From: Candidatus Improbicoccus pseudotrichonymphae
Lineage (GTDB): Bacteria; Bacillota; Clostridia; Oscillospirales; Acutalibacteraceae
Assembly (NCBI GenBank): GCA_036322855.1
Contig: AP027924.1
Location: forward strand, 61,361 to 125,360
DNA: 64,000 bases
Direction of reading: 5' to 3'
Position numbers and translations under genes: made by a program. The notes beneath the pieces were generated by a model. The model did not search any database and was not told the DNA's origin. It was given only the letters and a program-made list of their open reading frames with translations. Each line of letters opens with the position of its first letter. Positions within the stretch are counted from its first letter, which is position 1. Positions 1 through 64,000 of the stretch are shown piece by piece.

Positions 1-131
1 TTTTTTGTTCTATTGTAAACGTGCCTACTCAGACGTCATTTTCAAAAGTTAAAAGCAAAAAATCGGTAAAACACACTTCTTGAATTTATCACCGAATCTA
101 CTAACCATAATTGCCAATTTTAAAATATCTG

Positions 132-1421
132 CTAATTATTGTCAATCACAGAGAGAACCGAAAAATCTTCCCTGAATTTTTGCTCAATTTTTCCATTCAC
201 GTCTTTTAAATCTATGTCTGAAATTTTGTTAATATATTCAAAAATTTCATAATTAAAAAACGAAAAATCAAGCAAATTATTGGCAATGCCGGATACACTA
301 TTCAAAGCTGAAACGCTTTCCGCGTAGACACATTTTTTGGCACGTTCAAAAGTATCATTACTCAAACCGAAATTAACAATGTTTCTTATATTTTTCTTAA
401 TCGTTTCTGATGCTTGCAGAACTTTATCTGATTCACCAGAGAAAATAAAAGATGAATAATAGGGCCCGGAAAAATTTTCACAAGAAAAACTCGAAATATT
501 TATCAAATTATTATTAATAAGTTCGTTATATATTTTTTCAGATTTAAAAGTGAGCGCGCACAATATTATCTCTGAAATTATCACATCTTTCATGCTCGAA
601 TATTTTCTGTCTATTTTCTCTTTGAAACCTAAATTGAACACCGGCATGGCAACTTCCATGCTTTCGCGCACATAATCACTACCAATCACATCCGGCTCTT
701 CTTCGAAAAAATCCTCTGCTAAATTAAAATCGTTTTGATTTTTCAGACATCTGAAAATGCAATCCAATGTTTCATCAACATCAAACCTTCCGGAAACACA
801 AAGACACATATTTTTTAAATTGTAAAAATTATTGTAACATTCATATAGTATTTCGGGTGTTATTTTCGCAACAGATTCAACCGTGCCGGCTATCTCTTGT
901 CTTATCGTATGTTTTAAATAAAGATTTTTGAGTAAATTATGATTTACTCTCGATTCCGGATCATCTCTGTACATTTTGATTTCTTGATTGATGATTTCCC
1001 TTTCCTTATCCACGTTTTGCTTTGTAAAATATGGGTTTTGAACAAAACTTAAAAGAATTTTCAGAGATTCTATAAAATTATTATTGCACAAAAACAAATA
1101 AGCTGTTTTATCAAACGACGTATAAGCATTGGCAGAGGCACCGGTTTTGTTAAACAAAGAAAAAACATCACAATCTTCATTTTCGAAAAGCTTATGTTCC
1201 AAATAATGGGCAACACCGGACGGAGTTTTTATTATTTTATTTTCTGAAGTTTTGAACATTTCGTTTATAGAACCATATTTTGTTCCAAAAATTGCGTAGG
1301 TGGAATTGTAATTTTTTTTAGGAAACAAATATATCTTAAGTCCGGAGCTATGTTCAACAAAAAAATATTCTTCATTTAATCTTTTTTCAAAAAACCTTTC
1401 TTTTTGCAAAATCATCACCAA
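132..1421 (-). CDS. M16 (pitrilysin/insulinase) family zinc peptidase, catalytic-type subunit
   Basis: 429-aa ORF with inverted zinc motif HxxEH (GVAHYLEHKLFE) near the N-terminus; abuts a second M16-like ORF. Confidence 0.8.
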   Translation of the reverse strand: MVMILQKERFFEKRLNEEYFFVEHSSGLKIYLFPKKNYNSTYAIFGTKYGSINEMFKTSENKIIKTPSGVAHYLEHKLFENEDCDVFSLFNKTGASANAYTSFDKTAYLFLCNNNFIESLKILLSFVQNPYFTKQNVDKEREIINQEIKMYRDDPESRVNHNLLKNLYLKHTIRQEIAGTVESVAKITPEILYECYNNFYNLKNMCLCVSGRFDVDETLDCIFRCLKNQNDFNLAEDFFEEEPDVIGSDYVRESMEVAMPVFNLGFKEKIDRKYSSMKDVIISEIILCALTFKSEKIYNELINNNLINISSFSCENFSGPYYSSFIFSGESDKVLQASETIKKNIRNIVNFGLSNDTFERAKKCVYAESVSALNSVSGIANNLLDFSFFNYEIFEYINKISDIDLKDVNGKIEQKFREDFSVLSVIDNN

Positions 1422-1422
1422 T

Positions 1423-2688
1423 TTAATTATAAACGGTATAAATGCTGTCTAATTTTAATTTACCTGCAGCCTCAACCACTTCTTCTATTCTAACAGATTT
1501 CAGCTTTTCAGCCATAGAATGTGGTGTCAATAAAGCGTCATTTAAAGTTTGAGACAAATACCAAGAATCGAGTGCGTCTAAGCTGTCCTCTATATTTTCG
1601 TACATTTGACATACAAATTTTTTAGTATCTTCTATTTCATCGTTTGTTAAATTACCTTTTTTTATAGAATCAATTTGTTTTAAAATTTCTTCTTTTGCTT
1701 TCTCTAAATTTTTATTTTCAACTCCGCTTTCTACAAAAACAGAACCCTTATATTTATCAAACCTGGACGAGCAATAATAACACAAATTTAATTTTTCCCT
1801 TACATTTAAAAAAAGTTTAGAGCTTGGAGTTCCGCCAAGAACAAAATTCATAAGTATCATGGCTACTGATTCCTCATTTATCCCCGAAACGCCAGTGTTG
1901 AATCCCATGGCAAACTTACATTGTTCGACTTCTGCTTTCTCTTTCTTGTTTTTTATTTTTACATCTGAGTTATCTTTAACTTTATTTTTAAAAACCATAT
2001 TTTCAGACGAACGCTTAAACTTTTTTATTTCGTTTCTGAATTTATCAAAGACCTCAGTTTTTAATGAATTTCCTATAACAATCAGTTTAATGTAAGCGCT
2101 GTTTAAAACATCATGATAATTATCATAGAGTAAACTTGGGGATACCTCGCAAATACTATCTATTTCTCCGTATTTAAAAATATTACTTTCTTGGCCGTCA
2201 TATAATAACTTTTCACAATTATGAAAAGTATATAGGCGTTTATCGTTGAATTCAGACTTTATATACTTAATTATCTGATTTTTTTCAATTTCAACCGCGT
2301 TAGAACGAAAACGTCTATTGTCCAAATCCGGATAAAATATTAATTCCGTAATTAAATCAATAAGACTGCCCAAAGAGATATCGTTCATAAATTCTTCATT
2401 TAATGAATTTAAAGATAAAGTTAAAACTTGATAATCCCCAATTTTAGACACTTCGCTCTGTAACGAAGTCCCATAAAGATTTTCAAGTTCTTTATTAAGT
2501 AAAATAATGCTTGGATACTTCTGACAGCTGTATTCCAAAACTCCGGGTAAAACGGCATTTAAAGAAGCTTTAGATTTGATCATAGGCAACAAAAAACTAA
2601 AAGACATTTGGAAATTCTTAAATTTACTGCACTCGACATACGAGACATCGAAATTATTGTCCAACTTGAATGTTTTGTGATTTGACAT
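1423..2688 (-). CDS. M16-family peptidase-like protein, probably the non-catalytic partner
   Basis: 421-aa ORF 1 nt upstream of the M16 gene, of similar size; HxxEH position is degenerate (VLPGVLEYSCQ). Paired arrangement resembles Firmicutes ymfF/ymfH. Confidence 0.55.
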   Translation of the reverse strand: MSNHKTFKLDNNFDVSYVECSKFKNFQMSFSFLLPMIKSKASLNAVLPGVLEYSCQKYPSIILLNKELENLYGTSLQSEVSKIGDYQVLTLSLNSLNEEFMNDISLGSLIDLITELIFYPDLDNRRFRSNAVEIEKNQIIKYIKSEFNDKRLYTFHNCEKLLYDGQESNIFKYGEIDSICEVSPSLLYDNYHDVLNSAYIKLIVIGNSLKTEVFDKFRNEIKKFKRSSENMVFKNKVKDNSDVKIKNKKEKAEVEQCKFAMGFNTGVSGINEESVAMILMNFVLGGTPSSKLFLNVREKLNLCYYCSSRFDKYKGSVFVESGVENKNLEKAKEEILKQIDSIKKGNLTNDEIEDTKKFVCQMYENIEDSLDALDSWYLSQTLNDALLTPHSMAEKLKSVRIEEVVEAAGKLKLDSIYTVYN

Positions 2689-2780
2689 AATTATTCACCC
2701 GACAAATAAAATACAAGATTGAATCAGCTACAGTATACGAAATAACAAATTTAAATCAACTCAAATTGAATTCCAAAAAT

Positions 2781-3962
2781 TTATCGGTAATTTAAAATCA
2801 ATTTTGTTTCATTGTAAATACATTTTTCTTCATCTGATATCAGATTCAATATGCATATTTTAGAATTTGAAGAAGAAACTATAACTTCATTTTCACTATT
2901 GTCTTTTTTGAGTTTAACCCCGAAAATACTTAGACTTTCACATATATTTTTTCTTATGAAGGGTGAATTTTCACCTATTCCGGCCGTAAAAACAACTGCA
3001 TCACATCCGTTCATAACGGTTATATACGATCCTATATATTTAGTTATTTTATAACAAAACATATCTACTGCTAGCTTGCAATTTTCGTTTTTTTCGTAAT
3101 TTTCTATAACTTTTTCGATATTATCAGAAAATCCCGAAACACCCAGAATTCCTGATTGGCTATTGAGAATTTCATATACTTTCTCTGAACTTAAACTTTC
3201 GATTTTTTTTAAATGAATTATTACAGATGGATCTAAAGAACCACATCTGGTACTCATCATTAATCCACCTAAAGGAGTAAGACCCATTGATGTATCGATG
3301 GGGTTTCCATCGACAATAGCGGCAATGGATGAGCCGCTACCCAAATGGCAAGATACAACTTTTAGATTTTTTTTCTTTAAATAACGCAAACATGTTTCAT
3401 AGGCATATTTATGCGAAATTCCATGAAAACCATATTTTCTTATGTTATGTTTTTTTGCAATAGTGGCAGGTATAGCATAGGTGTATGCTTTCTTTGGTAA
3501 ATTTGAAAAAAAAGAAGTATCAAAAACTGCTACTTGTTTTATGTTCCCGAAAAAATCAATACAACTTAATATTCCGTCTAAATTTGATCGATTATGAAGC
3601 GGAGAAAGCGGTATAAGTTCTTTGATTTTATGCAAAACATTTTTGTTGATTACAACAGCTTGTGATTTAAAATAATTTCCCCCGTGAACAACTCTATGTC
3701 CTATGGCTTTTACATTTTTTAAAACGTCTGAAAAATTATTATCCGAAAAGACTTTTTTAAAAGACTCAAATGCGTCTTTGCACGTTCCATACCTAACATC
3801 ATATCTAAATTCTTTTTCTTTTGTTTTAAAAATTAAAATTCCGGAATCGCCGCATGTTTTATAACACCTTCCGCCAAAAATTTCCTCATCATTATTTAAG
3901 CTAAAAATCTTATACTTAAAAGAAGAGCTCCCAAAATTAAAAACCAAAATCATAGTAGTCAC
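2781..3962 (-). CDS. ackA: acetate kinase
   Basis: N-terminal ILVFNFGSSSFKYKIF, HRVVHGG, FDTSFF and YGFHGISH motifs typical of acetate/propionate kinases. Confidence 0.9.
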   Translation of the reverse strand: MTTMILVFNFGSSSFKYKIFSLNNDEEIFGGRCYKTCGDSGILIFKTKEKEFRYDVRYGTCKDAFESFKKVFSDNNFSDVLKNVKAIGHRVVHGGNYFKSQAVVINKNVLHKIKELIPLSPLHNRSNLDGILSCIDFFGNIKQVAVFDTSFFSNLPKKAYTYAIPATIAKKHNIRKYGFHGISHKYAYETCLRYLKKKNLKVVSCHLGSGSSIAAIVDGNPIDTSMGLTPLGGLMMSTRCGSLDPSVIIHLKKIESLSSEKVYEILNSQSGILGVSGFSDNIEKVIENYEKNENCKLAVDMFCYKITKYIGSYITVMNGCDAVVFTAGIGENSPFIRKNICESLSIFGVKLKKDNSENEVIVSSSNSKICILNLISDEEKCIYNETKLILNYR

Positions 3963-4013
3963 CCTCGGAATTGCCTAAACAACATATAATATTCACATAT
4001 TAAATATTTTTCA

Positions 4014-5507
4014 CTACTGAGTCTTTTTGCGTTCATATTCTTTGCTAAGTTTTATTACCGAAAAAATCCAAGCTAACATAACCATTAAAAACAAAACTAA
4101 AAACATGGGAATATGATCTAAAAGAGTACTTCCTGAAGAAAATGCTAAAATCAACATCGTGATTAATCCCCCGCCGGCTTTTCCTCCCTTGCCTCCAATT
4201 AATTCAACGGCTGCTTGACTTTGTTCTTTTATTTGCTTGTCCAGAGGAATATAAACCATACTTTTTGTCGGATCAAACAGACAATACGTTGCCCCTTTGC
4301 TAAATATATCTACAATTATGCCAACCCATACGGTCAAAATAGGAATTGACAATCCTAAAATATACGAAATATTACTTTGCGAAGTCTTTACGTAAAATAT
4401 TAAAAGATAAAAAGCCGTAACTGTAATTGTTAGAATTGTGGGCATAATTAATGCGTTAGTCTTCCAAGAGTACTTACGCAAAATATGAACGGCAGCTATA
4501 TTTAAAATAACCGTAAAAATAGTTGTGAAAATCAAAAGCATTCCCTGAAGTTTACTCATTTTTATTACGTCAAATGTTGTTGCTAAATATGCTTTAAATA
4601 TTCCTTCGTATAAATTTATTCCTATTCCACAACACACCGGAAGCATAAAAATCAAAAAAACATAAGGATTGGTAAACAAAATTTTTATTCCCTCGAAAAA
4701 ACCGATTTTTAATTTTTCTTTCTTAGATTCTATTTGGCTTGTATCATATAATTTTTCATCTTTCATTACAACTTTGCTAATATAATAATAAATTCCCATG
4801 ATTAAAAAACAAAACACCGACGAAATAATACATAATAATTTGAGATTATTGTCGAAAACCACCCTATTTGAAGTATTTGACATTAGATATAAACATGCAC
4901 CGGCAAGCAGCCCTCCGTTGTTACCGAAAAATAAATACAAAGCGTAAAATCTGGTTACTTCATTTTTTTTGGTAATTTGATTAGCTAAAGACCAAAACAA
5001 ATAGTTCAGGGCAATGCTTCCCCAAGTTTCGGCAAAAATATAAAATATTGTATATGGCCAATTTATTATGCATAAAATTATATATCTAAGCTGAGATGGA
5101 AAACTTTGGAACAATTTTAAAACAGCATCTTCTGATACTTGAATAGAATTTACATTAGGAAAAATAAAAAATGCAAAAATCAAGAAAAACACACCGTAAA
5201 AAGAACAGACTACATAAAATATTCTTTTCATTCCCGATTTGTTTATAAATGCAGAAAGCAGCATCGTGATTACAAAGGTAATCGGCAAAACAAACAGAGT
5301 CTTTAACGATGAAATCAACTCAGTACCACCGAATATCGCGTACTTTTGGATAAAAATGTCCTTAAGATTGCGAGTAGCCGTAAAAACAAAAAGTATACAA
5401 AACAGCAGCAAATTCATCGGCAAAATTTTTTTTAACTCAAAATTATGAATCGGCCACAAAATCGACCTTATTTTACCAAATTTCTGAATTTTGGTTGCTT
5501 CCGGCAT
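4014..5507 (-). CDS. nucleotide transporter of the TLC/NTT ATP:ADP antiporter family
   Basis: 497-aa polytopic membrane protein. LFWSLANQITKKNEVTRFY and FDPTKSMVYIPLDKQIKEQSQAAVELIGGKGGKAGGG closely match signature blocks of Rickettsia Tlc / Chlamydia Npt1. Confidence 0.88.
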   Translation of the reverse strand: MPEATKIQKFGKIRSILWPIHNFELKKILPMNLLLFCILFVFTATRNLKDIFIQKYAIFGGTELISSLKTLFVLPITFVITMLLSAFINKSGMKRIFYVVCSFYGVFFLIFAFFIFPNVNSIQVSEDAVLKLFQSFPSQLRYIILCIINWPYTIFYIFAETWGSIALNYLFWSLANQITKKNEVTRFYALYLFFGNNGGLLAGACLYLMSNTSNRVVFDNNLKLLCIISSVFCFLIMGIYYYISKVVMKDEKLYDTSQIESKKEKLKIGFFEGIKILFTNPYVFLIFMLPVCCGIGINLYEGIFKAYLATTFDVIKMSKLQGMLLIFTTIFTVILNIAAVHILRKYSWKTNALIMPTILTITVTAFYLLIFYVKTSQSNISYILGLSIPILTVWVGIIVDIFSKGATYCLFDPTKSMVYIPLDKQIKEQSQAAVELIGGKGGKAGGGLITMLILAFSSGSTLLDHIPMFLVLFLMVMLAWIFSVIKLSKEYERKKTQ

Positions 5508-5691
5508 TTATATTTTTGCACCTTAAATAGTTTTTGAAACAAAAACGCCACGTACTGCTGAAGTATGCAATTTCCAAGATTTTATAAAAAAATAACCAAC
5601 CTATTCTATAATTTTAGATTTATTTATTTTTTTTTCAAGTTTTTCTTTTTGTTAAAAAACTATTTTGCCTTTAATTTTAAATTTTATTATA

Positions 5692-7257
5692 ATGATCCGG
5701 GTTAATAAATTAAGAGCGAGTGTGAAATCGTTGTATAAAGTACTTTATAGGAAATGGAGGCCCAAAAATTTTGCGGATGTTATTGGTCAGGGACATGTAA
5801 CTTCGGTACTCAAAAATGAAATTGTTGAAAAAAAAATATCCCATTCGTATATGTTTGTTGGTACACGTGGCAGTGGGAAAACTACCTGTGCGAGGATTTT
5901 TGCAAAAGCCGTAAATTGTATATCTCCCATTAACAGTGGTGAGCCTTGTTTAAAATGCAAGGCATGCGAAGCCATAGACAATAATACAACAGACATGATA
6001 GAAATTGACGCCGCAAGTAATAATGGGGTTGAAAATATAAGAGCGATAAAAGAAGAATCGAATTTCGCAACATCGATTTTGAATTACCGGGTTTACATAA
6101 TAGATGAATTTCACATGTTGTCAATTGGTGCTTTCAACGCTTTTCTTAAAATTCTTGAGGAACCTCCTTGCAATTTAATTTTTATACTTGCAACTACCGA
6201 ATTTCACAAGATACCAAAGACCGTTGTTTCCAGATGCCAAAAATTTGACTTTTTTAAGATACCGGTTGGCAAATTATTTGAATATCTAAAGAAAATTTCG
6301 TCTTCGGAAAATATTAATATAACCGATGATGCACTGTCGATTATAGCTAATATTGCCGATGGTTCGGCGCGTGACGCACTTACTATATTGGAGCGTTTTC
6401 TTTCGTGCCAAAACAAAGTTATAGATGCGGACAAAGTAAATCTGCTAATGGGTCTCACCGATTCGAAAGATATAGAAAATTTAGCCTGCTTGATTTCTAA
6501 TCGTGATATTAAATCATGCTTAGAAAAAATAGAAAATTTAAATATTCGTTCTAAAAACATGGCTAAAATTTGCGAAGGCCTTATCGGTTTTTTTAGAGCA
6601 GTTATGCTTTATAAAATCACAGGGAAATATTTTGATTATTATCATCATGAGTGCGATGTTTTGAAAGAGATTTCAAAGTTGCTGAGCGAAGAAAATATAA
6701 TGAAAATATTTGATGTGTTAAAAAACGCTTATAATCAGATGAATAAAATATATAAACCTGAAATAGAGTTGGAGTTCGCGTTTATAAAAATCTATCAAAA
6801 AATAAAACCCAATAACAGTCAAATTAATGATACCGAAATTCCCAGCGCAAAGAGTACGAAAGACGATGAAAAATCTGAAATAAAAAACAATGAAAAACCG
6901 GAAACGGGAGATAACAAAAAGCCCAAAATAAAAAATGAAAATAAAGATAAATTTGATCCAAAAATTTGGAATAGTATTTTAGAGAAATTAAACGATGTTT
7001 CTGATTCTTATCTGTTAACTTTAAAAGGTTCTTATGCCTATGTGGAAAATAATTTTCTTGTTGTGGTCGTTTCAAAAAAAATATATGTAGACATATTGAA
7101 GAGAAGTTTGCCCGAATTAAAAGAAATAATTTTTGATTTTATTGGGGAAAATTATAAAATAAAATTTGTAAGCAAAGAAGAAGATTCAAAAAAAGAAAAT
7201 AATAATTTAGATGAATTGATCAACGATGCTGAAAATATGGGGATAAAAATATATTAA
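5692..7257 (+). CDS. dnaX: DNA polymerase III subunit gamma/tau
   Basis: YRKWRPKNFADVIGQGHV, Walker A GTRGSGKTTCARIFAKAVNC, zinc module CLKCKAC, DEFHML. Start uncertain (ATG 5692 or GTG 5722). Confidence 0.88.
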   Translation: MIRVNKLRASVKSLYKVLYRKWRPKNFADVIGQGHVTSVLKNEIVEKKISHSYMFVGTRGSGKTTCARIFAKAVNCISPINSGEPCLKCKACEAIDNNTTDMIEIDAASNNGVENIRAIKEESNFATSILNYRVYIIDEFHMLSIGAFNAFLKILEEPPCNLIFILATTEFHKIPKTVVSRCQKFDFFKIPVGKLFEYLKKISSSENINITDDALSIIANIADGSARDALTILERFLSCQNKVIDADKVNLLMGLTDSKDIENLACLISNRDIKSCLEKIENLNIRSKNMAKICEGLIGFFRAVMLYKITGKYFDYYHHECDVLKEISKLLSEENIMKIFDVLKNAYNQMNKIYKPEIELEFAFIKIYQKIKPNNSQINDTEIPSAKSTKDDEKSEIKNNEKPETGDNKKPKIKNENKDKFDPKIWNSILEKLNDVSDSYLLTLKGSYAYVENNFLVVVVSKKIYVDILKRSLPELKEIIFDFIGENYKIKFVSKEEDSKKENNNLDELINDAENMGIKIY

Positions 7258-7271
7258 GTGGGGTTGAATTT

Positions 7272-7610
7272 ATGAAGGTTAGGTTGCCGTCAGGTAAAAA
7301 TAGTAATATGAAAGACATATCAGAACAAATTAAATCTATGCAAATCAGAGTAGAAAATGCTATGGAAGAGTTTAAATTAAAAGAATTCGAGGATTCTTCT
7401 GGCGATAAAGATGTAAAAGTGGTATTCAATGGGGATTATGAGCTTATTTCTTTGGATATTAAACCTGAGATCGTTAATCCCAATGATGTCGAGAAACTTC
7501 AAGATCTAATAGTGGTTTCCATCAACAAAACACTTAAAAAAGTAAAAGACGAGAAAGAAGCAATCTTGGGAGAAGTATCCGGTAGAGAAGTGCCCGATTG
7601 TCTTTTGTGA
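7272..7610 (+). CDS. ybaB: YbaB/EbfC nucleoid-associated protein
   Basis: 112-aa ORF directly after dnaX (conserved synteny); M..Q.K.MQ..... helical N-terminus and VKVVFNGDYELISLDI core. No recR follows. Confidence 0.75.
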   Translation: MKVRLPSGKNSNMKDISEQIKSMQIRVENAMEEFKLKEFEDSSGDKDVKVVFNGDYELISLDIKPEIVNPNDVEKLQDLIVVSINKTLKKVKDEKEAILGEVSGREVPDCLL

Positions 7611-7729
7611 TAGGATTTTTCGTAGTTTTTCTTAAAATCTTACAATAATTGTTATTTTCGCATTCTGCACTTTACCACATTTTCTAGAATTTAAAAAAAG
7701 GTATAGATTAAATTTTTGGTTGATAAATA

Positions 7730-8026
7730 ATGAATAAAGATAACGGCAATGGCATTTCGGAATTCGTAAATGAAATTCTTAAAAATAAGATTTTTGCCGA
7801 ATTTGTTAGGAAAAACAAAAAAGATAAAACTTTAAAAGATTTCTTGAAGTTATCAAGCCCGGATATTGAAATGAAATTGCCGGACGAAAATAAATTAGAC
7901 GAAAAAGATTTAGATGATATAAGTGGTGGAAAGAAGCTTTACGATGACAAAGTGGCTTTGTTTTTTGTTCTGGATTGGAGTATATTAGGTCATGGGAAAA
8001 ACTCGAGGAAGAGACAGGGCCACTAA
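7730..8026 (+). CDS. double-glycine leader peptide precursor (Nif11-like long leader), copy 1
   Basis: Leader ends LDEKDLDDISGG, matching the L(-12)..(E/D)(-8)L(-7)..I(-4).GG consensus. About 275 nt is near-identical to 36350..36604 on the other strand. Confidence 0.5.
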   Translation: MNKDNGNGISEFVNEILKNKIFAEFVRKNKKDKTLKDFLKLSSPDIEMKLPDENKLDEKDLDDISGGKKLYDDKVALFFVLDWSILGHGKNSRKRQGH

Positions 8027-8280
8027 AAGACAGAGCATCGAAACATACAGTGTGTAAATAGATCGTGAAAAAAATTGCTTACATATTTACATGGAAAATC
8101 CTTACATTACAAACACAGAAACAGCACAATGGCCTTTGGTTGCAATATTTCAGTAATGAAGCATGCAAAAAGCTGCAAGAATCACACAAAAACACAATTT
8201 GTTATAGAAAGAGACGAGTAAAAAAGAAAAGAATTTATAAAATAACTAGAATCTTTACCTAAAGAAAGCGAGATATATTA

Positions 8281-8527
8281 TGTGGGCGAGAGTGGATTGA
8301 TAAATATTATTCTCGTAAATATGGATATGCTCCAAAAGGTGAGAAAGTTATCGGGGAAAAATTAGTGGAAGACATTTTGAAATAACCAGCATCGTAGCTG
8401 CAAAAAATAAAAATAATATTGTTGCGCCTTTTACCTACAAAGGAACAATGGATGCCGACTCACTCGAAGGTTGGCTTGAGGATATTTTTGTTCCAAAACT
8501 CAAAAATCCTGAAAAAGCTGTTTTAAA
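8281..8527 (+). pseudogene. IS630-family DDE transposase fragment (central part, frameshifted)
   Basis: Frames read YSRKYGYAPKGEKVIGE / ISGRHFEITSIVAAKNKNNIVAPFTYKGTMDADSLEGWLEDIFVPKLKNPEKAVL, with stops and a frameshift. Confidence 0.6.
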
Positions 8528-8824
8528 TTTTCAACTTTTTGTTAATTTCTTCTTTACTTAAAATAGGCTTCAAATCTAATTCTTTGGAAATGAGGCCTAA
8601 TTTTTGGTTTTATAGTTTTTAAAAATTTGGTTAATTTAGGTAAACACAAACAAAAAAAATTTTTGATTTAAAGTTATACGATATCTTTAAAACCAAATTG
8701 ATTTAATGAACTGACTGTTTTATAATTAAGTTTACTTGAAAAAATTTAGAACAATTTGTTTTTTTAAGCTTAACCTGATAGAAAATTGAGTTTAGAAGTT
8801 AAAACTTTAAAAGTCTGAGGTTCA

Positions 8825-9103
8825 ATGAACATTAATAACAATACAAGCAATAATTCAAATGAGAAAATAAATAAGAACAATAATATGATTATTGGCCTTT
8901 TTTACGGAGGCTTTACGGTACTAGGAATGTTTTCAGGTGCAATAATTGGATTATTTATTGGAATAAGTTATTACGGACCACAAGATAGCAGAATTTTGGA
9001 ATTTGCTTTATTGATTGGATTTTTAGGTACAGGAATAGGGATTGGATTGGGAATAATTTCTAATGCAATAATTGCCATGCGTTCAAATAAGAAAAACAAT
9101 TAA
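8825..9103 (+). CDS. small glycine-zipper membrane protein (two predicted TM helices), unknown function
   Basis: 92-aa ORF with N/K-rich N-terminus and two G-x-x-x-G rich hydrophobic segments. Lies in the ~600-nt block that splits the IS630 pseudogene. Confidence 0.4.
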   Translation: MNINNNTSNNSNEKINKNNNMIIGLFYGGFTVLGMFSGAIIGLFIGISYYGPQDSRILEFALLIGFLGTGIGIGLGIISNAIIAMRSNKKNN

Positions 9104-9138
9104 TCAAAATTTAAGATTTTGCCCACGAATTCGTACGA

Positions 9139-9352
9139 TAACTTTAATTTTAGATAACGTATCATCACATAAGAAAAATTATATTTATGATGTCGCAGAT
9201 GATTACGGTTTTAAAGTTATATTTTTGCCACCTTTTATTCTCCTAATTTTAATCCAATAGAAAAATTCTAGGCTAACGTCAAACGACGATTACAATTATA
9301 TATGCACAAATTTAACAAATTCTGGGATGCGTTGGCTTATGCTTTCGATTGA
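9139..9352 (+). pseudogene. IS630-family DDE transposase fragment (C-terminal part, frameshifted)
   Basis: LILDNVSSHKK..YDVADDYGFKVIFLPP then, after a frameshift, NPIEKFW-like ..KFWDALAYAFD*. Confidence 0.6.
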
Positions 9353-9363
9353 ACTCGACTATA

Positions 9364-9819
9364 TCATTTTATATTTACAGTCACGGCTGGCGAATTGACT
9401 ATTTCTATCACGCCACCCATAGAACAATTTAGTTTACTTGTTTTGTTTAAAGCGGGTTGATTTTTTATCGTACACGTAGAACAACTAGGAGCCCAAGGTG
9501 TCGAAAAAATGGGTGTACAAGGGGCAGGTACGAAGCTTGGTGGAGCCGGAGGTATACTGGCCAAAGCGCTTGCACTTATAACGGTTGGATTTATTTGAGA
9601 TTGACAAGAGTTCGAAGGAGGAAAAATTACTTTGCCGTTTGTGTCACCTATATTCGCAGCTGGCATATTTGTTATATTTACCATTTTATCCGGCAGAACA
9701 TTTATTTGTCCGAAGACCCCCGGCGGATACGATGGTGCCCGCGGAACAGGAACACCAACGGTTAGCATACAAGACATAGAGCATTTCAATATTGATGCAT
9801 TTACAACAGGATTTGCCAA
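9364..9819 (-). CDS. DUF4280 (PAAR-like) domain protein
   Basis: 151 aa; VVNASILKCS, MPAANIGD, CQSQINPTV, PAPCTP..TPWAPS, QPALNKTSKLNCSMGGVIEIV follow the DUF4280 pattern as I remember it. Markedly G+C-richer than its flanks. Confidence 0.72.
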   Translation of the reverse strand: MANPVVNASILKCSMSCMLTVGVPVPRAPSYPPGVFGQINVLPDKMVNITNMPAANIGDTNGKVIFPPSNSCQSQINPTVISASALASIPPAPPSFVPAPCTPIFSTPWAPSCSTCTIKNQPALNKTSKLNCSMGGVIEIVNSPAVTVNIK

Positions 9820-9860
9820 ATTTATTCCTTCTTTCGAGTAAAAATATTAGTAAATTTGAC

Positions 9861-10538
9861 TTAACTTAATAAATCGGGTCGGTTTTTCTTCGTGTAATTT
9901 ATACTTTCTTCTTTTTTCCATTTTTTGATTTTTTCATGATTGCCCGTAAGCAAAATTTCTGGCACTTCTCTATTATGCCAAACTTTTGGTTTTGTATACT
10001 GAGGGAATTCTAAGAGTTTTCTAAAATGACTTTCTTCTTCTTTCTTTGTATTTTTCGAAAGAACATTTGGTAATAAACGGACTACGGCATCGATAATTAT
10101 CAATGCCGGCAATTCACCCCCGCTTATAACATAATCGCCTATGGAAATCTGTTCATCAGCTATTTCTTCAATAACTCTTTCATCTATTCCCTCATATCTT
10201 CCACACATAAAAGTTATATTTTTAAAAAAAGTTAATTCTTTTGCAATTTTTTGATTAAAAACCCTTCCTCTCGGAGACATAAATATTAAATAAGGTCTTA
10301 CTTTTCTGATAGAAACTATATGTTTAAAGCAATCATAAATTGGTTGAGGTTTTATAATCATTCCTCCACCTCCGCCATAGGGAGTATCATCAATTCTCTT
10401 GTGTTTATTATCAGAAAAATCACGAAGTTGATGATAATTAATATCTAAAACTTTTTTCAACAGGCTTTTCTTCATAATTCCGATGGACATTACATTTTTG
10501 CATATTTCAGGAAAAAGAGTTACTATATCTATGTTCAT
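9861..10538 (-). CDS. trmD: tRNA (guanine37-N1)-methyltransferase
   Basis: MNIDIVTLFPE start, GGGGMIIKPQPI, RYEGIDERV, ISIGDYVISGGELPA motifs. Confidence 0.9.
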   Translation of the reverse strand: MNIDIVTLFPEICKNVMSIGIMKKSLLKKVLDINYHQLRDFSDNKHKRIDDTPYGGGGGMIIKPQPIYDCFKHIVSIRKVRPYLIFMSPRGRVFNQKIAKELTFFKNITFMCGRYEGIDERVIEEIADEQISIGDYVISGGELPALIIIDAVVRLLPNVLSKNTKKEEESHFRKLLEFPQYTKPKVWHNREVPEILLTGNHEKIKKWKKEESINYTKKNRPDLLS

Positions 10539-10730
10539 AAATTTTTAATTTTTTATATTTGGAATAAAACACAACATTATTAGAGTATAATCTAATGTTT
10601 TTGTAACGTTCAATACACCATTGCAAAATTATACTTTATTTTTATTATAGAATTTTGTAAAATGTTTTTGTTGTTTGTTTACATTTTACAAATAGATGAC
10701 AGGTTTCTCTGTTTTTCAGAGGAATTTTGT

Positions 10731-10821
10731 GGAGAAGTACTCAAGTGGTTGAAGAGGCGCCCCTGCTAAGGGTGTAGATCGGGAAACCGGTGCGAGAGTT
10801 CGAATCTCTCCTTCTCCGCCA
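10731..10821 (+). tRNA. tRNA-Ser (anticodon GCU) with encoded CCA
   Basis: Hand-folded: acceptor GGAGAAG/CTTCTCC, anticodon loop CTGCTAA, long variable arm, T-loop TTCGAAT. Confidence 0.85.
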
Positions 10822-10883
10822 ATGTAGTGTTTTATAGGGGCTCTGGTTTTCTGTTTGTACAGAAAACCAGTTGGAAGATTTGG

Positions 10884-12584
10884 TTAGATTACCCTTGTTA
10901 ATCTTTCTTCTTTTCTTCCGAAGGCCTTTTGTGAGCTTGGAATTTCGGCCTTCTTGAGTTTTGGCATTTCGACTTTACCAATAAAGTTGTAATAGATTTC
11001 GATTTTTCGAAATACTTCTTTACCGATTTGTTCTCGGTGATGAACTATGATTTTATCTATAAATTCATGAAGAATCTCGTAAGTAAGTTCATTCATATTT
11101 GAGTGTTTTCGGGCTATTTTCAAAAAAGCGTCGCTATTCATTTCATGGTTCTTTTCCTCTGTAACTATTTCTTTCAGATATTTTATTCTTTGTTTGGGTT
11201 CTAATTGTTCGTCTTCGAACTTTATTGAAAGTTTTAGAAATTTTTCCTCGTTTAGAATGCCCAAGGCTTTGTCTTCGTAAACTTTTTCAAATAAAACATC
11301 AAGTTCATTGTTTCTTTTTAAAGCTAATTCTAAATTTTCTTGATTTTTTTGTTGTTCCATTTGAATTCTTTTATAATTCTCGTTGACAACAATCTTTACA
11401 AACTCATCTTCAAATTTGTTTGCAAACTGTATGATCTCATAAATTTTGTTTCTTATGTTATGAGTCAGACTATCAAGTCTTATATGATGTGTCTTGTTGC
11501 ATAAACCATTTCTGTGTCTATTATTAAAACAAGAAAAATATTTGTTGTCCTGGTTGTCGTGTGTATATTTGAAATTTAGGTTTGCCCCACAACTACTACA
11601 TTTAAGTAACCCCGAAAACATGTTTCTTTCAACGACATTTTTTGATTGTCTGAATTTGGTTTTATTAAATGTCTTTTGAACATCTTCGAATAATTGGCGA
11701 CTTATTATTGGTTTATGCACATCTTTATGAATTTCCCATTCTTCTTTGGGATTTGAAACTTGAACTTTAACTTTAAAAGATTTTTTTCTAGTCTTGAAGT
11801 TTATAATGTCTCCACAGTATGATTGATTTTTCAAAATTCTGTTTACATTTTCTTCTGTCCATAGATATTTATCTCTATGAACTTTAATAGCAGGCTTTTT
11901 GTAACCTTTTTCGGCTGCATATTGGGATGGAATTAAAACTTTTTCTTTTCTGAGAGTTCTGGCAATTTTAGTTGTGCTTTCACCGGCTGATCTCATACTA
12001 AAGATTTTTCTTACAATCTCGGCAGCTTCTGGATCTATTTCCCAAGTTTTGGTATCTTTGTTTAATTTATAACCGTAGGGAGCAGATGTACCAATTGGCA
12101 GACCTTGTTTGCTTTTTAATCTTAAAGTAGACTTTACTTTGCGGCTTATGTCTTTACAGTAAAATTCATTAATGATATTTCTGAAAGGCGTAAAGTCGTC
12201 TTCGCCTTGTTGGCTGTCTACTCCATCGTTTACGGCAATAAATCTTACGTTATGCATGGGTAGTAGATTTTCTGTGAGTTTTCCGACTTCTAGGTAGTTT
12301 CTTCCGAGTCGAGACATATCCTTAACAATTAAAGTTTCTATTCTTCCTTGTTCAATTAGATCATATAATTCTTTGAAGCCCTTTCTTTTGAAAGTCACTC
12401 CCGAAATACCATCATCTATAAAGATTTGAAGATTTCTAAATTTGTTTCTATTGGCATAATCTGTTAAAAAAGCTTTTTGATTGGCAATACTGTTTGATTC
12501 TCCTTCTTGTTCATCCTCCCTTGATAGTCTTAAATATAAAGCGGTTATTCTTTCTTCCGCAATGTAATTTGCTAAATTTAACAT
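10884..12584 (-). CDS. large serine recombinase (TndX/TnpX-like, with DUF4368-like C-terminal domain)
   Basis: ALYLRLSREDE catalytic-Ser motif, DDGISG, VKDMSRLGRNY, Cys-rich zinc ribbon (CSSCGANL), C-terminal FIDKIIVHH...IEIYYNFIG. Confidence 0.88.
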   Translation of the reverse strand: MLNLANYIAEERITALYLRLSREDEQEGESNSIANQKAFLTDYANRNKFRNLQIFIDDGISGVTFKRKGFKELYDLIEQGRIETLIVKDMSRLGRNYLEVGKLTENLLPMHNVRFIAVNDGVDSQQGEDDFTPFRNIINEFYCKDISRKVKSTLRLKSKQGLPIGTSAPYGYKLNKDTKTWEIDPEAAEIVRKIFSMRSAGESTTKIARTLRKEKVLIPSQYAAEKGYKKPAIKVHRDKYLWTEENVNRILKNQSYCGDIINFKTRKKSFKVKVQVSNPKEEWEIHKDVHKPIISRQLFEDVQKTFNKTKFRQSKNVVERNMFSGLLKCSSCGANLNFKYTHDNQDNKYFSCFNNRHRNGLCNKTHHIRLDSLTHNIRNKIYEIIQFANKFEDEFVKIVVNENYKRIQMEQQKNQENLELALKRNNELDVLFEKVYEDKALGILNEEKFLKLSIKFEDEQLEPKQRIKYLKEIVTEEKNHEMNSDAFLKIARKHSNMNELTYEILHEFIDKIIVHHREQIGKEVFRKIEIYYNFIGKVEMPKLKKAEIPSSQKAFGRKEERLTRVI

Positions 12585-12645
12585 TTTTTAATCTCCCTTA
12601 TTTAAAGTTAGATCAAAAACCAAAATAGCAATGTTTACACTATCA

Positions 12646-12933
12646 TTATACATCATTATTGATCGAATTGGAGCTCCTTAGATCTGCTTTTATAAGATTT
12701 TTTATTTTATCAATTACAGTATCACCCTCCTTTAGAAAATGTGATTCAATAATATAGGTCGTATTGCCTATTTTTTGTTCATTATAGGTATCAAAATATA
12801 TAGTTTTGGGCTTTTTAACATTTTCACCAACTTTTTCATCAGTTTCTTGATTAAAAGATTTTTCCTTTGTAAATTCATTAGATTTCTTAAATTCGTTTTG
12901 CATATGTTTATTTTTCATAGTTAGTTCCTCCAA
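12646..12933 (-). CDS. small TnpW-like accessory protein of clostridial integrative elements
   Basis: 95 aa directly upstream of the recombinase. IGNTTYIIESHF..GDTVIDKIKNLI resembles the TnpW-type motif (from memory). Confidence 0.35.
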   Translation of the reverse strand: MEELTMKNKHMQNEFKKSNEFTKEKSFNQETDEKVGENVKKPKTIYFDTYNEQKIGNTTYIIESHFLKEGDTVIDKIKNLIKADLRSSNSINNDV

Positions 12934-13447
12934 ATTTATAATTTATAATTTTAATAATTTGTTACTGAAATTGTGATTAATAATGTAAATAGTAATTTAA
13001 ACATTTTGATTATAATTTCGGTTCTTGAAATAACATTACTTTTCTAGTTCTAGTTTACAGACCAAAGTTTCATACGAGTTTCACGTCCGCGGGTTAGCTA
13101 GCCCCCGGCAGTCGTCTTGCCTCATTAGAAACCCACTTCCAAGTTAAAGTTTTCGTTTCTAACTTACTGACTCGACTGAAGTATCATTAGAAAATACAGG
13201 TTCTTCCGTTGGTTATTAAAGAGTAGCTGTATTCGTTAATCATGCAGATATTGTATTTAGCAATATTGCAAATTAACTGTCCTTTAGTCTTTTTATTCAA
13301 TTGTCAAAGCTCACTTTTACTCTTGCTATGTACCTTACATCTTAGAACGTAAAAGATTCTAAATTTGGTTAGAGTAATTTTTATTGTTTTAGAAGGGCAG
13401 AAAAAAGTCCTTCTATATATAGGGCGTTGAGAATGGCAAACGTCAGG

Positions 13448-13856
13448 TCATTTTTTAAAAAATTTTTTAAGTTTGGATAAAGCACTATTAATTGATTGAT
13501 TTACTGATTGTTTTTGTACATTTTGTACTCTTGCAATTTCTGAAATAGAAAAATTTTTAAAATAATGAAGCATTACTCTTTCTTTCTGAATCTTGGGCAA
13601 TTTTTCAATAGCTTCATAAAGCTTTTTTATCTCGAATTTCTATGTAACTTTCTTCTGTGGATTCTACTAATTCTTTTGATAACAAATTAAAAAGACTGGG
13701 GTCTTCGTTAATTGAATCAAGACTATTTTCTTGCTTCCGTTTACGATTTCTCCAGTCTTATTGCCAAAAGTTTTCTTTGTCGAATTTGTAAATTTCGTGT
13801 GTTACTTCTACTTCTATTATTTTTCCGTCGTGATCTTCGATTTTAATTTTATACAC
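13448..13856 (-). pseudogene. sigma-70 region-4 / HTH regulator of mobile elements, disrupted
   Basis: Reads VYKIKIEDHDGKIIEVEV..FWQ*DWRNRKRKQ.. (in-frame TAA). After a frameshift in an A-run it reads KKLYEAIEKLPKIQKERVMLHYFKNFSISEIARVQNVQKQSV.. Confidence 0.5.
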
Positions 13857-14083
13857 GCTTATACTTCCTTTAATTTTTAGATTTTGAATTTTTAAAAAAA
13901 TTAAAGGTTTCTAAGGATACCTGGCGTAATATGCAAAAAAATGTTTTAAAGTCATGTTGAAACTCAACAATTTGTACATGTTTTTTAAATTCACGTTTGA
14001 ATTTGACAATATATATACGTTTTTTTGTTGAATTTCACTAGAAAATCTGACGATTTAAATTCAGAAACAAATTTAAATTCGGA

Positions 14084-14111
14084 GACAAAAATAGCAACCG
14101 AATTGGTTGCT
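14084..14111 (-). terminator. putative intrinsic terminator downstream of the tail-fibre gene
   Basis: AGCAACC-n4-GGTTGCT hairpin followed on the minus strand by ATTTTTG. Confidence 0.4.
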
Positions 14112-14142
14112 TGTTCTGTTTTAATCTGTTGATTAGTAACTT

Positions 14143-16137
14143 CTAACTAATTCTTTGCCAATAATAACAAGTAACATTTGCTAATGTTCCTGAGCCATTC
14201 AAAGTCCATGAGCCTCCAAAATAAGTGCTTGGATTTGTTGAATTTACACTGATATATATAGAACCTATTGGGTAAAACGGATTTGGATATGCTTTTTCGT
14301 TTCCAGTTTTTAGTTGAATTTGATTTGAAGTGATCGTATCGGACAAAGTTATTTGGTTAATTTTAAAGTTATCGTTGCCGGTGTTTGTGCTTTGATCTTT
14401 GTAATATTGCAGATGTAAATACCAAACTTGGCCTTTTGTTAGAGTATAGCTTGCACTTGATGAAGATGAGCCACTTGCGTGTATGAATCGACCTGTTGTG
14501 GTTGTTGAGCTTGGATGTGATGAAGATGTGTTAGCTAAAACATTGCCATAATCATAGTTTGATTCAGATGAAATTGTATAATTTATTGTGACAGTGGCAT
14601 CGTTTTCATGATTTGTCATATCTATTTTTAAACATGTGTTTGAAGTTGAGTTTGCTATTCCTTGATTATTGCTTGTGAAAACTCCGTTGCTATAAGTGAA
14701 ATAGTAGCTATCGTTGGAAACTATTGTATATGATTCATTCCAATCACTTATGATGTCGTAGTTTAATGTCTGATTTCCATTTAAGATATCTACATCAAAT
14801 GAATTGTCGTTTACTGGAAATTTATTGACTCCGACAGATATTTTTTGTGTATCAAAAAACATTATCGGAAGTCCTTTAGCCAAAGTTTGTGAATAAGTTA
14901 TAGAATCAAACTGATCAGCTATTGTGAATTCAAAGTTCCATGAGATTGTGTTGTCAAAGATGGTGGTATAGCTGGTATTATTTTCAATTTCTGTATAATC
15001 TGACCAAATATCACTTGATGTAGGTCTATTTCTATACTTTATGTAGTTAATAGAGTTTTTACCGTTAACACTTGATATTTGAGCATCTACTTTTAGATTT
15101 GTTTCAGATTCAAAATTATTTATTCTTGCTAGAGAGATAGCTACCGTTGGCGGCAACCAATCATAGATGGTTATAGTTTTTGAGATAGTTGTTGAATTTC
15201 CTCTGGAATCTATGGCTTGTATACTAATATTTGTATTTGATGAGAGATTTATAGCTCCGAAATTAATGGTTCTTGCTGATGTGTAATTATATGTAGTCCC
15301 GTTAAATGTAAGTTTATAACTGCTGATTGTAGCTGAATTTTTACCTGCGGCAGAAGTAAAAGTAACTGTTAGATTTGACTTGTTTCTTACAATCCATTGA
15401 TCATTGTTTGTTATATTTACTACATTTGAATTTGTATCTTGATATGTAATTTGAGAACTACTAAAAGTTGGATTTGAATTTGTAACATAAAATGTAAAAC
15501 TTCTACTTGCTGCTCCTATATATGTGCTTCCATTATAGGTTTCACACCATAAAGTTCCAGTTCCACTATTTGAATTTGGTATCTTTGCATAAAAAGAAGT
15601 AGGAATCGTCCAAGTATAGCTAGTTCCTACGTTTCTGGCAAATATTTCCCAACCATCACCTATATCATAATATAACATGTGTGTGAAATAAGAAGAAGCT
15701 CGACTAATTGTAATACTTGTTGTGCTTCCAATATTACCATTTCCACCAGAAAATGAGCTTGCTCTTGGAATTGTTGTGAGTGTTTGAGAATAACTTTGTT
15801 CACTTGAGCTAACAGTACTCATGCTAAACCATGAGCTACAAGTTAGAGTTTTAGAACCGTCGCTATTATGCGAAATATCTAAAGTTTTTGAAAATAAAAT
15901 TATTCCATTTTCTGTTATTTTTTGATCCGAAGTTATGCTGGCGCTATAGGTAGTTCCATCTATTTTACAATAAATAGTTCCTGTACCATAAGTAGTATAG
16001 CCGGTGTTTGTGCGTCTTACTCTTACGTAAACATAAACATTAGAAGTGTTATTTGAGATATTTTGGCTATTTTGTGTGATTGTTATTGTATATTTTATAT
16101 ATTGATTGGTAGTAGACATATCTGATGAGGTGGACAT
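14143..16137 (-). CDS. phage tail fibre / receptor-binding-type structural protein (DUF859-like N-terminus), full length
   Basis: 664 aa, S/T/N-rich. N-terminal block with NTSNVYVYV..IDG..HNSDGSKTL recalls siphovirus DUF859 proteins. Follows a tail minor-structural gene. Confidence 0.55.
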   Translation of the reverse strand: MSTSSDMSTTNQYIKYTITITQNSQNISNNTSNVYVYVRVRRTNTGYTTYGTGTIYCKIDGTTYSASITSDQKITENGIILFSKTLDISHNSDGSKTLTCSSWFSMSTVSSSEQSYSQTLTTIPRASSFSGGNGNIGSTTSITISRASSYFTHMLYYDIGDGWEIFARNVGTSYTWTIPTSFYAKIPNSNSGTGTLWCETYNGSTYIGAASRSFTFYVTNSNPTFSSSQITYQDTNSNVVNITNNDQWIVRNKSNLTVTFTSAAGKNSATISSYKLTFNGTTYNYTSARTINFGAINLSSNTNISIQAIDSRGNSTTISKTITIYDWLPPTVAISLARINNFESETNLKVDAQISSVNGKNSINYIKYRNRPTSSDIWSDYTEIENNTSYTTIFDNTISWNFEFTIADQFDSITYSQTLAKGLPIMFFDTQKISVGVNKFPVNDNSFDVDILNGNQTLNYDIISDWNESYTIVSNDSYYFTYSNGVFTSNNQGIANSTSNTCLKIDMTNHENDATVTINYTISSESNYDYGNVLANTSSSHPSSTTTTGRFIHASGSSSSSASYTLTKGQVWYLHLQYYKDQSTNTGNDNFKINQITLSDTITSNQIQLKTGNEKAYPNPFYPIGSIYISVNSTNPSTYFGGSWTLNGSGTLANVTCYYWQRIS

Positions 16138-16292
16138 AATTTCACTCCAGATTTTTAAATTTCAAATCAAAAAATAAAATTAATTAAAGATAAAAATAAA
16201 AAACTCCATCTAAACCGATAGAGCTAATTGTTATTTACTTTTTAAATTTTGTTTTATTTATCTTAATTCATTAATTCGTTTAATTTATTAAT

Positions 16293-16954
16293 TTATACCA
16301 AAGCAACAACACCTATTCCCGTGTTTGTTTCAGTGTCAAGTTTAATAAATCTTAGTCTATTCGATAGCGTTATTTCATGCTCAATTACTGACTTTTCCAT
16401 GTGAAATTCATCTTTTGAGACCCAATAAAGTGGAGTCGTTCCATCTATATTGTAACCACAAAAGCCAATGTTGGCATTCATCCTTATGGTTGTGCCATCG
16501 TCGCAATAAATATTGATGCCTTCTTTGTTTACTTCACAGATTAGAGTGTTTGAATCATTATAAAGTTCGATTTTACCTGATTCATTAAGGTTTGAACCTA
16601 ATTTCAGAGTTCCTCCTTTTACTAAGTCTGCCGTAAGATGAAGAGTCTGAATCATTTGCATATCAAGTTGACCATCAATGGTCCAGGCACTGTTGAAAGT
16701 TCCGTTGATTCCGTTCTGAGAGAAACCGATTCCCCCTGAATTTATTCTCATTACATTAGTTGCTTCTTCTTTAGGTATTTTGTCTAAAATTAAGATTTGG
16801 CTACCATCATAAATTACATAAGAGTTTCCAAGGACACTATTTATCTTATTTGTTGCCTCAATTAGTTCTTTTTCTAATTTAGCAGTAGTTTCTCCGGCAC
16901 TTTTGTCTACTTCTTCTGTTATTTTGTTTTCAATATTAGTTATTAAGTTTTTTA
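16293..16954 (-). pseudogene. phage minor structural (tail) protein, 5'-truncated by IS insertion (left arm copy)
   Basis: Open frame runs up to the IS end at 16955 with no start. RINSGGIGFSQNGINGTF..TIDGQL motif; near-identical to 18053..18716. Confidence 0.6.
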
Positions 16955-17779
16955 GAGCCTGTTCCCACTAAAAAATTGATACAAAAACAAGAGCGAGTTG
17001 TATAAATCCAATGAACATAATATCTAATTTTTCAAATCTACAAAATATACGACGAAATCCACAAATTCGTCGAAAAAGACGTTCAATTTCATTACGCCTT
17101 TTATAGAGAGTTTTATCGTATTCCCAAGGTTTTTTACGATTTTTCTTAGGAGGCACAATAGGACTAAAATTAAGTATTTGAGCAGTATATCGAGTAAGAT
17201 CATCTTCATAGGCTCTGTCCATAACTAAAGATATATATATAAGTATCAGGTTTATCTACCGTTTCCATAAGAAGTCTTCCATGCGGTGCATCATGACACA
17301 CTGGCCTTCACTTAAAATAAAATCAACAGCTCTTTTTCATTTGCGCATATCATATGAACTTTTGTAGTTAGCTCACCTTTAGAGCGTCCTATGGCTTGTT
17401 TTCCGTTTTTTTAAAGCCCCACAAGCGTCTGGGTGTACTTTGACGTTTCTAGAATCCATAAATAAAGCCTCAGGATTAAGTTTAAGAACATTTTGTACGT
17501 GCAATTCTCTAAATAATTTTTCAATAATACCGACCTCAACCCAACGCCTAAAACGCTTGTATATCACGTGCCAATTTCCAAATTCAGACGGCAGTTTCCT
17601 CCATTTACAGCCGTTTTCACAGATATACAGTAATGCATTTATAAACACCAGATTGTTTACTGCCACATTACCTCTTTGTACAGGCAATAAATTTTTAATT
17701 TTTTCATATCCTTCTTCTGTTATTTCCATCTATTTTATTATAGCATTTTTTGTTTATTTTTTTTAGTGGGAACAGGCTC
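16955..17779 (-). mobile_element. IS5-family insertion sequence (IS427/IS1031-like), transposase decayed
   Basis: 19-21 bp terminal inverted repeats GAGCCTGTTCCCACTAAAA / TTTTAGTGGGAACAGGCTC. N-terminal ORF LLYICENGCKWRKLPSEFGNWHVIYKRFRRW and C-terminal ORF MDRAYEDD..RNEIERLFRR; the middle carries stops and frameshifts. Confidence 0.8.
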
Positions 17780-18716
17780 TAACGGATATCACAATGCTCT
17801 TGAAATAGATCTAAGAACGAAAGCACTAAACCATTTAAACAAAAATTCAGTTCCAAAGGTAAACTATTCAATTTCTGTATATCTAGAAAATGTTAATAAC
17901 AATGAAAATATTAATATCTCAGATGTAGGAGACATAATTTATGTAAAACATCCAAAATGTAGAATTGATATAGAAACCAGCGTTATAGCCCTTGAATATG
18001 ACGTTATAAGCAACAAAATAACAAAAATTGAGTTCGGAAACTTTAAAAATAATCTAAAAAATTTAATAACTAATATTGAAAACAAAATAACAGAAGAAGT
18101 AGATAAAAGTGCCGGAGAGACTACTGCTAAGCTAGAAAAAGAACTAATTGAGGCAACAAATAAAATAAATAGCGTCCTTGGTAACTCTTATGTAATCTAT
18201 GATGGTAGCCAAATCTTAATTTTAGACAAAATACCTAAAGAAGAAGCAACTAATGTAATGAGAATAAATTCAGGGGGAATCGGTTTCTCTCAGAACGGAA
18301 TCAACGGAACTTTCAACAGTGCCTGGACCATTGATGGTCAACTTGATATGCAAATGATTCAGACTCTTCATCTTACGGCAGACTTAGTAAAAGGAGGAAC
18401 TCTAAAACTAGGTTCAAACTTAAATGAATCAGGTAAAATCGAACTTTATAATGATTCAAACACTTTAATCTGTGAAGTAAACAAAGAAGGCATCAACATT
18501 TATTGCGATGATGGCACAACCATAAGAATGAATGCCAACATTGGCTTTTGTGGCTACGATATAGATGGGACAACTCCACTTTATTGGGTCTCAAAAGATG
18601 AATTCCACATGGAAAAATCAGTAATTGAGCATGAAATAACGCTATCGAATAGACTAAGATTCATTAAACTTGATACAGATTCAAACACCGGAATAGGAGT
18701 TGTTGCTTTGGTATAA
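17780..18716 (+). pseudogene. phage minor structural (tail) protein, 5'-truncated by the IS (right arm copy)
   Basis: The ORF only opens inside the IS inverted repeat. Sequence from about 18053 onward is near-identical to the reverse complement of 16293..16954. Confidence 0.6.
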
Positions 18717-18916
18717 AATATGTTAATTGATAACAAAAATGACTAATAACAAAAATTTTAATAATTTTAATAATAATAAACAAAATAAACGTCTAGATTG
18801 ACGCTTTATTTTTTTGCCTTTTCTTACCTATCTTAATCATCTTATCTTTTATTACTTTCTTATTTTTTATTTTTTATTACTTATATCTTATTTTTCTTAC
18901 TTTTGGAGCTGAAAAT

Positions 18917-19507
18917 ATGTCCACCTCATCAGATATGTCTACTACCAATCAATATATAAAATATACAATAACAATCACACAAAATAGTCAAAATGTCTCA
19001 AACAACACTTCTAATGTTTATGTTTACGTAAGGGTAAGGCGCACAAATACTGGATATACGACTTATGGTACAGGAACTATTTATTGCAAAATAGATGGAA
19101 CTACCTATAGCGCCAGCATAACTTCAGATCAAAAAATAACAGAAAATGGAATAATTTTATTTTCAAAAACTTTGGATATTACCCACAATTTTGACGGTTC
19201 TAAAACTCTAACTTGTAGCTCATGGTTTAGCATGAGCACTGTTAGCTCAAGCGAACAAAGTTATTCTCAAACACTCACAACAATTCCAAGAGCAAGCTCA
19301 TTTTCTGGTGGAAATGGTAATATTGGAAGCACGACTAGTATTGCAATTAGTCGAGCTACGACAAATTTCACACACATGTTATATTATGATATAGGTGATG
19401 GTTGGGAAATATTTGCCAGAAACGTAGGAACTAGCTATACTTGGACGATTCCTACTTCTTTTTATGCAAAGATACCAAATTCAAATAGCGGAACTGGAAC
19501 TTTATGG
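18917..19507 (+). pseudogene. 3'-truncated second copy of the DUF859-like tail fibre gene
   Basis: First ~196 codons are near-identical to 14143..16137. The frame breaks exactly where tRNA-Glu begins (..GTGTLWW* versus ..GTGTLWCETYNG). Confidence 0.65.
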
Positions 19508-19582
19508 TGGTGACTCGGACGGGATTCGAACCCGTGTTACCGCCGTGAAAGGGCAGTGTCTTAACCACTTGACCACCGAGCC
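19508..19582 (-). tRNA. tRNA-Glu (anticodon UUC) with encoded CCA
   Basis: Hand-folded from the reverse complement: acceptor GGCTCGG/CCGAGTC, anticodon loop CTTTCAC, T-loop TTCGAAT. Confidence 0.8.
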
Positions 19583-19676
19583 TTACGCATTCTTGAATTT
19601 TAAAATAAAAAAACAAATAATTCAACACATTTTTAATAAAAATACTTTATTATAAACAAAACCTTTATTTACTAAA

Positions 19677-19772
19677 GCTCGTTCACGCGAATCGAAAATA
19701 AAAAGCAAACAAGACAAAGAAAAGAAATAACATTAAATCGAGCTTGTCATAACGTATAAAAAATTCAGCAAA
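19677..19772 (-). mobile_element. solo terminal fragment (~95 nt) of a second IS5-family element
   Basis: GCTCGTTCACGCGAA.. end and following sequence align with the 3' end of the degenerate IS at 46038..46784 and with 34485..34575. Confidence 0.5.
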
Positions 19773-19988
19773 ATCTAAACAATCAAATCTAAGGCATTGC
19801 AAAATAAATATATAAGTGATACTATTTAACTGCGATGGAAAAAATAAAATACCCAAGAAGAAAAAATCGAAGTTTTAGAGTTAGATGAACTTTGCATAAA
19901 TTTTAAGAAAAATATTTGGCTTTATGATTGTGGTAAACCCGAAAACTCAAAAACTTGATAGATTTTAATAAATTAAATTTGTAGGATT

Positions 19989-20937
19989 TCAATAAATATG
20001 AATATCAATCTCGGATCTATATTTTTCTAATGCTAATGCCAATTCTTCAGATATCAAAAGATAATCGCCTCTTTCAGTTACACAAACTCTAATATTAGTT
20101 ACACGAAAATCAGGACCAGCTTCGTGCAATAGATCATGTGCATGACATCTAACATAGTTAGAATAGTCTTTTCCGGTGGATTCGCTTGGTTGTTTTTCTC
20201 CTAGTTCATAAACAAACTTAGAGTATTTATTTTCCAGTTCTCCCATTATTTTTTCTCTTATTATATCACTAGGAGGAGAAAAAAATAAAGCTCTTGCTAT
20301 GCCCATGGATTCTGCAACGGATGATTCAAATATATATAATCTGCCACCACGTCTACTAGATTTACCTAAATTTTCATAATACCCTCCTTTAGGATCTTTC
20401 TTATCTACTAATCTGCCTATATTACAAGTTTGGCGAGTTTTTCCACACATTTCGATTTGTCTAATTTCTGGTTTCTCTTTTGGTTCTTCTTCTTCTTCTT
20501 CTTCTTTTGGTTCTTCTTTTGGTTCTTCTTTTTTTATTTCTTCTTCTTCTTCTTCTTCTTTTATTTCTTCTTCTTCTTTTTTTGGTTTTGCCTTTCTAGG
20601 ACTAATTGCATCATATATAACTAAAATACCAACGCCTAAGACACTAATGCCAGCAATAGTTTTAGCTAAACTTGAAAGCTCTTCAGATTTATCAACCGTA
20701 TCGTCCTTTTTACTTTCATCTCCATTTTCATTTTTGTCGTTTTCTTTAACATTACTTTTATCTTCCGATACTTTAACGTTATCTTCGCATTTCGTTGTTT
20801 CAACAGTTTTCTTGCTGCTATCTACAAGTCGATCATCAGACCCAACAGCCCCAACAAAAGACTGACAACACATAATAACAGCTAAAATAGAAGATATTAT
20901 TTTATTGTTTTTATTAATCTTCTTGCTATTTTTATTT

Positions 20938-20966
<29 letters not shown>
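19989..20966 (-). CDS. 5'-module family member A: signal peptide, acidic spacer, TM helix, E/K-rich tract, C-terminal domain type 1
   Basis: N-terminus MKKESNGIGENKNSKKINKNNKIISSILAVIMCCQSFVGA is shared by all family members. C-terminal domain is related to member D (TCNIGRLV, YSKFVY, AGPDFR, SEEL). Confidence 0.75.
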
Positions 20967-21060
<94 letters not shown>

Positions 21061-21112
21061 AACCTTTCCTCCTGATATTAAAATATAAATCAGCGAAAAC
21101 ACTGATAAATTA

Positions 21113-21140
21113 ATTATAGCATTTTGAATTTTGCTGTCAA
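21113..21140 (-). promoter_or_regulatory. sigma-70-type promoter of member A (TTGACA-16-TGCTATAAT)
   Basis: Reverse complement reads TTGACAGCAAAATTCAAAATGCTATAAT; the same motif is upstream of B, D, E and F. Confidence 0.6.
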
Positions 21141-21150
21141 ACAGAATTAT

Positions 21151-21267
21151 GCGAAGCATTTTAATGCGACACTATTTAGCGGTGACTTTGTCTCCGCAAG
21201 AGACAATCTAGAGCCGCATGTTTCTTTGGGTTTCACCCGTTTCTTTGCGTCAAAGAAATGGGTGAAA
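21151..21267 (+). other. conserved three-hairpin element, copy 1
   Basis: GCATT/AATGC; GCGGT..TTGTCTC-loop-GAGACAA..GCCGC; TTTCACCCGTTTCTTTG-cgt-CAAAGAAATGGGTGAAA. Confidence 0.6.
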
Positions 21268-21354
21268 AAGAAATAAACTTTAATATGTTTAATTTAAATA
21301 CTTAGAGATAAAAATTTTATAAATATTATTTTTAAAATTATTTTTATTATCTTA

Positions 21355-21382
21355 TTGACAGCAAAATTCAAAATGCTATAAT
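21355..21382 (+). promoter_or_regulatory. sigma-70-type promoter of member B (TTGACA-16-TGCTATAAT)
   Basis: TTGACA at 21355-21360, extended -10 TGCTATAAT ending at 21382. Confidence 0.6.
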
Positions 21383-21434
21383 TAATTTATCAGTATTTTT
21401 GCTGATTCATATTTTAAAATCAGGAGGTAAAATT

Positions 21435-22283
21435 ATGAAAAATAGCTTCATAAAATCTCTCATGAATTCTCTCAATTCGAGAGAGAGAGAGAGAGAGAGG
21501 TCTCTCAGGGGTTTCTTTATGAAAAAAGAAAGCAATGGAATAGGTGAAAATAAAAATAGCAAGAAGATTAGTAAAAATAATAAGATAATTTCTTCTATTT
21601 TAGCTGTTGTTATGTGTTGTCAGTCTTTGGTTGGGGCTGTCGATCTTCCTTTGACTGTGGATGATAGTAAATTTGTTGAGCCTGTGGGCAAAGATTTGGA
21701 AAATGATAATGATAATTTAGAAAGTAGTAGCGAAGACGAAAATAATTATAAAGACGGCGAAGGCGAAAATAGCGAAGCAGAAAATAACGAAAACAAAAAT
21801 ATAAACAATAGTAAGTCATTTTCAATTTTAGCAAAGGTCTGTATTGGTGTTGGTTCTGGCGTCGGTTTTATTGTTGCTGCTGTCGTCGCAGACTACCTTA
21901 TTGGTAATAGATATACTGTCGAAATTTCTAACTCAAGATATCCGATTTTTGAAATTGATTTTGAAAACCTTGGTTTTTATTCAAAAAAAGATCCATTTGA
22001 TAAAAAATATTATTTGACCATGAATTTCAAAAATTCAGGAAAAATAAAATTTGTGAGAACAATATCGGATTACTATTCTCGCCCAATTAGGTTTGTAACA
22101 AATTCAAATGTTGGAAATGTCAGATCTGATGAAATCGATAAATTTAGTGATTATTCTAAATTTATTATTGATATTTTTAAATGTAAAGAACATGATGGTT
22201 CTAACGCCTTAAAAAAATATTTTAGTAAAAAAATGTTGAAATTAATGCAAAAGGTATCGAGTCATATATTCATTATTTGCTGA
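21435..22283 (+). CDS. 5'-module family member B (leader fused in frame); C-terminal domain type 2
   Basis: MKNSFIKSLMNSLNSRERERERSLRGFFMKKESNGIGENKNSKKISKNNKIISSILAVVMCCQSLVGA..; acidic/N-rich spacer, TM helix (VCIGVGSGVGFIVAAVVA). Confidence 0.7.
   Translation: MKNSFIKSLMNSLNSRERERERSLRGFFMKKESNGIGENKNSKKISKNNKIISSILAVVMCCQSLVGAVDLPLTVDDSKFVEPVGKDLENDNDNLESSSEDENNYKDGEGENSEAENNENKNINNSKSFSILAKVCIGVGSGVGFIVAAVVADYLIGNRYTVEISNSRYPIFEIDFENLGFYSKKDPFDKKYYLTMNFKNSGKIKFVRTISDYYSRPIRFVTNSNVGNVRSDEIDKFSDYSKFIIDIFKCKEHDGSNALKKYFSKKMLKLMQKVSSHIFIIC
21479..21498 (+). repeat. dinucleotide SSR (GA)10 inside leader B
   Basis: Counted directly. Confidence 0.95.
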
Positions 22284-22362
22284 GTAAAGTTAAAAATAAA
22301 AACCGAAATTTCCGTCTAATTGATGGACTTTTTTTTAAGCTAGAAATCGAAGGTGTTAAAGA

Positions 22363-23619
22363 TTGCGAAAGCTTGGTCATGGAAATTATAGCTCCTCTGG
22401 AATTGGCAGACAAAATAAAAGGATACTAGATTGTTTGCGAATATGTGAAGAAAAATGTACTGAAATCTTTGGAAACATTGAAAAAATATGTGAAGAAAAT
22501 TCAAGAAAAGTATTAAAGGCATTCATAGAAAATAAAGTAAGTGAAAATCACTTCAGAGTTTTTACAGGTTATGGGTATGGTAATATCGGAAAAGAAGTTT
22601 TGAATAAATTAGTAAGCCAGATAATGTGCACAGAAAGTGCCCTGGTGGATGAAAATTTTATCAGTGCTACTCACGCCCTGAACGTAAGTTTGTTTGCTAT
22701 AACAAAGCCCGGAGATACGATTTTAAGTGTAACTGGCGCTCCGTATGATACGTTGAAAAAAACTATATACGGTAAAAATACCGGTTCATTACGTGATTTT
22801 GGAATAAAATTTAAAATTTCAAATTTTAAAGATGAAAATTTTTTGGATTTATTAAATAATGATATAAAAGTCATATACATTCAACGTTCTTGCGGATATT
22901 CTTTGAGAGAGAGTTTGAAAATCAGAAATATTGAATCCATAATAAAGAAAATAAAAAAAAGATCTGATGCTTTGATTTTGGTAGATAATTGCTATGGCGA
23001 GTTTGTTCAAGAAAAAGAACCTACAGAAGTTGGAGCTGATTTGATAGTTGGTTCTCTTATAAAAAACCCCGGAGCAGGAATCGCTCCATCCGGAGCTTAT
23101 TTAGCAGGAAAAAGAAACTTAATAGAACTTTGTCTTAATCGTTTTGCTTTCCCGGGAGCAAAGTTGGGAATTGGACCGTCGAAATATAATCGTGAATTAT
23201 TGATGGGTTTTTATTATGCCCCCATGGTCGTAAAAGAAGCATTAAAAACAGCTGTATTTGCGGCCTTATTTTTTGAAACTTTGGGTTTTGAAGTTTCACC
23301 GAAATATAATGAAGAACGCTCTGACATAATACAGGCTATTAATTTTAAAAATAGAGAAAATTTGCTTACTTTTTGTCAGGAAATGCAATCCACGCTCGCC
23401 ATAGACTCTTTTGTAACACCGACACCTTGGAAGATGCCGGGGTACCAAAACGAGATCATAATGTCGTCCGGAGGATTTATATCAGGTTCCACGATAGAAC
23501 TTTCTTGTGACGCTCCGATGCAAAAGCCGTATAGTGTTTTTTTACAAGGCGGGACTAACTTCTACATGTCAAAATTTTCAATACTAAACGCCGCGATGAG
23601 ATTAGTAAATAATCAATAG
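22363..23619 (+). CDS. ynbB: PLP-dependent YnbB / aluminium-resistance family protein (Cys/Met-metabolism lyase-like)
   Basis: KVLKAFIENKVSENHF..TGYGYGNIGKEVL N-terminal block and overall length are typical of this family. TTG start is uncertain. Confidence 0.65.
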   Translation: MRKLGHGNYSSSGIGRQNKRILDCLRICEEKCTEIFGNIEKICEENSRKVLKAFIENKVSENHFRVFTGYGYGNIGKEVLNKLVSQIMCTESALVDENFISATHALNVSLFAITKPGDTILSVTGAPYDTLKKTIYGKNTGSLRDFGIKFKISNFKDENFLDLLNNDIKVIYIQRSCGYSLRESLKIRNIESIIKKIKKRSDALILVDNCYGEFVQEKEPTEVGADLIVGSLIKNPGAGIAPSGAYLAGKRNLIELCLNRFAFPGAKLGIGPSKYNRELLMGFYYAPMVVKEALKTAVFAALFFETLGFEVSPKYNEERSDIIQAINFKNRENLLTFCQEMQSTLAIDSFVTPTPWKMPGYQNEIIMSSGGFISGSTIELSCDAPMQKPYSVFLQGGTNFYMSKFSILNAAMRLVNNQ

Positions 23620-24175
23620 TCTCTTTTAAGAGAGTAGAATTAATTTTTCAAAAATTAAAGATTTTCCATTTGTATGGGAAACTTAGCATAAATTTTTATT
23701 TTTATTTTCATTTTTTGTATAATATTTACATAAATTTTATTACAAGTTAATATTTTTTTAAAGTGCGTACTATGTTGATGTTACCAGAAAAAACGCTAAC
23801 TTTTTGCTTTTTGCCTTTACACGTGTATCCAGCATAGGGCTGTAACCAGGTAATGAAAGTCCGCTATTACAAAAATCCTATAGGTTTCGTAGTAACGATA
23901 AATTATGAGAAAGTCGGCAGGAAGCCATATTATCTTCTTTGCGTAAATAAAGAAGAACAAAATTTTAGGAAACGGCATAAACAGAAAGGAAAAAGGTGAA
24001 AATTGGAAATCGAGAATCAACGGTAGTTGACATGTATTTCGACGGGCAATGGTGCAAGTGCTTACTCCAATGTAATAGGGTGAGGACAATTTCGGGAAAC
24101 AATTTAGCTTTTGATCAGAAAGAAATCAACACCAAGCGTTGAGACAATGCCGACAAAATGTCAATATTTATTTCT

Positions 24176-24257
24176 GCGCCGCCTTGTTTCCTGCAAGGAA
24201 ACATCGTAAGGCGCGATTTCTTTGGGTGTACCCGTTTCTTATAAAAGAAATGGGTAC
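24176..24257 (+). other. conserved hairpin element, copy 2 (divergent; hairpins 2 and 3 with compensatory changes)
   Basis: GCGCC..TGTTTCC-tgca-GGAAACA..GGCGC and GTACCCGTTTCTT-ataa-AAGAAATGGGTAC. Confidence 0.55.
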
Positions 24258-24347
24258 GGAAGAAATAAATTTTATAAAATATTAATTTAAATACTTAGAG
24301 ATAAAAATTTATAAATATATCTTTTCAAAATTTTTCGTGTTATTTGT

Positions 24348-24376
24348 TTGACAAAAAATACTCAAGATATTATAAC
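24348..24376 (+). promoter_or_regulatory. sigma-70-type promoter of member C (TTGACA-17-TATAAC)
   Basis: Position and flanks are homologous to the promoters of the other family members. Confidence 0.5.
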
Positions 24377-24428
24377 TATTTTATCAACATTTATGTTGAT
24401 TCATATTTTAAAATCAGGAGGAAAGGTT

Positions 24429-24528
<100 letters not shown>

Positions 24529-24551
<23 letters not shown>

Positions 24552-25476
24552 TAATGAAAATAATAAGAAGATTAATAAAAACAATAAAATAATATCTTCT
24601 ATTTTAGCTGTTATTATGTGTTGTCAGCCACTCGTCGGGGCTAGTTCTAATACAGATGTCAAAACCTTTAAGGCAGAAAATAACGACAGAGTTGTCGTAG
24701 CAAGCAATGATAAAGTAGTGACCTCTGTAATGAAAAAAAAAGATAATAATAACAGCGGCAACAACAACAACAACAATGATGATGATGATGATGATGATGA
24801 AAAAAACGAAAATACCGAAAAAATTCCCGTGGGTAATATGCTTTCGTTTTTGGGCGGTAGTGCTGTCACGATTTTGACCGCTTTTATTTTGAATAAATTG
24901 AATATCATCAGTTTTGCTCCATCTCAGAATTGGGATTGGGCGAATAGTGATTTTTTTACTTGGGGTAATGTTAAGGAAATCTTGAGAGCACTTGAGCCAA
25001 ATGTGGAGTATTTTGCTATTGTTGCTAATAAAGAAGATGAAGAACCAAATATTGGTTTCTGTAATTATATTGAAATTTTTTGTAATTCATTGGTATTCCA
25101 GATTTTTTCACGTGGAACCAAGAAGTTATTGGTGTTTCTTGAAGAAATTTCACATGATGGTAAAATTGATCCAGGCAGTGACAAAGGAAAAATTAGGTTA
25201 TTTTTTGCTATGAGAGCTCTTTTAATTGCGTGCTATAATATTTCGTCGGACGTGATAAACAAAGAATTTGCAACTAATTTTTTTAGTAAAATACTGCCCA
25301 ATAATAATGAACTGTTTATTCTTTTTAGTTCCGATCAGGATATATCTGATTTATGTCGTCAATTTTACAACATAGAAAAACCAGAAGAAATCACTTTAGT
25401 AATGAAAATAGATGCGATTACTTGGAAATTCAGAGAAAAATATTTTGAAAAAAAAATAGTCTTTGATGAAACTTAG
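24529..25476 (+). CDS. 5'-module family member C; C-terminal domain type 3
   Basis: MKKEKISNNENNKKINKNNKIISSILAVIMCCQPLVGA, N6/D7 homopolymer runs, TM helix (FLGGSAVTILTAFIL), unique ~200-aa C-terminal domain. Confidence 0.7.
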
Positions 25477-25510
25477 TTTAATATTTTAAAAAATGAGGAG
25501 TAGATTTATT

Positions 25511-26548
25511 ATGAGTAAAAATTGTTTAGTGAAGAAAATTTTAGCAATCTTAGTTTTTGGTTTTGTACCTTTTAATGTTTGTGTGTCGGCGTCGAATAGG
25601 TTAGAGGGTCAAAAGACTCAAAAGGTTGCTACTAATCCATCTTTTAAAAAAACTGCAGGAAATACCACAAGTAAGATTAGCCCCATGCCAAGTTTTAAAT
25701 CAGTACTACAGTCATCACCAGAACCACAGTCACCACTACTAACACAAGAACAAATACAACAAATTGAAGCTTTGTTGAAAGAGGTTGGTTTGGAAGAAGA
25801 AGCATATGAAATGCGAGGAATAAAAAATGCAGGTGATTTCATACGGATTATTGAAAAATTAGTTAGATTAATTGGCGAACAAAAAGGAACTTTAATTGAT
25901 CTTGCGGGAACCAACGTTAAATTAAATTCAGAATTAGGTGAACTTGAGGCAACCAACCGTCGTTTAGATTCAGAATTATCGGATTTAAAAAAAAAATTTA
26001 ACGAAACGAGTGATCAAAATACTCTACATACCAAAATTCAGGAATTAAATGAAAAAAATGGTCAACTGATGGCACAACTGCAAAATTCAGAAGCAGAAGT
26101 GTTGGAATTAAAAAGAAAAAATGAACAACTGAATAATGAAAATAGTCAACTGAAAACACAGTTAGATGAACTGCAAAATTCAAATGAGCAACTACTAAAC
26201 AAAATAGATAACCAAACTCAGGAATTAAATGAAAAAAATGATCAACTGAAAACACAGTTAGATGAACTGCAAAGTTCAGAAAAAAAGGTGTTGGTTTTGA
26301 ATGATAAAGTAGGTCTTTTGGAATTGAAATATAAATCGGAATTAAAAGGTTGGTTACAACAAGAGTTACAAAAACTCGAGGAAAGTTTTAGTAGTATGCA
26401 ATTAGTACAAAAAGAAGGCTTTTCACAAGATGTAAAAGAATCGAATGTAAACCGTATGAGATTCCTCTTTTTACAACAATTGCAAGTGCAACGTAAGTTT
26501 CTTTTGAAATGTTATGATTTGAGAAAAAGTATATATTTTGAAGGCTGA
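25511..26548 (+). CDS. secreted coiled-coil protein (companion gene of member C)
   Basis: Signal peptide MSKNCLVKKILAILVFGFVPFNVCVSA, then heptad-like Q/E/N/L repeats (NEKNDQLKTQLDELQ..). Paralogous to 33441..34287. Confidence 0.6.
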   Translation: MSKNCLVKKILAILVFGFVPFNVCVSASNRLEGQKTQKVATNPSFKKTAGNTTSKISPMPSFKSVLQSSPEPQSPLLTQEQIQQIEALLKEVGLEEEAYEMRGIKNAGDFIRIIEKLVRLIGEQKGTLIDLAGTNVKLNSELGELEATNRRLDSELSDLKKKFNETSDQNTLHTKIQELNEKNGQLMAQLQNSEAEVLELKRKNEQLNNENSQLKTQLDELQNSNEQLLNKIDNQTQELNEKNDQLKTQLDELQSSEKKVLVLNDKVGLLELKYKSELKGWLQQELQKLEESFSSMQLVQKEGFSQDVKESNVNRMRFLFLQQLQVQRKFLLKCYDLRKSIYFEG

Positions 26549-26691
26549 TCTGCCATTCTTAGACAATAGTAAGATTTTGATTCTGTAAAGGCGGCTTCTA
26601 AATATCTCTATTTGGGGTTGGGGCGTGTTTTAATTAATTAATTAATATACACTCCCCAATATTTTTTAATTTTTAATCTAGAAATCGCAAA

Positions 26692-28680
26692 TTATTCAGG
26701 TATTTTGTCTTTGTCGTTATTTTTTTCTTTATTTTTGTTATCTTTTTTTTCATTATTTTTTGAATTCTTGTCTAAGTTTTTGTCTTCATCTAATTTCGGT
26801 TCCGGCAACGATGGTTTTTCTCCAACGCCCGATTCGTTACTTACAATTACGTATGCACTACTGTAAATATCCGGCAATCTCACACTATACGCTTTAATTT
26901 CATATACTCCTTCCGTGGCAGGTGCGGTGTAAAGTCCGTTGTTATCTATATTTCCTGTGTTTTTTAATCCAAGTTCCCAACGTATGCGTTTATCATTTAT
27001 TCCATCGATGCTTGCTTCGAATCTTATTTGTTCAAACGGTTTTAAACCTACTGTGTTTGGTTTTATAGTAACTGTAGCATTCTTTTCTAAAATTAGATCT
27101 TTATATGGGTCTTGTTCTTTAACAGGTTTAAACGCCCACCATCTTATATCTATGTGTGTATCGATTGTTTTTTCAAGCAGGCGTACTCCAAGTTTAATAG
27201 TTCCTTTAGAAACATCCACCGCGGCGGCAATTTGGATTGAAGGCACCGATGATTTCAATTCTTCTTCGGAAAAAATACTTTTGTCTCCGAAAATTAAAAG
27301 TTCTTTTTCATATTCCTGAATATTAGCACGATTTACGGCACAAGCTAACACGCCAATTTCTCCCAAACCCAATCCATGAACAAATTCGTACGAGTAATAT
27401 ATTTTGCCGGGTTTGGCGTTAAAACCTAAATTTATTCTTTCGATGCCGGACAAAATATTGTTTTTTTCATTGTTGTTTATGTTATTTTTTTTGTCATTAT
27501 TATTATCAGCATCCGCGTAGGTATTATTTTTTTCGTTGCTATCTTTGCCTTCGATTGAAATAGCCTTCGAATCGATTTTTTTTTCGGCTCTGATTTTTTT
27601 AACATTTGTTCCTTGAAAATCTTGCAAAAGTTTCAATAATTCATTGCTGTATAAAAACTGTTCGAATGGATGTTTTTTAAATTCTTCTATAAAATATGAA
27701 GTTTTATTGTTTATTATATTAAACTTTGCAAGATATATATTTTTGTTTGCCGCCAATTCTAAAATTTCATCAAAATGCCTGGAATAATAGTCTCTCACTA
27801 TTAAATTTCTTATATCTTCTGTGACAACTTGTATCGGTATGCTTATATTTTTTTCTATATTGTATTTTTCTTTTCCTATGTTCAAAACAAATGTATCTTT
27901 CGGAATAATCATTTCTGTTAAAACAGATTCCTGGGCATCACAATACAAAAAATAGTCTTTTTGAATACTTTTATAACTTGTTATTTCAGATTCATCGTAT
28001 TTTATTATCAAATTTCTGTTACTGGAAGTCTCATTAACTTTAAACAAGTTGCCGTACAATTCAAAATTGTAATTTATTGCTTCTTCTATTTTTTCTTTTT
28101 CAAAAAATAAACGTATTTGAGTAATTTTATTGGAATTAATATATTTTTCAGTTTCCATTGTGATTTTTACATTATTTTTATTATAAATTTCGGTTCTTTT
28201 TTTCACAAGAAAATCAAGCGTTAGCTCACTTTCTTCTGATATATCCGAAGTTAAATATAGTTCGTAATCTTCACTTATTCTGTTGAATTGTTTATTTTCC
28301 CCCATTTGTTTGCCGGCGCTGGCTAATGAAAACGTACTTTCGTTTAAATTTTCTTTGTATCTTATACATAAATATACCGTGTGGTTGTTTTTGTTTTCTT
28401 CAAAACCTTTTATCACATTTAATTTTCTTACACACGGTTCCGAAACAATTATTTCCCTCCCTAGGTGATCAATTGCCATACCGGTTTCAAGAGAAAATGT
28501 ATGATTATCCATAAGAATTACATCAAGTCCCGAAACAATTCCTACTCCACCCAACATACGACTGCAAAGATAACGTTTTGAATTAAAATATTTTTGTTCA
28601 TTTATAAAATCCTTTGCCGTCATAAGTTTACCGAAAAAATAATTGTTACGTTGATTTGTGTAATAATGGCCATTATTCAT
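26692..28680 (-). CDS. baseplate-associated protein of contractile injection systems / phage tails, with a C-terminal Ig-like (Big_2-type) domain
   Basis: Translationally adjacent to the gpI-like gene. N-terminal block FFGKLMTAKDFINEQKYF..RMLGGVGIVSGLDV..GMAIDHLGREI resembles proteins I recall next to gpI in eCIS loci. C-terminus has NGLYTAPATEGVYEIKAYS. Confidence 0.5.
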   Translation of the reverse strand: MNNGHYYTNQRNNYFFGKLMTAKDFINEQKYFNSKRYLCSRMLGGVGIVSGLDVILMDNHTFSLETGMAIDHLGREIIVSEPCVRKLNVIKGFEENKNNHTVYLCIRYKENLNESTFSLASAGKQMGENKQFNRISEDYELYLTSDISEESELTLDFLVKKRTEIYNKNNVKITMETEKYINSNKITQIRLFFEKEKIEEAINYNFELYGNLFKVNETSSNRNLIIKYDESEITSYKSIQKDYFLYCDAQESVLTEMIIPKDTFVLNIGKEKYNIEKNISIPIQVVTEDIRNLIVRDYYSRHFDEILELAANKNIYLAKFNIINNKTSYFIEEFKKHPFEQFLYSNELLKLLQDFQGTNVKKIRAEKKIDSKAISIEGKDSNEKNNTYADADNNNDKKNNINNNEKNNILSGIERINLGFNAKPGKIYYSYEFVHGLGLGEIGVLACAVNRANIQEYEKELLIFGDKSIFSEEELKSSVPSIQIAAAVDVSKGTIKLGVRLLEKTIDTHIDIRWWAFKPVKEQDPYKDLILEKNATVTIKPNTVGLKPFEQIRFEASIDGINDKRIRWELGLKNTGNIDNNGLYTAPATEGVYEIKAYSVRLPDIYSSAYVIVSNESGVGEKPSLPEPKLDEDKNLDKNSKNNEKKDNKNKEKNNDKDKIPE

Positions 28681-28703
28681 CTAATTTTCCTCCGCAATTA
28701 ATT

Positions 28704-29873
28704 TTAATCTATCATAGTTATGCCTTCTTCATTGTTTATTTTCTTGCTAATAAGGCTATATTTTTCTCTTGTTAAAAAAGAATTAATTCCAATATAACAA
28801 TGATGACCCAGAAAAATTCCATTTTGCAATATAACTAAATTACAAACTGTTCCCGCCGGGGACATATCTCTTATTATGTGTAAAAGATTAGCATAATCCT
28901 CACTTGTTTTTATGTTATTTTCGTTTAAAAATACATTAAATACAAAAGAATTATCTCCGAAAAGCGAATCTATAATTTTTTTTTCTCTTACGTAAAACTC
29001 ATTTTCAGTAACTTTAAACTGTTCAATAACTATTGGTTCTACACCAATGAATTTTTCAACCATAAGTTTTATTGATTTAATGGTTCCTTTTGTTTTAAAT
29101 ATTTCAATAGCATTGGAAACCATATCTCTTAATTTATCTTCTCGCCAAACATCTACATCTCTAATTCCCAACCATCGAGATATCCATTTTAAAAAATCAT
29201 AACTATTATTTAATGGTTCAAAATTCGCGGGTATAAAATCTATTTTGTCGTCCAAATCGTCGTACATACTTTGGAAAATAGCAATAAACCTGGAAAAAAA
29301 AGAATCTTCTCCACTTCTTTGATATATTTCCGGCAAATACTCAATGAAGTTGTTATGTGGAAATTCTATTTTCATACTTCTTATTTTTATAATGCTCGAA
29401 CTATCATAACTTATGGCTTCTATACAAACCCATAGATATCTTCCTTTAAGTTTAAACAATGGCATGTCAACAGGATTTTCAAAAGAAACATGACTTAATT
29501 TTGAAAATATACTTAATTTACTGCCTACATCTACGTTTTTGTTAAGCAAGAAATTATTCAGATTTGTAAAATTTATATCACCATCCAAATTTAACCAAAA
29601 ATCGTGTTCATCACTTGCTAAAATACTAACTTTAATTTTTGAATTTCTTGAAACTTCTGAGTCAAATCTGATCCTGTGCCAAACTGTTTCTTTTTCAAAA
29701 CTATCCAGGCTTATTGAAATAAAAGCAGAATTTTTATCTGAATTAAAATCAAAAACAAGACTGTCGTCTTCAAAATTTACCCCGCTGAGTACATTTTTGT
29801 AGCACCAATCTTCTCTATTATTAAACATAAAAAATTTTGTACCGCGAGGCATTTCAAATCCTCCATTTACCAA
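28704..29873 (-). CDS. phage P2 gpI-like tail protein I / Afp12-like baseplate wedge protein
   Basis: C-terminal half has YLPEIYQ..FFSRFIAIFQSMYDDLDDKIDFIPANFEP..FLKWISRWLGI..W.EDKLRDMVSNAIEIFKTKGT, the characteristic gpI pattern. Confidence 0.7.
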   Translation of the reverse strand: MVNGGFEMPRGTKFFMFNNREDWCYKNVLSGVNFEDDSLVFDFNSDKNSAFISISLDSFEKETVWHRIRFDSEVSRNSKIKVSILASDEHDFWLNLDGDINFTNLNNFLLNKNVDVGSKLSIFSKLSHVSFENPVDMPLFKLKGRYLWVCIEAISYDSSSIIKIRSMKIEFPHNNFIEYLPEIYQRSGEDSFFSRFIAIFQSMYDDLDDKIDFIPANFEPLNNSYDFLKWISRWLGIRDVDVWREDKLRDMVSNAIEIFKTKGTIKSIKLMVEKFIGVEPIVIEQFKVTENEFYVREKKIIDSLFGDNSFVFNVFLNENNIKTSEDYANLLHIIRDMSPAGTVCNLVILQNGIFLGHHCYIGINSFLTREKYSLISKKINNEEGITMID

Positions 29874-30133
29874 ATTATTTTTGCATTTTAATGCACTAAT
29901 TATTCAGTATTGGAAATTATTACAAAAAACAATGCGGATTATTGTTTTTGATTATTCTCACAGTTCCTTTATATTTTGACAATAGCCCGATTTATATATG
30001 ATTAACATGCAAGTTTTTTCTAAAAATACGAGAAAATATTCCGTATTTTTTTTCTAAATAATACAAATCACGAATACAAACGATTCGTATGTCGTAAATC
30101 CATATCTTACAATAAATAATCTTATATCAACAT

Positions 30134-30974
30134 TTATAACTCTTCCATCGTGTATCCATTATTTGTTAATACTTTTACCAATTCTTCAGATACTAAAAAA
30201 AGCCAGGATATGACAATATTAACTAAACGAAAACCAGGGCCAGCTTTGCACAATAGCTCATATGCATGAAATTTAGTAATGTTTTCTACAGCTTTTTCCC
30301 CTGTTATCATTCTATAAATAAACTTAGAGTATTCACTTTTCAGTTGTTTCATTACTTTTTTTTTTACACCATCAATTTTTACACTATTATTTTCATCAGG
30401 ATGATGAAAAGATACAAATATTGATTTTTGTTCTTCGCCGCCGCCCATTAATACTCTAATGGATTTTTTAAATTTAATTAGACCAAATTTACCTAAATTT
30501 TCAAAATATTTTCCGCCAAAACCATCATCTACTTTATTTACTAATCTGCCTATATTACAAGTTTTATAATACTTTTCACCTATTTTGATTTTTCCAATAG
30601 TAACTCTACAACTAATTGCATAACGTACAACACAAACTAAAGCACCAACACCGGGAATACTACAAATTGTACCAAAACCAGCTTTGGCTAAACCCGAAAG
30701 CTCATTAAATTTATCAATAAGACTTTTATTTTTGATTTTATTTTTATTTTCGCCTTCACCTTCGCCTTTGTCGTTTTCTTTAACATCATTTTCATTTTCT
30801 GGTATTTCAACACCATCTTCATCTTTGTATTTCATTATTCCAACAGTTTTCTTGTTATCTACAAGTTGACCACCAGACCCAACAGCCCCAACAAGTGGCT
30901 GACAACACATAATAATAGCTAAGATAGAAGAGATTATCTTATTATTTTTACTAATCTTCTTGCTATTTTTATTT

Positions 30975-31003
<29 letters not shown>
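30134..31003 (-). CDS. 5'-module family member D; C-terminal domain type 1 (related to A)
   Basis: MRKESNGIGENKNSKKISKNNKIISSILAIIMCCQPLVGA; TM helix; TCNIGRLV, YSKFIY, AGPGFR, SEEL as in member A. Confidence 0.7.
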
Positions 31004-31106
<103 letters not shown>

Positions 31107-31138
31107 AATTTTACCTCCAAAAGTGTCGACAAATATAG

Positions 31139-31167
31139 ATTATAGCGTTTTTGAATTTTGCTGTCAA
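31139..31167 (-). promoter_or_regulatory. sigma-70-type promoter of member D
   Basis: Reverse complement reads TTGACAGCAAAATTCAAAAACGCTATAAT. Confidence 0.55.
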
Positions 31168-31177
31168 ACAGAATTAT

Positions 31178-31414
31178 GCGAAGCATTTTAAATGCGACAC
31201 TATTTAGCGGCGACTTTGTCTCCGCAGGAGACAACTTAGAGCCGCATGTTTCTTTGGGTTTCACCCGTTTCTTCTATTAGATTCCTCCCTAAACTTCGTT
31301 TTTTATAAAGATTAAAAATCAAAAAAATCCTCACATACACAAAGTATGTTCCGGTGTTTTTTGATTTATTTTTAAAAATACTCGTTTGGAAGAAATCTAA
31401 AGAAATGGGTGAAA
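31178..31414 (+). other. conserved three-hairpin element, copy 3, with hairpin 3 split by a ~125-nt palindromic insert
   Basis: Hairpins 1 and 2 are as in copies 1 and 4. TTTCACCCGTTTCTT at 31259-31273 and AAAGAAATGGGTGAAA at 31399-31414. Confidence 0.6.
31274..31398. repeat. MITE-like imperfect palindrome inserted in (or extending) hairpin 3
   Basis: Ends AGATTCCTCCCTAAAC.. / ..GTTTGGAAGAAATCT and inner AAAAATCAAAAAA / TTTTTTGATTTTT are inverted repeats. Confidence 0.45.
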
Positions 31415-31499
31415 GAGAAATAAATTTTAATATATTTAATTTAAATACTTAGAGATAAAATTTTATAAATATTATTTTAAAATTATTTTTATTATCTTA

Positions 31500-31527
31500 T
31501 TGACAACAAAATTCGAAATGCTATAAT
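31500..31527 (+). promoter_or_regulatory. sigma-70-type promoter of member E (TTGACA-16-TGCTATAAT)
   Basis: TTGACAACAAAATTCGAAATGCTATAAT. Confidence 0.6.
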
Positions 31528-31558
31528 TCACTTTATCAGCACTTTTGGAGGTAAAATT

Positions 31559-31645
31559 GTGAAAAGTAAATTTATCAAATCTCTCATGAATTCTCTCAAT
31601 TCGAGAGAGAGAGAGAGAGAGGTCTCTCGGGAGATCTCTCTATGA
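31559..31645 (+). CDS. leader mini-ORF of member E (GTG start; stop overlaps main start as ATGA)
   Basis: VKSKFIKSLMNSLNSREREREVSREISL*; TGA at 31643-31645 overlaps ATG at 31642-31644. Confidence 0.5.
   Translation: MKSKFIKSLMNSLNSREREREVSREISL
31603..31620 (+). repeat. dinucleotide SSR (GA)9 inside leader E
   Basis: Counted directly. Confidence 0.95.
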
Positions 31646-33240
31646 AAAAAGAAAACAGTATAGTAAATAAAAATAATAAGAAGATTAATAAAAACAATAA
31701 AATAATATCTTCTATTTTAGCTATTGCTATGTGTTGTCAGTCTTTTGTCGGGGCCAATCCAAATTCGGATAATAGGGAATTTGTTTCGGATAAGGTCATT
31801 GATAATAATCCAGCTGCAGATGGGTCTGAAAAAGAAGAAGATAAAGAAGATAAAGAAGATAAAGAAGATAAAGAAGATAAAGAAGATAAAGAAGATAAAG
31901 AAGATAAAGAAGATAAAGAAGAAGTAAAAGACATCAAAAGCAAAAAAAATAATAATTCAGGTTTAATAAGAAATAGTTTAGATATTATTTTATTTCTTGC
32001 CACTGCGGGTAGTTTGTGTCTCTATGGAACTAAAAATAAGTCCGAAATGGAAAAATCAAATCAAAAGCCAGTATCAAATTATGTAAAAGAATTAGTCAAA
32101 AAACCTCTTACCGGAAATTACACGTGTGATTTCATCGCTCTTGTAGAATCATTTATTGAAAAACGAGAACAATTAACAGCGACGACTGAAAGATTAAATG
32201 CAGATAATAAGAAATTGAAAGAAAATTTAGATAGATCGAAAGAAGAAGAAAGAAATTTGAAGAAACAAGTAGATCAATTAGACCAAGAATCACAAAAATT
32301 AATGCAACAAGCAAATAAGTTACAAGAAAGTAAATCAAGGAAAGAAGTAATTCAATTATTAAAAGAAGAAGAAAATTTGAAGCCACAAGTAGATGAATTA
32401 AAACAAAAAAAACAAATGGAAGAAAATTTGACGGAACAAGTAAATCAATTAAAACAAGAAGAAGGAAATTTGACGGAACAAGTAAATCAATTAAAACAAG
32501 AAATGAGTCAACCAATACAAGAAAAAGAAAATTTGACGAAAGAAGTAAATCAATTAAAACAAGCAAAAAAAAATTTGGAGGAAAAAGTAAATCAATTAAA
32601 AAAAACAAAACAAAAAGAAGAAAATTTGACGGAAGAAGTAGTAAGTAAATTAAAACTAGAAAAAGAAAATTTGACGGAACAAGTAAATCAATTAAAACAA
32701 AAAATAAGTCAACCAATACAAGAAAAAGAAAATTTGACGAAAGAAGTAAATCAATTAACACAAGAAAAAGAAAATTTGACGAAAGAAGTAAATCAATTAA
32801 CACAAGAAAAAGAAAATTTGACGGAACAAGTAAATCAATTAAAACAAAAAAAAGAAGATTTAATTAATAGATCAACTGAAGATAAAGAAGCAGAGTTGAA
32901 AGATTACAATAGTTCGAAGAAATATTGTCTAGAATTGCCAAACGGCATTTGGGATAAATTTTTTAATTCGACACTAGCACTAAATTCAAATACTGCACCA
33001 CCAAATGAAAATAATACTCTTCTTGAATTGACGAAAACAATGGTGTATGGCATGCAAAAAGTGCTACCTTTGATTGAGAAAAGAGAAAATGAATTAAATT
33101 CTCTTATACAAAATGATGAAGTGGGTAAATTTATTGATAAAGAACACGAACGTTGTTTCATCGGTTTAAATACACAGTTCGAAAGAAGAATAAGTCTTTT
33201 GAGAAATTTTTATGACACAGACCCCACGAATTACAGTTAA
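31642..33240 (+). CDS. 5'-module family member E; long coiled-coil body
   Basis: MKKENSIVNKNNKKINKNNKIISSILAIAMCCQSFVGA, (EDK)9, TM helix (LDIILFLATAGSLCLYG), LTGNYTCDF motif, reiterated ENLTEQVNQLKQ units. Confidence 0.7.
   Translation: MKKENSIVNKNNKKINKNNKIISSILAIAMCCQSFVGANPNSDNREFVSDKVIDNNPAADGSEKEEDKEDKEDKEDKEDKEDKEDKEDKEDKEEVKDIKSKKNNNSGLIRNSLDIILFLATAGSLCLYGTKNKSEMEKSNQKPVSNYVKELVKKPLTGNYTCDFIALVESFIEKREQLTATTERLNADNKKLKENLDRSKEEERNLKKQVDQLDQESQKLMQQANKLQESKSRKEVIQLLKEEENLKPQVDELKQKKQMEENLTEQVNQLKQEEGNLTEQVNQLKQEMSQPIQEKENLTKEVNQLKQAKKNLEEKVNQLKKTKQKEENLTEEVVSKLKLEKENLTEQVNQLKQKISQPIQEKENLTKEVNQLTQEKENLTKEVNQLTQEKENLTEQVNQLKQKKEDLINRSTEDKEAELKDYNSSKKYCLELPNGIWDKFFNSTLALNSNTAPPNENNTLLELTKTMVYGMQKVLPLIEKRENELNSLIQNDEVGKFIDKEHERCFIGLNTQFERRISLLRNFYDTDPTNYS
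31837..31917 (+). repeat. in-frame 9-bp tandem repeat (GAAGATAAA)9 encoding (EDK)9
   Basis: Counted directly. Confidence 0.95.
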
Positions 33241-33440
33241 ACAGAAGAAGAACTTTTTTGAGCAATTTTTATGGCGCAAACCCCACGGATTGAAGGTTTC
33301 AAAAAATTCCAATTCTTAGAATTTGATTTTTTAGTAAAAAGTAAATATGATCATGTGACACTTCAAAAAGAGAAGAAATTTTCGTGAAATACAGGAATTT
33401 GGTTCAGTATTTTAAAAATTAAGGATGTGTAGGTTTATTT

Positions 33441-34287
33441 ATGAGTAAAAGTCGTTTTATGAAAAAATTTTTAGCAATCTTGGTCTTTGGTTTTTGTAAT
33501 CTCAATATTTGTGCGGTCGGCAGCAATGGGGGGAAAATCAGGGCAAATGATTGGTATTAACAGGCAGAAAACAGCAACAAATTTTTATTCCAGTCCTTTA
33601 GAAAAATCATCAGCCCAAGAGAGTCGAGAATATATAAAAATGAAGTCACGTATAGAAAAATTAACCAAAAGATCTCTTACCGGAAATTCCATATGTGATT
33701 TTGTTGTTCTTGGAGAATTATTTCTTGAAACAAAAGAACAATTAGAAGAAACGCAATTAGAAGAAACGCAAAATGAAAATCAAACGATGGAAAATAAAAT
33801 TGAAGAATTAAATGCAAATATTAGAGAATTGCAAATAGAATTAGAAAAAACGCAAAATACAAATCAAGCGATGGAAAATAAAATTGCAGAATTAAATGCA
33901 AATATTAGGGAATTGCAAATAAAATTAGATCGATTAACACAAGGAATTGAACCATCACAAAAAGAAGAAGAAGAATCGAAGAAGTCTCTTGAAAAAAAAG
34001 AGTATATAGATTACAATTCGTCGAGGAAGTTACTTGCAGAAAATGAGAATAGAAAAATTTTGGAGGATTTTCTTTCTCCGATGTCACCACGGAGGGTTAT
34101 TCTAGATTCATCGCCAAGTAATGTTAATCTTTTTTCTACATTGAGACAAATAGTAAGTGGAATGTTACTTGCGGAAATTAAGATTAATGCACTAAGTAAA
34201 GAAAATTTAAATTTATGTGCGAAAAATTCATGTTTACGTAATGAAATAAATGAATTAAAGCAAAAAGAAAGAAAGTTGGAAGATTAA
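33441..34287 (+). pseudogene. secreted coiled-coil protein (companion gene of member E), frameshifted at a G6 tract
   Basis: Signal peptide MSKSRFMKKFLAILVFGFCNLNICAVGSNGG is in one frame. The body (KSGQMIGINRQK..LTGNSICDF..coiled coil) is in the next frame, joined at GGGGGG 33528-33533. Confidence 0.65.
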
Positions 34288-34484
34288 ATTCATTGGAGGC
34301 GTTTCTTAAAGAAGATAATTTCTTAAAGAAGATAATAATAAAAAAATTTTGATGAATTTTTTTAGTATGACACTACAAAATAGGAATTTAAATCTACCGG
34401 CAGGTGATACTAGTTTTTTTGATGTATTGAAAAAAATGATAAGTGGCATGTCATATGCGGAAGGTTTGATTAATGAACTAATTA

Positions 34485-34575
34485 GAGCCTGTTCACACGA
34501 AACAAAGAATCGAAAATAAATGCAAATAAAGAAAAGAAATGTACATTAAATCGGGCTTATCATAGCGTGTAAAAA
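34485..34575 (-). mobile_element. solo terminal fragment of the second IS5-family element
   Basis: GAGCCTGTTCACACGAAA.. plus ~75 nt aligning with the 3' end of 46038..46784. Confidence 0.5.
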
Positions 34576-34672
34576 GATGCATTAAAAAATCACTTTCTTC
34601 TTTAAAGAAAGTGATTTAAGAATGGGTTTTATAAAAACATAAACTTATAAATAATTTTAAACAAGAAGAGAT

Positions 34673-34788
34673 GCGAAGCATTTTAATGCGACACTATTTA
34701 GCGGCGACTTTGTCTCCGCAGGAGAGACAACTTAGAGCCGCATGTTTCTTTGGGTTTCACCCTCTTTGCGCCAAAGAAATGGGTGAAA
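34673..34788 (+). other. conserved three-hairpin element, copy 4
   Basis: GCATT/AATGC; GCGGC..TTGTCTCC-gca-GGAGA(GA)CAA..GCCGC; TTTCACCC-TCTTTG-cgc-CAAAGA-aat-GGGTGAAA. Confidence 0.6.
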
Positions 34789-34878
34789 GAGAAATAAATT
34801 TTATAAAATATTAATTTAAAATACTTAGAGATAAAAATTTTATAAATATATCTTTTTAAAATTTTTCGTGTTATTTGT

Positions 34879-34906
34879 TTGACAGCAAAATTCAAAATGC
34901 TATAAT
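34879..34906 (+). promoter_or_regulatory. sigma-70-type promoter of member F (TTGACA-16-TGCTATAAT)
   Basis: TTGACAGCAAAATTCAAAATGCTATAAT. Confidence 0.6.
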
Positions 34907-34957
34907 TATCTTATCAGTATTTTTGCTGATTCATATTTTAAAATCAGGAGGAAGGTT

Positions 34958-36031
34958 ATGAAAAATAACTTCATCAAATCTCTCATGAATTCTTTCAATT
35001 TGAGAGAGAGAGAGAGAGAGGTCTCTCAGGGAGATCTCTCTATGAAAAAAGAAAAAATAAGTAATAATGAAAATAATAAAAAGATTAGTAAAAATAATAA
35101 GATAATATCTTCTATTTTAGCTGTTGCTATGTGTTGTCAGTCTTTTGTCGGGGCCAATCCAAATTCGGATAATAGGGAATTTGTTTCGGATGAGGGCATT
35201 GATAATAATCAAACTGCAGATGGGTCTGAAGAAGACGATGAAGTAAAAGACATCAAAAGCAAAAAAAATAATAGTTCGAGTTTAATAAGAAATAGTTTAG
35301 ATGTTCTTTTAGTTGCTGCTATGGGCAGTTGGTGGTTTTATGGAACTAAAAATAAAGATAAAGATTTAAAATCTAAAAATGAGGAAATCGGAAGATTAGA
35401 GAAAGAATTTGAAAAAAAAGATAAAGAACTTGAAGGAAAAAATAGAGAACTTGGTGAGGAAATCGAAAAATTAAAGAAAGAACTTGAAAAAATCGAAAGA
35501 TTAGAGGAAGAATCATCTGAAGACATTTTGGAAAAAGAATATTTTAAATTAGACTTTCTTGAATATAAGGGTAAAAGAATTTTTACTTTTGCTTTAGGAA
35601 AGAAGATGGTGATTCGCAAAGATGAAGAAGATAAAGGCGAGACACTTTTTTATAGTTTGAGCTCAAATTTTGGTGGTATTTCAACTGTTTTCGTATGCGC
35701 CAGAAGGTATTTTTATAGTGATACAAATTATGAAATTTTCGATGGCGAAATTAGAAAAGCAGAAAACAAAATCAAAGGAGAATTAGAAAATATGGAACCG
35801 TATTCTCGATTTGTTTATAATGTCGCAATAGGCCGAGAGGATATTTCTGAATTAACAACCGAAGAAAAATTAGCAGAAAAATTGTGTGGATTATTGAGTG
35901 AATGCGAATCCAAATTTCGTTTGACAGGTTTTTATTTAACTTTAAGAAATTCAGGAAAAAAAATCGGAGATATCCTTGTGCCGCAAGAATTGGCGGAATC
36001 AGTTATTTCTGCCAATTCAGAACAGATATAA
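34958..36031 (+). CDS. 5'-module family member F (leader fused in frame); C-terminal domain type 4 (shared with G)
   Basis: MKNNFIKSLMNSFNLREREREVSQGDLSMKKEKISNNENNKKISKNNKIISSILAVAMCCQSFVGA..; TM helix; E/K coiled coil. C-terminus has FTFALGKK..PYSRFVY..FRLTGFYL as in G. Confidence 0.7.
   Translation: MKNNFIKSLMNSFNLREREREVSQGDLSMKKEKISNNENNKKISKNNKIISSILAVAMCCQSFVGANPNSDNREFVSDEGIDNNQTADGSEEDDEVKDIKSKKNNSSSLIRNSLDVLLVAAMGSWWFYGTKNKDKDLKSKNEEIGRLEKEFEKKDKELEGKNRELGEEIEKLKKELEKIERLEEESSEDILEKEYFKLDFLEYKGKRIFTFALGKKMVIRKDEEDKGETLFYSLSSNFGGISTVFVCARRYFYSDTNYEIFDGEIRKAENKIKGELENMEPYSRFVYNVAIGREDISELTTEEKLAEKLCGLLSECESKFRLTGFYLTLRNSGKKIGDILVPQELAESVISANSEQI
35002..35019 (+). repeat. dinucleotide SSR (GA)9 inside leader F
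   Basis: Counted directly. Confidence 0.95.
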
Positions 36032-36349
36032 TATGTAAGCAACTTTTACGGTCCGCTTTAGAGTTGTATATCACGTATTCGAATGATTTGTCTTTTGAGG
36101 TGTTTCCTGTCCTCTTTCTTAAGTTTCTCTCATGCCCCTAAGGATGGCACAGAAACTCCAAACTCCAAACTCCAAACAAATCCCCATTTATTTTTCGCTC
36201 GTATGTCCTTTACGCAGTGCTTCTGGTATGTGTTTTCTTGATTTTATTTGAACATGCATTCATTTTGAAAAAGAATTTGAATACAAAGATCAGATGTGCG
36301 CTTATCGCCAAACTTTGTCAAATACGTATTAAAAATTCTAAATCTCATT

Positions 36350-36604
36350 TTACATACAATTCAGAACAAAAAACAAAGCCACTTTGTCATCGTAAAGCTT
36401 CTTTCCACCACTTATATCATCTAAATCTTTTTCGTCTAATTTATTTTCGTCCGGCAATTTCATTTCAACATCCGGGCTTGATAACTTCAAGAAATCTTTT
36501 AAAGTTTTATCTTTTTTGTTTTTCCTAACAAATTCGGCAAAAATCTTCTTTTTAAGAATTTCATTTACGAATTCCGAAATGCCATTGCCGTTATCTTTAT
36601 TCAT
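36350..36604 (-). CDS. double-glycine leader peptide precursor, copy 2 (17-aa core KKLYDDKVALFFVLNCM)
   Basis: Leader differs from copy 1 by about 2 residues. Identity ends right after ..FFVL. Confidence 0.5.
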   Translation of the reverse strand: MNKDNGNGISEFVNEILKKKIFAEFVRKNKKDKTLKDFLKLSSPDVEMKLPDENKLDEKDLDDISGGKKLYDDKVALFFVLNCM

Positions 36605-36699
36605 TATTTATCAACCAAAAATTTAATCTATACCTTCAAATTAATATTTCAAAAAATCAAAACTGCCTGTCCCCTTATTCAGACCAAATACAAACTCAT

Positions 36700-37700
36700 T
36701 TAATCGAGAGTAATAACATGCCTTAAAGACACTGGTTTGCCCGCTTTCATCGTAAAACTTGCGTGGTCTCAAGATCCCTTCTCAATATGATAGATTTAAC
36801 AACTATGCTCTATGCGGCGGTTCACGTCAATAAGATGATGCATATAGCTTATTTGAATAACACTCCCAAATTTACAACCACACTCTTTGCATAAATAACG
36901 TTGTTCTCCGCTTATAAATCCAGCTTTTAAGTGCTTTTATTTGCAATATATTTTTTCAATACAATAATATTACCAGCTTCTTTCGAATAACATCATATCA
37001 AACTATAGCTAATTTAATAACACTCCCGATTTTTTGTGAAAACTAACATTGCCCATGATAATTATACTTTTGGGTTTAAGTAAATGACATAATTCCCATT
37101 CAAACCAAGTTTAAAAAACGTTGATGTCATAGACCAATCGTATAATCTTATCGCAGTTGATTTACCGTTTATCAACGCTTTAACGATATTTATACGTTTA
37201 AATTTTCGTCCTGGCGTTGGTAAATGACCCTTTACCAATTTTTGAACGCCCATATTTCCGTGCCGTAAATTTATCTATACCACACTCGTCGACATAGTCA
37301 ATATCTGTGTTCTGTGGCATTGGTTTAGACATTTTTTCATAAAATTCTTGACGTTTTACTTCATTCTTTTCAATGTAAAAGATCGTCTTTTTTAAGGTCG
37401 GCCCAACTTTTTCAGTGCATCAAACACGCCGGATGTAGAACCACCAAAATGTTTCGCAATTTCTGAAAACATCGCATCCGGATGTTCACCAATATAATTG
37501 CTAGTTCTTCATCGTGGAATTTTGTTGCAGCTTCCTCCCGCTGCCGCTTTTCTAAACTTCCTGTTATTAAAATTTTTTTCACGCTTTTATCGCGCTTATG
37601 CTTACACCCAATTCCTTATGCGCTTTTCATAGGCATGTCCTTTTGCGAGATATTTAAAGACTATTTCTCGGCGTGTCTTTAGAATATGCCATCCTCTTAT
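36700..37700 (-). mobile_element. IS debris: IS1 InsA-like zinc-finger fragment plus N-terminal half of an IS630-family transposase, with multiple stops
   Basis: Minus-strand frames read ..GEQRYLCKECGCKFG.. and ..DECGIDKFTARKYGRSKIGKG../..GHLPTPGRKFKRINIVKALINGKSTAI..IIMGNVSFHKK. Boundaries are approximate. Confidence 0.45.
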
Positions 37701-37888
37701 TACATGGAGTATCATAAATAATTTGAAATTAATAGTCTATTTTAAATCGAATTAGCTATAGTATACTTAATTTTTTTAAATTCATATTTATATTTTCTAA
37801 ATCATATAAATTGGTATAGCAATCACAAGCAAAAACAGAAAATTCAAACAAAAATGCTATAAAATTACTTTATTTAAGGAAAAATAAA

Positions 37889-38527
37889 ATGAACTTAAAA
37901 GAAAGTACAATTTTAAAAATTGGAAATCATATAAAAACCGATGTATTCCATAAGAGAATAAATATTATTTTTATAGTCATTTTATTTTTTGGAATTATAT
38001 TGGGTTCATTTTCTGTTGGTTTTTTTTCGACAGATGTTTTGGAAAAAATAAACGATATATTTATAAAAAATTTTATTGATAAAACATCTGGTTTTAACTT
38101 AAACGTTTTTTTATCTTCAATGTTTACATTACTTTTTTTTGCTTTTTTTCTTATTTTTTCTGCTCTGTCTTTCTTCGGTCCGTTCATTATATTTTTAATT
38201 TTATTTTTGCGTGGTTTCAGTATAGGAATTTTACTTGGTTGTATATATGTAACATATCTTTTTAAGGGTATTTTATTTTGTACTTTTGTGCTTTCACCAG
38301 GGCTTTTTATATCTTCGATGGCTTTGATAACCTTGTCTATTAAATCGTTGTTTTTTTCATTAAAATTTTCCAGAAAAATTTTTCCTAATGCCAACAACAC
38401 TGAAAATTTATGGCCATGTTTTCTGAATTACATAAAAAAACTAAATTTTACAATTTTCATTTTCGTTATATCTGCCATTGTTGATCTTTTATTAATAGGA
38501 ATTTCCCACAATCTATTCAAATTTTAA
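37889..38527 (+). CDS. SpoIIM-like (DUF95) integral membrane protein
   Basis: 212 aa with about 5 TM helices. LFLRGFSIGILLGCIY and VLSPGLFISSMALITLSI resemble B. subtilis SpoIIM blocks (from memory). Confidence 0.5.
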   Translation: MNLKESTILKIGNHIKTDVFHKRINIIFIVILFFGIILGSFSVGFFSTDVLEKINDIFIKNFIDKTSGFNLNVFLSSMFTLLFFAFFLIFSALSFFGPFIIFLILFLRGFSIGILLGCIYVTYLFKGILFCTFVLSPGLFISSMALITLSIKSLFFSLKFSRKIFPNANNTENLWPCFLNYIKKLNFTIFIFVISAIVDLLLIGISHNLFKF

Positions 38528-38574
38528 GTTGAAGCATTGTATAAGTTTCGGTTAAAAAGTAAAATTTAAATCAA

Positions 38575-39369
38575 ATGAACTTTTTTAGGATAATTAATAA
38601 AAACAATTTTATAAGCAGGATTGATCCCAGAATCAAAATTCTGTTGTCGTGTGTTCTGACTTCTTGTATATTTATGTCAAGGAGATTTAGTTCGAAAATT
38701 ATAACTATAGCTTTTGTTTTTTTTTGTATCTTTTTGGCGAGAATACCTTTGATTTTATGTATTAAAAAAATTAGGTTTGCGTTGATCGTTCTTGCCGTTT
38801 CTGCTTTTTCAAACATGTTTCATTTTTCGAAAGGAAATATCGCGTTTAAGATATTTAATTTTTCCTTTACGTATTCAGCATTGCAAAATTCATTAATCGC
38901 GTTTTTAAGTTCGTTAACTTTAATTTTAATTTGCACAATAATTACATGTAATATAACATCTGCCGAGATAACAAGTGCCTCTCAAATGATTTTTAAACCT
39001 TTAAAAACGTTGAATTTAGATATTAATGATATCGGTTTGATTTTTATGTTAATTTTCAGATTTTTACCCATGGTTTTCGAGGAGACTGATAGAATAATAC
39101 AATCTCAAAAGCTCAGGGGTGGGTTCCCAAAAAGCAAAAATCTTTTAAAAATGATTAAATCGTTCAAAATTATTTTAATACCTGTTTTCATATCGTTTTT
39201 TAGGAAAGCTATGGAAATCTCTTTTGCCATAGAATGTAAATGTTACGGTTATACCGAAAAAAGAACTTCTTTACACTCGTTAAAATTGAAAAAAATAGAT
39301 TTTGTCTCTATGTTTATTGTATCAATATTGGTTATTGGAGTAGTACTTTGCGAAATCAAGAAATTTTAG
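38575..39369 (+). CDS. ecfT: energy-coupling-factor transporter transmembrane subunit
   Basis: IDPRIKILL start of the conserved region, ETDRIIQSQKLRG coupling motif; followed by truA as in Firmicutes. Confidence 0.75.
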   Translation: MNFFRIINKNNFISRIDPRIKILLSCVLTSCIFMSRRFSSKIITIAFVFFCIFLARIPLILCIKKIRFALIVLAVSAFSNMFHFSKGNIAFKIFNFSFTYSALQNSLIAFLSSLTLILICTIITCNITSAEITSASQMIFKPLKTLNLDINDIGLIFMLIFRFLPMVFEETDRIIQSQKLRGGFPKSKNLLKMIKSFKIILIPVFISFFRKAMEISFAIECKCYGYTEKRTSLHSLKLKKIDFVSMFIVSILVIGVVLCEIKKF

Positions 39370-40127
39370 GGAACGTGCTTATGGTAATAAGTTTCGATGG
39401 CGGCAACTATCATGGTTGGCAAATACAGAAAAATGCCGTTTCGATTCAAGAGATTTTTCAAGAGTGTTTAGCAAAGGTTATTGGTAAGGCTATAGACATA
39501 AAAGGGTGTTCCCGCACCGATGTTGGAGTTCATGCAAACGTGTATTGTATCAGTGCTGACGTTCCCATAAAAATTTCAGAAGATAATTTAATTTTTGCAT
39601 TAAATAATCTCTTGCCAAATGACATAGTAGTGATTAAATGTTTAAAAACAGGCGAAAATTTCCACGCGAGATACTCTTGTTTAGCAAAAGAATACGTTTA
39701 CAAATTGTATTTCAGCAGAATTAAAGATCCTTTTTTGAATAGAAAAGTTTTTTATTATCCTCGCTGTTTGAATATAAAACTAATGAAAAATGCCGCTAAA
39801 TTTTTCGTCGGAAAACATAATTTTTCTTCGTTTTATAATAAAAATAATCAAAAAATGGATTTAGATTTTACTAAAAATATATTTTATTTTGATATAGAAA
39901 AGCACGAAAAAATAATAGAATTCAGAATAAAAGCGGACGGTTTTTTATACAACATGATTCGAATAATGATAGGCACCCTCATAAAAATTTCCAAAGATAA
40001 TTTGACGCCCGAAACTGTAAAATTTATAATGAATAAAAAAGACAGAAAATACGCCGGGCCAACCGTGCCTGCCTGTGGGTTGTATATAAACAAAATATTT
40101 TATTGTTCGTTAGATTTTAATAATTAA
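39348..40127 (+). CDS. truA: tRNA pseudouridine(38-40) synthase
   Basis: ISFDGGNYHGWQIQ, CSRTDVGVHA (catalytic Asp), GFLYNMIR. Start uncertain (TTG 39348 or ATG 39381). Confidence 0.85.
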   Translation: MRNQEILGNVLMVISFDGGNYHGWQIQKNAVSIQEIFQECLAKVIGKAIDIKGCSRTDVGVHANVYCISADVPIKISEDNLIFALNNLLPNDIVVIKCLKTGENFHARYSCLAKEYVYKLYFSRIKDPFLNRKVFYYPRCLNIKLMKNAAKFFVGKHNFSSFYNKNNQKMDLDFTKNIFYFDIEKHEKIIEFRIKADGFLYNMIRIMIGTLIKISKDNLTPETVKFIMNKKDRKYAGPTVPACGLYINKIFYCSLDFNN

Positions 40128-40478
40128 TTCTCTATGCAGTAATTTATAAAAATTTCGAAGTTTAGCTAAGTAATTATAACAATGACAGGCATTGCTAAAG
40201 AAATATGTATTTATACATAAAAAGTAAAACTGAATATTCAATTATTCTTAAACTCTTAGGCCAACAATATGCTTTTCTTATAAATCTTGCTAAATAATGT
40301 CTAAGTAAACGATTCATTTACAGAAATCGCAGAAAACGTTTTTATATTAGATTTAATCTTATTTCTGGTATTTGTAATTTTGACATGGATGCTTAGTTTG
40401 GGAAGAAGTTTATTGAACAATTATGATATTTTTGCTAACATAAGATTTCGTTATTAAAAAATATTTTTTGAGGATTTA

Positions 40479-41168
40479 ATGCTTTTCGCCATTTCTGATT
40501 TGCATCTCTCGTTGGGTGCAGAAAAACCTATGAACGACATATTTGCGAACTGGCAAGGATATGTAGAAAAATTAAGATATAACTGGCTTAATTTAGTAAA
40601 AAGTGACGATACTGTAGTAATTGTTGGAGATATATCTTGGGCTATAAATTTAGAGGAAAGCTTAAAAGATTTTTTGTTTTTAGATTCTTTGCCTGGGGAA
40701 AAGATAATAATAAAGGGCAATCATGACTATTGGTGGACAAGTTTAAAAAAAAATAATGATTTTCTTGCCAGTAATAACATAAACAGCATTAAATTTTTAC
40801 AAAATTGTTCTATAGAAGCTCAAAATTTTTGCATATGTGGAACGAGAGGATGGAATTTTAATTCGAGATTGCCTCACGATATAAAAATCACAGAAAGAGA
40901 AATTGACAGATTGAAACTTTCCATAAAACATGCCGAGAAATCCAAGCTTGAAAAAGTGGTTTTTATGCACTATCCGCCACTGTACAAGAACAACATTTCA
41001 AAATTTGTAGATATTTTTCTTGAAAACAAAATAAGAAGATGTTATTATGGACATATCCATGTGAATAATTTTGTTAAAAGCAAATTGTTGGTGGATAACT
41101 ACATGGGTGTTAAATTCACGCTTGTTTCTTGTGACTATCTTGATTTTCGCCCAAAATATTTAAATTAG
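40479..41168 (+). CDS. calcineurin-like metallophosphoesterase
   Basis: AISDLHL, VVIVGDISW, GNHDYWW, MHYPP, GHIH motif series. Confidence 0.75.
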   Translation: MLFAISDLHLSLGAEKPMNDIFANWQGYVEKLRYNWLNLVKSDDTVVIVGDISWAINLEESLKDFLFLDSLPGEKIIIKGNHDYWWTSLKKNNDFLASNNINSIKFLQNCSIEAQNFCICGTRGWNFNSRLPHDIKITEREIDRLKLSIKHAEKSKLEKVVFMHYPPLYKNNISKFVDIFLENKIRRCYYGHIHVNNFVKSKLLVDNYMGVKFTLVSCDYLDFRPKYLN

Positions 41169-41245
41169 CGTTTTGTTGATTTATTATTTTGTTTGTTTTA
41201 TGATGGATTATGTATGTGAGATACATTCGGACAAGGGTTGAAATC

Positions 41246-42571
41246 ATGAAAATCATAAATAGTAAGAAAGAGAATAAAGGTCGCTATGAAGTTTGTCTTA
41301 AAATAAGTGCTTTGGAATTTAATAAAGCAATCGATACTGTTTTTAGAAAAAACTCAAGGAGATTTTCTGTTCCCGGATTTTGCAAAGGTAAGGTTCAACG
41401 CCGTTTGGTGGAAAAGTATTACGGTGAGGATATTTTTCACGAAGACACTTTGAATTTATTGTTATCTTTTGAAATTATTGATTTTTTGGAAAGTGAATTA
41501 GATATCGAAATAATAAAAGGAGATGATGTCATGCAAGTTCAAAATCAAAACATTGAAGAAAACGGAGACGTTGAGCTTAAATTGAATTTTGACACAATGC
41601 CGGAAGTTAATTTAAGTGGTAATTATAAGGGTTTAGAATATAACGTTAAACCACCGTCTAATATTACGGGAGAAGACGTGAGAAAAAGGGTAAATAAGTT
41701 TGTTGAATCGAAGTCCAAACTTGTTGATGTTACGGAAGCGCGTGGTGTAAGAGACAACGATGTAATTAGCGGCACATGTGTTGTTCGTGTGGGCAATAAA
41801 GAAGATAGCCCAAAAAATTTCAAACTTAAAGTCGAACCAGGCAAACCGGTAAATATATTCGGATTTGAAGTTCCGGGTTTTCATGGGAAAGTCGTGGGCA
41901 AAAAACTCGGGGATGAGGTTGAAATATCTGTTCCTATTCCAGAGGGTCTTGGAAATATAGCTCCGGGATTTTCTGACCAGGATATGAAATTTGTGATAAA
42001 TATTAATAAAATCCAGACAGTTAATTTGGAAAATTATAACAATGATTTTGTCGGGAAAGCAAGCAATGGTAAGTTTAGCACCACCGAAGAGTTTGATAAT
42101 AATTTTAAGATTATTTTGGAAAGAGAAGAAAGACGAAGATTCTCGGATGAGAAATTTGAACAGATAAAGTCAAATTTGTCTAATATGGTGAAAGAAGGAG
42201 ACGTTCCTGAAGTTTTGATTGAACAAGCAATGCGGGGAAGGCTTAGCGAACTGGAAGAAATTTTTAAGATGCAGGGTGGAACTTTGGAAGCCTTTTATAA
42301 ACAAACGGGGTCGGATGAGCAAAAATTAAGAAGTCAATTGAGACCTGAAGTGTTAAGTGAGTTGAGGTATACGTTGGCTTTGAGGGCAATTAAAAAAATC
42401 GAGTCAATAGTTGTAACAAATGAAGAATTAGAAAAAGAAAAGAATGCCATAGCCGAAGAAGATGGTATTGATAAAGAAAAGATATCCGACGAATATGTTG
42501 AAAATATGTTGGCTTTACAAAAGGCTTATGAGATAGTATCTCTTAATGCGGTAAATGTATATAAGGCTTAA
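41246..42571 (+). CDS. tig: trigger factor
   Basis: [21 protein letters not shown] ribosome-binding-region motif; tig-clpP-clpX synteny. Confidence 0.85.
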
Positions 42572-42603
42572 GTTTTAACGTTTTGTTTCGAGGGGGTAAA
42601 TGT

Positions 42604-43221
42604 TTGAGTTTAGTACCTTATGTTATAGAGCAAACGAGTCGAGGCGAAAGGTCGTATGATATATATTCTCGTTTGTTGAGTGACAGAATTGTTATGCTGC
42701 ACGAAGAAGTAAATATGACGACGGCGAGTTTGATAATATCTCAGTTGTTGTATTTGGAGGGTCAAGATCCTTCAAAAGATATCTTTCTTTATATAAATAG
42801 TCCTGGCGGTTCTGTATCTAGTGGATTGGCGATTTATGATACTATACAGTATGTTAAGTGCGATGTTCGTACTATCTGCCTGGGGTTGGCTGCCAGCATG
42901 GGTGCATTTCTTTTGGCAGCGGGTACAAAAGGCAAACGTGTTGCCTTACCCAACAGTGAAATTTTAATTCATCAGCCGCTTGGCGGAATAAAAGGCCAAG
43001 CCACGGATATTAAGATCCATGCCGATTGGATGATTAAAACAAAGGAAAAGCTAAATAAAATGTTGGCAAAAAATACAGGTCAAAGTTTTAAAAAAATCGA
43101 GGAAGATACAGAAAGAGACAACATAATGGACGCCGAACAGGCTGTGGAATATGGTATAGTTGACAAAATTATAGTTTCTCGCGAAGATGTGAGTGAGGAT
43201 GAGTCTTCCGATGAGAAGTAA
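42604..43221 (+). CDS. clpP: ATP-dependent Clp protease proteolytic subunit
   Basis: [34 protein letters not shown] (Ser), IHQPLGG (His). Start taken as the TTG after GAGGGGG. Confidence 0.9.
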
Positions 43222-43270
43222 AATTTGAGATTCACTGGTTTTTAGTTCTATAAAAAAAAGAGGAAGCTAA

Positions 43271-44578
43271 ATGGTTCAACACATATGCTCTTTTTGTGGC
43301 AAAGATCAACAAGAAGTGAAACGAATTGTGGCAGGCCCCGGGGTTTATATTTGTGATGAGTGCGTTCGCTTATGTAGTAATGTATTGGATGAAGATGAAA
43401 ATGAAGACAAAAGTAGTAAACCACAAAAAAAACACACCGATTTTTCTCAGATGGGCAGAACGTTGCCGAAGCCCAAAGAGATAAAAAAAAATCTGGATCA
43501 GTATATAATAGGTCAAGATGATGCTAAGGTTACGTTGTCGGTTGCTGTTTACAACCATTACAAACGAATTTATTTCGGGTTAAGCGACGATGTTGAGATA
43601 AATAAAAGCAACGTCTTGCTTTTGGGACCTACCGGTGTGGGTAAGACGCTCTTGGCTCAGACAATTGCCAGGATATTGCATGTTCCTTTTTCCATAGCCG
43701 ATGCAACCACTCTGACAGAAGCTGGATATGTTGGAGATGATGTTGAAAATATTTTGTTGAGACTCCTACAAGCAGCAGATTTTGATGTAGATAGAGCGCA
43801 AACAGGTATAATTTATATCGATGAAATAGATAAAATTTCAAGAAAATCTGAAAACGTCTCAATAACACGTGATGTCAGCGGGGAAGGAGTTCAGCAAGCT
43901 CTTTTGAAAATTTTGGAAGGTACCATTGCCAATGTTCCTCCTAAAGGCGGCAGAAAACACCCACATCAAGATTTTATTCAGTTGGACACTAAAAATATAT
44001 TGTTTATCTGCGGTGGTGCTTTCGATGGCATAGAAAAGATGATCGAAAAAAGAACAAATTCTTCGTGTTTAGGTTTTGGAACGGTTATAAAAAGTAAAGA
44101 AGATAAAAAAAAGACTGATTGGTTTTCTCTCGTTGAACCTTATGATTTAGTTAAATACGGTTTAATACCGGAAATTGTCGGAAGACTTCCGGTTATAACG
44201 ACTTTAAAAGCTTTGGACGAAAACTCATTGAAAAAAATTTTGGTAGAGCCTAAAAATGCTCTCATAAATCAGTATAAGAAATTATTCGAATTAGATTCGG
44301 TGGAACTTGAGTTTACAGATGATGCCTTGAATTGTATAGCAAAAAAAGCATTTAAAAATGATACCGGCGCGCGTGGTTTGCGTACAATTGTTGAATCTAA
44401 GCTTCGAAAAATTATGTATGAAATACCCGACGATCCGACGGCTGAAAAAGTTACAATAAATAAGGATGTCATACTCAAAGATTCTGAACCTGAGTATGTG
44501 CGAAACGAAAACAAAAAACAGAACAATACGAATTTTAATTTCAATTGGTTTAGAAAAAATAATAAAAAAATTAAATAG
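43271..44578 (+). CDS. clpX: ATP-dependent Clp protease ATP-binding subunit
   Basis: Zinc finger CSFCGK..CDEC, Walker [17 protein letters not shown]. Confidence 0.92.
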
Positions 44579-44591
44579 TTTTTTATTAATT

Positions 44592-45818
44592 ATGGGGGAT
44601 TTTGTGGAAATTCTAACTTACGGCGATAGAGATTATCGTTTCTCTCGGGGTAGATTTGTAGAAAATGCGAATGTTAATCGTAAGAAGGTAATTTTAAGAT
44701 GTGATTTGAACGTTCCCGTAAAAAACAACGTAATAAAAGACAGTAGTAGAATAGATGAGAGCCTTGAAACCATTAATTATTTGATTTCAGAACAAGCAAA
44801 AATAATAGTGTGTTCTCATTTGGGACGTCCTCGCGGAGAATATGAGTCTTCTTTGAGTTTGATTACAGTAAAAGAATATTTAGAAAAAAAAATAAATAAG
44901 GAAATTAAGTTCGTTCCATCGATTATTGGCTCTGAAACAAAAAAAATAATAGATGAGATGCAGTTCGGAGAAGTTTGTTTGCTCGAAAATCTTCGTTTTC
45001 ATATCGGCGAAGAAAATTGCGATTTCGAATTCGCTTCAAAGCTTGCGGAATTAGCAGATGTTTATGTTAATGATGCTTTTGGTACCTGCCATCGCGAGCA
45101 TTCTTCAATTGTGTTGGTTCCAAAAATGTTACCGGCATTCTACGGTTATTTAATTAGGAAAGAAGTTAACAAAATAAGAGATTTTGTAAAAAATATTCAG
45201 AAACCATTTGTTGTTATTCTTGGTGGAGCAAAGGTTTCTGATAAAATTGGGGCAATAAGAAATTTGCTGGGTAAGGCCCAAACAATAATTATAGGCGGTG
45301 GGATGTCTTATACATTTATAAATGCCTTGGGATATCCGATAGGAGATTCAATTTGCGATAAAGATAAAATAGAATTGGCTAAAGAGATTATGACGATTGC
45401 CGTGGAAAAAGAAACTAAACTTTTATTTCCGTCTGATGTAAGAATAGGAAGGAAGTTTAATCCGAAAACTGAAAATAAAGTAGTAGATATAAACGAAATT
45501 CCGGAACATTGGCAGGGGTTAGACATAGGCATAAAGGCTATAAAACATTTTTCCAAAGAAATCGAAGAGGCGAAGTACATTTATTGGAACGGGCCCGTGG
45601 GCGTATCTGAATGGAAGGCGTTTGAAAATGGGACTTATGCTATTGCGCAAGCGGTAGCAAGGAGTTCTGCAGAATCGATTATAGGCGGTGGAGACTCAGG
45701 AGAAGCCGTGAGAAGAATGAATCTAGAAAGCGAAATTTCTCATATTTCTACCGGAGGTGGTTCATCTCTAATGTTTGTAGAGGGAAAAGAGCTTCCGGGG
45801 TTAAAAATTTTTTCCTAG
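44592..45818 (+). CDS. pgk: phosphoglycerate kinase
   Basis: KKVILRCDLNVP, SHLGRP, GGAKVSDKI, ISTGGG motifs. Longer track ORF rejected in favour of ATG 44592. Confidence 0.9.
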   Translation: MGDFVEILTYGDRDYRFSRGRFVENANVNRKKVILRCDLNVPVKNNVIKDSSRIDESLETINYLISEQAKIIVCSHLGRPRGEYESSLSLITVKEYLEKKINKEIKFVPSIIGSETKKIIDEMQFGEVCLLENLRFHIGEENCDFEFASKLAELADVYVNDAFGTCHREHSSIVLVPKMLPAFYGYLIRKEVNKIRDFVKNIQKPFVVILGGAKVSDKIGAIRNLLGKAQTIIIGGGMSYTFINALGYPIGDSICDKDKIELAKEIMTIAVEKETKLLFPSDVRIGRKFNPKTENKVVDINEIPEHWQGLDIGIKAIKHFSKEIEEAKYIYWNGPVGVSEWKAFENGTYAIAQAVARSSAESIIGGGDSGEAVRRMNLESEISHISTGGGSSLMFVEGKELPGLKIFS

Positions 45819-45852
45819 TATTAGATATTTTAAACACAAGTATTTTTGTCGT

Positions 45853-45927
45853 GTCCCCGTAGTTAAATGGAAATAACAAAATCCTCCTAAGATTTAGTTG
45901 TAGGTTCGATTCCTGTCGGGGATGCCA
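45853..45927 (+). tRNA. tRNA-Arg (anticodon CCU) with encoded CCA
   Basis: Hand-folded: acceptor GTCCCCG/CGGGGAT (G1:U72 wobble), D stem GTTA/TAAC, anticodon loop CTCCTAA, T-loop TTCGATT. Confidence 0.7.
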
Positions 45928-46037
45928 AGGTTTGTTTGCCGATTGTTGATAGTTAGACCTGCCCTAAAACTAAATTATTTTTGTAAATTTCAAGAAATGA
46001 AAACACAGAAACAAGATGACATTTTCTATATTCCCAA

Positions 46038-46784
46038 GGCCTGTTCACGCGAAATAAATTTAAAATTATAAGAAAATAGAAAAATTGTTTCCAAAACAGA
46101 AAAGTTTTTCTAAAATCAGCAATTTAGAAATATTAAACACGCTTTACATGTTCTTGAAAATGGGTGTAAACATCACAGTTTAGGGAAATAACTGGCATAC
46201 GATTTATATGAGTATTAATCGTTGGACTAAAAACGTAACGCCAGAAAAAGTGTTCAAATGTTTGCAAGGTAATGGAATGATTGCATTAAAAAGTCGGATA
46301 TTTTCTCTAGATTCTAGGTGCATAAAATTTTACCATGATGTGCTTTGGAAAAGGTAAGCAAACAAGCAATCGGCAAGACAAAAAGAGACCGGAATACAAA
46401 AAATTCATATGATTTGCGGAAGTAAAGATCTGTGATTTTTATGCTCTTGCTTGGTCAAGACGGCAATGCATTTGGAGAAAAGATGGTTTCGAAAAAAAGC
46501 TAAAAAGAAGAAGTATTTACTTATGGATAAAGCATATGAAGAAGATGAAACTCGAAGTTTGGCTAAAGATTCGGGTTTTTAAATTGTTTCACCTAAATCA
46601 GATCTAAAAACCTTGGTTATGTGATAAAATTTTATACAAAAAACGTAATGAATCGAACGGATATTTCGTAGATTGCTCAGATTTCGCCACATTTTTACAC
46701 GTTATGATAAGCTCGCTTTAATATATATTTCTTTTCTTTACCTTGCATTTATTTTTTGATGTTTTATTTCATATGAATGGACTC
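46038..46784 (+). mobile_element. degenerate IS5-family element (second type), transposase riddled with stops
   Basis: End GGCCTGTTCACGCGAA; frames read ..LLMDKAYEEDETRSLAKDSGF.. and ..IERIFRRLLRFRHIFTRYDKLALIYISFLYLAFIF*. Confidence 0.6.
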
Positions 46785-48178
46785 TAAAAAAAGGCTTTGC
46801 CAAGTTTTGCAGCCATTTTTTTCTTCATTTTTCTTCTCTTCTTTTCAACTTTAATAAACAATTTCGCCAATTCTTCCGACACAAGGACATTTCCGATTAC
46901 TTCTTTTGATTTATTTTTTAAAATTAAATAAAAACTTGTCAAACGAAATTCGGGTTCGCAATCACTCAATAATTCACACAATTTTTCTTTTAAGCTTTTT
47001 CTAGTTAAATTAGAAATATTCTCTTGGCCCATTGCGACCTTATAAACAAATCGAGAATACGGATCCATTCTTTCTACTTTTGTTTCAATTTCTTCTCTAA
47101 CTTCTTGAGGGGATAGTTGAGGGGGTAGATGAATGAAATGAATTAAATTACAATGTGCAGGTGGTATTCCTCTATTAATTTTTGCAAAAAGATAATCATT
47201 GGCGCCATATAAAATACTTGAAACATCACCAAACGTTTCGTCCAAACTATAAAAAAACGTTACGCCTTCGTCTTCTTCATTTTTGCGAACCACTGTCTTC
47301 TTTCCCAAAGCAAAAGTAAAAACTTTCCATCCAAAACAATTAAGAAAGCTTAATTCAGAAAAATCGTATTCTTTAGAATTGTTTTCAAAAGAATTTACTT
47401 TTAATCTTCTGTTTTTCTCATTAAGTTCTTTATCTTTTTCATTAAGTTCTTCCTTTAATATTTCGATTTCCTCATTTTTAAATTTTAAATCTTCATTTTT
47501 AGTTCCATAAAACCGTAAACAACACGCAGTGGTAAGAAATAAAATAACATCTAAACTATTTCTTATTAAACCTGAATTATTATTTTTTTTGCTTTTGATG
47601 TCTTTTACTTCTTCTTTATCTTCTTTATCTTCTTTATCTTCTTTATCTTCTTTATCTTCTTTATCTTCTTTATCTTCTTTATCTTCTTTATCTTCTTTAT
47701 CTTCTTTATCTTCTTTATCTTCTTTATCTTCTTTATCTTCTTTATCTTCTTTTACTTCTTTTACTTCTTTTACTTCTTTTACTTCTTTTACTTCTTTTAC
47801 TTCTTTTACTTCTTTTACTTCTTTTACTTCTTTTACTTCTTTTACTTCTTTTACTTCTTTTACTTCTTTTACTTCTTTTACTTCTTTTACTTCTTTTTCT
47901 TCTTTTTCTTCTTTTTCTTCTTTTTCTTCTTTTTCTTCTTTTTCTTCTTTTTCTTCTTTTTCTTCTTTTTCTTCTTTTTCTTCTTCTTTTTCAGACCCAT
48001 CTGCAGCTGGATTATTATCAATGACCTTATCCGAAACAAATTCCCTATTGTCCGAATTTGGATTGGCCCCAACAAAAGACTGACAACACATAACAACAGC
48101 TAAGATAGAGGAAATTATCTTATTATTTTTATTAATCTTCTTATTATTTTCATTATTACTTATTTTTTCTTTTTTCAT
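46784..48178 (-). CDS. 5'-module family member G (signal peptide retained, promoter/leader/SSR module missing); C-terminal domain type 4
   Basis: MKKEKISNNENNKKINKNNKIISSILAVVMCCQSFVGA, (EEK)(EVK)(EDK) arrays, TM helix. C-terminus is homologous to F; the stop abuts the IS end. Confidence 0.7.
   Translation of the reverse strand: MKKEKISNNENNKKINKNNKIISSILAVVMCCQSFVGANPNSDNREFVSDKVIDNNPAADGSEKEEEKEEKEEKEEKEEKEEKEEKEEKEEKEEKEVKEVKEVKEVKEVKEVKEVKEVKEVKEVKEVKEVKEVKEVKEVKEVKEDKEDKEDKEDKEDKEDKEDKEDKEDKEDKEDKEDKEDKEDKEDKEEVKDIKSKKNNNSGLIRNSLDVILFLTTACCLRFYGTKNEDLKFKNEEIEILKEELNEKDKELNEKNRRLKVNSFENNSKEYDFSELSFLNCFGWKVFTFALGKKTVVRKNEEDEGVTFFYSLDETFGDVSSILYGANDYLFAKINRGIPPAHCNLIHFIHLPPQLSPQEVREEIETKVERMDPYSRFVYKVAMGQENISNLTRKSLKEKLCELLSDCEPEFRLTSFYLILKNKSKEVIGNVLVSEELAKLFIKVEKKRRKMKKKMAAKLGKAFF
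47611..47980 (-). repeat. three contiguous in-frame 9-bp tandem arrays (15 + 16 + 10 units)
   Basis: + strand CTTCTTTAT x15 (47611-47745), TTCTTTTAC x16 (47747-47890), TTCTTTTTC x10 (47891-47980). Coding-strand units GATAAAGAA / GTAAAAGAA / GAAAAAGAA differ by single bases. Confidence 0.95.
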
Positions 48179-48521
48179 AGAGATAACCCCCTGATTTCTC
48201 TCTTTCATCTTTATCTTCAAGCGTCATTCCTTCAGGTTGAATCCCACCTTCTGTTAATTCTGACGCAAATGCAATACTCATACAGAACAAACTCAAAAAC
48301 AGAATCAAATACTTTTTGATAATCATAATCAGTCAATCTTGTTATTAAGTTAAAAACAAGCTGTATACATATTTATAGTAGACTAAATTTTTAAAAAGTC
48401 AAAAAATCAAAAAAATTACTTTGGCCGGTTGTAGAATATTGATCTGCAATAAGATCGGTCGTTTTGAATTTAAACGTTGCGATTATATTTAACTTTTTAA
48501 TGTTTTTCAAACTTGCTAGTG

Positions 48522-48549
48522 TTGAAATTTAAAACTAATTTGGTATATT
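48522..48549 (+). promoter_or_regulatory. candidate promoter of the S10 operon (TTGAAA-16-TGGTATATT)
   Basis: Motif match only, ~130 nt upstream of rpsJ. Confidence 0.3.
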
Positions 48550-48681
48550 TTGTAATCAGTGTTATTATTCTTGCATTATAGATTATTTTTAATTTTATTT
48601 TGCATTATTAAGCCTAATGGTTTATAGTGATTTCTGTTTGGGGTTTATGTCGAATAAATAAGAAAGGTGGTGTAGTTTTTA

Positions 48682-48990
48682 GTGTCAAGAGAAAAAATAA
48701 GAATTCGTTTGAAAGGATACGATCATGAGATAGTTGATAAGTCTGTCGAAAGGATCATATCGGTGGCGAAGCGTTCGGGAGCTGTCATATCGGGCCCAAT
48801 TCCGCTTCCTACTAAGAAAAAAATAATAACCGTTTTGCGCTCTACGCAGATAAATAAAGATAGTCGTGAACAGTTCGAGGTGCGGACTCATAAGCGTTTG
48901 ATCGATATAACTAATACCAGTAATAAGACAGTCGAGTCTTTGAGTAGTCTTGAGTTACCAGCAGGTGTAGAGATAGATATCAAACTTTGA
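48682..48990 (+). CDS. rpsJ: 30S ribosomal protein S10
   Basis: [10 protein letters not shown]..; first gene of the S10 operon; GTG start. Confidence 0.92.
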
Positions 48991-49018
48991 TTTAAAGATT
49001 TTAGGAGATATAGATAGA

Positions 49019-49654
49019 ATGAAGAAAGCCATAATAGGTAAAAAGGTCGGTATGACTCATTTTTTTTCGGATTCCGGTAATTTTATTCCGATAACGGTTA
49101 TAGATACTTCGAGTTGTTTGGTTATTGAAAAGAAAACGATCGAAAAGAATGGTTATAACGCATCTAAAATTGGTTTCGGTGAAGTAAATAAAAAGCGATT
49201 AACGAAACCATTGAAAGTTTTTTTTGAAAAAAATAAACTCGAGCCGAGGAGAGTTCTGCATGAGTTCAAACTCGATGATTGTAAGATTTATGATATAGGA
49301 GAAACTCTTGGCCCGGAAATTTTTTCGGTAGGTGAAAAGGTAGATGTGACGTCGAACAGCAAAGGTAAAGGTTGGGCCGGTGTTATAAAGAGATGGAATT
49401 TTCATCGTTTGAAGGAAAGTCATGGTACCGGACCTGTTTCCAGGCATGGCGGTTCAATAGGCGCTTGTACCCGTCCTTCGAGAGTCTTCAAAGGAAAAAA
49501 GATGTCAGGGCATCTCGGGAATGAAAAAACAACCATTCAAAATCTTGAAGTTGTAAAAATAGACGCCAAGAAGAAATTAATGGCCGTAAAGGGATCGGTT
49601 CCGGGGCCTCGCGGTTGTGTTGTTTTTATAAAAAATACCGTAAAGGTAAAATAG
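49019..49654 (+). CDS. rplC: 50S ribosomal protein L3
   Basis: GKKVGMTHFF.., synteny. Confidence 0.92.
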   Translation: MKKAIIGKKVGMTHFFSDSGNFIPITVIDTSSCLVIEKKTIEKNGYNASKIGFGEVNKKRLTKPLKVFFEKNKLEPRRVLHEFKLDDCKIYDIGETLGPEIFSVGEKVDVTSNSKGKGWAGVIKRWNFHRLKESHGTGPVSRHGGSIGACTRPSRVFKGKKMSGHLGNEKTTIQNLEVVKIDAKKKLMAVKGSVPGPRGCVVFIKNTVKVK

Positions 49655-49668
49655 GAGGATTGTAGGTT

Positions 49669-50304
49669 ATGTCAAAGCAGTGTGTAATTGATATGCAGGG
49701 TGTCCGGGTAAAAGAAATAAACTTGCCGGATTCGATATTTGGTTTAGAACCCAATAGGTCGGCCATGCATTTGTCTATAGTTTCTTATTTGGCTTCGCAA
49801 CGCAGAGGGACTAAAAGTACTCTTACCAGGGCAGAGGTTTCTGGAGGCGGGAGAAAACCGTGGAAACAAAAAGGTACAGGACGTGCAAGACAAGGTTCGA
49901 CACGTTCTCCACAGTGGAGGCACGGAGGTTTGGCTTTTGCTCCCAAACCTCGTGATTTTTGTATATCTGTTAATAAAAAAGTTAATCGTTTGGGTATGAA
50001 ATCGGCGCTTTCTCTGAAATCGTTGAGTGGTGACATTATTGTTTTGGACGATTTATGTTTTAATGAGATAAAAACCAAAAAGATGGCTGAATTTTTGAAG
50101 TTGATAAATTCTAAAGCTAAGTCTGTAATAGTTTTGTCGAAATTAGATGAAAATGTTATAAAGTCAGCCAGAAATATAGAAGGACTGAAAACGGTGTATT
50201 TTCAAAATTTAAATACTTACAATATATTTTATTCCGGTAGTCTTATTTTGTCGTTGGAAAGTCTTAGTAAAGTGGTGGAGGGTATTTTTAATGAAAACCT
50301 ATAG
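49669..50304 (+). CDS. rplD: 50S ribosomal protein L4
   Basis: GGGRKPWKQKGTGRARQGS motif, synteny. Confidence 0.92.
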   Translation: MSKQCVIDMQGVRVKEINLPDSIFGLEPNRSAMHLSIVSYLASQRRGTKSTLTRAEVSGGGRKPWKQKGTGRARQGSTRSPQWRHGGLAFAPKPRDFCISVNKKVNRLGMKSALSLKSLSGDIIVLDDLCFNEIKTKKMAEFLKLINSKAKSVIVLSKLDENVIKSARNIEGLKTVYFQNLNTYNIFYSGSLILSLESLSKVVEGIFNENL

Positions 50305-50587
50305 TCAGGACATAATAATTAAACCGATAATTTCTGAAAAATCTAATTTTGGAATTCCTGAGCATCGTTATACGTTTAAGGTTGCCAGGAGTGCTAATAA
50401 AGTGCAGATAAAAAAGGCTGTAGAAGATATCTTTGATTTAAAAGTCGAAAAGGTAAATACCTTGAATGTTAGGGGAGTTGCCAGAAGAAGAAAAGATAAG
50501 GTGGGCTTTACACCAAGTTGGAAAAAAGCAATTGTTACTTTAAAACCGGGTCAGAAAGGCATAGAATTTTTTGATTCTATGTTATAG
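50291..50587 (+). CDS. rplW: 50S ribosomal protein L23
   Basis: IIKPIISEKS.., synteny. Confidence 0.9.
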   Translation: MKTYSQDIIIKPIISEKSNFGIPEHRYTFKVARSANKVQIKKAVEDIFDLKVEKVNTLNVRGVARRRKDKVGFTPSWKKAIVTLKPGQKGIEFFDSML

Positions 50588-50615
50588 TCGATATAAATTT
50601 TAGAGGTGGATAACT

Positions 50616-51449
50616 TTGGCAATCAAGATTTACAAACCAACAACTCCGGGTAGAAGAGGTATGACAAGTTTAGATTATTCTAAACTTTCGAAATCTCCTG
50701 CTGCTAAGAAATTGTTGAAGGTTTTAAAAAAGCATTCCGGGAGAAACAACTATGGGCGCATAACCGTAAGACATCGCGGCGGTGGTTGTAGAAGAAAGTA
50801 CAGAATTGTCGATTTTAAAAGAAACAAAGATGGTCAAGTAGGTGTTGTAAAAACAGTGGAATATGATCCAAATAGGAGCGCAAATATTGCTCTGGTGGAA
50901 TATTCTGACGGAAGTTTAAATTATATAATAAAACCTCAAGGTTTGGATGTGGGTTCTAAAGTAGTTTCGGGTCATGATTCTGATATCAAACCCGGAAATA
51001 CTTTAGAACTTTTGAAAATACCGGTTGGAACATTTGTTCATAACGTGGAATTACATCCGGGTCACGGTGGTCAATTGGCGAGAGCTGCCGGTATGATGGC
51101 GCAGCTGATGGCAAAAGAAAATAATCTTGCTTTGCTGCGTTTGCCTTCAGGTGAACTTAGGAATGTACAAATAAATTGTAGGGCCACCATAGGTCAAGTG
51201 GGAAATTTAGATCATGAAAATATAAACGTAGGAAAAGCCGGAAGGAATAGGCATAAAGGCAGAAGACCTCAGGTTCGTGGCGCCGCGATGAATCCGTGTG
51301 ATCATCCTCACGGAGGAGGGGAAGGGAAATCGCCCGTCGGCAGAAAGGGCCCTTTATCGCCTTGGGGGAAACCGACTTTGGGGTATAAAACCAGAAAAAA
51401 GAAAAATAAATCTAGCAAGTTTATAGTCAAAAGAAAAGATAAAAGATAA
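50616..51449 (+). CDS. rplB: 50S ribosomal protein L2
   Basis: [24 protein letters not shown]; TTG start. Confidence 0.93.
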
Positions 51450-51472
51450 TTATTTTTAAGGAGGAAGGTATT

Positions 51473-51760
51473 GTGAGTAAGAGCTTGAAAAAAAAACCGT
51501 ATGTTCATCCAAGATTGCTAAAAAAAATCGAATTGATGAATGAGAAAAAAATAAAGGAAGTTATTAAAATTTGGAGTCGTGCTTCTACAATTTATCCGGA
51601 TTTTGTCGGACATACGATTGCTGTTCACAACGGCAGAAAACACATACCTGTATATATTACAGAGGATATGGTTGGCCACAAATTTGGTGAATTTGCTCCG
51701 ACCAGAACTTTTAAAGGACATGCTGCTTCGAGGGCTCAATCCAGCAGTAAAGAAAAGTAA
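51473..51760 (+). CDS. rpsS: 30S ribosomal protein S19
   Basis: [27 protein letters not shown]; GTG start. Confidence 0.93.
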
Positions 51761-51812
51761 GAAAAATAAGACTTAGATATTTTGATATTTTTATGAAAAA
51801 GGGGGTTGGAAA

Positions 51813-52166
51813 ATGAAAGCGTCTGTCAGTCATGTGAGAATTTCACCACGCAAAATAACCGCTATCTTAGATTTAATAAGAAACAAGAACGCGAATTATG
51901 CATTGGCCATACTAGATAATTTGAGGAAATCTGCAAGTCCGTGCATTGGAAAACTTTTGAGGTCAGCCATGGCAAATGCACAAAATAACAAAGGAATATC
52001 TACAAGTAATTTGTTTGTCTCGGAGTGTTATGTTTCGCCCGGGCCGATTATTCGAAGAATGCTTCCTGTTTCAAAGGGGCGTGGACATAGGATTTTGAAA
52101 CGTTGTTCACATATAAAAATTTTTTTAAAAGAAAAAGGTGGTGATGTAAATGGGACAAAAAATTAA
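51813..52166 (+). CDS. rplV: 50S ribosomal protein L22
   Basis: VRISPRK.., synteny. Confidence 0.9.
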
Positions 52167-52890
52167 TCCAAATGGTTTTAGGATTGGCATAAATAAAAAT
52201 TGGTCTTCGCGGTGGCTCGCTAAAAAAAACGAGGTTCCGGGTTTGCTGGTCGAAGATAGCAGGATAAGAAAGAATCTGAAGAGTAAGTTCTATCATTCGG
52301 GAATTTCCAAAATAGAAATTGAAAGAGATAATTCCAAAATTAGAATTTATGTTTTCTGTGCAAAACCCGGTATAATGATAGGACGCGGAGGATCAGGAAT
52401 AGAAAAGGTTAGATTCGAATGTGAAGCAATTTCAAAAAGACCTGTTTTGATAAATGTAGTCGAAATTAAACAGCCGGATTCGACGTCTCAGTTAGTAGCG
52501 GAGAGTATAGCCCAACAACTTGAAAAGAGGGTTCCTTTCAGAAGAGTAATTAAAAAAGCAATGGGTCAGTCTATGAAATCCGGAGTTTCAAAAGGAATAA
52601 AAGTACAGGTAGGTGGTCGTTTGGGTGGTACAGACATAGCAAGATCTGAGTGCTATCGAGAGGGAAGTATTCCTCTGCAGACAATTAGAGCCAATATTGA
52701 TTATGGTTTTGCCGAGGCGTTTACTACTTACGGTCAGATAGGTGTGAAAGTTTGGATTTATAAAGGCGAAATTTTTAAGAAGGAAACTAAAGACAATTTG
52801 GATTTTCTTAAAAAGACTGAAAATAATAAAAACAGTGGGGTGAAATCTGGTGTTGTTGCCAAAAAAAACGAAGTACAGAAAGGCACATAG
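52150..52890 (+). CDS. rpsC: 30S ribosomal protein S3
   Basis: [15 protein letters not shown]-domain GRGGSGIE. Confidence 0.93.
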
Positions 52891-53299
52891 AGGAAGAATG
52901 ACAGGAAAAGCCGTGAGGGGTTCTAGAGTGACGTATGGAACGTTTGGTTTGCAATCTTTGGAATGCGCCTGGATTACGTCTAATCAGATAGAGGCTGCGC
53001 GTGTGGCTTTGACCAGATACTGCAAAAGATTGGGCAGAGTTTGGATTACTATATTTCCGGATAAGCCCGTTTCCAAAAAACCGGCAGAAACAAGAATGGG
53101 TAAGGGGAAGGGTGCTCCTGAGTTTTGGGTTGCTGTTGTAAAGCCAAATCGTGTAATGTTTGAACTTGCGGATGTTTCCGAAAAGATAGCAAAAGAGGCC
53201 ATGAGACTGGCAGCAAATAAACTTCCGGTCAAGTGTAAATTTATAAAACGCGAAGATGTTTTTGTAAGCAAGGGGGTTAACATAAATGAAAGCGGTTGA
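52850..53299 (+). CDS. rplP: 50S ribosomal protein L16
   Basis: [14 protein letters not shown]; GTG start overlapping the rpsC end. Confidence 0.92.
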
Positions 53300-53483
53300 T
53301 GTAAGGAAGTTGTCTTTAGAAGAAATAGACGGTAAAATCAAAGATTACAAGTCTGAGCTTTTTAATTTGCGTTTCCAGTTGTCGATTAATCAACTTAAAA
53401 ATATAATGCGTATATGCAAAGTAAAAAAAAATATAGCTAGACTGTTAACTGTCAGAAATGAAATTGTTAATGCGAAAAGTTAG
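53286..53483 (+). CDS. rpmC: 50S ribosomal protein L29
   Basis: ELFNLRFQL motif, synteny. Confidence 0.88.
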
Positions 53484-53525
53484 TATATTTTAGGCATCAT
53501 ATTTTACGAATGAGGAGTTAATATT

Positions 53526-53801
53526 TTGATTTTAAATTCCGAAAAAAAAATAAGAAATCATAGAAAAGTTAAATTGGGTAGAGTAGTAAGTGATAAAATG
53601 AATAAAACGATAGTGGTTTCTGTTTCATATTTTATCAAGCATAAATTATATAAGAAAATATTGTCAAGAACCCTTAAGGTTAAGGCTCATGATGAGAATA
53701 ATGAGTGTCGTACCGGGGATATTGTTAGAATAATGGAAACACGCCCTCTTTCCAAAGAAAAAAGATGGCGTTTGGTTAGTGTGATTAATAAGGCGAAATG
53801 A
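53526..53801 (+). CDS. rpsQ: 30S ribosomal protein S17
   Basis: [14 protein letters not shown].., synteny; TTG start. Confidence 0.9.
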
Positions 53802-53835
53802 TCGGTGCATACTAATTAATTGATAGAGGTGTGGA

Positions 53836-54201
53836 GTGATTCAGGTACAATCGAGATTAAAAGTAGCGGATAATACCGGGGCTAAAGTAATTATGTGTAT
53901 AAAAGTTTTAGGCGGCTCAAAACGGAGGTATGCTTTTATAGGAGATGTCATTGTAGCGTCCGTAAAAAAAGCAACACCTGGCGGCATGTCAAAGAAAGGC
54001 GAGGTTGTTAAGGCCGTAGTTGTCAGAACAAAAAAAATTACACGCAGAAGAGATGGAACATATGTAAGGTTTGATGAAAACGCGGCAGTTTTAATAAAAG
54101 ATGATAAGAATCCGCGCGGTACAAGGATTTTTGGTCCCATAGCCAGGGAATTGCGCAAGAATTTTCTAAAAATTGCCAGCCTGGCACCGGAAATAATATA
54201 G
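53836..54201 (+). CDS. rplN: 50S ribosomal protein L14
   Basis: [17 protein letters not shown]. Confidence 0.93.
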
Positions 54202-54313
54202 TAGTTATTTTCGGGTGTTTTATTTTTTTTGTAAATAATTGACATAAAGGTTTTGTTATGAAAGAATTAGAACACTTTGGGTGAGCTTATCTGTATTTTG
54301 CTTATTTTGTTAA

Positions 54314-54664
54314 TTGGAGGTGCTGAAAATTTTAAAGAAATGTATTAAAGGAAATAAGGTTCATGTCAGGCGCGGCGATACAGTTGCTATTATTTCAGGT
54401 AAAGATAAAGGAAAACGTGGGAAGGTCTTGGCCGTCAGCTTGAAAGAGTCTAAAATAATGGTTTCCGGTGTAAAGATAGTTTCTAAACATGCCAAGGCCA
54501 GGAATCAAAGCGAGGAAAGCGGTATTATTAAAACGGAAGGTGCGTTTTATTCCTGTAAAGCGCAGCTGGTGTGCCCGCATTGTAATCAATTGACCAGAAT
54601 TATGCATGTGTTTGAAAATAATAAGAAACATCGTTCGTGCAAAAAGTGTAGAAAAATAATATAA
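54314..54664 (+). CDS. rplX: 50S ribosomal protein L24 (with C-terminal CxxC..CxxC)
   Basis: VRRGDTVAIISGKDKGKRGKVL KOW motif. Start uncertain (GGAGGTG SD lies inside the track ORF). Confidence 0.85.
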   Translation: MEVLKILKKCIKGNKVHVRRGDTVAIISGKDKGKRGKVLAVSLKESKIMVSGVKIVSKHAKARNQSEESGIIKTEGAFYSCKAQLVCPHCNQLTRIMHVFENNKKHRSCKKCRKII

Positions 54665-54695
54665 TTTTGTGTAAAATTTTTGCGTAGGAGGTCAT

Positions 54696-55241
54696 GTGCT
54701 GTTGTCTAGATTGAAGGAGCTTTATAGGAATGAAATAATTCCTAAACTTTCTGGGAAGTTTGATATTAAGAATTTGATGTCTGTGCCCAAATTGGAAAAG
54801 ATAATTGTCAGCGTGGGAATAAGCGAGGTGAAAGATAGTAATAAGACAATAAGCTCCATTATGGATTATATATCTTTAATAACAAGTCAAAAACCGGTGG
54901 TTTGTCTTGCTAAAAAATCGATATCAAATTTTAAGATTAGAGAAGGTATGAAGATAGGTGTTAAGGTCACATTGAGAAGGGAAAGAATGTACGAGTTTGT
55001 TGACAGATTATTTAATCTTGCTCTGCCGCGAGTGCGTGATTTTCGCGGGATAGATTCGAAAAGTTTTGATGGTAAGGGGAATTATAATATGGGGATAAAA
55101 GAACAACTTGTTTTTCCGGAAGTGGAATATAATAAGATAGATAAAATAAGAGGAATGAATATTTGTATAGTAACTACAGCAAAGGAAGATGGCCACGCTA
55201 AGGAATTGCTTACGCTTTTGGGCGCTCCTTTTTCCCAGTAG
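54696..55241 (+). CDS. rplE: 50S ribosomal protein L5
   Basis: LKELYRNEIIPKL.., synteny; GTG start. Confidence 0.92.
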   Translation: MLLSRLKELYRNEIIPKLSGKFDIKNLMSVPKLEKIIVSVGISEVKDSNKTISSIMDYISLITSQKPVVCLAKKSISNFKIREGMKIGVKVTLRRERMYEFVDRLFNLALPRVRDFRGIDSKSFDGKGNYNMGIKEQLVFPEVEYNKIDKIRGMNICIVTTAKEDGHAKELLTLLGAPFSQ

Positions 55242-55265
55242 TAGTTTTAGTCAGGAGGTGTATTG

Positions 55266-55451
55266 ATGGCAAAATTATCTTTAATCGCACGTCAAAAACG
55301 TAAGCCGAAGTATGCAACGCGTGCCTATGCTAGATGTAATTTGTGTGGTAGAACGCGGAGTTTCATAAGACAGTTTGGTATTTGTAGAATATGTTTTAGA
55401 AATTTAGCGCATAGAGGCGAGATACCCGGGGTAAAGAAAGCAAGTTGGTAA
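55266..55451 (+). CDS. rpsN: 30S ribosomal protein S14, zinc-binding type Z
   Basis: 61 aa, CNLCGR..CRIC, ends KASW. Confidence 0.92.
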
Positions 55452-55487
55452 AGATTTTTGTTTAAAAAATTTTAAGGGGAGTGTATA

Positions 55488-55886
55488 ATGCAAGTTACGG
55501 ATTCTATAGCAGATTTGCTTACTCGCATGAGAAATGCATATCGTGCCAAGCATTTGAGCGTAGAGATTCCTGCTTCAAAAATGAAACGTGAAGTAATCAG
55601 AGTTTTGCTGGAAGAAGGATATATTAACAGATATGTGTTTTTGGGCGACGGCAAACAGGGAATTATTAAGATTTTTCTTAAATATATCAACGGTAAAATT
55701 CCGGCTTTAAAATCTTTAAAAAGAGTTTCCAAACCGGGATTGCGGATATATAGCAAGGTTAAAAATTTGCCGGTTGTTATGAATGGATTAGGGATTTCAA
55801 TTTTAAGTACTCCCAGAGGCGTTATGACGTCTCGAAGAGCTAAGGAGTATTGTGTCGGCGGAGAGGTATTGGCTTATGTTTGGTAA
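55488..55886 (+). CDS. rpsH: 30S ribosomal protein S8
   Basis: DSIADLLTRMRNA.. Confidence 0.92.
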   Translation: MQVTDSIADLLTRMRNAYRAKHLSVEIPASKMKREVIRVLLEEGYINRYVFLGDGKQGIIKIFLKYINGKIPALKSLKRVSKPGLRIYSKVKNLPVVMNGLGISILSTPRGVMTSRRAKEYCVGGEVLAYVW

Positions 55887-55910
55887 TTTAGGATAAGGTG
55901 GTGAAAAGTT

Positions 55911-56456
55911 GTGTCAAGAATAGGAATGAAACCTATAAGTATTCCGGAAGGAGTTAAGGTAGGTTTATCGGATTTTGTTTTGAGAATCGAAGGTCCTAAG
56001 GGTGAGTTAAGTCAAAATATACATGAAAATATAAAAGTTGAAATAAAACCCAATGAGATAATTGTAAGCAGGCCTGATGAAACTAAATTTAATAAATCAT
56101 TGCACGGGTTAATGCGTTCTCTTATATTTAACATGGTTAAAGGTGTGACCGAAGGATTTGAAAGGGTTCTTGAAATAAATGGCGTTGGTTACAAAGCTCA
56201 AAAGCAGGGTAATAAATTGCTTATGAATTTGGGCTATTCACATCAGGTTTTTGTAGAAGAACAGGATGACATAAAGTTAGATGTGTCTGGTAATAAGGTT
56301 AAAGTATCTGGTATCGATAAACAAAAAGTTGGTCAGTTCGCCGCAAATATCAGGTCGAAAAGACCTCCTGAACCATATCAAGGAAAGGGAATTAAATATT
56401 TAGAGGAAATTATTAAGAGAAAAGAAGGTAAAGCTGGTAAATCTGCGAAAAAATAG
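55911..56456 (+). CDS. rplF: 50S ribosomal protein L6
   Basis: [14 protein letters not shown]..; GTG start. Confidence 0.92.
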
Positions 56457-56473
56457 AAGGAGGTGTTTTAAAA

Positions 56474-56827
56474 TTGATTAAAAAGATATTAAGAAACGAA
56501 AGAAGAGTTAAGCGCCGCAGAAGAGTTAGGGGAAGAATTTTTGGCACGATCGGGCGCCCACGCCTGAGTGTTTTTCGTTCTTTGAATCACATTTATGCTC
56601 AGATTATAGACGATGAACACGGCAATACGTTAGTTTCTGCTTCGAGTTTAGAACAAAAGATAGTTCAATCTAAGATGCAGTGCGCCAAAGAAGTTGGAAA
56701 GATTTTGGCAGTAAAAGCCCTGGAAAAGAAGATAGATACGGTGGTTTTTGACAGAAACGGGTATTTGTATCATGGCAAAGTTAAAGAATTAGCCGAAAGT
56801 GCCAGGGCGCAAGGTTTAAAATTTTAA
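56474..56827 (+). CDS. rplR: 50S ribosomal protein L18
   Basis: [20 protein letters not shown]; TTG start. Confidence 0.92.
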
Positions 56828-56855
56828 AATTAATTGATTATAACGAGGTGAAAAG

Positions 56856-57368
56856 TTGAAAGATAAGAAAGTAATTTCCATAGAAAGTCAACCGGTTTTA
56901 AAAGAACGTTTAGTTACGGTTAATAGGGTGTCTAAAACCGTGAAAGGCGGGCGTATTTTTAAATTTTCTGCTTTGATTGTGGTCGGTGATGGCAGAGGAA
57001 CGGTTGGAATAGGATTAGGCAAGGCAAGCGAAATACCTGATGCGATACGTAAGGGTATAGAAGACGCCAAGAAAAATGTTGTTAAAGTAAACTTGAAGGG
57101 CGGTACTATTCCGCATGAAATTTTAGGCAAATTTGGCGCTGCTATGGTTTTATTGAAGCCCGCTCCACCCGGTACAGGTGTCCTTGCCGGTGGCTCGGCG
57201 AGGGCCGTGCTTGAAGCTGCCGGAATTTCCGATTTGCGTGCGAAGTCGTTGAGATCTAATAATCCGTGTAACGTTGTCAGGGCAGTTATTTGTGGATTAA
57301 AAAATTTGAGTACCGAAGAGCAAGTTTTTCAAAGGCGTTCCAAGGAAACAGAAGAGTTATTTTTTTAG
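56856..57368 (+). CDS. rpsE: 30S ribosomal protein S5
   Basis: [24 protein letters not shown]; TTG start. Confidence 0.92.
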
Positions 57369-57454
57369 TTTATTGATTGACTTTAAGAATCAAATGTAAT
57401 ATCATCTTCGTTTAGAGTTTTGGTGATTCTTTATAAAAAAGAGGTGATAAATTT

Positions 57455-57895
57455 ATGAAAAATATTGATTTTCAATTGAGTAGCGAAGCAAAAAAGAAAA
57501 AACGAAGGATAGGTAGAGGACATGGTTCCGGTTGGGGTAAGACATCTGGGAAGGGCCATAAAGGTCAAAAGGCTCGTTCGGGCGGAAGAATTCGTTGGGG
57601 ATTTGAAGGTGGTCAGCTGCCATTGCAACGTCGTTTACCTAAGCGCGGATTTAACAACAAATTTGCGTTGAAGGTTGTTGCAGTAACTTTGGGTAGTTTA
57701 GAAGTTTTTGACGAAAATTCGGTTGTTGATATTTCTGGTTTGTGCAAGGTGGGTTTGGTTAAACGGAGATTTGATAAAATTAAGATAATCTCCGGCGGAG
57801 AGCTAAAAAAGAAGCTCAACGTGAGAGTAAATTCGTTTTCCTCCACGGCAAGGCAAACCATTGTTTCGCTTGGCGGAACTGCGGAGGTGATGTAG
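57455..57895 (+). CDS. rplO: 50S ribosomal protein L15
   Basis: RIGRGHGSGWGKTSGKGHKGQKARSG. Confidence 0.92.
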   Translation: MKNIDFQLSSEAKKKKRRIGRGHGSGWGKTSGKGHKGQKARSGGRIRWGFEGGQLPLQRRLPKRGFNNKFALKVVAVTLGSLEVFDENSVVDISGLCKVGLVKRRFDKIKIISGGELKKKLNVRVNSFSSTARQTIVSLGGTAEVM

Positions 57896-57897
57896 AA

Positions 57898-59226
57898 ATG
57901 ATTTCTACTTTGAAAAAAACTTGGAAATCTGGAAACTTAAAAGATAAGTTGCTTTTTACAATTTTAATAATGATTGTGTTTAGAATAGGCTCGATAATAC
58001 CTATACCGTTTTTGGATCCTCATGCTTTAAAAATGTTTGTGAGTAACATGTCTGGTGTGGGAGCTTTGATGTCCTACCTTGATGCATTGTCCGGTGGTGC
58101 TTTTGCTCATGCCACGTTATTTGCGATGTCAATTCAGCCATATATTAATGCACAAATAATGATGCAGTTGCTGACGTATTCAATTCCTTTTCTTGAAGCT
58201 ATACAGCGCGAAGGGGAGGAGGGTCATAGGCGTATTATGGCAATTACTCGTGGTTTAACTGTTGTTATAAGTATTATGCAAGGTTTTGGCTATTATTCGT
58301 TATTAAGAAGTCGTGGCACAGCTGGTGTGAGTATAATAAAGTATACTCAGGGTTTTGAGGGCGTTTTTACGATGTTGGTTATTGTTTCTGTATTTACCGC
58401 CGGTTCGGCGCTGATGATGTGGTTAGGAGAACAGATTAATGAAAAAGGGATAGGCAACGGGGTTTCTATAATGATGTTTGCCGGTATTGTTTCGAGAATG
58501 CCATCGCTCGTTACACAGTTAGGGGCTTATTTGTACTTTGCGATAACACAACCTGCCGAATACTGGAAGTTTTACATATTCGTTGCTGTGTTTATTTTGA
58601 CTTTTTTGGGCATGATGTGGTTGATTGTTTTTACAAACGATGCAGAACGCAGAATACCAATTCAGTACGCCAAAAGAGTTGTCGGGCGAAAAATGTTTGG
58701 AAGCGAAAACAGTTATTTGCCTTTTAAGATTGGTTTAGCCGGTGTTATGCCGGTTGTGTTTGCAAGCACAATTTTAGGTGTTCCTACCATTGTAAGTCTT
58801 TTTCTCAATCCTTCTGGCTTTTTCAAAAAAGTTTTGGGATTATTTTCGATGGATAGCTGGTTCTACACTGTTGTGTTTTTCTTTTTGATTATATTTTTTG
58901 CATATTTTTACGTTTCTATAACATATAATCCAATTGAAATTTCAAATAATTTGAGGCAAAGCGGAGGCGCAATACCTGGTTTGAGGCCGGGAAGGACGAC
59001 TACGCTGTATCTAACGAAAGTTCTTAATTATGTAATTTTTACCGGGGCTTTATTTTTAGCATTTATATCTATTTTCCCGATATTTTTTATAAGTTTTCCG
59101 GAGTTAAGAAATTTGTCCATAAGCGGCACCTCAATAGTAATATTGGTTGGTACTGCTTTGGAAACGATTAAGATTTTGGAATCTCAAACTGCGATGAAAC
59201 AGCATAAAGGATTTTTAGATGCTTAA
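57898..59226 (+). CDS. secY: preprotein translocase subunit SecY
   Basis: 442-aa polytopic protein in the canonical position; LGEQINEKGIGNG motif. Confidence 0.93.
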   Translation: MISTLKKTWKSGNLKDKLLFTILIMIVFRIGSIIPIPFLDPHALKMFVSNMSGVGALMSYLDALSGGAFAHATLFAMSIQPYINAQIMMQLLTYSIPFLEAIQREGEEGHRRIMAITRGLTVVISIMQGFGYYSLLRSRGTAGVSIIKYTQGFEGVFTMLVIVSVFTAGSALMMWLGEQINEKGIGNGVSIMMFAGIVSRMPSLVTQLGAYLYFAITQPAEYWKFYIFVAVFILTFLGMMWLIVFTNDAERRIPIQYAKRVVGRKMFGSENSYLPFKIGLAGVMPVVFASTILGVPTIVSLFLNPSGFFKKVLGLFSMDSWFYTVVFFFLIIFFAYFYVSITYNPIEISNNLRQSGGAIPGLRPGRTTTLYLTKVLNYVIFTGALFLAFISIFPIFFISFPELRNLSISGTSIVILVGTALETIKILESQTAMKQHKGFLDA

Positions 59227-59274
59227 TAAATAGTATGATATAAATATTATATTAGGAGGAGTTAACAGGTCTGT

Positions 59275-59919
59275 ATGATAATTATTTTTCTTGGTCCCCC
59301 CGGTGCCGGCAAAGGTACACACGCTGCGATTCTTAGAGCTAAGTTAAGTATTCCGTTGGTGTGTGCCGGAGATATAATAAGAGAAACGATTAGGAACAAG
59401 TTAAAATTTGCCGATGAACTTAAAAAATTTACAGAAAAGGGTTTGTTGGTTCCGGATGAGTTAGTAATAAATATAATAAAAAACAGAATTTTGTCCGATG
59501 ATTGTAAAAATGGATTTATTTTAGATGGGTTCCCTCGAACGTTAGTTCAGGCTTTGGCGCTAGAGGAGATAAAGATCAAAGCGGATTTTGTAATAAACGT
59601 TGAAACTTCTGATGAAGTTATATGTAGTAGAATATTGGGCAGGCGTGTATGTTCATCATGTGGGGCTGTTTATAATGTTTTCACGGAAATGAAACCTAGA
59701 GTTGAAGATATTTGCGATGTATGTGGGAAAGATTTAATAAAAAGAAAAGATGACGTTTCTTCAGATGTTGTGATGAAACGTTTACAAGTATATCAGGAAG
59801 AAACTTCTCCTCTTGTGGATTATTACAAAAATATGGGTAAAATTTTGACAGTTGATGGCGCAGAACCGTTGAATGAGATCTCGGAAAAAATTTTAAAGGT
59901 AATAAATGGCGATAAATAA
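59275..59919 (+). CDS. adk: adenylate kinase (zinc lid type)
   Basis: P-loop GPPGAGKGT, lid CSSCG..CDVCG. Confidence 0.93.
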   Translation: MIIIFLGPPGAGKGTHAAILRAKLSIPLVCAGDIIRETIRNKLKFADELKKFTEKGLLVPDELVINIIKNRILSDDCKNGFILDGFPRTLVQALALEEIKIKADFVINVETSDEVICSRILGRRVCSSCGAVYNVFTEMKPRVEDICDVCGKDLIKRKDDVSSDVVMKRLQVYQEETSPLVDYYKNMGKILTVDGAEPLNEISEKILKVINGDK

Positions 59920-60677
59920 TGATTGATTTAAAAAACTCCGAAGAAATAAAAATAATGCGACAAGCTGGAAGAATTTCTGCTCTTGCCTTGCGTGCTGTCG
60001 GAGAAGCTATTAGGCCTGGTATTTCCACAATGGAGTTAGATATAATTGCCAAAGAATTTATAAAAAAAAGCAATGGTGTACCTTCTTTTTTAAATTTTTT
60101 GGATTATCCTGCCACTACTTGTATTTCAATAAACGAAGAGATAGTTCATGGAATTCCTGATAAGAATAAAATTTTAAAAGAAGGAGATATCGTGAGTGTG
60201 GATGTTGGCGCCTGCTACAAAGGGTACCACGGCGATAATGCTCGTACATTTCCGTGTGGTGTGATAAGTGAAGAGGCTAGCCGATTGCTTAAAATCACCG
60301 AAGATAGTTTATATTTTGCCATAGATTTCATCAGCAAAAATAAAGATATCACCACCGGAGATTTGGGATTTGCGGTGCAAAATTTTATAGAATCTAATGA
60401 TGGTTATGGAGTTGTCAAAAATTATACAGGGCACGGTATCGGTAGAAGTATTCACGAAACACCGAGAATACCGAATTATGGGAACCCTGGTGAAGGTGTT
60501 AATATTGTCAGCGGTATGACCATAGCGGTAGAACCTATGGTCACCATAGGGTCTCCGGATTACAAAGTTCTTGATGATAAATGGACGGTCGTTACATTGA
60601 GCGGTAATCTTTCCGCTCACTTTGAACACACAATCGCCGTTACAGACAGCGGTGTGGAAATTTTAACTTTGGAGTAA
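59919..60677 (+). CDS. map: type I methionine aminopeptidase
   Basis: VDVGA..GYHGD, GHGIG, EPM metal-ligand pattern. Confidence 0.92.
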   Translation: MIDLKNSEEIKIMRQAGRISALALRAVGEAIRPGISTMELDIIAKEFIKKSNGVPSFLNFLDYPATTCISINEEIVHGIPDKNKILKEGDIVSVDVGACYKGYHGDNARTFPCGVISEEASRLLKITEDSLYFAIDFISKNKDITTGDLGFAVQNFIESNDGYGVVKNYTGHGIGRSIHETPRIPNYGNPGEGVNIVSGMTIAVEPMVTIGSPDYKVLDDKWTVVTLSGNLSAHFEHTIAVTDSGVEILTLE

Positions 60678-60777
60678 TTTCTAAAAATTTGACTAATAAA
60701 ATTTTATGTGAATAATAAATTTATGTGAGAAAGTTTTAGTTTTTTATAAATAAAGAATAATGATAATGGGTGTTTCT

Positions 60778-61017
60778 ATGGCAAAAGATAATTTGATCGA
60801 AATGGAAGGAAAAGTTGTTAAAATTTTACCTAATGCATGCTTTGAGGTTGAATTACTTTTGAATGGCAGTGAAGAAAAGAGAGTGGTTTTATGTACTTTA
60901 TCCGGAAAATTAAGAATGAATAATATTAGGGTGCTGCTTGGTGATTCGGTGAAAGTGGAGGTTTCTACTTATGGTTTAACAAGAGGAAGGATTATATGGC
61001 GTTCTAAAAATAAGTAG
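60778..61017 (+). CDS. infA: translation initiation factor IF-1
   Basis: [41 protein letters not shown]. Confidence 0.9.
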
Positions 61018-61118
61018 GTTTTTTTAAAAAATTTGTATTTTGTGGTTAAATAGTATTGACACATGGTTTATTTAGTTGTAGACTTCAGCGGTATTGATTT
61101 TTTGATTTGGTGGTTCTT

Positions 61119-61232
61119 ATGAAAGTTAGGCCTTCTGTTAAGAAGATTTGTAATAAGTGCAAAATAATTAAAAGAAAAGGCGTAATAAGAGTAATTTGCG
61201 AGAACGCAAAACATAAACAAAGGCAAGGCTAA
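61119..61232 (+). CDS. rpmJ: 50S ribosomal protein L36
   Basis: Not in the ORF track (37 aa): [37 protein letters not shown]. Confidence 0.9.
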
Positions 61233-61260
61233 ATCTTATTTTACGGAGTTGATGGAGTTT

Positions 61261-61638
61261 ATGGCGCGAATTTCAGGTATAGATTTGCCCGAACATAAGC
61301 GTGTTGAAATTGGTTTGACATATATATATGGCGTGGGATTGACTTTATCTTCAAAGATATTGAAAAGTGTCGGTATAGATAGCAATATGCGGGTGAAGAA
61401 TTTGACCGAAGAGGATATTGCTAGAATTAGAGAATATATAGACAAAAACTGTAAAGTAGAGGGTGATTTACGCAGGGAAATTGCTCTTAATATAAAACGG
61501 TTGTCAGAAATTAAGTCTTATAGAGGTCTTAGACATAAAAAAAGTCTACCGGTGAGAGGTCAGCGTACCAAAACAAACGCCAGAACACGAAAAGGGCCTA
61601 GGAAGACGATGGCGAATAAAAAAAAGGAAAAAAAGTAG
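61261..61638 (+). CDS. rpsM: 30S ribosomal protein S13
   Basis: [26 protein letters not shown]. Confidence 0.93.
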
Positions 61639-61672
61639 TTTCATAATAAATAATATATAGGAGTTTAGGTGT

Positions 61673-62071
61673 ATGTCCGGAAAATTTAAACAAAAACGTC
61701 AAAATTCTAAGAAAGACCGAAGATGTGCGGATAAGGGCTTAGCTTTCATACAGGCTACCTTTAACAATACAATAGTTACTGTTACTGATTGTGGTGGAAA
61801 TGCAGTTTCTTGGTCGAGCGCTGGTTCTTTAGGTTTTAAAGGTTCGAAAAAATCGACTCCCTTTGCTGCTCAGTTAATAGCAGAGAATGCGGCGAAAAAG
61901 GCTTATGATTGTGGCATGAGATCCGTTGAAGTTTTTGTTAAGGGTCCTGGTTCCGGAAGGGAAGCTGCCATAAGAGCTCTTCAAACGACGGGTTTGGAAG
62001 TAAAAATGATAAAAGACGCGACACCGATTCCGCATAATGGTTGTCGTCCTTCGAAGCGTCGTAGAGTTTAG
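61673..62071 (+). CDS. rpsK: 30S ribosomal protein S11
   Basis: [24 protein letters not shown]. Confidence 0.93.
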
Positions 62072-62100
62072 TAAAATATTAAAAGAGGTGTGGAAACATA

Positions 62101-62733
62101 TTGGCCAGATATTTGGGTTCATCGTGCAGATTATGTAGAGCAGAAGAAGAGAAGTTATTTCTGAAAGGTTCAAGGTGTTATTCGACTAAGTGCAGTATGA
62201 CTAGGCGCTCGGGTTTGCCGGGTCAACATGGTCAGAATAGAAGGAAGGTTTCGGAATATGCACGTCAGTTAAGAGCAAAGCAAAAGGCGAGACGTTATTA
62301 TGGTGTTTTAGAAAAACAATTTAGGCACTATTATGATTTAGCATTAAAATTTAAAGAAGGCAAAACCGGAGAGAATATGCTTTCGATGCTGGAGTCCCGC
62401 CTTGATAGTGTTGTTTATCAATTACATTGGGGACAATCAAAAGCTCACGCAAGGCAACTTGTGTTGCATGGACATTTTTTGATAAATGAGAAAAGAATAA
62501 ATATACCTTCTTATTTGGTTCAGATAGGAGATATTGTTTCGTTGTCTGAAAAAGGAAAAAAATCCGAACCACTACGTAATTTAATTTCATCTAATTTGTC
62601 GCAAAAACCTCCTAAGTGGATTGAATTTTGCGACGGAGAACATTTTAAAGCAAAGAAGATTTTTAAGCCGCAAATGGAAGATATAGGTTTGGAATTTGAT
62701 GAGACTTTAATAGTAGAACTCTTTTCTAAATAG
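62101..62733 (+). CDS. rpsD: 30S ribosomal protein S4
   Basis: MARYLGSSCRLCR.., S4 RNA-binding domain; TTG start. Confidence 0.92.
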   Translation: MARYLGSSCRLCRAEEEKLFLKGSRCYSTKCSMTRRSGLPGQHGQNRRKVSEYARQLRAKQKARRYYGVLEKQFRHYYDLALKFKEGKTGENMLSMLESRLDSVVYQLHWGQSKAHARQLVLHGHFLINEKRINIPSYLVQIGDIVSLSEKGKKSEPLRNLISSNLSQKPPKWIEFCDGEHFKAKKIFKPQMEDIGLEFDETLIVELFSK

Positions 62734-62760
62734 TAAGTTTGTTTTTATCGGGAGGATTTA

Positions 62761-63735
62761 ATGTCAGGGGAAATGCCTAAAATAAAAGTATTGGAAGAAT
62801 CTGAAAATGGCGAATTCGCAAAATTGGAAATCGAACCGCTCGCAAGGGGTTTTGGTAACAGTTTGGGAAATAGTTTGAGGCGTGTTTTGTTGTCGGTTTT
62901 GCCAGGGGTGGCGCCGTATTCTGTCAAAATAAACGGTGTAATGCATGAATTTTCTACAGTTCCGGGTGTCAAAGAAGATGTAACTGATTTGATATTAAAC
63001 ATAAAGGGTATAATCGCCAAATTTGAAGGTGTGGATAAAAAAACGGTTTTGTTGAAAGTTAATGGTCCAACAAATGTTACTGCCGGGATGATTGAGCAAG
63101 ACGCGGAATTTGAGATTATTAATAAAGATTTGCACATCGCAACTTTGGATGAAGGTCATAGTTTAGATATGGAGTTAACTTTTAATTCCGGCGTTGGTTA
63201 TGTTTCGGCAGAACAAAATCGTTCTTTTGCCAGAGATTTTGGTTTGGGAACCATCGCTGTAGATTCTATTTACACTCCGGTTAAAAAAGTTAATATATAT
63301 GTTAGTAACACAAGAGTTGGCAGATTTATCGATTTTGATAAATTGACGATTGAAATATGGACCAATGAAGTTTTGAGTGCGAAAGAAGCCGTAAGTCTAG
63401 CTGCTTTGAAACTGATTAAGCATTATGAACTTTTTTCTTCTTTGTCAGATTTGTCGCCTGAAATTTCTGAAGTTTTACAAATCGATATTCCGAAAGAGGA
63501 TATCGAAGATAAAAGCATAGACGACATGGGATTATCGGTTAGAACGCATAATTCACTCAGACGTGCCGGCATTCAAACTCTAAGGGAAATTATTGCTATG
63601 CCAATTGGGGGGATATCAAAAATAAGAAATTTGGGTAAGAAGTCTTTTGATGAGCTTATGTTTAAATTACAAGAGTATGGTTATGATCTTCCTACAGATT
63701 CTTCACTTACTCCATTTCTTTCCATTAAAAATTAA
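62761..63735 (+). CDS. rpoA: DNA-directed RNA polymerase subunit alpha
   Basis: GNSLRRVLLS, C-terminal domain LSVRTHNSLRRAGI. Confidence 0.93.
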   Translation: MSGEMPKIKVLEESENGEFAKLEIEPLARGFGNSLGNSLRRVLLSVLPGVAPYSVKINGVMHEFSTVPGVKEDVTDLILNIKGIIAKFEGVDKKTVLLKVNGPTNVTAGMIEQDAEFEIINKDLHIATLDEGHSLDMELTFNSGVGYVSAEQNRSFARDFGLGTIAVDSIYTPVKKVNIYVSNTRVGRFIDFDKLTIEIWTNEVLSAKEAVSLAALKLIKHYELFSSLSDLSPEISEVLQIDIPKEDIEDKSIDDMGLSVRTHNSLRRAGIQTLREIIAMPIGGISKIRNLGKKSFDELMFKLQEYGYDLPTDSSLTPFLSIKN

Positions 63736-63755
63736 TTTTAAAAGAGGTGTAAAAA

Positions 63756-64000
63756 GTGTATTTGAGAAAATTAAACAAAAAAACTGATCATCGTATTTCG
63801 ATGTTGAAGACTATGTTTACCGAACTTTTGGAATGTGGTGAGATTAAAACGACGTTAAGCAAGGCGCGTGAGATTAGTTGTTACACCGAGGGAATTATTT
63901 CAAAAGTTAAAGATGATTCGCTCAGCACAAAGCGTAGGCTTTTCAGTATTATAAGGAAGCGCGAAATTGTTAATAAGTTGTTATCGAATATAAAACCTGA
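63756..64000 (+). CDS. rplQ: 50S ribosomal protein L17 (3' end beyond window)
   Basis: GTG start after AGAGGTG; LRKLNKKTDHRISMLKTM..; follows rpoA. Confidence 0.85.
   Translation, partial: MYLRKLNKKTDHRISMLKTMFTELLECGEIKTTLSKAREISCYTEGIISKVKDDSLSTKRRLFSIIRKREIVNKLLSNIKP

Follow-up and report, generated by a model that had tools for sequence, protein, structure and literature searches.

The element described here is a lineage-specific, structure-constrained module of about 130 nt that occupies the distal edge of a promoter cassette. Four copies (copies 1-4) are present in the stretch of DNA that we analyzed (64,000 nt, hereafter the window), each on the + strand, at the loci named in a preliminary description of this DNA, where we confirmed the sequences. 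Each comprises three hairpins, and two of these, hairpins 2 and 3, carry the evidence for structural constraint. Among the functions that we weighed, a 5' boundary insulator, or terminator-like RNA at the cassette edge, ranks first. Less probable still are a cruciform operator and an ssDNA recombination site, followed by a relic, a duplex operator and, last, a small RNA. Even so, this first choice is a tentative one, and on balance we would not expect it to be correct.

The window comes from Candidatus Improbicoccus pseudotrichonymphae CfP3-15, with a protein search matching the ORF at 19989-20966 to CfP315_0071 at 100%. This clostridial bacterium lives as an endosymbiont in the termite-gut protist Pseudotrichonympha and has a circular genome of 1,007,634 bp (31.4% G+C, 805 CDS, 94 pseudogenes) that is devoid of polA and encodes 18 small-GTPase genes; the genome paper is silent on promoters, repeats, transposases and integrases, and the cassette too goes unmentioned (PMC10579323). 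CfP315_0071 and 44 more proteins found in the same search make up a family of at least 45 paralogs within this single 1,007,634-bp genome, to which all family homologs were confined in a search among 5.8 billion proteins. The paralogs share an N-terminus, MKKESNGIGENKNSKKI.KNNKIISSILAV.MCCQ (the family label is 'MKKESNGIGENK...MCCQ'), several members have Rab/Ras or TBC domains, and for about 21 of the 45 the annotation includes a leader, upstream and in frame, of the form MKN.FIKSLMNSLNS(RE/RK)n. Six cassettes of promoter plus leader lie in the window, two of them on the - strand. A cassette spans about 290 bp and is ordered as element, AT-rich spacer, consensus promoter, 5' UTR, (GA)n leader ORF and N-terminal anchor.

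In every copy the element lies 76-92 nt upstream of a + strand consensus sigma-70 promoter, within the 70-110 nt proposed earlier; with the element ends as previously drawn, the distance to the -35 boxes at 21355, 24348, 31500 and 34879 is 86-92 nt. The promoter downstream of copy 1 (21355-21382, +) matches the consensus at 12 of 12 positions, TTGACA-16-TATAAT, with an upstream TG, and its equivalents at 31500-31527 and 34879-34906 (+) also match at 12/12, while copy 2 is followed by TTGACA-17-TATAAC (24348-24376, +). Between element and -35 box runs the conserved AT-rich spacer, at 21279-21354, 24270-24347, 31427-31499 and 34800-34878 (+). Copies 1 and 3 lie between divergent 12/12 consensus promoters, so that the two - strand cassettes share these copies with + strand cassettes. 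The - strand promoter at 21113-21140 (12/12) belongs to the paralog at 19989-20966, and 9-10 nt separate its -35 box from the element on the left; that at 31139-31167 (-) belongs to the paralog at 30134-31003. The element is nevertheless tied to the + strand cassettes, with the orientation of the downstream gene in all four copies. As had been pointed out, no obvious promoter would transcribe the element in the divergent pairs. Copies 2 and 4 are found downstream of + strand genes or gene fragments that have no convincing terminator of their own, and in copy 4 the element marks the left end of the homology. The dyad of hairpin 3 falls almost exactly at the midpoint between the divergent -35 boxes, at 109/106 nt in copy 1 (21249) and 169/164 nt in copy 3 (31336, insert included).

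Five promoters of the window are perfect 12/12 TTGACA-16/17-TATAAT matches, four of them with a preceding TG, which is unusually strong and uniform for a multigene family. In every cassette, the short leader ORF just 5' of the main ATG contains a simple-sequence tract: (CT)14.5 at 20988-21016, (GA)10.5 at 21479-21499, (GA)17.5 at 24473-24507, (TCTT)8.8 at 31027-31061, and (GA)9.5 at both 31603-31621 and 35002-35020. The pattern suggests phase variation at the level of translation, which in this intracellular symbiont would affect no fewer than 5% of genes.

In copy 1 (21149-21278, +), hairpin 1 (21156-21167) is GCATT-tt-AATGC and overlaps an alternative pairing, ATGC-gaa-GCAT. Hairpin 2 (21179-21217) has an outer stem GCGGT/GCCGC and an inner stem TTGTCTC/GAGACAA, with a T-rich linker on its 3' side, and the arms of hairpin 3 (21219-21278) are 28 nt long, with GGGT bulged out on the 5' side and a G.T pair at 21239/21259. 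Copy 2 (24128-24269, +) represents a divergent lineage. It had been described as retaining hairpins 2 and 3 only, but a diverged hairpin 1 persists at 24136-24150, where GCGTT (24136-24140) and AATGC (24146-24150) flank gagac and one A-T pair has become G.T. Hairpin 2 of this copy (24176-24214) pairs GCGCC with GGCGC in the outer stem and TGTTTCCT with AGGAAACA in the inner stem; hairpin 3 occupies 24216-24266. In copy 3 (31177-31426, +), hairpins 1 and 2 lie at 31183-31195 and 31207-31245, and the arms of hairpin 3 (31247-31273 and 31399-31426) are separated by an insert of 125 nt that replaces the apex (31274-31398, +). The insert is itself a long imperfect hairpin and has no second copy within the window; its center, in which runs of A and of T flank ACATAC-acaaa-GTATGT, resembles a bidirectional terminator of the AT-rich type. 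Copy 4 (34671-34799, +) has hairpins at 34678-34689, 34701-34741 and 34743-34799, with a 2-nt apex insertion in hairpin 2 and a 3-nt deletion in the left arm of hairpin 3.

The three hairpins differ in how convincing they are. Hairpin 1 is weak, with 4-5 bp and no double change, and we regard it as unproven. Hairpin 2 folds at -15.7 to -19.2 kcal/mol and has a 5-bp G/C clamp in all four copies. Hairpin 3 is a palindrome with 28-nt arms that are 82% complementary, which places it among the best inverted repeats of the window; its + strand folds into an outer stem of 9 bp and a core of 14-16 bp that includes one G.T, with GGG(T) bulging out on one side between them. Four blocks, TTTCTTTGGGT, ACCCGTTTCTT, AAGAAATGGGT and AGAAATAAA, are unchanged in all four copies, including copy 2. 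The GCGAAGC 'DNA mini-hairpin' of hairpin 1 occurs 8 times in the window against 2.75 expected, with five of the occurrences outside the element and none in copy 2, and this excess is only a hint.

These structures are considerably more stable than expected by chance. RNA folds of copies 1, 2 and 4 reach -43.8 to -48.2 kcal/mol (z -3.7 to -7.1) and that of the 254-nt region of copy 3 reaches -79.2 kcal/mol (z -7.3), with none of 200 shuffled sequences folding as well; with DNA parameters, both strands fold well (z -5.4 to -7.8). We then ran a covariance model of hairpins 2 and 3 (38 pairs) unfiltered over the whole 64 kb. The only matches were copies 1-4, at 126.8, 89, 61 and 111.2 bits, followed by the reverse strand of the same palindromes and then by noise below 13 bits.

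The hairpins 2 of copies 2 and 3 align over 39 nt without gaps and differ at 18 of these positions, and still all 12 core pairs are kept. When the hairpin 2 of copy 3 was mutated in simulation at 18 sites, a mean of 5.5 pairs survived, and 12/12 pairs were retained in 5e-5 of the trials; the minimum free energy of hairpin 2 in copy 2 (-18.6, against a mean of -6.9 for the mutated controls) was reached by 0.2% of mutants. In the model alignment of copies 1, 4 and 2, 98.1% of cells pair and 7 of the 38 pairs have changed on both sides, one in the outer stem of hairpin 2, four in its inner stem and two in hairpin 3, as compared with 0-1 two-sided changes when the partners were slid by 1-3 columns. 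An alternative alignment of the inner stem of hairpin 2, shifted by one pair, converts the four substitution pairs into one, together with a paired deletion and a paired insertion, and lowers the count to about 4-5 besides these paired indels; we take four to seven coordinated changes as the honest range that the sequences would allow. The compensatory double changes reported previously are confirmed and exceed what had been claimed. All of the covariation derives from one divergent copy, so that there are in effect two lineages and the power is that of a single pairwise comparison. Selection on + strand pairing of hairpins 2 and 3, and not on their sequence, is well supported by the simulation and the model alignment, though through one divergent lineage; the structural case is stronger than first proposed and is still thin, with four paralogous copies from two lineages.

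An inversion of hairpin 2 was considered as an artefactual source of the copy 2 sequence and rejected: the reverse complement of copies 1 and 3 matches worse (14-17 against 21-23 of 39 positions), and the bulge and the G.T stay on the same side. A coding reading was likewise rejected, with the 20-codon ORF that starts at ATGCGA in copy 1 being frameshifted in copy 3.

The coordinated changes also bear on two readings in which pairing itself would not be the selected property. In the first, the element would be a non-functional relic, left by a MITE-like or BOX-like palindromic insertion or by an old inverted duplication, and its arms would owe their complementarity to intrastrand template switching (quasi-palindrome correction) and to gene conversion instead of selection. 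Long palindromes in general do undergo such correction by mutation, the genome is decaying, as its pseudogenes attest (PMC10579323), copy 3 resembles terminal inverted repeats around 125 nt, and hairpin 1 is weak. Palindrome correction, however, should erase the G.T in the core of hairpin 3, which persists in all copies, including the old lineage of copy 2; the nested short stems of hairpin 2 (5 + 8 bp) are poor substrates for template switching; and the retention of 12/12 pairs after 18 changes would be improbable. There is also no target-site duplication, and in the window no copy lies away from the cassettes. We consider a relic distinctly unlikely. In the second reading, a dimeric or tetrameric transcription factor would bind the duplex at four GTTTCTT/AAGAAAT motifs and co-regulate the family. 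The four invariant blocks, the symmetry of the four motifs about the dyad of hairpin 3 and the location of the site upstream of promoters are in line with such an operator, but a site read as sequence would not behave like hairpin 2, which has undergone 41-46% sequence change with full pairing. The changes in hairpin 3 are symmetric, its arms are far longer than usual half-sites, and the invariant blocks may simply reflect a gene-conversion gradient that rises toward the promoter. This makes a duplex operator improbable in our estimation.

The remaining mismatches are distributed unevenly between the strands. All five one-sided changes in the model alignment are U.G or G.U on the + strand, the G.U in the core of hairpin 3 is constant in all copies, and hairpin 1 of copy 2 contributes one more + strand G.U. 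The sole non-pair is a C.A at the loop-closing position of hairpin 2 in copy 1. The tally is about 7 to 1 in favor of G.T on the + strand (one-sided binomial ~0.04), with no transversion mismatch, and in every copy the + strand folds better than the - strand, by 4-7 kcal/mol with RNA parameters and by 3-4 with DNA parameters. It had been argued that G opposite T on the + strand, which would be a mismatch on the other strand, speaks for a folded + strand and against a protein-binding palindrome. The + strand pattern and the energetic preference stand and favor a + strand fold over a protein-bound duplex palindrome, but the strand-specific G:T argument is suggestive only. Given the positive GC skew of the + strand, strand-biased mutation could account for part of the G.T bias or mimic it.

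This strand bias counts against a structural operator made of DNA. In that reading, the AT-rich DNA behind the very strong promoters, which in two cases are divergent, would be strongly underwound, and a cruciform or hairpins would extrude from the palindromes in it; these would absorb or sense supercoiling, or bind a structure-specific protein, so as to tune the family promoters. A cruciform needs both hairpins, and G.T would then be expected equally on either strand, along with transversions, whereas we observe about 7 against 1 and no transversions. In addition, the 76-92 nt that separate the element from the -35 box of the + strand promoter are far for direct action. On the other hand, such an operator needs no promoter of its own, its position upstream of promoters is appropriate, and hairpin 3, with 28-nt arms, a 3-nt spacer and an AT-rich center, is of a suitable form. 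Both strands fold with DNA parameters, as noted above, and the dyad of hairpin 3 lies midway between the divergent -35 boxes in copies 1 and 3. [quoted passage not shown] An upstream inverted repeat with pairing favored over sequence is likewise what we find, on comparative evidence. The inverted repeats between vlsE and its silent cassettes are conserved in presence, not in sequence or length, and have been proposed to form cruciforms that aid gene conversion (PMC11499132). The element shares with the ospC and vls repeats a location upstream of a promoter that serves a variable gene of surface or host-interaction function; unlike them, it has strand-biased mismatches and belongs to the cassettes of a dispersed family of at least 45 genes, with no expression-site/silent-cassette architecture and no sequence relationship to either. 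Taken together, we regard the cruciform operator as rather unlikely.

An insulator at the 5' boundary, acting at the RNA level, is the reading that we rank first. We suggest that transcription entering a cassette from upstream on the strand of the gene could allow hairpin 2, a GC-clamped 39-nt hairpin followed by AUGUUUCUUUGGGUUU, to fold. Hairpin 3 would fold also, giving a 22-25 bp duplex of the size of an RNase III substrate, and the two hairpins together might terminate the RNA that comes in from upstream, or pause or process it. As a result, each phase-variable gene would be driven by its own consensus promoter and (GA)n switch alone, and in the divergent pairs the element may have been carried along as part of the duplicated cassette. 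Several observations are consistent with this model. Structure is kept and sequence is not (18/39 changes with 12/12 pairs in the hairpin 2 of copies 2 and 3; seven two-sided changes), and the element is the most diverged and fastest-evolving part of the cassette, with copy 2 sharing 51-59% identity with the other copies in hairpin 2, 63-70% in hairpin 3 and 81-92% in the spacer. Rapid sequence drift with pairing preserved is typical of terminators. The one-sided changes are all G.U on the + strand, which is the more stable strand, and the orientation is that of the downstream gene in 4/4 copies. The hairpin 2 itself is stable and GC-rich, like that of an intrinsic terminator, and in every copy, including copy 2, five T are found within the first 8 nt on its 3' side, while a terminator scan flags a small terminator-like + strand hairpin inside the element. 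Finally, copies 2 and 4 follow + strand genes or fragments that have no convincing terminator, and copy 4 has the element at the left end of homology.

The same comparison with intrinsic terminators that act as upstream insulators brings out the weaknesses of the model. The element resembles them in its GC-clamped hairpin, in the T-rich stretch that comes next on the same strand as the downstream gene, in conserving structure amid sequence drift and in tolerating G.U. It differs in that its T-tract begins with A and is interrupted by G and C (ATGTTTCTTT), whereas clear terminators in the window have unbroken T-runs, for example 22311-22327 followed by CTTTTTTTT, and the terminator scan did not call hairpin 2 itself. 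Moreover, a co-directional unit precedes copies 2 and 4 but not the other two copies, 1 and 3, whose upstream neighbor is a divergent promoter, which leaves nothing obvious to terminate. Hairpin 3 has no T-tail on either strand, and its invariant core and conserved one-sided GGG(T) bulge would be superfluous for termination. With their sequences GAA and GCA and C-G as the closing pair, the apical loops correspond to the GNA triloops that stabilize DNA mini-hairpins rather than RNA. The number of copies, four in what amounts to two lineages, also counts against the insulator.

A small RNA gene with its own promoter, comprising hairpins 2 and 3 and acting in trans on the family mRNAs, had also been put forward. 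The strand-specific fold would suit such an RNA, and in copy 2 a promoter-like TTGAGA-18-AATATT (24139-24168, 9/12) would start transcription right at hairpin 2. This site is not conserved, however: copies 3 and 4 have no site of at least 9/12 inside or just upstream of the element, and the nearest 9/12 match of copy 1 (21056-21084), about 65 nt upstream of the element, is unrelated to that of copy 2. With no conserved promoter-like site inside the element or upstream of it and no terminator after hairpin 3, the proposal no longer holds up well, and we judge it most improbable. The element had earlier been left without assignment to a known RNA family, and it has no Rfam match: an Rfam search of the whole window at the gathering threshold returned tRNAs and pemK RNA only, and at a permissive E-value over 20000-36000 the element overlapped only miRNA models, at 18-23 bits against cut-offs of 70-230. 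The pattern AAGAAATGGGTN5AGAAATAAA was found in 12 genome, 21 metagenome and 3 viral stretches, but in each the match stops at the pattern, as expected for chance, and none is a homolog. Among plasmid and phage records, distant DNA similarity extended over only 25-28 nt (E >= 0.04).

The history of the cassettes is a mosaic one. Copy 4 groups with copies 1 and 3 in the element and with copy 2 in the spacer (92%), and the switch occurs at the 3' base of hairpin 3. The spacer has two alleles, one in copies 1 and 3 and the other in copies 2 and 4, that are discordant with the grouping of the element, suggesting gene conversion over short tracts whose limits are the base of hairpin 3 and the -35 box. 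Such exchange raises the question of whether the element could itself be an ssDNA recombination or gene-conversion site at the cassette boundary, folding on the lagging-strand template. It would then be recognized by a recombinase, as an attC-like or IS200/IS605-end-like site, or stall a fork and so start exchange between paralogous cassettes, and it would help the promoter/leader/anchor module to spread to new genes. The pairing is + strand-specific, and the positive GC skew suggests that this strand serves as the template for lagging-strand synthesis in this region. None of the four elements departs from the + strand, despite two of six cassettes being on the - strand. Further points in favor are that the element forms the edge of homology, that the mosaic breakpoint coincides with the 3' base of hairpin 3, that host-like Rab GTPase and TBC fusions in the family share the module, that the genome is without polA (PMC10579323), and that the vls inverted repeats offer an analogy (PMC11499132). 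The breakpoint, though, is one event that was noticed post hoc, the copies in the window occur only with family cassettes, and no conserved second end lies 3' of family genes. A Pfam scan of 30 of the larger ORFs in the window found no HUH, RAYT, Y1, TnpA, integron integrase or tyrosine recombinase, and the sole recombinase that it identified is a prophage-type large serine recombinase (10884-12584). We thus view an ssDNA site as unlikely.

The resemblance to integron attC sites deserves separate comment. Like them, hairpin 3 is a strand-specific imperfect fold at a cassette boundary; its base and its one-sided bulge are conserved, and the length of its apex ranges from 3 to 125 nt. The attC consensus has R'' RYYYAAC and R' GTTRRRY at the hairpin base. 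In the element, the base of hairpin 3 (TGTTTCTTT / AAAGAAATA, + strand) fits this consensus on neither strand, so that the R''/R' core sites are lacking. Neither IntI, attI nor an array of promoterless cassettes is present in the window; the cassettes here carry their own 12/12 promoters and are dispersed, not arrayed, and the site is 5' of the gene, not 3'. In its most specific form, the attC-like reading would have the element mark the 5' boundary of a portable module of promoter, phase-switch leader and membrane anchor or signal. Recombination started at hairpin 3 would place this module before acquired host-derived genes (Rab GTPases, TBC/RabGAP domains) and at the same time promote conversion between genes within the set of 45 or more cassettes. 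We hold this scheme to be highly doubtful.

Membership of attC, REP or IS200-end families, which had been listed among the candidates, finds no support in the core motifs, second ends or HUH, RAYT and integron integrase genes of the window. Like pneumococcal BOX, REP/BIME, Neisseria Correia and IS200/IS605-derived PATE repeats, the element is a modular, multi-hairpin, non-coding repeat near promoters. Correia hairpins are RNase III substrates. Unlike these repeats, its copies in the window are found only inside family cassettes, and it has no terminal repeats with target duplication, no GTAG-type REP head (GT[AG]G) and no nearby RAYT or TnpA. For IS200/IS605 ends or PATEs we found neither a conserved repeat 3' of family genes nor a second end, and for a MITE, the arms of hairpin 3 in copy 3 do flank 125 nt, but with no target-site duplication and with an insert that is unique in the window. 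Two further candidates were rejected. An invertible promoter switch of the C. difficile cwpV/flgB or M. penetrans mpl type would have arms around the promoter, which is not the arrangement seen, and the element has one orientation in 4/4 copies. GAGCCGCAT resembles the 5' strand of group II intron domain V, but its pairing partner is missing. The element is a lineage-specific case of the known structure-constrained inverted-repeat modules near promoters.

Rab GTPases are rare outside eukaryotes, and they are among the roughly 5% of genes (at least 45 of 805 CDS) that share one 5' cassette in this 1-Mb endosymbiont. An element selected for structure offers the best present approach to two questions, namely what controls or insulates these putative effectors and how the cassette spreads to acquired genes. 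If the ssDNA or recombination reading were true, it would represent a new route of effector-repertoire assembly, a system for the capture of promoter and signal. If the insulator or cruciform reading were true, the element would be a clean natural example of a promoter-upstream element in which pairing, and not sequence, is selected.

Several features of the surrounding DNA were noted in the course of the analysis. The 5' UTR of the family (21390-21435 and equivalents) has small hairpins, ATCAG-tatttttg-CTGAT and CTGATT..AAATCAG, adjoining the Shine-Dalgarno sequence, and at copy 3 (31528-31550) the gene 31642-33240 has lost these hairpins through a 21-nt deletion. The family member at 46784-48220 (-) has the conserved N-terminus and neither the promoter/leader cassette nor the element; its apparent fusion partner is another upstream ORF, signal-peptide-like in character, and it contains a long tandem repeat with a 9-nt period (47526-47990). 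Remnants of a phage or contractile-injection-like character are interleaved with the family genes (9364-9819, 10884-12584, 13070-13190, 14143-19513 and 26692-29873) and include DUF4280 (PAAR-like), the large serine recombinase, pemK RNA, DUF859 siphovirus-type proteins, a prophage tail endopeptidase fragment and a P2 tail protein I-like gene. A non-coding region of higher G+C at 23725-24125, 5' of copy 2 and downstream of a promoter-like TTTACA-17-TAATAT (23725-23753), had no Rfam match and may be a pseudogene or an uncharacterised RNA. The window also contains a gene for a TLC-type ATP/ADP transporter (4014-5507, -), in agreement with the published description of the symbiont as an 'energy parasite'.

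Follow-up and report, generated by a model that had tools for sequence, protein, structure and literature searches.

A cis12-cis13 baseplate gene pair in Candidatus Improbicoccus pseudotrichonymphae and the dispersed contractile injection system to which it very probably belongs

What are two genes for phage-tail-like baseplate proteins doing in the tiny genome of a termite-protist endosymbiont? The genome of Candidatus Improbicoccus pseudotrichonymphae CfP3-15 measures 1,007,634 bp, and the window analyzed here (64,000 nt of contig AP027924.1) contains a gene pair that an earlier note, made from the sequence of the window, described as an orphan fragment of a contractile machine. That note left two explanations: either the rest of the machine is encoded elsewhere in the genome, as a split locus, or the pair has survived alone and been co-opted. 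Our analysis supports the first. The pair is very probably the peripheral baseplate module of an eCIS-like, phage-tail-like contractile injection system (CIS), the genes of which rearrangement has scattered over seven loci.

The cis12-cis13 gene pair

Both ORFs are real, intact and on the minus strand, and the motifs quoted for them in the earlier note are present; only the start of the gpI-like gene had to be revised. The mechanical ORF extends to TTG 29873, but the likely start is ATG 29852, which is preceded by the ribosome-binding site GGAGGA. The features of the locus are as follows, in window coordinates:

28704..29852, minus strand: cis12, a gpI-like baseplate wedge gene (382 aa from ATG 29852)
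26692..28680, minus strand: cis13-like baseplate fibre/appendage gene (662 aa)
28681..28703, minus strand: cis13-cis12 intergenic spacer of 23 nt with the GGAGG ribosome-binding site of cis13, by direct sequence reading
29954..29982, minus strand: weak promoter-like site (TTGTCA, 17 nt, TG-n-GAGAAT) from a consensus scan, ~100 nt upstream of the cis12 ATG

The arrangement of cis12 and cis13 is operon-like. The site at 29954..29982 is a candidate promoter only, because the region has no more such sites than expected from shuffled sequence. Upstream of gpI, footprinting across three genomes found nothing conserved.

ORF 28704-29852(-) encodes a P2 gpI/Cis12-type baseplate wedge protein. It contains EYLPEIYQ..FFSRFI..DDLDDKIDFIP..FLKWISRWLG..KGT letter for letter and passes both Pfam Tail_P2_I (PF09684; 31.2 bits vs GA 20.6) and TIGR02242 (80.9 bits vs a cut-off of 51.85), which upholds the gpI/Afp12-type homology claimed earlier. 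CIS12_fam (NF053768) matches partially at 2e-29, best over profile positions 426-570 of 715, to which a genome search adds positions 643-698; the match is not full-length and scores far under the equivalog cut-off (102.8 vs 860 bits). The structure model (pLDDT 76) shows an N-terminal beta-sandwich (residues 1-165) followed by the helical gpI/TIGR02242 wedge domain (residues ~169-342).

A Foldseek search, as the earlier note had suggested, placed Cis12 among CIS and phage baseplates. The best PDB matches were the Streptomyces CIS baseplate (9gtp_A), a cyanophage wedge (8kea_c), phi812, the diffocin triplex and the P1 baseplate, and every one of the top chains (9gtp_A, 8kea_c, 9euk_D, 8v3w_4 and 9vzk_k) is a baseplate chain. 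Target-normalized TM-scores were 0.43-0.53 for four of these chains and 0.38 for 9euk_D. By model and Foldseek, Cis12 is thus predicted to have the wedge ("triplex") subunit fold of solved baseplates. The S. coelicolor CIS baseplate (PDB 9gtp) is the best match of the wedge domain in both sequence and fold, with a TM-score of 0.53 (target-normalized) and 19% identity to a chain of only ~180-190 residues that lacks the N-terminal beta-sandwich.

The second protein had been likened to proteins encoded next to gpI in eCIS-type loci, and this held: it sits in the Afp13/Cis13 position. Its N-terminal motif block is present letter for letter (TAKDFINEQKYF..GGVGIVSGL..GMAIDHLGREI), and residues 10-154 match NCBIfam CIS13_fam at 4.9e-24. 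The match is confined to these ~150 N-terminal residues (NF053767; 85.3 bits, profile positions 5-145 of 392) and lies far below the cut-off of 370 bits. As judged from sequence, Cis13 shares its N-terminal domain with CIS13_fam and differs in the remainder. Alignment, model and domain conservation also confirmed an Ig-like C-terminal domain and a K/N/D-rich tail, both noted earlier. The protein is organized as follows:

Residues 10-154: conserved N-terminal domain
Residues 155-356: beta-sandwich domains
Residues 357-406: variable disordered linker
Residues 407-520: beta-sandwich
Residues 536-613: Big_2-like Ig domain
Residues 616-662: K/N/D/E-rich tail, found only in the two Improbicoccus species

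Cis13 belongs to a family of 619 representative clusters (E<=1e-30). Among 29 aligned homologues from many different metagenomes (45-54% identity), the majority fraction in the distal domains is 0.75-0.78. These domains are conserved nearly as strongly as the putative docking domain, which is unusual for a target-recognizing fibre. No Pfam match was found, and searches of the PDB by single sequence and by profile returned nothing useful. The Foldseek check proposed for this protein gave invasin and C3 MG domains as the best matches, with only generic Ig/beta-sandwich likeness, and matches in BFVD to phage tail fibre or receptor-binding proteins were weak. Searches by sequence and by structure linked it to none of the solved CIS fibres, among them Afp13 and Pvc13.

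The rest of the machine and its ancestral order

A scan of the whole genome found a complete single-copy CIS set, as expected if the locus had been split. The genes outside the pair are single and intact, and they encode a sheath, two tube proteins, a tape-measure-position protein, a GPD hub, a gpV spike (detected through its OB domain), gp25, two J-like wedge proteins (detected as Baseplate_J and TIGR02243 proteins), an AAA+ ATPase and a Pvc16_N terminator. Located members of the set are:

9364..9819 in the window, minus strand: PAAR-like DUF4280 spike-tip gene (151 aa), 41 nt downstream of trmD
Genome 144.3 kb: Pvc16_N terminator (Pvc16_N 5.3e-27)
Genome 753.5-758.7 kb: two J-like paralogues (1014 and 721 aa)
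Genome 766.6-772.3 kb: sheath, tube, tube adaptor and tape-measure-position protein
Genome 874.9-876.9 kb: AAA+ ATPase (Pfam AAA domain; 26% identical to the cluster L013 ATPase across 632 residues)

The core eCIS set is present in one copy each: sheath, tube, gp25, J-like, gpI-like and spike (gpV/VgrG plus PAAR-like). eCIS_core/DUF4157 (PF13699) is absent from the CfP3-15 genome. There is no single contiguous cluster; the genes occupy seven loci between 70 kb and 877 kb of the 1.0-Mb chromosome. The word orphan thus fits the cis12-cis13 pair within the window but not within the genome, where the full set lies at six further loci. Even within the window, the claim that no other CIS gene is present needs one exception, the DUF4280 gene. 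It matches Pfam DUF4280 (7.4e-17) and, by tblastn, its DUF4280 counterpart in the intact eCIS cluster L013, and 51-58% identical copies occur in five same-genus genomes. A 525-aa K/N-rich protein that follows an x150 homologue occupies the position of a 717-aa protein of contig L011, to which it has no detectable sequence similarity, and is a putative tape measure by gene position only.

The earlier note named displaced prophage remnants as one finding that would undo its reading. Ordinary myovirus prophage or R-type tailocin remnants, scattered by recombination, might look similar, as gpI, J, gp25, sheath and tube are common to myovirus tails, the genome has two identical HK97 capsid genes and a terminase gene, and the window itself includes a decayed element that carries siphovirus DUF859 fibre genes. 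However, the genome has only one sheath gene, and the capsid (195.9 and 638.8 kb) and terminase (714.3 kb) genes are each >20 kb from every CIS locus. The set also includes both markers that separate CIS from phages and tailocins, an AAA+ ATPase (Afp15) and a DUF4255/Pvc16_N terminator (Afp16). To our knowledge, phages and tailocins do not have Pvc16_N. AAA+ ATPases are absent from phages and tailocins (PMC12210884). The set is inherited vertically throughout the clade. A prophage or tailocin origin is extremely unlikely.

Relatives preserve the order from which the dispersed loci derive. The gene order GPD-V-gp25-J1-J2-gpI-Cis13 is kept in intact clusters of small-genome relatives (G015 and the metagenome contigs L011, L012, L016 and L017), whose proteins are 40-42% (gpI) and 49-52% (Cis13) identical to those of the window. 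The synteny comparison that had been proposed thus shows that J1-J2-cis12-cis13 was ancestrally contiguous, within a wider order ATPase-x302-sheath-...-J2-cis12-cis13. In CfP3-15 no gpJ-like gene is directly upstream of gpI (J2 is at 756.5-758.7 kb and gpI at 90-91 kb), whereas gpI directly follows J in L011, L016, L017 and G015. The CIS set was found in 9/9 other same-genus genomes and one further small-genome genus, where the C-terminal half of the sheath is 78-84% identical, and in 0/20 larger-genome relatives of the family or order. These searches used a 2758-aa concatenated query, and absences in individual MAGs are unreliable because only 10 candidates were scored per genome.

The other two termite-protist endosymbionts, NkDv07 and RsTa-C01, also have a dispersed yet intact CIS. 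In the complete genome of RsTa-C01 the genes are at >=8 loci. No gpI remnant is found upstream of cis13 in RsTa-C01, and a 1075-aa gene upstream of gpI in NkDv07 was rejected as a J1 protein. Copies of a 99-member signal-peptide family, the variable genes among which the pair had been described as embedded, were considered as marks of the breakpoints that dispersed the cluster, and this was rejected. Of 14 fragment ends, six have a copy within 2.5 kb vs 4.7 expected (P=0.32), so this placement is no more than chance.

The same comparisons bear on whether the pair acts by itself. An autonomous two-gene module, co-opted for example as an adhesin and independent of a contractile machine, would fit its own ribosome-binding sites, its possible promoter and its movement as a unit in CfP3-15, NkDv07 and contig L010. 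It would not fit RsTa-C01, in which cis12 and cis13 are 356 kb apart and both intact, or the presence of the remaining CIS in every genome that carries the pair. Cis12 also has a core wedge fold for which no independent role is known. Co-option of a lone pair, the second explanation of the earlier note, is hardly credible given the full set in the genome.

It is also very unlikely that the CIS genes are a decaying relic, with frames still open, co-expression broken by dispersal and the machine no longer assembled. In favor of decay, genome reduction is ongoing, with 94 pseudogenes (PMC10579323), and an upstream motif common to the dispersed CIS loci, which would explain co-regulation, was not found. 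Three RNA-labeled runs gave no signal over 26000-30500, the region of the pair, and a termite-gut DNA run gave only low-depth identical DNA pieces there. Against decay, three endosymbiont genomes that were rearranged independently, as well as the same-genus MAGs, all retain the ~16 CIS genes in intact form, and across these genomes the C-terminal half of the sheath is 75-84% identical. The chance survival of a 662-codon frame is ~e^-54 by our own estimate, which takes ~30% G+C and ~8% stop codons in random sequence. Synonymous sites were saturated for dN/dS because orthologues are only ~50% identical.

A model of the machine and the role of Cis13

For the dispersed CIS that we favor, the assembly order, stoichiometry, trigger and target described here are what we infer. 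Cis12 (gpI/T4 gp7/TssG-like) would assemble with gp25 and both J-like paralogues into each of the six wedges around the GPD-gpV-PAAR hub. Cis13 would dock on the wedge via its highly conserved N-terminal domain and project its string of Ig-like domains outward. Both the Cis12-J and the Cis13-wedge contacts are proposed by analogy. When the Cis13 appendages touch a membrane or surface, the baseplate would open and the sheath contract, which would push the spike through a membrane. A host membrane is the likely target because the bacterium lives in the cytoplasm of a termite-gut protist. Known here from its genes, the machine may be released as particles that act from outside the target.

The Serratia AFP (Afp12/Afp13) and the Photorhabdus PVC (Pvc12/Pvc13) agree with the ancestral cluster in gene order (J, gpI, fibre) and have a wedge domain of the same gpI type. 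Unlike Afp13 and Pvc13, the Cis13 described here consists of Ig-like beta-sandwiches and a Big_2-like domain and is conserved rather than hypervariable, and unlike AFP and PVC, CfP3-15 has two distinct J-like paralogues.

Another possible, though rather unlikely, arrangement is that the same dispersed CIS is cell-anchored or cytoplasmic, like the T6SS-iv of Amoebophilus, the thylakoid-anchored tCIS of Anabaena or the Streptomyces CIS. Cis13 would then anchor the CIS to the producer's own envelope instead of recognizing a target after release. The constancy of its distal domains fits a constant ligand, and the best PDB match of Cis12 comes from a cytoplasmic CIS. No lysis cassette was noticed near the CIS loci in a casual view, as opposed to a systematic scan. 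On the other side, a tape-measure-position protein, Pvc16_N and an ATPase make up an eCIS gene set. Sporulation-gene matches, including spoIIP, identify the producer as a Firmicute, and a thick Firmicute wall makes outward firing from inside hard to picture. One parallel is the Cis13 of the Anabaena tCIS, in which the N-terminal domain of the fibre-position protein binds the baseplate, as proposed for the Cis13 described here, and the protein, which ends in a triple helix with a transmembrane anchor, anchors the CIS to a membrane (PMC8894136). Fibre-position homologues have also been proposed as T6SS-iv anchors (PMC12210884). In contrast, CfP3-15 Cis13 ends in Ig-like domains and has neither a transmembrane helix (maximum 19-residue Kyte-Doolittle mean 1.58) nor a signal peptide, and no PDB sequence match to tCIS chains was found.

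Significance for the endosymbionts

Two parts of this picture are already known. Dispersed CIS have a precedent in Cardinium, and an eCIS was reported in a 2025 preprint from the rumen-ciliate-associated Acutalibacteraceae MAG-71, with sheath subtype IIb and from the same clade of small genomes with an ATP/ADP translocase as CfP3-15 (bioRxiv 10.1101/2025.07.29.667580). Sections 6 and 7 of that preprint do not state the dispersal over 7-8 loci in termite-protist endosymbionts and do not characterize the Cis12/Cis13 pair (bioRxiv 10.1101/2025.07.29.667580). The AFP-like system of Cardinium hertigii cEper1 and the T6SS-iv of Amoebophilus asiaticus are likewise CIS kept in reduced-genome obligate intracellular symbionts. 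These are Bacteroidota with subtype Ib, whereas CfP3-15 is a Firmicute with subtype IIb, seven loci and a different fibre-position protein.

Since the genes are dispersed, cluster-based CIS finders and window-based readers will miss the system or mis-call orphans. The Cis13-like family comprises hundreds of representative clusters, for which Pfam has no model; this conserved family of fibre-position proteins goes uncounted in current CIS surveys based on Afp13/Pvc13 homology (PMC12210884). The genome paper proposes Sec secretion for the eukaryote-like proteins of the endosymbionts and never mentions a phage-tail-like system (PMC10579323).

That the complete CIS has stayed intact while the genome was extremely reduced and repeatedly rearranged points to a role that the parasitic way of life cannot dispense with. 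We suggest tentatively, and with somewhat less than even confidence, that the only known obligately intracellular Firmicutes would rely mainly on the dispersed CIS to interact with their hosts, using it for entry, vacuole escape or effector delivery into the protist. Its conserved, unannotated Ig-domain Cis13 family would recognize a ligand shared by very different eukaryotic hosts, and the ~16-gene machine, functional without operon structure, would be the Firmicute parallel, reached by convergence, to the Amoebophilus/Cardinium system. The dispersed CIS is a concrete candidate for how a Firmicute enters or manipulates a eukaryotic cell.

The cis12-cis13 pair and its surroundings

Two adjacent genes of a phage-tail-like contractile injection system (CIS) were analyzed (window coordinates):

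28704-29873, minus strand: cis12, the gpI-like baseplate wedge gene; mechanical ORF, 389 aa from TTG
26692-28680, minus strand: cis13, the adjacent fibre-position gene; 662 aa

In cis12, GGAGGA is followed by an ATG at 29852, in agreement with the 382-aa product in the protein collection, and sequence inspection showed GGAGG before the ATG of cis13 at 28680. Since both genes have such starts and are only 23 nt apart, the pair is real, intact and operon-like. Both motif strings reported in the earlier note were present in the respective translations.

The proposed baseplate-wedge homology of cis12 was confirmed by profile and fold searches. Cis12 scored above the gathering score of Pfam Tail_P2_I (31.2 bits; 20.6 required) and the cut-off of TIGR02242, "phage tail protein domain" (80.9 bits; 51.85 required), and the PHROGs families it matched are annotated "tail protein". 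Its match to NCBIfam CIS12_fam was partial (2e-29) and well below the equivalog cut-off. In the AlphaFold model (pLDDT 76), residues 1-165 fold as a beta-sandwich at the N-terminus and residues ~169-342 make up a C-terminal helical domain. The top Foldseek match in the PDB was the Streptomyces coelicolor CIS baseplate (9gtp_A, 8.5e-7), followed by the cyanophage A-1(L) wedge protein gp32, the phi812 baseplate, the diffocin triplex region and the P1 baseplate; a profile search of PDB sequences returned the same two top entries. The N-terminal sandwich matched CBM, lectin and Cry domains.

Cis13 had no match in Pfam or PHROGs, and its residues 10-154 matched positions 5-145 of NCBIfam CIS13_fam (4.9e-24). 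Its structure model (pLDDT 68) shows beta-sandwich domains strung together, with disorder at 357-406 and 616-662. Fold matches were to invasin and complement MG domains in the PDB and, at low TM-score, to phage tail fibre and receptor-binding proteins in a viral library. The Ig-like domain and K/N/D-rich end ascribed to this protein also held up: the last folded domain is Big_2-like, with the profile matching many multi-Big_2 proteins at positions 515-597 and one homologue carrying PF02368, and the tail is K/N/D/E-rich and confined to the two Improbicoccus species. The Cis13-like family comprises 619 representative clusters at E<=1e-30, more than 100 of them full-length.

The pair's neighbours belong to a gene family with a conserved signal-peptide N-terminus, present in 99 copies in the 1.0-Mb genome. 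The near-identical module, MKKE..NKKI(S/N)KNNKIISSILA..MCCQ.LVGA, occurs at window 19989-36031 and genome-wide, often in divergent pairs, on unrelated and frequently coiled-coil bodies. A 346-aa member lies directly upstream of gpV (genome 751125-752165). The ends of the CIS fragments were no closer to family copies than expected by chance (P=0.32) and, therefore, the embedding of the pair among variable-gene loci carries no information. Farther along, at window 42001-64000, the G+C content is higher (35-38%, up from ~30%), and the GC skew becomes steadily positive.

A single-copy CIS at seven loci

The genome is a single contig of 1,007,634 bp, of which the window covers bases 61361-125360, and the whole genome was searched with family profiles and tblastn. 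The description of the pair as an orphan fragment was refuted, as every other CIS core gene was found as one intact copy. CIS12_fam and the sheath family had a single genome match each. The loci are as follows (genome coordinates):

Locus 1, 70724-71179 (window 9364-9819), minus strand: PAAR-like DUF4280 gene for a Pro/Ala-rich protein of 151 aa; follows trmD at a distance of 41 nt
Locus 2, 88052-91233 (mechanical ORF; gpI ATG at 91212), minus strand: cis12 (gpI) and cis13
Locus 3, 144265-145212, plus strand: Pvc16_N terminator
Locus 4, 689458-690519, plus strand: Phage_GPD hub
Locus 5, 752305-758684, plus strand: gpV OB-fold spike, gp25 and two J-like/TIGR02243 proteins of 1014 and 721 aa
Locus 6, 766604-773371, minus strand: 302-aa protein, sheath, tube, 123-aa protein, second tube-like protein, 150-aa protein and 525-aa protein
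Locus 7, 874927-876924, minus strand: AAA+ ATPase; 26% identity over 632 residues with its counterpart in an intact extracellular CIS (eCIS) cluster

Because the DUF4280 gene encodes the spike tip of this dispersed machine, the number of CIS genes in the window is three rather than two. The housekeeping genes ddl, murC and spoIIP lie between loci 5 and 6. The 525-aa protein of locus 6 is K/N-rich and sits in the tape-measure position. The Pvc16_N terminator has a strongly acidic, D/E-rich C-terminal tail of ~130 residues, comparable to the charged tail of Cis13; charged low-complexity tails may be widespread in this genome.

Prophage debris was considered as a source of the CIS genes and rejected. 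Two HK97-type capsid genes with identical scores and frame lengths (195904-196725, L018; 638779-639600, L019) suggest a duplicated prophage, and there is a Terminase_6N gene at 714344-714946 (L020). The decayed integrative element at window 10884-19513, with an intact large serine recombinase (Resolvase/Recombinase/DUF4368) and siphovirus-type DUF859 and Gp10_C fibre genes, is unrelated to the CIS. None of these is linked to the CIS loci, the sheath gene is single, and the genes for the ATPase and Pvc16_N are hallmarks of a CIS.

Ancestral gene order and dispersal

Four metagenome contigs with the closest homologues (L011, L012, L016 and L017) carry GPD, gpV, gp25, J1 (~1000 aa), J2 (~720 aa), gpI (~390-400 aa) and a Cis13-like gene (~596-602 aa) contiguously. 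In a more distant cluster (L013), the ATPase, DUF4280 and Pvc16_N genes are on the same contig as well. On the gut metagenome contig L017, the intact cluster is followed ~4 kb downstream by an ATP/ADP translocase (TLC) gene (L017:15496-17007), which links the contiguous arrangement to the same clade of energy parasites.

Thirty related genomes were searched with a concatenated query. Each of the nine other genomes of the genus (0.9-1.2 Mb) carries the CIS set, as does a further small-genome genus, G015, where sheath through cis13 lie on one contig and one strand. Identities across CIS-bearing relatives were 78-84% for the C-terminal half of the sheath and 59-71% for Cis16. With this query, among the ten candidates scored per genome, none of 20 larger-genome relatives from the family or order had anything beyond generic AAA matches.

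Two other termite-protist endosymbionts are rearranged. NkDv07 has gpI, cis13, three unrelated genes and J2 in order, with sheath, ATPase, gp25, GPD and PAAR elsewhere. The complete genome of Ca. Paraimprobicoccus trichonymphae RsTa-C01 has CIS genes at eight or more places with all frames open; an intact gpI (702.5 kb) and cis13 (1058.4 kb) are 356 kb apart. Its cis13 stands alone after efp, and the 1.1-kb gene-free gap upstream contains no gpI remnant. Since the genes are contiguous in relatives and rearranged but retained in these endosymbionts, the dispersal is secondary, lineage-specific and accompanied by retention of every gene.

Baseplate model and host context

In contractile-tail baseplates, the wedge is a "triplex" exemplified by T4 gp6/gp7, T6SS TssF/TssG and P2 gpJ/gpI. 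The J-like paralogues are in tandem here (genome 753478-758684; L008:15479-18523 and L004:1520-3685) with overlapping stop and start codons. Because the two distinct paralogues are kept as a pair in all relatives, a J1-J2-gpI heterotrimeric wedge is suggested. In the Anabaena tCIS, the baseplate is bound by Cis13 N-terminal domains (PMC8894136). By extension from these systems, Cis12, the two J-like paralogues and gp25 would form the wedge core, and Cis13 would dock through its N-terminal domain, while its Ig-like domains would project, detect a surface and set off contraction.

The majority fraction in Cis13 was highest in the N-terminal domain (0.80), 0.75-0.78 in the distal domains and lowest in the linker (0.23). 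Conserved distal domains are also in line with a cell-anchored or cytoplasmic form of the same dispersed CIS, with Cis13 attaching the machine to the producer's envelope. We regard such anchoring as rather unlikely; no transmembrane helix was found in Cis13.

The organism, Candidatus Improbicoccus pseudotrichonymphae CfP3-15, is a clostridial endosymbiont with an obligately intracellular life in the termite-gut protist Pseudotrichonympha grassii, of which it is a putative energy parasite. Its genome was presented as the smallest complete one in the Clostridia (PMC10579323). In that paper, the terms contractile, sheath, injection, phage tail and secretion system are absent from the main text, and contractile, sheath and baseplate from the supplement. 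A 2025 preprint (10.1101/2025.07.29.667580) describes a rumen symbiont of the Acutalibacteraceae that has a complete eCIS; the preprint's sheath tree places this symbiont in subtype IIb along with the termite-flagellate parasites. The CIS of Cardinium hertigii is split over five genome regions (PMC3486910), compared to seven loci in CfP3-15 and at least eight in RsTa-C01. This dispersal with full retention, the reconstructed ancestral order and the description of the Cis13-like family were in neither the Cardinium paper nor the sections of the preprint covered here. By analogy with Amoebophilus and Cardinium, the likely target of the CIS is a host membrane.
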